Source of the DNA: a virus
Taxonomy: Duplodnaviria > Heunggongvirae > Uroviricota > Caudoviricetes
Reading direction: 5' to 3' (one strand)
Virus record (IMG/VR): IMGVR_UViG_2547132273_000013
DNA: 20,662 nt
Shown: piece by piece, positions 1 through 20,662 of the stretch
How positions within the stretch are numbered: position 1 is the first letter of the stretch
How the letters are laid out: every line of letters starts with the position of its first letter
Made by a program: the position numbers and the translations under genes
Notes under the pieces: generated by a model
What the model saw: only the letters and a program-made list of their open reading frames with translations
Database searches by the model: none
Told to the model about the DNA's origin: nothing

Positions 1-19
1 AAACCGAGGTTTTGGATAA
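1..19. other. Partial gix-like site-specific recombination (DNA invertase crossover) site, truncated by the window edge
   Basis: Bases 1-19 (AAACCGAGGTTTTGGATAA) match the AAACC-NN-GGTTT core plus right half-site of Gin/Hin/Cin-family sites as I recall them (Mu gix about TTCCTGTAAACCGAGGTTTTGGATAA). It lies inside the tail-fibre reading frame, at the position where Mu's constant S region meets the invertible G segment. Confidence 0.6.
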
Positions 20-515
20 ACAGCGGCTTATTGGGAATATCTGCTCCGTTCCGGTCTTTTGCCAGACGGGCATTGGCATTATCCATCGCAATTTTCACCG
101 CTTTTGCGGTGGCTGCCAGCGTTTCACTGGGGCTGTCAGTGGCACTGGTTAGCTGAACGAGTCCTTTTTTGTTCAGGCTGGCATCATAGATATCCAGATT
201 TTCACGTGCTGTACGCTGTGCTGATGCCCCGGCAGTTTTAATTTCGCTGAGGTTATTTTTTATCAGCAGCGCGTTATTGCTCATAATGGCTTTAATGGAC
301 AGTGCAAGCTGGTTTAATTTCGTTTTATCCGGTTGAATACCGGCTTCTTCCAGCGTGTTTAATAACTCCGCCTGCACAATATTAAACCAGTCCATGCCGG
401 GCCATGTGATAACATTATTCCCGTCACCTTCTGAAAACCAGCGAACGATAGCACTACGCTGGGCGGATACGGGCGGCATGACGGTTACGCCGCTGTCGTT
501 ATCAATATAAAACAT
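1..515 (-). CDS. S: Tail fibre protein, N-terminal constant part (Mu S-like); partial, continues beyond the window's left edge
   Basis: Minus-strand frame opens at ATG 513-515 and runs to position 1 without a stop. Translation begins MFYIDNDSGVTVMPPVSAQRSAIVRWFSEGDG and contains KGLVQLTSATDSPSETLAATAKAVK, a motif typical of P2 gpH / Mu S tail-fibre N-termini. Start overlaps the upstream gene stop (TAATG). Not in the ORF track because it has no in-window stop. Confidence 0.8.
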   Translation of the reverse strand, partial: MFYIDNDSGVTVMPPVSAQRSAIVRWFSEGDGNNVITWPGMDWFNIVQAELLNTLEEAGIQPDKTKLNQLALSIKAIMSNNALLIKNNLSEIKTAGASAQRTARENLDIYDASLNKKGLVQLTSATDSPSETLAATAKAVKIAMDNANARLAKDRNGADIPNKPLFIQNLG

Positions 516-1057
516 TAGTTATCTCCGTCATGGTAAACAAATTTATAAATCTGATGCGCGGGTTTATATTTCTCCAGTAAACATTCCAGCGCACCCGATT
601 CATAAACACGTAACGGCGTCAGAACATTATCCAGCACCGTTGCGTTGCGATAATTTTTAATACCGTAAATATTGACCTGCGTAACCCACTGGCCTTCTGT
701 GGAATCCGTCAGCCTGACGGTAAAACCGTACTGCGCAGCCAGCCATTCATAAAAGCGCCGACTCAGATTGCCGGTCATACGCATTTTATTCGCGGCAGCC
801 CGCTGGCGTTCGGACAGGGTGCCGTTTTCGCTGGTACAGTCCGGCAACCCCAGAAATGATTCCCACTCCCCCAGATACCAGCGGGATGTGGACGGGAAAC
901 GCTCCCGCAGCATTTGCCGCGCATCATCCGCCGCAGTGGCAATCACGTCGCTGATGGCCTGCGCCAGCGCAGATAATTTGCTGTCGGGGCTTTTATTCCA
1001 GGCAAGCCCTGACGGCAGTAATTGCAGAAAGGCCGTCTGATAGGGTGTTACAGCCAT
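515..1057 (-). CDS. R: Baseplate wedge/tail protein, Mu gp48 (R)-like, DUF2313 family
   Basis: 180-aa ORF placed between the baseplate J-like gene and the tail fibre, as in Mu. Start overlaps the upstream gene by 10 nt; stop overlaps the S start. Confidence 0.8.
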   Translation of the reverse strand: MAVTPYQTAFLQLLPSGLAWNKSPDSKLSALAQAISDVIATAADDARQMLRERFPSTSRWYLGEWESFLGLPDCTSENGTLSERQRAAANKMRMTGNLSRRFYEWLAAQYGFTVRLTDSTEGQWVTQVNIYGIKNYRNATVLDNVLTPLRVYESGALECLLEKYKPAHQIYKFVYHDGDN

Positions 1058-2130
1058 TCAATTGTCCCCGGTGTTAACAGTTCCGTATTCTCCGAACGCT
1101 GGATCTCTGTCGGGAAACGCACTTCAAAATCATCCAGACCGGTAACACCTGCCACCGCACGGATAATACGGGAGGGAGCAAGTGCGCCGCCCGGCGTCAC
1201 CTCATTAAAAAACATGGTATTAATGGCGTGGGTAATAGCCTGTTTCAGTTCGGCTGTCTTCGGTGATATATAAATCCGTGGATTTACCGGCTTTGCCTTT
1301 GGCGCAAATACAGTGACATTTACACCGTCAGGCTGTCCGACAATCAGACCGGTGATCGGGTCAGTATGACCGGCGATATAATCCGCCACGCGTTCCACGT
1401 CTGCCGGTTGTGGAAAAATATTGCTCCGGTTATCCATAACAAACGTCACCCCGACTGTGCCACCGCCTTTCCATGTCGGAAAACACCAGGCACGGGTAAC
1501 GCCGCTGACTTCACGTGCCCAGCGAACGTAATCAAACTGATTACCGCCGAACGGAGGGTACTGGACACGATATTCCAGCCGTGACAGCAGCTCCGCTGCA
1601 CTCTCAATATCAGCTCCACCGGAAAACCCTTTTACAGTGATGGCATCGGAAACAACACAGGCAACCGGAGTGATCAACGTTAAAAGGGTATTCTCACCGG
1701 TATTTCCTGCTTCACCGGCAGCCAGTGCGGTAACGGTAATTTCCGTCGTTCCTGCACGGTCAATCACAATGGCATCAGCCAGGCTGTAAACCACACCATC
1801 AGCACGCTGCCAGCGTGTACCGGCAGGAATGGTGGTCGCTGCCGATGTGGTGACAGTCAGCGGGCCGCTGGCGGCTGTCGCCTGTTTGCGGCGCACGCCC
1901 CAGAACCGGCAGTGCTCCAGCAACTCATCTTCATCTGCTGTCGACGGGATAATCTGCCGTCCAACCCATGAAATATGCTCGTGACAACCGGCAGCAAGGC
2001 CCGCCTGAGCATAAGCAATGGCGCTCAGCGTTTTTTCACGGGCCTGAGGCCAGCTACCCGGCAGGCGCTGTTCAATATTCTGTTCTGTACGGGCAATCAG
2101 CGATGATAATGTCGGTGGTGAATAAGCCAT
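1048..2130 (-). CDS. W: Baseplate J-like protein (Mu gp47 / W; P2 gpJ, T4 gp6 class)
   Basis: 360-aa ORF with synteny and size matching baseplate J-family proteins; directly abuts the gp46-like gene. Confidence 0.85.
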   Translation of the reverse strand: MAYSPPTLSSLIARTEQNIEQRLPGSWPQAREKTLSAIAYAQAGLAAGCHEHISWVGRQIIPSTADEDELLEHCRFWGVRRKQATAASGPLTVTTSAATTIPAGTRWQRADGVVYSLADAIVIDRAGTTEITVTALAAGEAGNTGENTLLTLITPVACVVSDAITVKGFSGGADIESAAELLSRLEYRVQYPPFGGNQFDYVRWAREVSGVTRAWCFPTWKGGGTVGVTFVMDNRSNIFPQPADVERVADYIAGHTDPITGLIVGQPDGVNVTVFAPKAKPVNPRIYISPKTAELKQAITHAINTMFFNEVTPGGALAPSRIIRAVAGVTGLDDFEVRFPTEIQRSENTELLTPGTIEWL

Positions 2131-2568
2131 TTAAACCCCGTTAAATGCTGCTTTAAACTCATAAGGAATAACGGAACCATCCGGTAATGTCAGTGCAATG
2201 TAGAGGTATAACCAGCCCTGATGTAACTGTTCCGCTCTGACGTTAATCGCACTTACCCGGCCCGCTGTTTTCAGCCATTCCAGCGCCTCTTCGGCATACC
2301 CTCTGGCGCGTTCCAGCGTATCCGGTGTGGCTTTTTCACGTGATAACAGCCACAACCGCGAACCGATGGGGCGGTCGCGGTAACTGTCCCCCCACCATCC
2401 ACGGCGATCATCTGAACCATCCGGCAGCGTGTCAGAATCCAGCGCGCGCCGGTCGGTAAACAGGGAGATTGTCACATCGGTTGTCAGGCTGTCGTCGGTC
2501 AGCATATCAATGCCATCCTGTGCAATATCGCCGCGCCCGTTCGTCCAGATAATGGCTAAATCGGTCAT
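2131..2568 (-). CDS. V: Baseplate wedge protein, Mu gp46 (V)-like (Phage_GP46 family)
   Basis: 145-aa ORF; 4-nt overlap with the upstream spike gene; position conserved relative to Mu. Confidence 0.8.
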   Translation of the reverse strand: MTDLAIIWTNGRGDIAQDGIDMLTDDSLTTDVTISLFTDRRALDSDTLPDGSDDRRGWWGDSYRDRPIGSRLWLLSREKATPDTLERARGYAEEALEWLKTAGRVSAINVRAEQLHQGWLYLYIALTLPDGSVIPYEFKAAFNGV

Positions 2569-3158
2569 TGCATTGGCCCCGTGGTTCCGCCGCTGTCGCC
2601 ACGGTGGATATGCTTATCCGTCGATTTGCCATTGATGATGGCATCCGGGGCAGTAATATTGCTGTCGAACTGGCTTTTACCTTTAACGCCCAGACCTTTC
2701 TGGATCTCAACGTCGCCGGTAAACGTGGTTCTGGGTGTGTCAACGGTCATACTTTCATCAGCGTAAACCTCGACCGTTTTACAGGTAATGATGCAGCGTC
2801 CGTCCTTTGTCAGCCTGATACGATGCCCCTCATGGTGGTAAATGCCTGCATCACCCGGTTCAAGATTTGTCGGGCGGTAGCGGCGGTCTTCCACCACAAC
2901 AGCAATCCCCTGATCACGTTGTGCGCCTACACAGGCAATCAGCGCCTCTGCGCCCGGCAGGGGAACGCTGAAATGTCCGTAATTTTGCAGGCGCTCCACT
3001 TCATCGGATTCCTCATCATCCAGCAGACCGACCTGCAGGTTCTGAACTTTTCGCCCGTCGTTAATCACGTTAACAACGGCACGCGCAAGCATCAGGCGCA
3101 CACGACGCATCAGCGGTGTCAGCAGGCGGTTCATGGCGGAATCATTTACTCTTTCCAC
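2565..3158 (-). CDS. Q: Baseplate central spike protein (Mu gp45 / Q; P2 gpV-like)
   Basis: 197-aa ORF; C-terminus ...GKSTDKHIHRGDSGGTTGPMQ carries an H-x-H motif of the kind that coordinates metal at spike apexes; lies between the hub-like and gp46-like genes. Confidence 0.8.
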   Translation of the reverse strand: MERVNDSAMNRLLTPLMRRVRLMLARAVVNVINDGRKVQNLQVGLLDDEESDEVERLQNYGHFSVPLPGAEALIACVGAQRDQGIAVVVEDRRYRPTNLEPGDAGIYHHEGHRIRLTKDGRCIITCKTVEVYADESMTVDTPRTTFTGDVEIQKGLGVKGKSQFDSNITAPDAIINGKSTDKHIHRGDSGGTTGPMQ

Positions 3159-4285
3159 GGCGGCGTTTTCTCCGGGTGTCTGCGATAATAATCTTCAACC
3201 AGCGCATCAATACCGCCGTTACTGTCGCCGCCTTTCCTGTTTTTGCGGTCGCTTTCAACCGGCACCAGAAAGCCTTCGCGTGGTACAAGGCTGACGCGGG
3301 TTTTCAGCCCATCCTGGTCATTCAGTATCAGGGTGACTTTGCTGACCAGTAATTCTGTGGTTTTGATGGCATATTTCGAGGCATCAATAGTGACCAGCAG
3401 GTTCGGCATCCAGAGTTGCCCGTCCTTGCGTGTCCATCCGTCAATTTCTGCCTCAAAGGTGATGGATTTTGCCAGTCTGCGGCGTTGCTCACGCAGGGCG
3501 CGGGCCTGTGCATCCTTCGCCGTAATTTTGCTGTCGGCAATGATGATCATCGGTCTGTAACGGGTCACATCACTGTCAGTGGCGGTCCCTTTCCGGGAGA
3601 CGATACTTTTCGCATCAATATCATCACCCTCAGCACCATTTGCGCGGGCATACCCCTTGACGGTGTATTCGCTGAACCGGTCGCGGAAGTCTTCCTCAAA
3701 ATCCAGTGTCAGCAGATTTTCTCCGAGAACCAGCTCATCAGTGGCTGTGCTGGCAGCCCGGCTGAATACCAGCTCTCCGGCGGCATTGCTGGTCATCAGT
3801 ACACCGCGTGCGCGGGAGGCACGCACCAGCGCCTCATAAACGGTTTCTGAATGGTCCAGCGTGAAGCTGGGAAAAACTGCCGAACTTTCCTTATCGGAAA
3901 GCTCCCAGCGAACGGTAACGCCATAAGGGGTGCACAGGTCACGCGCAATCTGCTCCAGTGTGCGGTTTTTCCATTGTCCGCCACTGTAAACGGCAGCACA
4001 GTCAATCAGGTCAGCCGTTTTGTCACGTCCGGCGATAGTGATTTTCATACTGTCAGCGGTCATCTGGCGTCGCCGTGAATCGATATAACCGGTGCAGACA
4101 ATCTGCCCCTCGATTTCCAGCGTGAACTTCTTCCCCGGTGCCAGCCCGGATAAATCCGTGCCCGGTGGCACGTTCACCCCCAGCTCAAAATATCCGGCTA
4201 CGGATTCAATCGAGCGGGTGACAGAGACTGACGTCCAGCCGGTAAAAAGCCTGCCATCCGTTCGCAGCGTGACGGTATTACTCAT
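3146..4285 (-). CDS. P: Baseplate hub protein (Mu gp44 / P; P2 gpD 'late control D' family)
   Basis: 379-aa ORF; start preceded by GAGGTG, a Shine-Dalgarno-like sequence, and overlaps the end of the N-like gene; order N-P-Q as in Mu. Confidence 0.85.
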
Positions 4286-5765
4286 TAATCACCTCAATAC
4301 TGACACCACCGGGAACAAACAACGGGTTGCTGATACCGTTCCTGCGGGCCAGCCGTTGCCAGTTCCGGCTGTTTCCGGTGAACCGGTACAGTGCAACCAT
4401 TGCCGGGAGCGTTTCTGGCAGGTGGTGTGATTCACTACCCGCCAGTTGCAGCCCGCGTTTTTCCAGGTCGGCAACAACCAGCAGACGCAGTTGCGTAAGC
4501 TGAACACTGTCTGTCGAAAAACCCTGCTCAGATGCCGTCAGAATGACGCTATCCAGCGCCGCCCCCAGCATGGCAGTGGTTTTTTCGATATCGGACACGC
4601 TTTCAAATACCGGGGGCGTGGCTGTGCTACTGTCTGAAAAGGATACTGGTGAAAAGCCGCCGTCCGGGGTTATCCCGGTTAACTGCAACTGGCTTTGTGT
4701 GACCGTGGACGATGTGCTGCTGGCACCACTGGCGATGCCGGTTGTTGTGACTGATACATCCAGCACTGGTGCGCGGGCGGCATTATCCATCTGACGGCTG
4801 GAATCCAGTGCCGCAGTCAGTGCCTGGCTTGCTGCCTCCGCCCGGTATGTCTGTGCTGCTGCCAGCATGACGTAGTTCAGTGTGGCAATATTTTTTTCTG
4901 CAACCGGGCTGCTGTATGAAGTGGTAATGGCACCTTGTCTGTCAGTGGTGGAGACATGTCGGCTTTCGAACCGCTGCGCCAGACGGTTCCAGGTGGAAAA
5001 TGCTGTCCGGGTATCGCATAACGATGAAACGCCGGATAACGCCCCCATCAGTGAAGATGTCAGCATGGCTGGTTTATTTATCAGGCCGGTCACAGAACCT
5101 TTCATTGCAGAAAGTGCCCCCATCAGGCCGCTGACAGTCTGGGTGATCCCCAGATTATCCACTGCATCACAGATATCATCGATGACACCGGTGACAGCAT
5201 CCATTACGGCTGTTGCCGCCGCTGTGCCATCTTTTACGGTCTGCCAGACAGAGGACAACGTATCCCCCAGCGAACCGGTTACAGCAACGGCCTGCGCAGA
5301 TACGGCTGTACTGGTGTCTGTTTCTGCGTCCGGGGCTGTATCCTGCAACGACGGATAAACGGTAACGGTGAACGCGTAATAATTCAGTTCATCCGCTTTA
5401 GTACGGCATTCCCATGAATCCACCATGACGTCCACAGTGCCGAACTCTGGATGCACCAGTTCGCCGCTGCCCGGTGCATCAAGAGCATCCATCAGCGCAC
5501 CCGCTTCATCTCTGGCAGTCTCTGCGTTGCTGTTCAGAATGCAGATGCTGAATGTGCGGGAGCGAAGTTTTTTCCCCAGGTCATTGACACCGCCGGTATC
5601 ACGTAACGGGTACTCGCGTTTAACCAGACGACGTCCGCCAGCCTGTTTTTGCTCCTCAATGACGAGAAACGGCACGTTACGGAACGTGCCTTTGCCGGTT
5701 GTTTTCTTACCACCGCCGATTTTATCCCGGACAGAATTAACGGCATTTAAAGCATCTTCAAACAT
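4278..5765 (-). CDS. N: DNA circularisation protein N-like (Mu gp43), baseplate hub-associated
   Basis: 495-aa ORF immediately downstream of the tape measure gene; Ser/Thr-rich central region; synteny with Mu N. Confidence 0.8.
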
Positions 5766-5769
5766 GGTT

Positions 5770-7881
5770 TTACCAGCCTGTAATGTAGTTATCGCCCGCG
5801 TAAATATTCAGCCCCATACCATCCTCGGTGACGCGGGAACTGGTCAGACGTAATCCTTCGCCAAGCTCGACGCGCAGCGATGCTTCCGCATTCACTTTTT
5901 GCTCCTGCGGTTCCCTTTCCGGGGCCGTCCATTTCTGATACAGGTCAGTCACAAAACCGCCCAGATATTCCCCGGCGACACTGCCCAGCGTGGCACCGGC
6001 AACCGTGCCCAGCGGTCCGGCAAGGCTGCCAACGGCACCGCCGAGCCAGGCGCCGGCAGTGCTGCCAATTGCTCCGGCTTTTTCATGAGTTGATGCCTGT
6101 TCATCCATCAGAACGGGAGCAAGCTGGAGTGCCCCCATCACCGGACCGCCAAGACGTGACAGTGCACGACCCGCGCCTTTCCCCATCCAGCCCAGCGCCC
6201 CGGCCCCTTTTGTCACAACCCGACCAATGGCACTGTCTGCGAGTTTGTTTCCGATACCGGAAAACAACCCGCCAACGGTACGACCGGCACCAGCCAGCTT
6301 TCCGATTGTTCCCGTAACCAGTTGTCCGGCAGCACTGCCTGCAAGCCTGCTCAACAGACCGGATTTGCCGGGTAAAGGTAACGATGCGTGCCGTGTGGCA
6401 CCCGGCGCACCGGGAGATGGCAATGCCAGTACCGGGGACGGTGCAGGTAATGCCAGTGGTTTCGGTGCTGGTAATGCGGGAACAGTGCGTGGGGCCGGAA
6501 GTGCCAGCGGTTGTAGCCCGGACAGCAATAACGGCTGGCGGGGCAATGCTGCCGGTGTTTTACCTCCGTATCGGGAAAATCCGCCATATCCACCGAACCC
6601 GTTGGGCCAGTTAGTCACAAAAACGCGCTGAACTGTCAGTTCCCGCAGTAGTTCTGTAGCAGGTAGCGCATCCGGTGCCGGAATGCCTGTCTGTCCATGT
6701 TTGCGTTTTCGCATCCAGCGCCACATACGACGCCCGGTTTTGAACGGATAGCTGGCAACCTGCCATGATGGCTTCGCCACGGCCCAGCCCGCCCTCAGTG
6801 CTTTATTGGCAAGCCAGACAGACACCAGAACAGCAGCCAGTTTTTTCAGGCTGACAATATTCTGGTCAACCCATGCCAGCGCATCTTTACCCGGTTTCAG
6901 CCAGCGCCATAACTCCTGTGCCGCAGCTTTCAGGGTTCTGAATGTGGTCAGGAATTTCTGACCAATTTCATCAGCCCGTTTATCAAGCTCCCCGGATTTA
7001 TCCGCCGCATCGTGCCAGTTAAGCACCCGGCGCATCTCATTCTTGATTTCTTCAAAAGGGCCGCTGTTCATCACCCTGACGGCAAACTCGTTCCAGTTAG
7101 CCTCCATCTGTGCCGTCATCCCTGACCACGAGTTCATGGCTGCGGCCTGTGCGCCTTTTGATTGTTCTGACAGCGCCCTGAATACCATCAGGATCGACTT
7201 CAGCCCCAGTTTGCCTTTTTCCCCTTGCTTTCGGATTTCCTTAACGTCTTTACCCAGCGCATCAGCCAGTGTCTGGTAAACGTTGATACCGTAGCCGGTC
7301 AGCAGGTTGGCATCTGCCGCTGTGATTTGCTGGCGGGCGAACATCTGTTTCAGTTGCAGCGAGGCCCCCTGCGCAGCAGATAAATCCCAACCGTGTAATG
7401 CCCCCTGATCCTGCAACATGGTGATGAACTGCTTTGTCTGTTCATCCGTCATGCCAAAGCCTTTCGACGAGCGAATTTCATCCAGAACGCCGCCCAGCCC
7501 CCACGTGGTATCCTTCGCGTTCTGCTTCGCCCATGCCATCATTGCCTGCGCTCTGGCCTTATCGCCGTGATACAGCGAGTTCATGGCTATAATCTGCTGC
7601 TCACGTTGAGCTGCTGCGCTGATAAACAGTTTATTGGCGGTGTAACCCGCCCCGGCAACACCCAGCGCCCCGGCTGACAGCATTCGGAATGTACGGGTTG
7701 AGAGAGAACCCATTTTGTCGATGGCACCAGACACGCGCACCACTTCCATACGCAGGGCACGCAGGGAACTTTGCCCACTACGGGACAGGGCGTTTATCTG
7801 GTTCGAATACTGGCGGGAACGCCGGGAAAGATTGCCATTAAGGTCAATAATGACTGACGCTTTTAAGCGTTTCCCGGTCAT
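5770..7881 (-). CDS. Y: Tail tape measure protein (Mu gp42 / Y-like)
   Basis: 703-aa ORF, the largest in the tail module. Alpha-helical-type N-terminal half, internal proline-rich degenerate repeats (LPAP...), glycine-zipper-rich C-terminal region. AGGAAA precedes the ATG at 7879-7881. Confidence 0.9.
6371..6519 (-). repeat. Degenerate tandem repeat of about 24-27 bp inside the tape measure gene, encoding L-P-A-P-type repeats
   Basis: Plus strand shows repeated ggtaatgccagt-like units (ggcaatgccagtaccgg / ggtaatgccagtggttt / ggtaatgcgggaac / ggaagtgccagcgg). Protein reads [39 protein letters not shown]. Confidence 0.7.
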
Positions 7882-8025
7882 AGATATTTCCTGATTTAAC
7901 GGTGATATTGAGAGAGGGTTTTAGCCTGCTGGCAGTGCCGGAAAAAGCGGGACAGCGGGAGAGACAAGGCCCATTCCGGGCCACTTTTCAGAATAACGCC
8001 AATCGCTGTCGCCGCTTTCTCAATA

Positions 8026-8460
8026 TCATTCCGGCACCGCAGCCACTCGCCCCCGTTCTTGCGTCAGCGATGCCGCCACAGCCATGTCGTGCATCTCTGT
8101 AGCCAGCGACAGACGCTGGAAGTCATCAACAGACAGCTTGCGCATCAGCGCCAGCGATAACGGGCCTTTGATGCAACCCACGCTGGCAATCTGTCGGCGC
8201 AGCATTTCCAGTCCCATCCGGGACGGGGAACTGACCAGCACCGGACCTTCCTTGCTCATTACCAGCTTTTCAGCAGCCGCCTGGGCATCAATCAGATCGC
8301 CTGCGGTTAGTTCACGCAGTGTCACGTCATACTGCATTTCAGTCTCGTCACCGGTGCCGAACGGCAGGCCGTCTTTCAGTTTCAGCCCACCGGACTGAAG
8401 CTCAGCTACAATACTGTCACGCAGTTCCTGTGCTTCAGGACTTAAATTCATTTCGTCCAT
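8026..8460 (-). CDS. Tail assembly chaperone-like protein (Mu gp41-like)
   Basis: 144-aa acidic ORF between tail tube and tape measure genes, the conserved position of tail assembly chaperones. Followed by a 144-bp gap before the tape measure start. Confidence 0.65.
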   Translation of the reverse strand: MDEMNLSPEAQELRDSIVAELQSGGLKLKDGLPFGTGDETEMQYDVTLRELTAGDLIDAQAAAEKLVMSKEGPVLVSSPSRMGLEMLRRQIASVGCIKGPLSLALMRKLSVDDFQRLSLATEMHDMAVAASLTQERGRVAAVPE

Positions 8461-8469
8461 TGTTTCCCC

Positions 8470-8826
8470 TTATGCAATGCGTTTGCTTTGTTTTGCCATC
8501 AGTACCAGCGAAATTTCGCCGCCGTCGTTTTTCGGTTCATCTGCCTGCCAGGCATTCGCCATCATCCAGGTTTCACCGGTGTCTGCCTGAAACTCTGCCG
8601 TGATGTTTTCCCAGCCGATGATTTCATCCAGACCGATATCACCACCGCCCGGAATTTTGCATTCCAGCTTTGCGGCACGAGGTTTACCTTTCCAGCCATA
8701 AACCCGCGAGCCGGTCACTTCTTCACGGGTGATGCCGGAAGGCGTGAAGGAGGCGCCTTCCATCGTTTCAAGCTCCATGCCATTGACACGGATGAACGCC
8801 ACCCCCTGACGCTGATTTCCAGCCAT
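8470..8826 (-). CDS. M: Tail tube protein (Mu gp40 / M-like)
   Basis: 118-aa ORF directly downstream of the sheath gene; strong Shine-Dalgarno sequence AAGGAG 6 nt upstream of the ATG. Confidence 0.85.
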   Translation of the reverse strand: MAGNQRQGVAFIRVNGMELETMEGASFTPSGITREEVTGSRVYGWKGKPRAAKLECKIPGGGDIGLDEIIGWENITAEFQADTGETWMMANAWQADEPKNDGGEISLVLMAKQSKRIA

Positions 8827-8835
8827 AAATGCTCC

Positions 8836-10323
8836 TTACAGAATGAACTGAACTTGTGCCGCGAAAATGCGGAACTGGTTAATCAGATTCGGGCCGCACA
8901 GCACATCAAGGCGGTCTTTGTCGTCCTTGTTACGTGCCACATACAGCTCCTCTTTGAACGTGTCGAAATCCTCGACCAGTCCGGCGTTTTCCCATTCTTC
9001 AAACAGTGCCAGCAGCTCCGTTTTGATCACGGATGGCGTCACCACGGCCTGACCGGTGGCAAAGCGGGTGCCATCACTTGCCAGCTTGTAGTTCGGGAAT
9101 TTCTGCGTGATGCGGGTTCGCAGTGAATAACGCAGATAACTCAGCGTGGCGATGGTATTCACGTTCAGATAAGACGGATCACTGTCACCGTACTTGTTTG
9201 TGCGGTACATCGTGATCATGCGTTCAATCTGCATTTCACCACCATCATTCACGTTAAACGTGGAGATGCCGTCAAACAGCAGCGCATTACGTTCTGACCA
9301 AGTGAAACGATCCCCCACCGCAGGCGGCATTCTTCCGGGCAACGTCAGCGTCTGGAGAGGACGCGCCGGGTCGATGGAAAGCGCCTGGCTGGCAACGGCA
9401 CACAGTGTGGCGGCGTACAGATATGACGGTTCCGGTGCACCGGCAATCCCCATACAGGAGATCAGATGGTCGTTACGACTGACACCAAACGTGGAAATAT
9501 CCCCATACGTGCCGGACAGCACTGTCACGGCAAAGCCATCAGCCTGATTGACCGGTCCCCAGCGTTCCTGCAATTCAGTGCGTAACAGATTCAGGTTCGG
9601 TTCATCGGTATAGGGCATCACAATATATTTGTATTGCAGATCGCCCATTCCCGCGATACTTGCGCTGATATCCGGGTTGCCATTTTTCCCGGAGGCGGCT
9701 TTGAATGCCGTGATAATCCCGTAAGGGGTGGTTTCACCCGCGTAATAGTTCCAGCGCACATCCACGGCAGATAATGCACCCGTAAATTTTGCACTCAGAA
9801 CCACATCTGCATGGGTGTCATCATCCCCGCTGTCTGCGCGAACTTCTGCCGTCACCGGTAAATCAGGCTGGCCTTTGATTCGGGCAACCAGCAGGTCAGC
9901 CAGCGCCGCTCCCGTTGCACCTGCTGCGACAGATACCGCCAGTCGCTGACCGGCAATGTAAGTCACAAGCGAGCCGTTTTCGCCTGCCGTTCCTGACAGT
10001 GAAATTTCACCGACAGCAGCATTACCGGTGCCGTTCCCCTGCGGAATACACCACAGCTCCGCCACGCGGTTAGCGTTCAGGAATGCATCTGCCATCAGTG
10101 CCAGCATGGAACCCTGACCAAACGCCGCACTGGCCTGTGAGCCGGAACGGATACGGACAGGCACGTTTGGTGCCGCACTGGCTTTACTTCCGCTTTGCCC
10201 GAACATCAGCACGCGCTGACGGGGTGCCGGTGTTCCGCTGACGGCATTACTGTTATCAAATTCGATATACGTCAGAGGAACGCGAACATCTGACGGGATC
10301 GCGTTAAATGAAATATCGCTCAT
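8836..10323 (-). CDS. L: Contractile tail sheath protein (Mu gp39 / L-like)
   Basis: 495-aa ORF; size and position (sheath-tube-chaperone-tape measure) typical of myovirus tail modules; ATGA overlap with the upstream gene. Confidence 0.9.
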
Positions 10324-10526
10324 TTCGATTTACTCCGTTTTTTCGGCGCAGTGTCGGTATCATCCGCCGTGTTTTCGGTGCTCCCGACTTCAACCACATC
10401 ACCGGCTGCAAGGCGACGTATCCAGAAACTGTTACGGGGCTTTTCTTCTCCCTCCGGAGCCAGTAATTTCATCGTGAGCGGGTCACGGATGGCTTTTCCC
10501 GCTGCGGGTTTAATTTTCAGCATCAT
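10320..10526 (-). CDS. Small protein, Mu gp38 (K)-like (DUF2635-type)
   Basis: 68-aa ORF with a Lys-rich C-terminus, immediately upstream of and coupled to the sheath gene; position matches Mu gp38. Confidence 0.6.
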
Positions 10527-11058
10527 GATCCTTTTCCTGATTCACATTGATATGTGCGGCAAATTCCGGGGTTTCGTCCGGGAATTTCCAGGTCTGCCAG
10601 TGGCGCTCGTAATCATCCAGCGAGTCCATATCCACACCGGACGGTAACGGCGTGATGCCACTAAAATAGATACCGTATAATGCGACTCCTGAATTACTCT
10701 GGGCATCGGTATACAGGTTGCGGACGCTGGTCAGACGCAGGCCGGTTGTGGGGCCAAATGTATGTCCGTTCATTCCGGCAATCAGGCGCTCAACAATCTG
10801 GTAAATCCCCGGACGGTCGGTTTCCCGACCGTTCAGCATTTTTGCCACCACGTAAAACACCCAGCGGCTTTCCACTTCACGGCGGGTGCGGCCTTCACCG
10901 CAGCCCAGCCACGCCAGATAAACAGACGGCGGCGCAATCAGGATTTTTTTAATTGCGGCATCAGACCAGGTGCCGGGATGCGTTTTTACATCCCGCAGCG
11001 TCCGTCCGAACAACCCACGAACAGCATCGAGCAAGGCAGCTTCTGTGGTGGCAATCAT
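10510..11058 (-). CDS. Virion morphogenesis / neck (tail terminator-type) protein, Mu gp37 (J)-like
   Basis: 182-aa ORF in the head-tail joining block; synteny with Mu gp37. Confidence 0.65.
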   Translation of the reverse strand: MIATTEAALLDAVRGLFGRTLRDVKTHPGTWSDAAIKKILIAPPSVYLAWLGCGEGRTRREVESRWVFYVVAKMLNGRETDRPGIYQIVERLIAGMNGHTFGPTTGLRLTSVRNLYTDAQSNSGVALYGIYFSGITPLPSGVDMDSLDDYERHWQTWKFPDETPEFAAHINVNQEKDHDAEN

Positions 11059-11480
11059 CAGATAAACCCCTTCTGGTTGCGGGAGAAAATGGCTGCGTCA
11101 GACTGTACCTCAACCAGATTTTCGCTGACCGGTTCAACACCATGCACATCTGCGCCAAGCGGTAATTTTCCGTCGAGAACCACCCCCAGCCACCTGATGG
11201 CGTCTTTGTAACGTTGTGTGCATTGCTCTGTTGCCTGTTCATCACACAGGTAATAAAAAGCAATATCGCAACAAACACGAACCAGCGTTACAGGAACCAC
11301 TGACAATGGCAGCTGGTAACGGGGACTGATATAACCGTCGATAAGCGCGCTGGCATCCTGTAACGCCTGCGTAATCAGTGCATCATCTGGTTCAAAGTTG
11401 TCCGATTTATCAGCGGTCAGTTTGTCCAGATTGCTGCGCTGGTAACGCTTTACCATGTCGTCAAGAGAGGCATAGCTCAT
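11058..11480 (-). CDS. Head completion / connector-type protein, Mu gp36-like (DUF1320 family)
   Basis: 140-aa ORF; ATGA-type coupling with neighbours; position matches Mu gp36. Confidence 0.65.
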   Translation of the reverse strand: MSYASLDDMVKRYQRSNLDKLTADKSDNFEPDDALITQALQDASALIDGYISPRYQLPLSVVPVTLVRVCCDIAFYYLCDEQATEQCTQRYKDAIRWLGVVLDGKLPLGADVHGVEPVSENLVEVQSDAAIFSRNQKGFI

Positions 11481-11887
11481 GCTTGTGCCTCAGCCAGTGC
11501 TGCTTTGATTTGTGCCGCAGTGACGTTTTCCCCCAGCACCGCACTGACCGCTTTCACTTTGGGTTCCCCCCCTGCGGTAAAGTGTTCCGGGTTTGCCTGA
11601 TCCAGACCGGCAACGGTCGCACGGATACGGGCGTTCAGATCGCCCACACCCAGAACGTCCAGCCCCCCAGCCTCAGCGAGCGTTTCTGCTGCCGTTGTCG
11701 ATACAACAGACAACACGCTGTCGGCACGGATGATCGCCAGTTGTTCTTCGGTGACTTCCACTGTGTTTTCGCCACGCGTAAAGGCGATGCCGGCGCGGCG
11801 GTAGACCGGGCGAAGACATTTAATAATCGCCGTGCAAGTGATGCGAGAAGTGTCCAGCCGTTGTGAATTAAGCGAAGTGCCTGACAT
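11477..11887 (-). CDS. Hypothetical protein, Mu gp35-like
   Basis: 136-aa ORF starting at ATG 11885-11887, preceded by a strong Shine-Dalgarno sequence (AAGGAGGAG, about 7-nt spacing). Lies directly downstream of the major head gene and its hairpin. Confidence 0.6.
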   Translation of the reverse strand: MSGTSLNSQRLDTSRITCTAIIKCLRPVYRRAGIAFTRGENTVEVTEEQLAIIRADSVLSVVSTTAAETLAEAGGLDVLGVGDLNARIRATVAGLDQANPEHFTAGGEPKVKAVSAVLGENVTAAQIKAALAEAQA

Positions 11888-11921
11888 AACACATGCTCCT
11901 CCTTTTCCTTTAAATCAGGTT

Positions 11922-11945
11922 AAAAGGCGGCCTGAACCGCCTTTT
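11922..11945 (-). terminator. Stem-loop (9-bp perfect stem, 6-nt loop) just after the major head gene stop; candidate partial intrinsic terminator or mRNA-stabilising hairpin
   Basis: aaaaggcgg-cctgaa-ccgcctttt: perfect inverted repeat seen directly. On the minus-strand transcript it sits 9 nt after the T stop codon and is followed by UUUU, then the strong ribosome-binding site of the next gene. Confidence 0.45.
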
Positions 11946-11953
11946 AACGACGG

Positions 11954-12871
11954 TTACAGGTAGTCAGCGACAACCAGTTGCAGCTTACCCTTCATCTCGT
12001 TGGAGACGGTGGTATTGCCATCCGCGAACAGCTCACGGTTAAGCAGTTGCTCTGCGGATTTTTCCAGTCCGACCGGTACAACGATATGCGTCGGCTTCAG
12101 GCCCAGCTTCTTACCGCCATCACCTTCAAAAGAACGCATCAGTTGCCAGCCCTTCCAGAGGTTATCCAGCGTCAGATCGCCTTTTACCGCGACAGCCATC
12201 TGCCAGAAGCCGTAACCGGCAGCACGGCGGGCGCTGGCACCAAACAGGAACTCGTTATCCATAAAAACGTGGTCGTCATCGATACGGGTACGTGCGACCA
12301 GTTCCGGTTTGCGGCGCTCCTGGAAAATCAGCGGTTTGACTGCGCGGGAGCAGTCCAGCAGATAGAATGGCAGACCGCTGAAGCTGTCCTGCTCAACGAT
12401 GTTGGAGGTATTAACCGCGCTGCCCGTGCCGTCCACATTCGGATATACCGGATGCTCTTTGTCGAAGAAGTTCTGACCGTCATAGCAGGGCTGGGTAAAG
12501 CCATCTTTCAGAAGTTTAAAAATCAGCTCATCCGGCTGAACTGCCGCAGAACGGCCCATCTCCTGAAAAATCGGCGCATAAATACCCAGATTGTCATCCT
12601 CGAAGTCATCACGGGAAATACCCACGGTGCCTTCAAACGTTTTATTAGCGATGGAGTAGCCATGCGCTTCCATTTGCTGAATGGTTCGCTTACCCACCCA
12701 TTCTTTCAGGGTCGGGAATTTACCCAGCCAGCCATAGGTATTGCTGCGGGTGGAGGAGTTCACCACCATTGCAATTTTGCTGTACTGCGACGGGGCGTCT
12801 TCAAGACCGCCCTGAAAATCCTTACGCCAGGAGGTCATCAGGGCTTTAATGGATGCCGGGGTGACAATCAT
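11954..12871 (-). CDS. T: Major head (capsid) protein, Mu T-like
   Basis: 305-aa ORF immediately downstream of the protease/scaffold gene (ATGA overlap); size and position as Mu gp34; followed by a hairpin. Confidence 0.85.
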   Translation of the reverse strand: MIVTPASIKALMTSWRKDFQGGLEDAPSQYSKIAMVVNSSTRSNTYGWLGKFPTLKEWVGKRTIQQMEAHGYSIANKTFEGTVGISRDDFEDDNLGIYAPIFQEMGRSAAVQPDELIFKLLKDGFTQPCYDGQNFFDKEHPVYPNVDGTGSAVNTSNIVEQDSFSGLPFYLLDCSRAVKPLIFQERRKPELVARTRIDDDHVFMDNEFLFGASARRAAGYGFWQMAVAVKGDLTLDNLWKGWQLMRSFEGDGGKKLGLKPTHIVVPVGLEKSAEQLLNRELFADGNTTVSNEMKGKLQLVVADYL

Positions 12872-13419
12872 TTTTCTTGTTCCTGTTTCATTTTCAGATA
12901 CTCAGCCTCAGTAATGCCGAGCGCCTTCACTGCTGCTTTTTCATCAGCAGACAGCACCGCCACCGCCGTTTTTTCCTGCGACGGGTTTTGTACCGTTGTG
13001 GTCTGCATGGCAGATAACGCAGCGATGGGCTGTTTTTTCTCAAGCTGTGCCGACAGTGCCGCCACGCCAATCTGACCACCAAGCTGTTCCAGGTAAGTGC
13101 GTTCGCTTTTGAAAATGCGGCCTTCCTGTTCCGCCTTGTCCAGAACGGCGCTCAGGCTGGCGGTGGCACTTTGCGCGGTGGCCTGAGCCAGCTCATCGAG
13201 CACGGCGTTGTAGCTTTCCACCGGGACGTATTTCGTCAGGTCAACGGCGGCTTTCTGTGCCTTTTCCAGTTCGGCGGATAACGACGCCACTTTTCCGGCA
13301 TCTGTTTCGAGCGCATCAAGCGCACTCAGGGCCGCGCTGGCCTGTTCATCAGTGATGTCTGCATTTTCGGGGACAGTTACCCCAAGACGCGCAAGTAGCT
13401 TGCGCAGCGTTTCATTCAT
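12868..13419 (-). CDS. Putative nested in-frame scaffold protein (Mu Z-like) from an internal start within the I-like gene
   Basis: Internal in-frame ATG at 13417-13419 (MNETLRKLLARLG...) is preceded by CAGGAG, a Shine-Dalgarno-like sequence, at about 7-8 nt. Mu is known to express scaffold Z from an internal start in I. Confidence 0.4.
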   Translation of the reverse strand: MNETLRKLLARLGVTVPENADITDEQASAALSALDALETDAGKVASLSAELEKAQKAAVDLTKYVPVESYNAVLDELAQATAQSATASLSAVLDKAEQEGRIFKSERTYLEQLGGQIGVAALSAQLEKKQPIAALSAMQTTTVQNPSQEKTAVAVLSADEKAAVKALGITEAEYLKMKQEQEK

Positions 13420-13968
13420 GGGTTTGTTCTCCTGTTGAAGGATGTCGGGAAGGTCTGCCGCCAGTGCGGTCAGCTTTTTCATGCCGGTGGCACCGGGATC
13501 ATTGGTCAGCGCAGCAAGGCGGATTTGCAGTACCGCACCGGTGGCGGTGTCATACGGAAAAACCGCAGAGAGATAACCAAATTCGCCGTCATCGATGCGC
13601 TGCTGGGCTGCCGCTGTCCAGCGTGGGTGGATAAATAACCCTTCACCTTCACGCCACTGCATTTCATCGGCGTTAAACCAGCCAGCCGCGACCAGTTGTT
13701 CCGGGGGTAATCCTTTGTCCTTACGCAGCTGGTTATGCTCGTAATCAATCAGCACGTCCTGGTTAAGTGCGCGGATACCTTCAATCAGGCGTCCGGCAAT
13801 TTCTCCGTCGATGAACCAGCCCTGACCAGTTGTTACATCAAACGGGCGACCGTCACGGGCACTGAAATAACCGGCAGGCAATAGCTGGCACCAGCCGTCA
13901 TCGTCAATGGACAGCGCACCCAGCGCAGCAATACCAATCGCGTGTTTTTTCATGTCCGGCCTGCTCAT
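12868..13968 (-). CDS. I: Prohead protease / scaffold protein, Mu I-like
   Basis: 366-aa ORF; N-terminal half protease-like, C-terminal half Ala/Glu/Gln-rich coiled-coil-like as expected for scaffold; upstream of the major head gene. The first ATG has a weak ribosome-binding site, so the true start may be the second ATG (MKKHAIG...). Confidence 0.85.
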   Translation of the reverse strand: MSRPDMKKHAIGIAALGALSIDDDGWCQLLPAGYFSARDGRPFDVTTGQGWFIDGEIAGRLIEGIRALNQDVLIDYEHNQLRKDKGLPPEQLVAAGWFNADEMQWREGEGLFIHPRWTAAAQQRIDDGEFGYLSAVFPYDTATGAVLQIRLAALTNDPGATGMKKLTALAADLPDILQQENKPMNETLRKLLARLGVTVPENADITDEQASAALSALDALETDAGKVASLSAELEKAQKAAVDLTKYVPVESYNAVLDELAQATAQSATASLSAVLDKAEQEGRIFKSERTYLEQLGGQIGVAALSAQLEKKQPIAALSAMQTTTVQNPSQEKTAVAVLSADEKAAVKALGITEAEYLKMKQEQEK

Positions 13969-14154
13969 CGTGATTTGTGAGTAGCCAGTGTGCGGGGAAC
14001 GGGAGAAAAGGCGGGGTTATCCAGTTTTAGTAATTCTGTAGGAGAAAGATAAAGGGGAAGGGAAATGCATGACGCCACCCCCTTCAAAACCCCTTCAAAA
14101 ACGCCACAGAACCTTCAAAAATTCTTTATCGCGTGATTTTATCTCTGTATCTGG
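13969..14154 (-). promoter_or_regulatory. Non-coding gap between the G-like and I-like genes: candidate late promoter (P_I equivalent) and possible strong-gyrase-site-like central element
   Basis: 186 bp without an ORF on either strand inside an otherwise tightly coupled operon. Contains three CCTTCAAAA repeats (14081-14089, 14092-14100, 14112-14120), two ACGCCAC copies and a C-rich tract (GGATAACCCCGCC on the transcribed strand). In Mu the G-I gap holds the C-dependent P_I promoter and the central strong gyrase site. Confidence 0.4.
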
Positions 14155-14625
14155 TTATTGCGTCAGAGCGGCGCTTACGCGTTTTCTGATGGCATCATAA
14201 ATTTCCTGCTCACCGCTCTTATCCAGCCCCATATAAGGACGTGCAGGAACACCTGCCGGACCGGGGGGCATATCAGGCTTACCGCCCCACTGATGAATAG
14301 CAGCGTAAACTTTTGGTGAGCCAATCAGGGCATAATCCGGGCCGTAAGCGGAAGTGATGCTGCGGGCCAGATCGCCATGCAGGGTAAGAATGCTACCCGG
14401 AACAAAACCATGCTCCTGACGCCATACCAGCCACGGGTCACTCCATGACTCCCAGCTCTGGCCCGTGTCCGGGTCTGCCTGCCGTTCAAAAGCCTGTTCA
14501 GAAGACGACAGCAATGCCGCAGCCATCACACGTGGCACATATCCGTCATGCGTTACCGTTGCCAGATCATCAAGAGCAAGCCGGATACGTCGCACATCCA
14601 CGGCAACGTTCATATCAAGACTCAC
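14155..14625 (-). CDS. G: Virion morphogenesis protein, Mu G-like
   Basis: 156-aa ORF; ATGA overlap with the upstream F-like gene; position matches Mu gp31. Confidence 0.75.
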   Translation of the reverse strand: MSLDMNVAVDVRRIRLALDDLATVTHDGYVPRVMAAALLSSSEQAFERQADPDTGQSWESWSDPWLVWRQEHGFVPGSILTLHGDLARSITSAYGPDYALIGSPKVYAAIHQWGGKPDMPPGPAGVPARPYMGLDKSGEQEIYDAIRKRVSAALTQ

Positions 14626-15977
14626 TTATTCACCTCCACATGCCCCTCCAGTACGTCAATCATCCCGTCAGCAATCGCGGCTTCAAGCGACTGTGCAGAT
14701 ACGCGGCTGATACTGACCAGCACATCCGCCCGGTCATTCTGCCTGCCGACTGTCTGTGATGTTCTGACCACAATTTGGGCCGTGCCGTCACGGGTTGCCA
14801 CAACGTACAGCAGCTGGTGATTTTTTCTGTCCCACAATACCGCCTGTGGTTCTGCCATCAGAGACGGCAGACGCTGTAAATCCTCTGCTTTCAGGGCAGC
14901 ATCAGCAGCGGTAGCCAGACTTTCTCCATTCATCACCAGTAAACGGGCTGGCAGATTCCCGGTGCGCTGATGTACGGCTTCAGCTACCGATTCTGTCATA
15001 AAACCTAGTGCCCGGATCTCACGCCCGGCGTGACGTGATTTCACCAGACGATTAAGCCACAGGGAAAAAGCAAGCTGGCGCTCCCGGCTGTTATTCAGCG
15101 TCTGTACAACCTGCTCACGCAGCTGCGCGTCACGAACTTCCACCAGTTTTCGAATCAGCGCCTGATCAGTACCGAATGCCGCCGAACCGGGGTTATATGA
15201 CCAGCCAACGTCCGGCGTCATTTTTACCCGACCGTTGTCAAACGTGGTTGACGATGTGCGGAAAATCTCTCCTGTGCTTTCATCCGTGCCGGCCTCCACT
15301 TCGCGGGTATCCATGAATGAAGCACCATAGCTGACCTGTAATCCCAGTTCTTTCATTCGGGCTGCAGACAGCGCACGAACGCGGCAGCGACAGCTCCAGC
15401 CATTGGGCGGGTAATGTGTCTGCCAGAAAATATCGTCATACCGGAAAATCATATTATGCAGCCGGGCATGCTCCGGGCGCGTTCTGCTGTCCATAACGGC
15501 GACATACTGCCAGTACGGATACAGGTCTGCGGTATTCATCATCTGTGCATAACGTCCCGCCCCGTACGCTGTACGGGTATTGACGTTATAAATGGTTGCC
15601 AGACGACGCGGACTGCCCAGTTCGATTTCCTTCGCGTTTCCCTCTGCATCCACGATGATTTGTTTTCCCCACCATCCGAGCTTTTGCAACCGGGGAGCCA
15701 GTGTGCGGGTAAATTCCTCACGGGTGATACCCTCACTGACAGCCCGCTCCACTTCCTCACGGATTGTGGTCAGGACATCCATCCGGGCAGCTTTGGCAAC
15801 GGTAAAGGCACGGGCGTGCGCGTCTGCCAGTTGTTCGTACCAGTTCCAGGTGATGTTGTAGCCTTTGGCACGGAAATACGCGACAGCCTCCTTTGGCGGG
15901 AGGCGTGCGGCATACGCCAGATCAATGGTCTGCTGCGGCATCCAGACGCCCCCATATATCGGCAACAAAAATGGCAC
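14622..15977 (-). CDS. F: Head morphogenesis protein, Mu F-like (MuF / SPP1 gp7 family)
   Basis: 451-aa ORF immediately downstream of the portal gene, the conserved position of MuF-family proteins. The longest ORF overlaps the portal end by 56 nt, so the true start may be the internal Met at MPQQTIDL. Confidence 0.8.
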   Translation of the reverse strand: MPFLLPIYGGVWMPQQTIDLAYAARLPPKEAVAYFRAKGYNITWNWYEQLADAHARAFTVAKAARMDVLTTIREEVERAVSEGITREEFTRTLAPRLQKLGWWGKQIIVDAEGNAKEIELGSPRRLATIYNVNTRTAYGAGRYAQMMNTADLYPYWQYVAVMDSRTRPEHARLHNMIFRYDDIFWQTHYPPNGWSCRCRVRALSAARMKELGLQVSYGASFMDTREVEAGTDESTGEIFRTSSTTFDNGRVKMTPDVGWSYNPGSAAFGTDQALIRKLVEVRDAQLREQVVQTLNNSRERQLAFSLWLNRLVKSRHAGREIRALGFMTESVAEAVHQRTGNLPARLLVMNGESLATAADAALKAEDLQRLPSLMAEPQAVLWDRKNHQLLYVVATRDGTAQIVVRTSQTVGRQNDRADVLVSISRVSAQSLEAAIADGMIDVLEGHVEVNK

Positions 15978-17460
15978 GGGTCAGCATGTCGATAAGTTCT
16001 GCATCATCCATCTGCGGATATAATGAAGCGGCTTTGTTCATGGCGGCTTCCGGGCCATCTTTCAGCACAGAAAGAATGACGGGTTTCAGCAGGGGATCAA
16101 CCGAACGCTGCCAGTCTTCCGGTGAAACGCCCATCCGGTCGATATCATCCTTCTGCGGGATATCATCAGCGGATAATGCGGCCTCTTTCTGCGAACCGTT
16201 ATCCGGGACAACCGGTTGTACAGTAAACACGGCCTCATCACCGACCGGCTGTGGAATATGAAGTTTTTCCTGTATCCAGGAGACCGGAATACGCATTCCT
16301 GCCGCCAGTTTCGGAATGGCGTCAGACAGTGCCGTAATATCACCCGCTTCACTGGTATCAAATACAATGCCCGGCAGGCGGTTAATATCAATGGTGCTGT
16401 TACTGTTCAGTGCCAGCAGGGGATAAATCAGGTCACGGTTAATACTGCGGGCAAGCTGGCCCACATCCGCGTTACGGATTTCCCGGCGAACCTCGTCATG
16501 CACTTCACCCAGCGACCGCGCACCTTTATCTCCGGCCTCTGTGGTCAGGGTGCCGCCCAGAATGGCTTTTGAAATCGCTTTTTCTGCCCAGCCAATCATC
16601 GCCATAAAGGGGTCTGACTGACCATCTGCGGCGCTCTGAAAATCCAGCGTCATCCCCATCGGAATAATGCCACCGGCACGTCGCCCGATATCCATCACGG
16701 CCTGCATCAGCGTGGCTTTCTCGCGGTTCGTGGAGCCGGTCGGATATTTACCGACGCGCATAGGGAGTCCGTAAATTTCCAGGAACTCCGCAAAATCACG
16801 CACGGAATAGTTTTTAAAAATAAAAGGCCAGATAAGCGTGCGCACAAGGCCATTGGTACCAACGTACCCGGTGCGGGATTTGGCCCGGTGCATAAACCAG
16901 CCGAACGGTTGCAGCTCCAGCCCGTGATAAGACGTATCACGCAGACGTAATTCGTTCAGATTGTCGGGGTTCGCGCAGAACAGCGCCGGATCGCGATGAT
17001 GCAGCGCCACCGGCACGCGCATTTTTCCCAGCCAGCCCCATTCAATCTCCTGCATGGAATAACCCTTGAGAATGGCATCACCGGCATCAAACAGGGCATC
17101 TTCAAACCACGCCGCATCATGCAGATATTCATTCAGCATGTCGGCGTCTTTTTTCTCCTGTGCGCTGGCATCACGTGCCGGAGCGATGCGCCATTCCAGC
17201 GCCTGAATGGCAAGGCGGCGTTTGCTCAGTTCGGAAAAAAGGTGGGTGTCCTTTTCTTCCATATCAAAGGCCAGGTCAGCCTGTGCTGTCAGATCACCGC
17301 GTTCGGCATCACGCAGCATCTGCGCGGCCCTGTTCGGCGTCACGCCACTGGAGGGATGCTCCTGCGTGCGCTTCATGACCATTGCCAGCTCATCGCTGCG
17401 GGTCTGCATTTCATCGTCAAAATCAAACGGCTGCCCGGAAATATCCAGAATACGGCCCAT
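15922..17460 (-). CDS. Portal protein (Mu gp29-like, DUF935 family)
   Basis: 512-aa ORF directly downstream of the large terminase with stop/start overlap (TAATG); size and position typical of Mu-like portals. Confidence 0.85.
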   Translation of the reverse strand: MGRILDISGQPFDFDDEMQTRSDELAMVMKRTQEHPSSGVTPNRAAQMLRDAERGDLTAQADLAFDMEEKDTHLFSELSKRRLAIQALEWRIAPARDASAQEKKDADMLNEYLHDAAWFEDALFDAGDAILKGYSMQEIEWGWLGKMRVPVALHHRDPALFCANPDNLNELRLRDTSYHGLELQPFGWFMHRAKSRTGYVGTNGLVRTLIWPFIFKNYSVRDFAEFLEIYGLPMRVGKYPTGSTNREKATLMQAVMDIGRRAGGIIPMGMTLDFQSAADGQSDPFMAMIGWAEKAISKAILGGTLTTEAGDKGARSLGEVHDEVRREIRNADVGQLARSINRDLIYPLLALNSNSTIDINRLPGIVFDTSEAGDITALSDAIPKLAAGMRIPVSWIQEKLHIPQPVGDEAVFTVQPVVPDNGSQKEAALSADDIPQKDDIDRMGVSPEDWQRSVDPLLKPVILSVLKDGPEAAMNKAASLYPQMDDAELIDMLTRAIFVADIWGRLDAAADH

Positions 17461-19106
17461 TACCAGCCCCCTCGTTCAAACTGGTGATAATCATCGTTAT
17501 CAACATCATCACCACGGTGGCGTGGTGGCAGCGCCTGTATGCTGTCCTCGTCGATAACAAAACCATTCATATAAGACGCCCTGACAGCCATACAGAGCGC
17601 CACGGCAAAGTCGCCATGTCGTCGGCCTTTACCGCCTTCATCTTTTGTGCGCCCCTTATCAATCTGCGGAATACCTTTGTCCACCCTGATGTGGAGCAGG
17701 TCATCAAGTGTGGTCTGGTGCCGGGCAATCGTGATGTTCTGCGCTTCAAACTCGCCTTTCAGTTTTGGCATCCACTCCTGATACCAGGATGCGGTCAGAT
17801 TCACACAGTCGATCATCTCCGGGCCATAAATCAGACGGGCGGCTTCTGCCAGATAACCGCCGTTACCGGTGGCATCAAATGCAGCGCCGGTAAAACGGGG
17901 TAAACGGGACAGAATGAATAAAAGGATTTGTCGCTGCTGGTCATAGGTCACATTACGCAGCTCCACGCGGAAACATTCGCGTTTGCGTAAGTCTGGAGTG
18001 ATGGCAAGCGGCACAAACACCGTCAGGTCGCCACGGCGTGCAAAGTCTTCGCCCAGTACGTGTTTATTGAGCGGTGACAGCGCATCGAGCAACGGGAGCA
18101 GCTCCTGTTCACACCAGTCCTGAACGATACCGTGGCGCATCTGCGGTGTCAGCGATTCAAAATCGTCCGGAGCTTCAAAACGCAGAACCGGGATATCCCG
18201 CGCGGGTGTCATGGCAGCTTCAATCAGGACACGGGACAGGTAAGCGCCACCGGATTTTTTGGGAATACAGCCGTATTCCTCGTCGGCGCTCTCTTTGTTC
18301 GGCGCGTTCCGGTACAGGCCATCACGCCAGGCTTTCTCCGCTTCCGGCGACCACGGCTGATTCGTGACATAACAGATACGCCGGTACAGCCCGTCAGCGA
18401 TGGCATCGTCCAGCGTGATACGGTGAACGCTGTAATCCTTGCGCCCCTCACGCGCATCCTGAATGTACTGGTTAAACAGGTTATCGACGCCGTTATGTGT
18501 CGATATGATCCGCACGCGTGCACCCCACATGGTGAGCGCAAAGGCCGCTTTCAGGAGTTCATCCAGGGCTTCATGAAATGCCGCTTCATCAATCACCACA
18601 TCCCCCTGTAAACCACGCAGGTTAGACGGGCGGCTTGAAAGCGCCTGCACCTTAAATCCACTATTCGGAAAGCGGATCATGTAGGTGAGGATTTCTTCTT
18701 TTTTGTCGCTGTCCCAGAAGGTCTGCTCCCAGACGTCAGCCTTTGCCAGCTGGTTAAAGGCGCGGGCAAACAGGGCACAGGCGGCGATGTATTCCAGCGC
18801 CATTTCCTGACGGGAACCCACATAAAAGACGTTGCGACCACCACGGCGACGCGGCTTTGCGGCCGTCATGACATTGCGGCCCGCTTCGGCCCATGTCAGA
18901 CCGGTACGACGGGATTTTTCAGCAATGCAAATCTGGTTTTCATCCTCAAACCAGCCGCGCTGATAGCCTAGGAAAACCGGTTCATTGCGGGGCTGCGCTT
19001 CCCCGATATCGGTCACGATATTCACGCCAAGCAGTTCGGCCTCCTTGCGCAGGTCGATTTTGCGGGGTGCATGAAGGGCTTTAAGTTTGCTTTCTTTGGT
19101 GCTCAC
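17460..19106 (-). CDS. Terminase large subunit (Mu gp28-like)
   Basis: 548-aa ORF, the largest head-module protein upstream of the portal. The only in-frame start after an upstream TGA is GTG at 19104-19106, and it lacks an obvious Shine-Dalgarno sequence. Confidence 0.85.
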   Translation of the reverse strand: MSTKESKLKALHAPRKIDLRKEAELLGVNIVTDIGEAQPRNEPVFLGYQRGWFEDENQICIAEKSRRTGLTWAEAGRNVMTAAKPRRRGGRNVFYVGSRQEMALEYIAACALFARAFNQLAKADVWEQTFWDSDKKEEILTYMIRFPNSGFKVQALSSRPSNLRGLQGDVVIDEAAFHEALDELLKAAFALTMWGARVRIISTHNGVDNLFNQYIQDAREGRKDYSVHRITLDDAIADGLYRRICYVTNQPWSPEAEKAWRDGLYRNAPNKESADEEYGCIPKKSGGAYLSRVLIEAAMTPARDIPVLRFEAPDDFESLTPQMRHGIVQDWCEQELLPLLDALSPLNKHVLGEDFARRGDLTVFVPLAITPDLRKRECFRVELRNVTYDQQRQILLFILSRLPRFTGAAFDATGNGGYLAEAARLIYGPEMIDCVNLTASWYQEWMPKLKGEFEAQNITIARHQTTLDDLLHIRVDKGIPQIDKGRTKDEGGKGRRHGDFAVALCMAVRASYMNGFVIDEDSIQALPPRHRGDDVDNDDYHQFERGGW

Positions 19107-19160
19107 AGGTGAAAAATCCGGTATAAATTTTCAGGCTTTAATCAGTAAAAAGAGGTTGTG

Positions 19161-19376
19161 ATGAAAGAAAAACTGACCATTGATCAAAAAATTGAAATCG
19201 CAAAAATCGCGGGGCAGATTGTTAGCAGTGCGATAGAAACAAAAATTACCCCACACCAATTGATAAGCCGCAAAAATGCTGAAAGCGATGCCGTTTATTC
19301 GTACGATGATTTATTCGGGTATTTCTGTTCTTTTATTACCCGCACAGTCAGCGACACACCTGACCACTGCGAATAA
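19161..19376 (+). CDS. Hypothetical small protein (71 aa) on the opposite strand in an AT-rich inserted cassette; candidate moron gene
   Basis: ATG at 19161 preceded by AGAGG (19151-19155, 5-nt spacing); stop TAA 19374-19376. Hand-counted GC is about 30-43% across 19141-19380, visibly lower than the flanking phage genes. No family recognised from sequence. Confidence 0.45.
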   Translation: MKEKLTIDQKIEIAKIAGQIVSSAIETKITPHQLISRKNAESDAVYSYDDLFGYFCSFITRTVSDTPDHCE

Positions 19377-19542
19377 TATCTGCGGCGACCATCGGGCTGC
19401 TGATTAACTGCATCAGTAAAAATAACGCTTCAGCTTTCGTGACGATATGAATGTTGCCCTCCTCAGCCAGCGCCGCTTCGACGATGGGTTTGAGTTTCAG
19501 GGCAATATCCGCAGATGTTTTCTCTTCTGATTTAACAGCCAT
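19348..19542 (-). CDS. Hypothetical small protein (64 aa), translationally coupled downstream of the gp27-like gene
   Basis: ATG at 19540-19542 preceded by AGAGGAAAA immediately after the gp27-like stop (TAA 19556-19558); stop TGA 19348-19350. Its 3' end overlaps the 3' end of the plus-strand small gene by 29 nt. The longer track ORF (to 19662) would overlap the gp27-like gene, so the internal start is preferred. Confidence 0.4.
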   Translation of the reverse strand: MAVKSEEKTSADIALKLKPIVEAALAEEGNIHIVTKAEALFLLMQLISSPMVAADIIRSGQVCR

Positions 19543-19555
19543 TACATTTTCCTCT

Positions 19556-20134
19556 TTACGCTTTCCCCAGCAGCACATCACGGATACGCTGCTCCAGTTC
19601 TTCGCTGATGCCATCCTGCCCGCGCAGTTCTTCACTGACGGCGTTTGCCGCTTCTTCTGCAAACGCCTGGCGGATCTCTTTCTCGCGTCGGTGGCTGGAC
19701 ATTGCCGTGGATTCCAGACGCTGTGCTGCCAGCATGGCGTTTTTCAGCAGTTCAATATCCACGTCATCTTCCGGTTTTTCGATTTGCCGCATCATGGCTT
19801 TAAAAAGCTGGCTGCGGGCCATTTCCAGAATCAGCTTTGTGGTTTCCCCCATTGGCTTGTCGCCAAGTTCTGCGGTCAGTGCTGACGTCATTTCACGCAT
19901 CTGTCGCAGGTTATGGCCTACCTGTTCGACGTTTGTCGCGTAACGGTTCAGGCCGGAACGGGAGAGTTTCATGTCATCAGGCAGTCCGGCATCTTCAATC
20001 AGGGCGTTAATTTCTTCCAGAATGCGGGCCTGTGGGATTGCCTTGTCACGCAGCATTTCATGCAGTGTTTTGCGCACGTTTTCCGGCAGCAAATCCACTT
20101 TTGAAGCCCGTCCCCGTGTTTTCCTGTCCATCAT
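19556..20134 (-). CDS. DUF3486-family protein, Mu gp27-like (putative terminase small subunit)
   Basis: 192-aa ORF with a basic N-terminus (RGRASKVDLLPENVRKTL...) and acidic C-terminal coiled-coil-like region; sits upstream of the large terminase as in Mu. GGAGG lies just upstream of the tandem ATGs. Confidence 0.75.
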   Translation of the reverse strand: MMDRKTRGRASKVDLLPENVRKTLHEMLRDKAIPQARILEEINALIEDAGLPDDMKLSRSGLNRYATNVEQVGHNLRQMREMTSALTAELGDKPMGETTKLILEMARSQLFKAMMRQIEKPEDDVDIELLKNAMLAAQRLESTAMSSHRREKEIRQAFAEEAANAVSEELRGQDGISEELEQRIRDVLLGKA

Positions 20135-20142
20135 GCCTCCGT

Positions 20143-20433
20143 TCAGAAACGGGGACGTGGACGTTTGACACCGGAAACACGAGCCCGGCCTTCAGCCACA
20201 TCCTGACCACGGGAGGTCAGCGTCACGACATAAAAGCCACGCAGGTTTTCCACGGTGACAAGCTGCTGTTCTGCCAGCCAGTCAATCTGACCACGAACCA
20301 CATCACGTGAAACGTTATGCCCGTAGGCATCCAGGCAATCCTGCAAAATGGATTCGTTAGCCTCGTTATTGCAGTCCATTAGTGAACGCAGGATGACCAG
20401 GCGGCGATCCTGTGTCAGAATGTCGTCAATCAT
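20143..20433 (-). CDS. Small protein, Mu gp26-like (possible winged-helix DNA-binding partner of the packaging module)
   Basis: 96-aa ORF; ATGA overlap with the upstream gene; position immediately upstream of the gp27-like gene. Confidence 0.55.
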   Translation of the reverse strand: MIDDILTQDRRLVILRSLMDCNNEANESILQDCLDAYGHNVSRDVVRGQIDWLAEQQLVTVENLRGFYVVTLTSRGQDVAEGRARVSGVKRPRPRF

Positions 20434-20662
20434 TTGTTGTTCTCTCCGAGCGCCTTTTCGAGCAAAAGCTCCAGTTGATGGGTCAGCACCTGTATGTGCC
20501 GGTTCATCGCTTTCACTTCACCATTGGTTTCTGCGGTCTGTAACCGGACAGCATGTAAATCCTGTGCACTGGGCATGTTTTCGCACTTCGTTTCAAGCGC
20601 GGTTAAACGGCTTTCGATTTGCTCCACACGTTCCGTGCTGGCAAATGTACGCCTCACCGCCC
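20430..20662 (-). CDS. Small coiled-coil protein, Mu gp25-like; possibly truncated by the window's right edge
   Basis: The track ORF starts at GTG 20655-20657, but the frame is open to the window edge so the true start may lie outside. Sequence is heptad-like (RVEQIESRLTALETKCE...LTHQLELLLEKAL). Confidence 0.5.
   Translation of the reverse strand, partial: AVRRTFASTERVEQIESRLTALETKCENMPSAQDLHAVRLQTAETNGEVKAMNRHIQVLTHQLELLLEKALGENNK

Follow-up and report, generated by a model that had tools for sequence, protein, structure and literature searches.

Serine invertases include Hin, which acts on hix sites in Salmonella, Cin on cix sites of the P1 C segment, Pin on pix sites of e14, and Min of p15B. 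These enzymes use 26-bp sites with a 2-bp core. Sites of this family (the Din family) have AAACC..GGTTT symmetry, and inversion depends on Fis and an enhancer. Like phage Mu, P1, e14, and p15B switch tail fiber C-termini. The p15B system has multiple sites, and Hin inverts a promoter, not a coding segment.

In phage Mu, the invertase is Gin and the crossover site is gix. Gin performs staggered cleavage and strand exchange at the 2-bp gix core, and a Fis-dependent recombinational enhancer (sis) is located in the 5' part of gin (PMC3575834). The published native gix core is CTGTAAACCGAGGTTTTGGA (20 nt; PMC5175349). In the Mu annotation (AF083977, our L001), the order beyond gix is Sv, U, U', S'v, an inverted gix, gin, com, and mom. 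The full 26-bp Mu site consists of TTCCTGT, AAACC, GA, and GGTTTTGGATAA, in that order. It is one arm of a 34-bp perfect inverted repeat (41 nt at 93%), and the second arm is 3.0 kb away, adjoining gin.

The DNA analyzed here (the window, a stretch of 20,662 nt) resembles Mu Gin-gix, which is also present in D108, SfMu, and the Yersinia phages vB_YpM_*. The likeness covers the 19 visible bases of the site, the constant part of tail fiber gene S, the position, the frame, the core, and gp45-gp48. The site itself shows no difference from Mu, whereas the rest of the window is mosaic. The variable part of this strain probably differs from that of Mu at the inner half-site. Mu-like E. coli prophages (SE11, W, MIN10, and others) share the same cassette layout, and the segment is found in either orientation across records. 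Their G segments are mosaic among them, with S proteins of 460-508 aa and site-to-site distances of 2.7-3.2 kb. The half-sites of the Hin, Cin, Pin, and Min systems differ from the exact gix found here. Because the window matches Mu gix exactly, those systems are relatives of the present one and not its identity.

Results

Window positions 1-19 read AAACCGAGGTTTTGGATAA and match phage Mu gix at 19 of 19 bases, which is 19 of its 26 bp. In Mu, the same 19-mer is located at L001 4746-4764, marking the end of the G segment on the S side. The whole window contains a single copy, even at ≤3 mismatches; at this threshold, 100 dinucleotide-preserving shuffles of the window gave an expectation of 0.00. 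The same search of the 20,662-nt window found no partner site. A search of the window for the family core AAACCNNGGTTT at ≤1 mismatch returned the site itself as the sole match. An Rfam scan and a tandem-repeat scan of the window each returned nothing.

The 19 bases represent the outer part of gixL, the S-side site, as judged from identity to Mu and from the published core (PMC5175349), of which window 1-16 covers 16 of 20 nt. In the alignment to Mu and relatives, AAACC (window 1-5) forms the final 5 nt of the inner half-site, on the side of the G segment; the other 7 bp of this half-site (TTCCTGT in Mu) fall outside the contig. Window 8-19 (GGTTTTGGATAA) is identical to the complete 12-bp outer, constant-side half-site of Mu. 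Such a half-site binds one Gin subunit, and by homology to Mu it would do so here. Between the two half-sites is the GA core dinucleotide (window 6-7), identified from the Mu annotation and from relatives; cleavage at this strand-exchange point is described for Gin (PMC3575834). The initial annotation had recognized the core and right half of a Gin/Hin-family site, and this reading was exact, with the GA core and the whole outer half-site present. It had also placed the site where the constant S region of Mu joins the invertible G segment. In agreement with this, the annotated "G-segment boundary" of Mu (L001 4752) falls on window base 7, in the core dinucleotide. Judged by its sequence, window 1-19 is the known gix of the Mu-type G-inversion system, which is textbook biology and not a new system.

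The site is embedded in tail fiber gene S. On the minus strand, the frame that begins with ATG 515-513 runs through 171 codons without a stop until the window ends, and all of the 171 encoded residues are identical to the N-terminus (constant part) of Mu S, so the earlier placement of the site about 171 codons into a tail fiber frame was correct. The open frame, the identity to Mu S, and the Mu annotation define window 1-515 (minus strand) as Sc, the constant part of S (codons 1-171 plus 2 nt, open at the edge). The product has a Phage_fiber_2 repeat (PF03406, E = 2.5e-18). The C-terminal receptor-binding part of S would be supplied by the invertible segment. A GGAG ribosome-binding site for S at 523-526 (minus strand) was transferred from the annotated ribosome-binding site of Mu_49 (L001 5268-5271). 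The neighboring gene at 515-1057 (minus strand) encodes the gp48 baseplate wedge protein (PF10076 Phage_Mu_Gp48, E = 1.1e-27). The TAA of this gene and the ATG of S share one base (TAATG), and the arrangement is the same in Mu.

Sequence comparison identifies the window as a Mu-like E. coli prophage. The first 3 kb have 99.1% identity to Mu and D108, 98.7-99.1% to SfMu and several Yersinia Mu-like phages, and up to 99.5% to prophages of 46 complete E. coli genomes. Over the entire window, the closest relative is the prophage of E. coli SE11 (98.6% identity). Compared with Mu, the window is mosaic, with approximately 94% identity and an alignment that ends at 20433; identity is 96% over 1-6456 and 86% over 6464-8039. 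All long ORFs of the window are on the minus strand. It spans the Mu late region. A partial DUF2730-family gene precedes the terminase; head, tail, and baseplate genes follow, and the beginning of S closes the region.

Several other features of the prophage vary among relatives. The tape measure gene (window 5770-7881, minus strand) encodes 703 aa, compared to 690 aa in Mu and in 10 contigs whose gp47 is identical to that of the window. The alignment to Mu at the tape measure gene (6464-8039, 86% identity) has 20 gap openings. Megablast matched window 20434-20662 to SE11-type E. coli prophages and to none of Mu, D108, SfMu, and the Yersinia Mu-like phages; relative to Mu, the module upstream of gp26/gp27 has been exchanged. 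A 71-aa ORF at 19161-19376, between the terminase and gp27-like genes, is the sole gene called on the plus strand. Pfam gave no match for this ORF or for the adjacent 64-aa ORF (19348-19542, minus strand), and window 19208-19428 had no alignment to the SE11 prophage.

The window is the whole of NCBI contig AEJX01000082.1 (assembly GCA_000208485.2; 20,662 nt; checked over window 7460-20662), and its base 1 is a physical contig end. Logan contig ERR273779_29 (61,938 nt) has window base 1 as its last base and shares 17,881 nt with the window with 0 mismatches. The exact tape measure and terminase proteins of the window are on only these two contigs of the collection. Because both contigs end at window base 1, the cassette is unreadable in this strain. 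The two assemblies differ in contiguity, possibly share reads or strain, and stop at the same base. The right edge of the window is also a physical end of AEJX01000082.1, inside the DUF2730-family gene (76 of 99 codons; window 20430-20662), and the Logan ERR273779 contig reads through it (L016 8378-8677). Past this edge, the prophage has two peptidoglycan hydrolase genes (L016 5675-8365; also SE11, L002 27739-30429). The first (GH108 and PG_binding_3, 186 aa) lies between mor and gp18, and the second (PF00959 lysozyme, 142 aa) follows a second Mor-family (C-like) gene.

Relatives of the prophage show what lies beyond the site. SE11 has a tail fiber gene, two opposed tail fiber assembly genes, an inverted fiber ORF, a recombinase, Com, and a gene at the Mom position; its segment orientation is opposite to the Mu reference record. 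The inverted partner site is approximately 3.0 kb away in both Mu and SE11. All 10 contigs with gp47 identical to that of the window have a gene with Resolvase and HTH_7 domains, and nine of them have both sites. The tenth has a run of N between the sites, and its S is called only as a 172-aa fragment. Apart from that contig, the gp47-identical contigs have S proteins of 460-508 aa, two opposed Caudo_TAP genes, Com, and Mom. The serine invertase gene (Resolvase catalytic domain and HTH_7) is also present in Mu, SE11, and E. coli W. Both sites are visible on the six IMG/VR contigs that are long enough, and the remaining IMG/VR matches stop before the expected partner. Partner-site spacing in relatives is 2.7-3.2 kb. 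An inverted partner site with core TC is present in all relatives that read through (Mu, SE11, both E. coli W assemblies, nine of the 10 gp47-identical contigs, and the six IMG/VR contigs), and no complete site tabulated among relatives has a core other than TC/GA. The initial annotation had predicted an invertible host-range cassette just beyond the left edge, with alternative fiber C-termini, assembly proteins, and a gin-like invertase, and the layout in relatives supports this prediction.

Two complete assemblies of E. coli W (NC_017664 and NC_017635), a 99.1% identical relative, are the same over the 7.6 kb compared except for an exact inversion. Between the sites, the 3016 nt of one assembly are exactly the reverse complement of those in the other. 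The flip in E. coli W is direct evidence that a site of this kind recombines.

Partner sites in relatives are often not identical. The inner half-site is GGTTT[A/G]CAGGAA, and the A/G base adjoins window base 1, outside the window. The two ends of one segment carry A and G, respectively, in six loci (L010, L011, L014, L018, L022, and L029). Site polymorphisms in Mu-like E. coli prophages comprise TTATCC/TTATCT, AAAACC/AAAACG, GGTTTA/GGTTTG, and ACAGGAA/ACGAGAA. Because S-side and gin-side variants exist, natural Mu-like prophages rarely have perfect-repeat partner sites, and the TC core is invariant.

Individual loci show further variation. In L007, L008, L010, L011, and L014 (at 12112-12137), the S-side outer half-site has TTATCCAAAACG next to the core, not ...ACC. 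TTATCT replaces TTATCC in most gin-side sites. The segment ends of SE11 (L002 3947-3990 and 6967-7019) are identical over at least 44 nt, which is longer than the 34-bp repeat of Mu. Contig L022 (IMGVR_UViG_2690316161_000025) has an exact 4776-nt direct duplication (270-5045 and 8390-13165), which begins 6 nt inside gix and spans the G segment, gin, com, and mom, resulting in three gix-like sites on the contig. This duplication may be an assembly artifact or a tandem arrangement.

The S product of the window (3-515, minus strand) belongs to a 90% protein cluster containing 223 distinct "tail fiber protein, partial" fragments from E. coli and Salmonella enterica. Among the 15 cluster members listed, most are 165-181 aa, with a range of 104-181 aa. 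Seven contigs encode the exact 171-aa product, and 516 encode one particular 165-aa form. By arithmetic, a 165-aa fragment stops at the repeat's outer edge, one of 171-172 aa reaches the first heterologous base on the inner side, and one of 176 aa extends to where the 34-bp repeat ends on its inner side. The cluster shows that assemblies break systematically at this invertible site and that Mu-type Sc-gix junctions are common in Salmonella too.

Discussion

Inversion of the G segment by Gin would proceed here as in Mu, from which the mechanism is taken over. Gin serine invertase, encoded just beyond the segment, would bind as dimers at gixL and at the inverted gixR approximately 3 kb away, and host Fis on the enhancer inside gin would activate the synaptic tetramer. 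Serine 9 would make staggered cuts at the core (window 6-7) in both sites. One dimer would rotate 180 degrees before the ends are religated, leaving the G segment flipped. The frame of Sc would thus continue into Sv (with U) in one orientation and into S'v (with U') in the other, so that the fibers come in two receptor specificities and the phage has two host ranges. For this strain, we infer the G segment, the partner site, and gin from relatives and from the break at window base 1.

Identity of the site as gix, Gin-type inversion, and a break caused by mixed orientations form one explanation, which taken as a whole is very probable. The sequenced DNA would hold both orientations of the segment, and the two inner half-sites of this strain would differ (A vs G) at the base adjoining window position 1. 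Reads would then diverge exactly after GGTTT, and both assemblies would stop there. A mixed-orientation culture would break assemblies at window base 1 because the adjoining base is A/G-polymorphic between partner sites in relatives. A pair differing at this base shares only 13-19 nt exactly, so a single-orientation culture would assemble straight through. In a mixed culture, divergence would come after GGTTT whatever the assembler, which fits the common end of the two assemblies. A/G heterology in this strain is plausible since G segments are mosaic, yet it is an assumption; it must be assumed because SE11, the closest relative overall, has identical inner half-sites.

The same rule was validated at another locus. 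Scaffold KE701743.1 (L008) has 2360 N exactly between two sites, and both of its contig ends stop directly after GGTTTAC. This is the point of the first differing base of the site pair in the nearest relatives of KE701743.1 (ACAGGAA vs ACGAGAA, L007 and L013). IMG/VR contig L031 starts at the same point, directly after GGTTTAC, and contig L021 ends at the edge of the 26-bp site.

Short-read assemblies often break near this repeat regardless of the population, as the 223 partial S fragments and the 165-aa form on 516 contigs indicate. The site could thus be a real gix with a normal cassette, and the break could be an ordinary one, arising from inverted-repeat collapse, a second related fiber gene, or a drop in coverage, with no mixed population. 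The nearest relative, SE11, has a perfect repeat of at least 44 nt, which is consistent with collapse. Logan contigs are assembled at k=31 as a de Bruijn graph, which Minia3 then simplifies (PMC12424806). At this k, a contig that runs into a perfect inverted repeat of at least 31 nt should retain 30 nt of it. Only 19 nt are present, and plain collapse is therefore rejected for the Logan contig. If the repeat is perfect for only 19 nt, no 31-mer is common to both sites, and there would be no break without a mixture. A second copy of the fiber gene could explain the end only if it diverged precisely at window base 31, a position that does not vary in any relative examined. It would also break an assembler with another k at another base, and the two assemblies end at the same base. 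A second copy of the prophage was rejected as the cause since it would also have broken the 62-kb contig elsewhere. Overall, an ordinary assembly break appears unlikely.

The unseen DNA could also form a cassette of greater complexity, for example one with three or more crossover sites, like p15B Min or a shufflon, or it could encode a new receptor-binding module. Reads diverging at the base beside AAACC would then stem from multiple alternative partners. No observation favors this reading over the ordinary A/G heterology of relatives, and we consider it highly improbable.

Slightly more doubtful still is a relic, in which the site was kept in S, the invertase or the partner was lost, and the fiber was fixed in one orientation. 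DNA to the left of the window edge is unreadable in this strain, which leaves room for such a loss. However, the invertase gene is kept in all 10 gp47-identical contigs and in Mu, SE11, and E. coli W, and both sites are present in all of those relatives except the one contig with an N-run segment. A fixed, single-state locus with heterologous half-sites would also give no break at this base. Finally, the match could be a chance likeness of a coding sequence to the invertase-site consensus; in favor of this, the loose family core AAACCNNGGTTT has a chance expectation of 0.82 occurrences in a sequence this long. Chance is refuted by the 19/19 match to Mu gix (0.00 expected at ≤3 mismatches) and by the homologous position of the site in DNA 99.1% identical to Mu.

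Mixed orientations arising from a Gin-type inversion thus remain the preferred explanation of the contig end. The locus is the classic phage Mu host-range switch, and its biology is already known. What it adds concerns how such loci appear in databases. At this locus, database records titled "tail fiber protein, partial" are artifacts that arise when assemblies break at the invertible segment, and they do not represent real short proteins. In a draft contig, the end base inside gix marks the first difference between the partner half-sites, which hints that the sequenced culture held both orientations. The position of a contig end inside gix therefore reads out partner-site heterology and probably also a mixed-orientation population. 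Active inversion could be detected without reads by searching existing assemblies for this contig-end signature.

Follow-up and report, generated by a model that had tools for sequence, protein, structure and literature searches.

The three phased A/T-rich repeats lying between genes G and I of this virus, a Mu-like transposable phage, very probably form the right arm of its central strong gyrase site (SGS), as judged from sequence comparison with Mu. The same comparison indicates that the site is a sequence variant of the known Mu-type SGS and not a new kind of element. The DNA analyzed, called the window throughout, is the whole 20,662-nucleotide stretch of the IMG/VR virus record IMGVR_UViG_2547132273_000013.

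The central SGS of Mu (Pato, Howe & Higgins 1990; Oram et al. 2006, as cited in PMC10052514, PMC6463007, PMC6379681, and PMC11626157) recruits host gyrase and organizes the 36-kb phage genome as one supercoiled loop in which the ends meet. It undergoes strong, specific cleavage with a 4-bp stagger, gives an AMPPNP-dependent extended DNase I footprint over its right arm, and supports processive supercoiling (PMC10052514, PMC6463007), and both end synapsis and fast replicative transposition depend on it in cis (PMC10052514, PMC3820752). Single-molecule and cryo-EM studies of gyrase also use the Mu SGS as their standard substrate.

Gene context and alignment with the Mu gyrase site

The window derives from a Mu-like phage with its genes on the minus strand, and over 13400-14700 it is 87% identical to Mu, D108, and SfMu. 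Gene order on that strand is F-G-[site]-I-T, with the repeats between G and I (Table 1). The G product has 85% amino-acid identity to Mu G (read at a locus of the same type, L033), and the product of I, for which a longer ORF starts at 13968, has more than 95% amino-acid identity to Mu I. In Mu, the G-I region carries the strong gyrase site, a terminator, and the late promoter P_I, and the Mu records annotate a gyrase cut 20 nt past the G stop, followed by the terminator and then P_I. A conserved ATAACCCC at 14013-14020 lies within the stretch of the P_I region in which the late activator C is expected to bind. The C site lies about 60 bp further downstream than the repeats.

Direct reading and a pattern search of the window both place CCTTCAAAA at 14081-14089, 14092-14100, and 14112-14120, with start-to-start steps of 11 and 20 bp, just as the preliminary description of this DNA had it. 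The word occurs 4 times in the window against 0.21 expected, a count reached by 0 of 100 shuffles, and 3 of the 4 copies are packed into 40 bp; a search of the whole window for further copies yielded only the isolated fourth, at 12123 inside gene T. On the gene (minus) strand, the word reads TTTTGAAGG, and since the G stop codon lies at 14155-14157, the earlier placement of the repeats 35-75 nt downstream of it is correct on that strand. A repeat search lengthens the unit to 11 nt, with CCCCTTCAAAA found twice at 100% and AACCTTCAAAA at 82%. The ACGCCAC motifs described as interleaved with the repeats do stand at 14072 and 14101, the 14101-14107 copy falling in the spacer between units 1 and 2, but the window holds 7 against 4.2 expected, a count reached in 13 of 100 shuffles, so ACGCCAC alone is not significant. 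In place of the 14072 copy, the prophages TUM9757 and L033, each 99% identical, have the mutated form GTAGCGT, and the three repeat units are invariant among the 99% relatives despite a change in a neighboring base.

Our register was taken from the 133-bp Mu SGS fragment given in the supplement to PMC6379681, which is Mu 17812-17944 and therefore corresponds to window 14070-14202. Position 0 is the center of the predicted cut, at 14136.5; the cut aligns with Mu 17876-17879, and the Mu record's gyrase cut is at 17879^17880. This register agrees with the motif center of Topo-Seq. We infer the cleavage position, 14135-14138, from homology alone. The G-I intergenic regions of the window and Mu align without gaps across the core and the right arm, and the core ATAAAATCA shows no change in any column when Mu, D108, SfMu, and the Yersinia Mu-like phages YpM_5 and PhiR68_1 are aligned with the window without gaps; the bases that flank it do vary (ACGCG versus AGCCG). 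Within the three repeat units, all columns of the T-tracts and of the AA are invariant and the intervening bases differ, unit 1 aligning with Mu TTTTTTAAAAC.

The three units sit on Mu's three AT-rich elements at the offsets listed in Table 1, where the center was fixed independently by Mu's mapped cut. The G segment of the Mu site is defined as -25 to +25, and its right arm shows DNase I protection from +26 to +85, the first 40 nt being essential and carrying phased bending signals (PMC6463007). By cryo-EM of gyrase on the Mu SGS, the right-arm AT repeats face the C-terminal domain through the minor groove (PMC11626157), and the left arm is dispensable in Mu (PMC10052514, PMC6463007). The two arms of the Mu site are also reported to differ mechanically, the right being highly deformable and the left stiff. 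The positions of our units fall within this footprinted, essential right arm, with unit 1 at the G-segment boundary. The wrapping arm of a gyrase site was among the options raised in the preliminary description, and the alignment supports it, the repeats beginning about 16 bp past the point that matches Mu's mapped cut. The window is partial, and centrality was measured on a complete prophage with 99% identity, that of E. coli TUM9757 (L011), whose ends were located by Mu end sequences; there, the site stands 17,714 bp into a length of 36,456 bp (48.6%), compared with 48.7% in Mu.

Table 1. Features of the G-I region in window coordinates, with offsets in bp from the predicted cleavage center
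Feature	Position	Strand	Offset	Basis or remark
Gene G (virion morphogenesis / neck protein), upstream gene	14155..14625	-		ORF list; stop TAA
Predicted SGS left arm	14162..14202	-	about -65 to -26	Inside 3' end of G
Predicted gate (G) segment	14112..14161	-	about -25 to +25	Holds the conserved core
Predicted 4-bp staggered gyrase cleavage site	14135..14138	-		AATC on gene strand; homology to Mu
Repeat unit 1, TTTTTGAAGG	14112..14121	-	+15.5 to +24.5	G segment / right arm boundary
Predicted SGS right arm, whole	14052..14111	-	+26 to +85	Arm predicted to wrap the GyrA C-terminal domain and present the T segment
G+C-rich spacer, TTCTGTGGCG	14102..14111	-		Takes up a helical turn without a strong A/T unit
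Repeat unit 2, TTTTTGAAGG	14092..14101	-	+35.5 to +44.5	Right arm; aligns with Mu TTTTTAAACC; consensus A/T block +37.5..+39.5
Repeat unit 3, TTTTGAAGG	14081..14089	-	+47.5 to +55.5	Right arm; aligns with Mu TATTTAACGG; consensus A/T block +47.5..+51.5
Possible RNA hairpin, candidate leaky terminator, overlapping the arm	14050..14097	-		G-runs of units 2 and 3 pair with CCCUUCCCCUUU; weak U/C tail
Late promoter P_I region	13967..14036	-		Aligned with Mu promoter feature 17977-18043
Gene I (head maturation protease/scaffold), downstream gene	12868..13953	-		Start aligned with Mu's annotated ATG

Predicted curvature, gyrase consensus, and a model of the arm

The expectation that the phased A-tracts would make this DNA intrinsically curved is backed by a wedge-model calculation, in which predicted curvature over the 20.6-kb window peaks at 14091 with 34.8 degrees per 30 bp, about 5 sd above the mean of 9.1 (sd 5.0). 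The same site is the predicted maximum across the whole TUM9757 prophage. The units here are uninterrupted T(A)-tracts followed by G-runs, and the wedge model therefore predicts strong static curvature for this arm (34.8 degrees) and not for that of Mu (12.7 degrees).

The units share the phase of the A/T blocks in the E. coli genome-wide Topo-Seq consensus (PMC6379681), which lie at +17.5-20.5, weakly at +29.5, at +37.5-39.5, and at +47.5-51.5. Unit 1 coincides with the first of these blocks, and at the turn occupied by the spacer the consensus has a single A/T only, at +29.5; the spacer itself is conserved in relatives (CTGTGGCGT), standing as CTGTGGCG or CTACGGCG in the group-2, L046, and L238 arrays. 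T-runs centered at +17.5, +37.5, and +49 span 31.5 bp over 3 turns, and they share their polarity with the consensus, an outward T-run and then a G-run (CCTTTAAGGGGG in the consensus versus TTTTGAAGGGG here). With the consensus string used as a crude proxy for the Topo-Seq position matrix (PMC6379681), identity to the consensus arm in register is 19-20 of 47, equal to that of the validated Mu arm and against a null of 12.1 +/- 2.9, and it drops to 2-12 at shifts of +/-4-5. Two further crude proxies count against the SGS assignment: in A/T-G/C correlation with the consensus, the site ranks 10th of 41,066 only after a 1-bp shift, and the A/T-versus-G/C periodicity power of the arm reaches no higher than the top 1-5% of the window, compared with the top 0.03% for Mu's arm. 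Scoring by simple A/T-G/C agreement with the 133-nt consensus was dropped, as it rewards G+C content and misses even the Mu SGS, and a Pearson version of it was weakly informative.

If the site works as its Mu homolog does, host DNA gyrase would set its gate segment over the core and cut at about the predicted position, and the DNA on the gene-I side would wrap one GyrA C-terminal beta-pinwheel. Since the T-tracts recur every 10.5 bp, their narrow minor grooves would face the protein, with the G-runs, half a turn off, facing outward. An arm that is pre-bent and anisotropically bendable in this way would bind strongly and present the adjacent DNA as T segment, and the two together would give fast, processive supercoiling. 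Because the site is central, it would lie at the apex of a supercoiled loop with the two prophage ends at its base, a geometry that would promote end synapsis and rapid replicative transposition after induction. Wrapping, T-segment presentation, processive supercoiling, and the role in end synapsis are experimental results for Mu and are transferred to this phage by alignment, position, and physical prediction.

Conservation among Mu-like phages and competing readings

Of 67 distinct regions that precede Mu-type protease genes, 40 hold at least 3 phased TT[AG]AA units, where the background rate is 0.0175 per 260 nt. Among 32 distinct arrays, 20 have the spacing [20,11] and 8 have [10,10,11], and these family arrays lie 117-225 bp (mostly 117-183 bp) ahead of the protease start, which is near the middle of 30-40 kb contigs. 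The family unit has the consensus TTTAAACG, with its C at 87% and its G at 92%. A 45-bp core is 94-98% identical in two further Mu-like lineages in which the flanks, including the presumed gate segment, are unalignable. Conservation of the core and the unit is tighter than generic bendability seems to need, leaving room for a sequence-specific reader.

These comparative data effectively refute chance, or neutral slippage producing repeats without function, as the source of the array. Slippage does yield short tandem 11-mers, and TTTTGAAGGNN arrays also occur in unrelated phage contigs (L021, L036, and L044). Against this stand the excess of copies in the window, the invariance of the units in the 99% relatives while a neighboring base changed, the in-phase conservation with Mu, and the recurrence in distant relatives at a rate far above background. 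The tandem TTTTGAAGGNN arrays of five viral contigs (L020, L021, L036, L042, and L044) were set aside since their contexts are unrelated, Pfam returning lambda-type terminase, primase/helicase, a filamentous-phage replication protein, or nothing. A scan of genome contigs with TTTTGAAGGNNTTTTGAAGG was likewise set aside, its 18 specified bases being too few for 596 Gb and unrelated sequences being among the matches listed.

The tight conservation is an argument for supposing that the units are base-specific sites on one helix face for a protein other than gyrase, either a conserved Mu-family protein or a nucleoid protein recognizing curved DNA, with gyrase secondary. The 45-bp island is shared by three lineages whose proteases are 24-31% identical, the unit has its near-invariant C and G after the A/T part, and the arrays are fixed in orientation and in total span (31 bp); moreover, the Mu domain relies on IHF, Fis, and HU besides the SGS (PMC3820752). 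The preliminary description had offered an IHF-type site as one possibility, but the IHF consensus WATCAANNNNTTR, which in an IHF site has an A/T-rich 5' flank, has no match on either strand of the window. The 22-bp MuA transposase end-site consensus, YGTTTCAYTNNAARYRCGAAAR, has no match there at up to 3 mismatches. We also know of no non-gyrase protein of the kind required. Other unit sequences occupy the same phase in Mu, for which SGS function is demonstrated, and in the prophage group of O157:H7 (Sp18-like), for which it is reported in Sakai; because these units differ and keep phase, the common denominator is phase plus A/T-G/C alternation, with no single word shared. The gyrase consensus and nucleosome-type bending codes, in addition, show the same order, with an A/T unit and, half a turn on, a pyrimidine-purine step or a G-run. 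We consider a different primary binder very unlikely.

The O157:H7 group carries phased TTTTCTAA, TATTTAA, and CTTTAAAA in the corresponding slot, after G and ahead of the protease gene. O157:H7 Sakai is reported to provide, from its Mu-like prophage, the one foreign site to have replaced the Mu SGS (PMC10052514). In the prophage of strain 7409, we find three phased A/T units at steps of 11 and 10 bp. Array sites of some Mu-like prophages are reported (Oram & Pato 2004) to be cleaved by E. coli gyrase without supporting Mu replication; if so, an array alone is no guarantee of full SGS function.

The location of the array next to a late promoter raises the question of transcription. One reading is that the repeats mainly supply the 5' half of an intrinsic terminator, which would stop the late transcript running from lys to G ahead of P_I, with the T-tracts incidental. 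RNA fold prediction gives an interrupted hairpin of 15 pairs with a 5-nt bulge, followed by UCUUUCUCC; TransTermHP annotates a terminator in the corresponding part of the Mu record; with a separate late promoter following, one would expect a transcript boundary between G and I; and group-2 prophages have a clean terminator 18 bp past the shared core. Yet the fold is not significant (region z = -1.69, with 11 of 200 shuffles as good), its tail is U-poor, and a terminator scan reported none in either the window or Mu. Nor is the partner strand of the hairpin conserved, group 2 and L046 having other sequence downstream of the shared core, and group 2 uses a separate GCCGG/CCGGC hairpin in which the repeats are not involved. 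The features that the family does conserve, namely T-tracts, AA, and 20+11 spacing, are not needed by a stem, and unit 1 is outside the hairpin altogether. We regard a terminator as an unlikely primary function.

Still less credible, to the point of being most improbable, is that the array is an upstream activating element of P_I, whether as extra C sites, as curved DNA, or as an UP-like element aiding RNA polymerase. Curved DNA can stimulate promoters, the array precedes a C-dependent promoter and, in every lineage, the protease gene, and in L029/L046 a Mor/C-family gene adjoins, the core ending about 30 nt before the start codon. C, however, binds a 16-bp imperfect dyad centered at -43.5, and -60 to +8 suffices for activation of Plys (PMC2582627). 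Sites of the Mor/C family overlap the -35 region of promoters with a -10 but lacking a -35 hexamer. The repeats do not fit a C site, being direct rather than dyad and lying 45-84 bp upstream of the segment that aligns with the Mu P_I feature. These same observations do not support the earlier idea of a platform for a regulator. Because the motif occurs elsewhere in the window only as the isolated copy in gene T, no second promoter in the 20.6 kb carries it, and in group 2 a strong terminator stands between the core and the protease gene. A promoter scan of this region of the window reported no promoter, and an Rfam search returned no RNA family match.

A small ORF over the arm was also considered, the D108 record having a 42-aa "gp31.5" there, and was ruled out as a gene: the window's nearest ORF (14087-13965, TTG start) translates to an unrelated sequence, and 1-nt and 3-nt indels disrupt the frame.

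What the arm may reveal, and its relation to known systems

Read as an SGS right arm, this copy keeps the phase and spacing of the Mu arm and has true A-tracts and G-runs in place of flexible elements of the TTTAAA type; these are predicted to be strongly pre-curved. Together with the arrays of the 40 of 67 surveyed regions (TTTAAACG, mostly 20+11) and the 45-bp island of unrelated lineages, it makes up a natural set of variants that could show what gyrase reads in the right arm, be it specific bases, static curvature, or anisotropic flexibility. In addition, the survey supplies a simple sequence signature by which to locate the central gyrase site in newly sequenced transposable phages.

A more speculative idea is that the 11-bp unit, TTTAAACG in most Mu-like phages and TTTTGAAGG here, combined with the fixed 20+11 layout, may be a portable module that is read base-specifically, beyond its bendability. 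We think this rather unlikely. If it were true, either the GyrA pinwheel would read bases far more specifically than has been thought, or an unknown phage or host protein would bind at the center of transposable phage genomes. In the A-tract variant studied here, strong static curvature alone might also fix the apex of the supercoiled loop at the genome center.

Among known systems, the Mu SGS is the closest. It shares with our site the G-I slot 20 nt past the G stop, the central position in the genome, the core, three A/T units that occupy the same alignment columns toward gene I, and the same late promoter next in order. The units themselves differ, being TTTTTGAAGG here and TTTTTTAAAAC, TTTTTAAACC, and TATTTAACGG in Mu, or uninterrupted T(A)-tracts followed by G-runs here where Mu has TTTAAA elements. 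The Sakai SGS is experimentally tested, and the unit sequences of its group, which we read in strain 7409, are those given above; the G genes of this O157:H7 group are about 69% identical to the window's at the DNA level.

The Topo-Seq motif (Sutormin et al. 2019, PMC6379681) has arm A/T blocks at about +19, weakly at +29.5, at +38.5, and at +49.5, and its consensus unit, CCTTTAAGGGGG, is nearly identical to the 11-bp unit of our array. It is, however, a degenerate statistical pattern with both arms symmetric, whereas here only one arm is strongly patterned, and the gate segment here is far from consensus, as in Mu. Finally, the arm resembles the rotational signals of nucleosomes (Satchwell, Drew & Travers 1986, as conveyed by PMC6379681 and PMC11626157), in which A/T minor grooves face the protein at each turn and G/C faces outward half a turn off. 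By analogy, the DNA here would wrap not a histone octamer but a bacterial GyrA beta-pinwheel, over about 49 bp and with a positive chiral wrap.

Position and register of the repeats

The three phased repeats probably form minor-groove-inward units of the right arm (the gene-I side) of a central strong gyrase site (SGS) of the Mu type. The wrapping arm of a gyrase site was one of the roles suggested in the preliminary description, and it is the one favored by position, alignment with Mu, phase measured from an independently fixed centre, polarity, predicted curvature and family-wide conservation. By analogy with Mu, gyrase would bind here and cleave at about 14135-14138, the arm would present the T segment, and the site would serve in synapsis of the phage ends.

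All long ORFs of the window are on the minus strand. Over 13400-14700 the sequence shares 87% identity with Mu, D108, SfMu and several Yersinia Mu-like phages, and genes G and I flank the repeats. Direct reading and a shuffle test upheld the earlier claim of three copies spaced 11 and 20 bp apart, with plus-strand starts of CCTTCAAAA at 14081, 14092 and 14112; the window holds four copies against 0.21 expected, and 0 of 100 shuffles gave four. The fourth, the one extra copy found when the proposed motif search was run within the window, is isolated at 12123-12131 (plus strand) inside major head gene T (11954-12871, minus strand) and is probably due to chance. A repeat search lengthened the unit to 11 nt, twice CCCCTTCAAAA and then AACCTTCAAAA, at the same spacings; the gene strand reads TTTTTGAAGG, a 10-nt spacer, TTTTTGAAGGGG and TTTTGAAGGGGG. 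The ACGCCAC motifs described as interleaved do start at 14072 and 14101 on the plus strand, but their count in the window (7 against 4.2 expected) is not significant. Since the copy at 14101-14107 falls in the conserved spacer, and that at 14072-14078 is altered in 99%-identical prophages that keep all three units intact, the interleaving is incidental.

Coordinates of the repeats, the flanking genes and the 45-bp island shared between lineages
Feature	Record	Coordinates	Strand
Gene G	window	14155-14625	minus
Gene I (head protease)	window	12868-13953	minus
Unit 1	window	14112-14121	
Unit 2	window	14092-14101	
Unit 3	window	14081-14089	
45-bp island	window	14077-14121	
45-bp island, group 2	L007	3001-3046	
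45-bp island, group 2	L012	24895-24940	
45-bp island, third lineage	L046	3246-3295	
45-bp island, third lineage	L029	~1975-2040	minus

The alignment of the window with Mu, D108, SfMu, YpM_5 and PhiR68_1 is gap-free over the stretch that extends from the G stop across the SGS core into the gene-I-side arm. The core ATAAAATCA is invariant in all six, as are the T-tract and the following AA columns of the three elements. The units align exactly on Mu TTTTTTAAAAC, TTTTTAAACC and TATTTAACGG, whereas the intervening bases differ. The Topo-Seq paper (PMC6379681 supplement) used a 133-bp fragment of the Mu SGS that maps to Mu 17812-17944, and in the register of that paper the 4-bp stagger at Mu 17876-17879 (AATC) corresponds to window 14138-14135, which sets zero at 14136.5. 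Relative to this centre the units occupy +15.5 to +24.5, +35.5 to +44.5 and +47.5 to +55.5, and their T-runs have centres at +17.5, +37.5 and +49, a span of three 10.5-bp helical turns.

The E. coli TUM9757 prophage (L011), inserted in yeaE, is 99% identical to the window here. Mu end sequences place its limits at 1437 and 37892 (36,456 bp), so the distance between the repressor end and the predicted cleavage centre is 17,714 bp, or 48.6% of the prophage, compared with 48.7% in Mu. The intrinsic curvature proposed for the phased A-tracts was supported by prediction: a wedge model, which returned 39.7 degrees for phased A6 tracts and 8.0 for random sequence as a sanity check, put the peak of the whole window at 14091, where it gives 34.8 degrees per 30 bp against a mean of 9.1 (sd 5.0). 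The predicted maximum of the whole TUM9757 prophage falls at the same place.

Regulatory and transcriptional alternatives

Two other suggested roles, as an IHF-type platform and as a platform for a late regulator, fared poorly. No IHF consensus site or MuA end-type site occurs in the entire window, and the region has no Rfam match. Activator C recognizes a 16-bp dyad centred at -43.5, with -60 to +8 sufficient at Plys (PMC2582627). The annotated Mu promoter feature aligns with window 13967-14036, which includes a conserved ATAACCCC at 14013-14020. The repeats are in direct orientation and form no dyad, lie 45-84 bp upstream of this stretch and recur at no other intergenic site in the window.

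The transcript of the repeats may also act as a weak overlapping terminator: units 2 and 3 could contribute their G-runs to a hairpin at 14050-14097, paired with CCCUUCCCCUUU. Mu records do annotate a predicted terminator there, between the gyrase cut and the late promoter P_I in the short G-I intergenic region. However, this hairpin lacks statistical significance (z = -1.69), its U tail is poor and a terminator scan did not detect it; its pairing partner CCCUUCCCCUUU is not conserved in lineages that conserve the core, and termination leaves the phased T-tracts unexplained. A small ORF across the arm was also considered and is not conserved: the D108 record GQ357916 (L003 917-1045) annotates a 42-aa "gp31.5" CDS that overlaps the right arm of the SGS and P_I, but 1-nt and 3-nt indels destroy the frame in the window type, so it is probably not a gene.

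Conservation across Mu-like lineages

Unexpectedly, blastn against E. coli genomes found window 14077-14121 at 94-98% identity in about 47 genomes carrying a different Mu-like prophage group (group 2), whose gene order is terminase, portal, short F, core, protease and T, with G elsewhere. The flanks of the core cannot be aligned with the window, and the core, at 46% of a 34,327-bp prophage, is again the predicted curvature maximum. A clean canonical terminator follows 18 bp on (L012 24958-24978, GAAGCCGG-TAAAT-CCGGCTTT plus T-run), leaving about 50 bp before the protease start, so a late promoter, if any, must overlap it. In viral contigs, a pattern scan turned up the core in a third lineage, where it adjoins a Mor/C-family gene and precedes the protease start by about 30 nt. 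The scan also gave related unit pairs in the distant Mu-like phages L026 (G-protease gap), L025 and L031. In L025 (1-4339, G+C-rich) the pair lies between portal and F, and the F homologue is on the strand opposite terminase, portal and protease, a rearrangement or assembly artefact.

The shared 45-bp island comprises GGCGTTTTTGAAGGGGTTTTGAAGGGGG and the first unit; the window type and group 2 have it in common at 94-98% identity, and in the third lineage it is nearly identical by eye. Around it the flanks cannot be aligned, and the proteases are 24-31% identical, a pattern that points to a portable module or very strong selection.

Our survey of the region upstream of the protease, anchored on the protease protein, covered 80 Mu-type loci (L168-L247; protease identity 43-98%). 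At least three TT[AG]AA units at helical spacing on the gene strand were present in 40 of 67 distinct upstream regions, against a background of 0.0175 per 260 nt, and the distance from the end of the array to the protease start is 117-225 bp (mostly 117-183 bp). The 32 distinct arrays include 20 with spacings of 20 and 11 and 8 with spacings of 10, 10 and 11, so that a 31-bp span is common to 28; the layout of the window is thus typical of the family, with TTTTGAAGG as one unit variant. The protease start lies near the middle of the 30-40 kb contigs (median ~0.52; contig limits are predictions only). A phased TT[AG]AA array could be a sequence signature of the central gyrase site in transposable phages.

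The surveyed unit consensus is TTTAAACG (C 87%, G 92%), and plain bendability does not fully account for either this tight unit or the near-identity of the 45-bp core amid unrelated flanks. The cause could be that a portable arm was recently exchanged, or strong mechanical selection; a base-specific reader would also explain it but is improbable.

Three to six tandem copies of TTTTGAAGGNN are found in unrelated viral contigs: L021 (638-700; lambda-type terminase), L036 (12563-12700; iteron-like, adjoining Toprim primase and AAA_25 helicase genes) and L044 (6569-6625; a 193-kb contig), where this 11-mer seems to have been put to use independently. Viral contigs L034 and L041 contain TTTTGAAGGTATTTTGAAGG with an inverted copy, AACCTTCAAAACC, after it, and contigs from several species of Bartonella are among the genome-scan matches listed for this pattern (the loci concerned are L034, L041, L048, L075, L077, L093, L101 and L107). 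L041 and Bartonella tribocorum L077 are equal in length and match position. The pattern may represent a repeat specific to the genus or an element of a prophage.

Comparison with known gyrase sites

In the Mu SGS, the left arm is dispensable, the gate segment spans -25 to +25, and the right arm is essential, with DNase I protection from +26 to +85 and a requirement for its first 40 nt, which carry phased bending signals (PMC6463007; PMC10052514). In cryo-EM of E. coli gyrase bound to Mu SGS DNA, the right arm wraps one GyrA C-terminal domain and presents the T segment, with AT repeats facing the enzyme through the minor groove and GC repeats outward (PMC11626157). The only foreign site reported to replace the Mu SGS came from the Mu-like prophage of O157:H7 Sakai (PMC10052514). 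The corresponding slot of the O157:H7 (Sp18-like) prophage group, in sequence from strain 7409 rather than Sakai, contains TTTTCTAA, TATTTAA and CTTTAAAA in phase. In the strain 7409 prophage, a RefSeq "tRNA-OTHER" annotation (L167 2157-2237) lies on the opposite strand, between the homologues of F and G.

Across the genome, gyrase sites have in common a 130-bp motif in which arm G+C alternates every 10.75 bp (PMC6379681). Right-arm A/T blocks of the consensus string lie at +17.5-20.5, +29.5 (single base), +37.5-39.5, +47.5-51.5 and +59.5-62.5, and its units read outward are CCTTTAAGGGGG (PMC6379681). The window units agree with this consensus in phase and polarity, and its weak second turn corresponds to the G+C-rich spacer. 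In register, 19-20 of 47 arm bases are identical (null 12.1 +/- 2.9), falling to 2-12 at a shift of 4-5 bp. Simple A/T periodicity power (top 1-5% of the window, compared with the top 0.03% for Mu) and a crude correlation with the consensus (10th of 41,066, after a 1-bp shift) weakly favor the gyrase site. The highest A/T-G/C agreement with the consensus string, on both strands (z 4.4-4.6), is at 6444-6577, within a 703-aa ORF (5770-7881) that is the tape-measure gene by position; this proxy failed to recover the Mu SGS, so the peak may mean nothing.

The element type is already well known, and its presence here would not surprise a specialist; this copy is a useful natural variant. The validated Mu arm shows the same identity to the consensus arm as the window arm does, but under the wedge model it reaches 12.7 degrees, with no static curvature predicted, unlike the window.

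What the first reader, a model, noticed from the sequence alone, without database searches (positions are those of the whole stretch)
19107..19555. AT-rich cassette with an opposite-strand small gene between the gp27-like gene and the large terminase (candidate moron or accessory locus)
Everything else in the window is minus-strand and tightly coupled, but here about 450 bp separate the DUF3486 gp27-like gene from the large terminase. The gap holds a 71-aa plus-strand ORF (19161-19376) with a good Shine-Dalgarno sequence and ATG, in sequence that I hand-count at roughly 40% GC, lower than its neighbours. It converges on a 64-aa minus-strand ORF (19348-19542), with their 3' ends overlapping by 29 nt. 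As I recall it, Mu has no gene between gp27 and gp28, so this looks like a horizontally acquired insert. Morons in this kind of position often encode superinfection-exclusion, anti-defence or host-modulating functions. Neither protein matches a family I recognise.
Basis: partly seen in the sequence, partly recalled or inferred. Interest (0 to 1): 0.75.

Follow-up and report, generated by a model that had tools for sequence, protein, structure and literature searches.

The report
Tab-like gene pair between terminase genes
Between the two DNA-packaging genes of this Mu-like E. coli prophage lie two real, fast-evolving small genes on opposite strands, laid out exactly like the Pseudomonas phage 'Tab/anti-Tab' defence pair but unrelated to it in sequence, so they are probably an uncharacterised defence-and-antidote pair.

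Summary
A 449-bp, lower-GC insert (0.42 against 0.54-0.55 in the flanks) separates gp27/TerS from TerL. It holds a plus-strand 71-aa gene ('C', 19161-19376) and a late-strand 64-aa gene ('B', 19542-19348), whose 3' ends overlap by 29 nt. Mu, D108 and SfMu have nothing at this position.

Both are real genes. C has pN/pS of 0.15, and its first 17 codons show 11 synonymous changes against 1 non-synonymous. A conserved AAGAGG Shine-Dalgarno sequence precedes it.

This is not a one-off insertion. In all 31 loci that carry C, the gene lies antisense next to the TerL start and converges on a small late-strand ORF. That includes prophages whose TerL is unrelated to Mu's.

The window and the E. coli SE11 prophage are 98.7% identical over about 20 kb. 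The one exception is a 218-bp block covering the C-terminal parts of both genes.

The layout matches Tab/anti-Tab of the Pseudomonas Mu-like phage JBD26 (PMC10884400): TerS, then anti-Tab, then an opposite-strand Tab with a 47-nt overlap, then TerL. No sequence homology to either protein is detectable.

Best reading (about 0.45): C is a prophage-expressed blocker of a late assembly or packaging step in superinfecting relatives, and B is its late-expressed antidote. Expression, target and binding are all untested. I class it as a new variant of a known kind.

The parts
19161..19376 (+). Gene C: 71-aa soluble acidic helix-loop-helix protein (phrog_25148). Candidate prophage-expressed defence protein occupying the Tab slot.
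   Evidence: ORF. pN/pS is 0.15, and the N-terminal 17 codons show 11 synonymous changes against 1 non-synonymous. The family has 17 members of 61-80 aa plus one partial match inside an 867-aa protein, among 1.84 billion representatives. AF2 predicts helices at 7-26 and 48-63, mean pLDDT 71. pI is 5.2 and there is no TM segment.
19150..19155 (+). Shine-Dalgarno sequence AAGAGG for gene C, 5 nt before the ATG.
   Evidence: An equivalent purine-rich motif at the same 5-nt spacing occurs in all nine divergent loci compared.
19100..19127 (+). Weak sigma-70-like promoter candidate for gene C (TGCTCA, 16 nt, TATAAA). The -35 element lies in the first codons of TerL.
   Evidence: It is the only candidate from a relaxed scan. 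The strict scan found none. Function is unproven.
19348..19542 (-). Gene B: 64-aa three-helix protein (phrog_21398) on the late-operon strand. Its SD (AAGAGGA, 19550-19556) overlaps the TerS stop codon. Candidate late-expressed antidote occupying the anti-Tab slot.
   Evidence: ORF. PHROG E-value 2.7e-31. The conserved C-terminal motif E[AS]L[YFW]L.MQ...GP..A..I recurs in distant loci: L029 at 32.9 bits and L032 at 25.7 bits. AF2 predicts helices at 10-28, 36-48 and 50-59.
19348..19376 (.). 29-nt overlap of the 3' ends of the converging genes C and B. There is no room for a terminator.
   Evidence: The overlap is 0-29 nt in 30 of the 31 loci that carry C; L020, with a truncated B, is the exception. 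JBD26 tab/atab overlap by 47 nt. RNA folding of the overlap is unremarkable, z = -1.6.
19211..19428 (.). Hypervariable allelic block: C codons 18-71 plus B codons 39-64.
   Evidence: It is the only segment that blastn cannot align between the window and the SE11 prophage, which are otherwise 98.7% identical over 19.2 kb. The TUM9757 allele is a recombinant with a breakpoint inside B.
19107..19347 (-). 241-nt untranslated spacer of the late transcript between the B stop and the TerL GTG start. It is antisense to gene C.
   Evidence: Read directly. The equivalent spacer in JBD26 is 235 nt.
19556..20134 (-). Flank: small terminase (Mu gp27, DUF3486).
   Evidence: Pfam PF11985, E-value 1.3e-52.
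17460..19106 (-). Flank: large terminase (Mu gp28 type). It has a GTG start and no obvious SD.
   Evidence: Pfam Terminase_6N. 81-83% identical to TerL of the Citrobacter prophage (L013) and of IMG/VR locus L018; 99% to SE11 TerL.

Best explanation
The cassette is a two-gene defence and self-immunity module embedded in the late operon of a Mu-like prophage. It works like Tab/anti-Tab of Pseudomonas phage JBD26.

**Proposed mechanism**
- Gene C lies on the strand opposite to the late genes. It is transcribed in the lysogen from its own weak promoter at the TerL 5' end.
- Its small acidic helix-loop-helix product binds a late virion-assembly or DNA-packaging component of superinfecting related phages. 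The infected cell still lyses but releases no infectious progeny.
- Gene B sits directly after TerS on the late transcript, so it is made only when the resident prophage goes lytic. It binds and neutralises C, so the prophage can assemble its own virions.
- The 218-bp hypervariable block holds the parts of C and B that recognise each other, and possibly the part of C that recognises its target. Different prophages therefore carry different cognate alleles.

**Shown here:** gene reality, architecture, synteny, allelic hypervariability and the match of layout to Tab/anti-Tab.

**Inferred:** expression in the lysogen, the anti-phage activity, the identity of the target, and B-C binding.
For: 1. 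**The layout is the same as JBD26.** JBD26 has TerS, then atab on the late strand, then tab on the opposite strand with a 47-nt 3' overlap, then a 30-nt gap to TerL. The window has TerS, a 13-nt gap, B, then C on the opposite strand with a 29-nt overlap, then a 54-nt gap to TerL. PMC10884400 reports four relevant points. [quoted passage not shown] They are always accompanied by a gene directly after TerS. [quoted passage not shown] Anti-Tab binds Tab and is needed only in the lytic cycle.
2. **C occupies the Tab slot beside a JBD26-type TerL.** TerL of locus L027 is 63% identical to JBD26 TerL, and a C-family protein sits where Tab sits.
3. **C is never found without a partner.** All 31 loci with C have a converging late-strand ORF, whereas B occurs without C in the isolated phage Tongde. 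This matches the Tab report that loss of the antidote alone is lethal to the phage, while an antidote alone lets a phage escape.
4. **B and C are the only fast-evolving part of a conserved frame.** TerL and TerS are 95-100% identical among E. coli relatives, against 41-81% for B and 41-90% for C. A single 218-bp unalignable block lies within about 20 kb at 98.7% identity. The recombinant TUM9757 allele keeps the C-terminal part of B with its C allele.
5. **Both genes are under purifying selection**, and C has a conserved SD.
6. **Other features fit a moron-type accessory locus.** GC is lower, and the cassette is present or absent among close relatives, as for tab.
7. **C homologues were found only in prophages.** None was detected in 50,697 phage records.
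8. **The same opposite-strand logic is documented elsewhere.** TERi is described in bioRxiv 10.1101/2025.02.27.640495, where non-homologous genes alternate in one slot yet share the activity. Tai/Ati is described in PMC11364771.
Against: - **No detectable homology to Tab or anti-Tab.** hhalign gives probabilities of 0.35% and 0.09%. The profile score of Tab against the C family is no better than shuffled sequences, with 570 of 2000 shuffles scoring at least as high. BLASTP finds nothing even where the neighbouring TerL proteins are 63% identical. The argument therefore rests on architecture, not descent.
- **No convincing promoter.** The strict scan found none, and the best candidate matches 3 of 6 and 5 of 6 hexamer positions. 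There are no expression data.
- **Covariation is also explained by linkage.** The variable parts of B and C are physically contiguous, so their joint variation does not require co-evolution.
- **The divergence is old rather than positively selected.** In the variable block pN/pS is about 0.4-0.5 with saturated synonymous sites.
- **Structure gives no functional hint.** Fold searches return only generic helical hits with E-values above 1.
- **The target is unknown.** Position next to the terminase genes does not identify it, because Tab sits in the same place yet targets the tape measure protein.
Confidence: 0.45

Rival explanations
1. C is an independent lysogeny-expressed moron, and B is an unrelated late accessory protein that merely shares the slot. 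Under this reading C would act in host modulation, entry-level superinfection exclusion or anti-defence. It would have no functional tie to B.
For: - The locus has lower GC and is present or absent among close relatives.
- B occurs alone in phage Tongde, and a third small ORF, A, can share the slot. This suggests a general hot spot for small genes.
- Covariation of B and C can be explained by linkage.
Against: - C is accompanied by a converging late-strand ORF in 31 of 31 loci. These span two unrelated TerL families and two TerS families.
- The B motif is co-conserved with C in distant loci.
- There is no terminator between the two genes.
Confidence: 0.2
2. The pair is mainly a cis-regulatory device, a 'noncontiguous operon'. 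Antisense transcription from the C promoter through B and TerS, or pairing of C mRNA with the 241-nt spacer of the late mRNA, would tune TerL and late-gene expression. The proteins would be secondary.
For: - C is always immediately divergent from the TerL start, 54-103 nt away.
- The late mRNA carries a long untranslated spacer that is antisense to C, and TerL here has a GTG start and no SD.
- There is no terminator, so the transcripts must overlap.
- Noncontiguous operons regulate Tai/Ati (PMC11364771).
Against: - Selection acts strongly at the protein level on C. Its N-terminal helix is invariant while synonymous sites are saturated. A purely RNA-level role would not preserve that.
- The DNA of the block is freely replaced by unalignable alleles.
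- There is no Rfam match and no unusual RNA structure.
- This mechanism is compatible with the best explanation rather than exclusive of it.
Confidence: 0.1
3. B and C are a toxin-antitoxin-like addiction or abortive-infection pair that acts on the host cell rather than on virion assembly.
For: - Both are small proteins, tightly linked, with converging overlapping 3' ends as in some type I systems.
- The authors of the Tab paper themselves note the resemblance of such interdependent pairs to addiction modules.
Against: - C is soluble and acidic with no hydrophobic segment (maximum Kyte-Doolittle 19-residue window 0.82). B is only borderline hydrophobic in one allele (1.83 here, 1.34 in SE11).
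- Both strands encode proteins under purifying selection, so neither is a plain antisense RNA.
- There are no matches to any TA or defence model in Pfam, NCBIfam or PADLOC.
- The proposed antidote, B, would be silent in the lysogen, which is the wrong way round for addiction.
Confidence: 0.08
4. Both genes are lytic-cycle accessory factors for packaging or head assembly, for example terminase modulators. C would be driven by a phage activator (Mor- or C-type promoters lack -35 boxes) rather than expressed in the lysogen.
For: - The position between TerS and TerL is conserved across divergent Mu-like phages.
- The weak -35 element is typical of activator-dependent Mu promoters (established knowledge of Mu middle and late promoters).
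Against: - The cassette is dispensable. Mu, D108, SfMu and most E. coli Mu-like prophages lack it, although their terminase DNA at this junction is 92-96% identical.
- Allelic hypervariability beside 99-100%-identical terminase proteins argues against a role in tuning the resident terminase.
- I saw no obvious resemblance between the sequence upstream of C and the intergenic region upstream of the protease/scaffold gene, presumed to hold a late promoter (inspection only).
Confidence: 0.1
5. The plus-strand ORF is a chance ORF in AT-rich spacer DNA and not a gene.
For: - It is short, with no Pfam match.
- It is annotated only as a hypothetical protein.
Against: - pN/pS is 0.15, and codons 1-17 show 11 synonymous changes against 1 non-synonymous.
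- The SD is conserved.
- 17 small homologues were found, always in the same context.
Confidence: 0.02

Closest known systems
Tab / anti-Tab of Pseudomonas aeruginosa Mu-like phage JBD26 (gp31/gp30; Patel et al. 2024, Nat Commun 15:1644, PMC10884400)
   Same: - The host element is a Mu-like transposable prophage.
[quoted passage not shown] - The defence-position gene lies on the opposite strand, next to the TerL start.
- The 3' ends converge and overlap (47 nt in JBD26, 29 nt here).
- Both proteins are small: 83 and 83 aa in JBD26, 71 and 64 aa here.
- Gross chemistry is similar. The defence-position protein is acidic and hydrophilic, and the partner is slightly hydrophobic.
- Both are present or absent among close relatives.
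- Locus L027 has a TerL 63% identical to JBD26 TerL and carries a C-family gene in the Tab slot.
   Different: - There is no detectable sequence or profile similarity to Tab or anti-Tab.
- The hosts here are Enterobacterales.
- The family is broader, with 17 small members clustered at 50% identity, and it occurs beside two unrelated TerL families. Tab homologues were reported only in close relatives of JBD26.
- Activity, target (the tape measure protein for Tab) and B-C binding are untested here.
TERi (TerI / anti-TerI1, anti-TerI2) of Listeria comK prophages (Azulay et al., bioRxiv 10.1101/2025.02.27.640495)
   Same: - The defence protein is small (65 aa) and encoded on the opposite strand inside a lytic operon, overlapping a lytic-strand gene.
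- The self-immunity genes lie on the lytic strand.
- The slot holds alternative, non-homologous small genes with the same activity.
- The system is linked to DNA packaging, since TerI binds TerS.
   Different: - TERi lies in the early lytic module, not between the terminase genes.
- The host is Gram-positive and the phage is a siphovirus.
- It has two antidotes.
- Homology was not tested because I had no TerI sequence.
- The promoter of terI is highly conserved and mapped. Here the promoter is only a weak candidate.
Tai / Ati of phi80 and Salmonella prophages (PMC11364771), and Tha/Ith of Staphylococcus prophages
   Same: The defence gene is constitutively expressed, the cognate counter-defence gene is expressed only in the lytic cycle, and the two are arranged on opposite strands as a noncontiguous operon. 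Ati binds its cognate Tai.
   Different: - The proteins are larger and unrelated.
- The genomic location differs (accessory regions of lambdoid phages and PICIs).
- The target, the central tail fibre, is known.
Classical morons (lambdoid definition: an autonomous promoter-gene-terminator unit of deviant composition)
   Same: GC content is deviant, and the cassette is present in some close relatives and absent from others at a precise junction.
   Different: - There is no terminator and no clear promoter.
- It is a two-gene unit on both strands.
- The same family keeps the same slot across very divergent phages.

Membership tests
Tab/anti-Tab defence system (JBD26) | [quoted passage not shown] | tested here: met
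   The genes lie between the DUF3486 TerS (20134..19556) and TerL (19106..17460). JBD26 layout and PMC10884400 section 8.
Tab/anti-Tab defence system (JBD26) | Defence gene on the strand opposite to the late operon, adjacent to the TerL start | tested here: met
   C is on the plus strand and all late genes are on the minus strand. The gap to the TerL start is 54 nt here and 30 nt in JBD26.
Tab/anti-Tab defence system (JBD26) | Partner gene immediately after TerS on the late strand, converging on the defence gene | tested here: met
   B starts 13 nt after the TerS stop, and its SD overlaps that stop. The 3' overlap with C is 29 nt, against 47 nt in JBD26. A converging late-strand ORF is present in 31 of 31 loci with C.
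Tab/anti-Tab defence system (JBD26) | Own promoter; constitutive expression from the prophage | tested here: inconclusive
   The strict sigma-70 scan found none. The only candidate is the weak TGCTCA-16-TATAAA at 19100-19127. No expression data were available.
Tab/anti-Tab defence system (JBD26) | Sequence homology to Tab (gp31) and anti-Tab (gp30) | tested here: not met
   hhalign probabilities are 0.35% and 0.09%. The HMM score is -1.0 bits, and 570 of 2000 shuffles score at least as high. BLASTP gives nothing.
Tab/anti-Tab defence system (JBD26) | Antidote binds the defence protein; deleting the antidote alone is lethal to the phage | not testable with these tools
   Only indirect support: C is never seen without a partner ORF while B occurs alone, and the variable parts of both genes are swapped together.
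Tab/anti-Tab defence system (JBD26) | Blocks tail assembly through the tape measure protein, with lysis but no infectious progeny | not testable with these tools
   This needs phage challenge, electron microscopy and escape mutants.
TERi (TerI/anti-TerI) | Small defence gene on the opposite strand within a lytic operon, overlapping a lytic-strand gene, with self-immunity genes on the lytic strand | tested here: met
   The architecture is as described and is seen here.
TERi (TerI/anti-TerI) | Position in the early lytic module; homology to TerI; binding to TerS | not tested
   The position differs, since this cassette is in the late operon. I had no TerI sequence, and binding cannot be tested here.
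Classical moron | Deviant base composition, and presence or absence at a precise junction among close relatives | tested here: met
   GC is 0.42 against 0.54-0.55 in the flanks. Mu, D108 and SfMu have a 7-nt junction. Four different contents occupy the site.
Classical moron | Autonomous transcription unit flanked by its own promoter and terminator | tested here: not met
   There is no terminator-like site downstream of C, and the genes overlap at their 3' ends. The promoter is only weak.
Type I toxin-antitoxin with converging 3' overlap | Small hydrophobic membrane toxin plus a non-coding antisense RNA | tested here: not met
   C has a maximum Kyte-Doolittle 19-residue window of 0.82, and B of 1.83 or 1.34 depending on the allele. 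Both frames are under purifying selection as proteins. There is no Rfam match.
PHROG families phrog_25148 (C) and phrog_21398 (B), both of unknown function | Significant match to the family profile | tested here: met
   C matches with E = 1.4e-9, over the N-terminal 35 residues only. B matches with E = 2.7e-31 over its full length.

The most novel reading that the evidence does not exclude
The C/B pair is a new sequence family of virion-assembly or DNA-packaging blockers with allele-specific antidotes. It would be widespread in enterobacterial Mu-like prophages. The 218-bp hypervariable block would define 'immunity groups', so that prophages carrying different alleles exclude each other's progeny. 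That would make it a polymorphic inter-phage warfare locus analogous to bacteriocin/immunity pairs. It would also show that the TerS-TerL junction of transposable phages is a conserved docking slot for such systems across Pseudomonas and Enterobacterales.
Probability: 0.3. Interest if true: 0.75.

Novelty: new variant of a known kind. Interest (0 to 1): 0.62.

Why it matters
Defence by blocking virion assembly or DNA packaging is a recently recognised class, represented by Tab, Tai and TERi. The Tab paper stated that Tab homologues were known only in close relatives of JBD26.

This locus indicates that the same slot, with the same opposite-strand logic, is used by an unrelated and allelically diverse small-protein pair in Mu-like prophages of E. 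coli, Citrobacter and other bacteria.

If the pair works as predicted, three things follow:
- It would extend this defence class to the best genetic system available, phage Mu in E. coli.
- It would give a natural set of cognate and non-cognate alleles for dissecting specificity.
- It would explain why the one hypervariable spot in an otherwise 98.7%-identical 20-kb late region sits here.

It also gives annotators a rule. An antisense small ORF at the TerL start of a Mu-like prophage, converging on a small late-strand ORF, is a real gene pair.

Tried and rejected
- **Domain and family searches.** Pfam, NCBIfam and PADLOC gave nothing for C, B, ORF A, Tab or anti-Tab; the one listed row (MCR-4, E = 0.24, for Tongde's B homologue) is noise.
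- **Solved-structure sequence search.** There were no hits for C. For B there were only summed weak matches to designed armadillo repeats, each stretch with an i-Evalue above 200. I rejected these as spurious.
- **Fold searches.** Foldseek of both AF2 models against PDB, and of C against BFVD, returned only generic helical hits with E-values above 1. B looks HTH-like by eye because of its '...GP..A..I' motif, but nothing supports that.
- **Homology to Tab and anti-Tab.** hhalign, an HMM test against shuffled sequences and BLASTP were all negative. IMG/VR held only Tab relatives of 97% identity or more, so no Tab profile could be built. By eye, the C-terminal helix and acidic 'PEPSE/DPEDS' tail are similar, but this is not statistically supported.
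- **RNA explanations.** There was no Rfam match. The overlap region folds no better than shuffled sequence (z = -1.6). No terminator lies after C.
- **Late-promoter resemblance.** The intergenic region upstream of the protease/scaffold gene, presumed to hold a late promoter, shows no obvious likeness to the sequence upstream of C (inspection only).
- **Phage records.** tblastn of C-family proteins found nothing, and B is found only in Yersinia phage Tongde.
- **Literature.** There was no hit for the RefSeq protein accessions and no report of an enterobacterial Mu-like Tab analogue.
- **Not possible here.** I also could not name the organisms of loci L027-L033.
Full report
**1.

The window is the late (head and tail) region of a Mu-like prophage, with all long genes on the minus strand. 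TerL runs 19106..17460 and the DUF3486/Phage_Mu_Gp27 small terminase runs 20134..19556. They are separated by 449 bp (19107-19555).

That gap holds two ORFs. One is a plus-strand ORF at 19161-19376, encoding 71 aa from an ATG, with AAGAGG 5 nt upstream. The other is a minus-strand ORF at 19542..19348, encoding 64 aa. Their 3' ends overlap by 29 nt.

GC content is 0.403 for the plus-strand gene and 0.333 for the spacer between it and TerL. It is 0.487 for the 64-aa gene and 0.421 for the whole gap. The flanks are higher: TerL 0.552, TerS 0.539, and the window overall 0.544.

In Mu itself, gp27 and gp28 are 7 nt apart. D108, SfMu and most Mu-like junctions in complete E. coli genomes look the same.

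**2. Both small ORFs are genes**

I call the plus-strand gene C and the 64-aa gene B.

Against a 90%-identical allele (L014), C shows 12 synonymous and 7 non-synonymous differences, giving pN/pS of 0.15. In its first 17 codons there are 6 to 11 synonymous differences but only 0 or 1 non-synonymous, when compared with four other alleles. A purine-rich Shine-Dalgarno sequence lies 5 nt before the ATG in all nine divergent loci examined.

An exhaustive profile search of 1.84 billion representative proteins found 18 matches. Seventeen are small proteins of 61-80 aa and one is a partial match inside an 867-aa protein. The family has three parts:
- a near-invariant N-terminal helix, LTIDQKIxIA
- a hypervariable middle region
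- a C-terminal amphipathic helix followed by an acidic tail, LFxxxYxxIxxxVTxEPE

AlphaFold2 predicts two main helices, at 7-26 and 48-63, with mean pLDDT of 71. C is soluble and acidic, with pI 5.2 and no hydrophobic segment.

B matches phrog_21398 with E = 2.7e-31. It has pN/pS of 0.3-0.6 and is predicted to form a three-helix bundle with pLDDT of 67. Its conserved C-terminal motif, E[AS]L[YFW]L.MQ...GP..A..I, recurs in distant loci.

No characterised family matches either protein. Pfam, NCBIfam, PADLOC, PDB sequences and fold searches all returned nothing meaningful.

**3. The junction is a variable site, but C and B form a conserved module**

Four different contents occupy the gp27-TerL junction among close relatives:
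- nothing: Mu, D108, SfMu and at least 17 complete E. coli genomes
- a 274-bp insert with an unannotated 56-aa late-strand ORF, 'A': seven genomes, for example APEC E19057
- A plus B: Yersinia phage Tongde
- B plus C: the window, SE11, TUM9757 and PEC422

Some loci carry all three genes (Citrobacter, L019).

The window's own allele is absent from 5,426 complete E. coli genomes, where the best hit covers 67% of the query. Its exact protein is nevertheless on record in many draft assemblies.

In every one of the 31 fetched loci that carry a C homologue, three things are true. C lies on the strand opposite to the late genes. It sits next to the TerL start, 54-103 nt away. It converges on a late-strand ORF. 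The 3' ends overlap by 0-29 nt in 30 of these loci. The exception is L020, where B is truncated.

This holds in prophages whose TerS is DUF1804 rather than DUF3486. It also holds where TerL shows no BLASTP similarity to the window's TerL. So this is not a sporadic insertion of a single gene.

**4. B and C are the only hypervariable spot in a conserved frame**

Among E. coli relatives, TerL and TerS are 95-100% identical to the window's. B is 41-81% identical and C is 41-90%.

The window and the SE11 prophage align collinearly at 98.7% over 19.2 kb and at 97.4% over a further 771 bp. The only stretch that blastn cannot align is 19211-19428, 218 bp in length. It covers C codons 18-71 and B codons 39-64.

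Synonymous sites inside this block are saturated (pS about 1.0), and pN/pS is about 0.4. The alleles are therefore old and exchanged by recombination, not recently and rapidly evolved. TUM9757 is a recombinant. Codons 1-38 of its B are of the window type, while the rest of B and all of C are of the SE11 type.

**5. The closest known system**

A literature search led to Patel et al. 2024 (PMC10884400). [quoted passage not shown] It blocks tail assembly of superinfecting relatives by acting on the tape measure protein.

Anti-Tab (gp30) lies directly after TerS on the late strand. It binds Tab and is needed only in the phage's own lytic cycle. Deleting it alone could not be achieved, whereas deleting both genes is harmless.

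I fetched the JBD26 record. atab runs 13377-13628 on the plus strand and tab runs 13582-13833 on the minus strand, giving a 47-nt overlap of their 3' ends. TerL starts 30 nt beyond the tab start. The window has this layout gene for gene.

In addition, TerL of locus L027 is 63% identical to JBD26 TerL. L027 carries a C-family gene in the Tab slot and a 64-aa ORF in the anti-Tab slot.

The same opposite-strand defence and counter-defence logic is described for two other systems. One is TERi in Listeria, where a 65-aa TerI binds TerS and non-homologous genes alternate in the slot with similar activity. The other is Tai/Ati in phi80.

**6. Membership and mechanism are separate questions**

C is not a detectable homologue of Tab, and B is not a detectable homologue of anti-Tab. 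The evidence is as follows:
- hhalign gives probabilities of 0.35% and 0.09%.
- Tab scores -1.0 bits against the C-family profile, and 570 of 2000 shuffled sequences do at least as well.
- BLASTP finds nothing, even for the L027 pair.
- A Tab profile could not be built, because IMG/VR holds only near-identical copies.

Within the Mu type, C falls to about 38-41% identity while TerL is still 82% identical. Divergence beyond recognition from a common ancestor therefore cannot be excluded, but it is not shown either. I do not file the pair as a member of the Tab family. I do regard it as the same kind of system by architecture.

**7. Best-supported mechanism (confidence about 0.45)**

C is made in the lysogen and inactivates a late assembly or packaging component of incoming related phages. 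B is co-transcribed with the terminase genes on induction and neutralises C. The hypervariable block would carry the cognate recognition surfaces.

Support beyond the layout:
- C never occurs without a converging partner, whereas B occurs alone in a free phage.
- C homologues are absent from 50,697 phage records and were seen only in prophages.
- The cassette is dispensable and polymorphic.

Weak points:
- The only promoter candidate is weak: TGCTCA, 16 nt, TATAAA at 19100-19127. The strict scan found none.
- There are no expression data.
- The target is unknown.
- Covariation of B and C can be explained by linkage alone.

Rivals, with rough weights:
- An independent moron with an unrelated neighbour (0.2).
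- A mainly cis-regulatory noncontiguous operon that tunes TerL (0.1). This is compatible with the main model.
- Lytic-phase packaging accessories (0.1).
- A toxin-antitoxin-like pair (0.08).
- A chance ORF (0.02), which the codon data already refute.

**8. Verdict**

The interpretation as an accessory, possibly exclusion-type locus is partly supported and can now be stated more sharply.

What is present is a conserved, allelically hypervariable pair of small genes on opposite strands, sitting in the slot where Pseudomonas Mu-like phages keep Tab/anti-Tab. Novelty: a new variant of a known kind. Interest is moderate to high, because the prediction is specific and directly testable with phage Mu genetics in E. 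coli.

Noticed in passing
L003 1701-1871 (-) (E. coli APEC E19057); also L004 (Tongde), L019 and L013: A third small late-strand ORF, 'A' (56-58 aa, MKNNYKAQLISAHKKAF...), sits directly after gp27/TerS in some relatives. It is unannotated in the RefSeq record of APEC E19057 and absent from the window. Its only family match is a weak one to part of a PHROG 'minor head protein and DNA pilot' profile (E = 5e-4).
   Followed up: partly
L029 3185-3706 (-) (GCA_049316685.1): In this locus the B-like motif forms the last 36 residues of a 173-aa ORF whose N-terminus is a Pfam Phage_gp49_66 domain. A separate 63-aa ORF lies upstream. This looks like a fusion or replacement variant of the partner gene.
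   Followed up: partly
window 19107-19347 (-) and 19104-19106: TerL starts with GTG and has no recognisable Shine-Dalgarno sequence. The late mRNA must carry a 241-nt untranslated spacer that is antisense to gene C. JBD26 has a 235-nt spacer in the same place. In Mu, by contrast, a GAGGG sequence directly follows the gp27 stop codon. How TerL is translated here is unexplained.
   Followed up: no
window about 14085-14125 (-): Three direct copies of TTTTGAAGG lie in the 186-bp intergenic region upstream of the protease/scaffold gene. This is presumably the region of the late promoter P_I.
   Followed up: no
L032 5086-5810 (+) and L033: A HigB-toxin gene plus an HTH gene lie on the opposite strand inside the lysis region of a DUF1804-type Mu-like prophage. 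This is another opposite-strand insert in a lytic operon.
   Followed up: no
window 19560-19633: 74 bp at the 3' end of the gp27/TerS gene are 78-80% identical at the DNA level to TerS genes of Pseudomonas Mu-like phages such as JD18, JBD67 and PM105. That is unusually high for such distant hosts.
   Followed up: no
L027, L034 and window TerL genes: The C family sits beside two TerL families that BLASTP cannot relate to each other: the Mu type, and the JBD26/L027 type (63% identical to each other). The small-gene module has therefore either outlived a terminase swap or moved between lineages into the same slot.
   Followed up: partly
L023 (Apirhabdus apintestini CP138906.1) 2297-3600: This is a decaying Mu-like prophage. 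TerL, TerS and B are truncated or split, but the C-family ORF is still intact at 65 aa.
   Followed up: no
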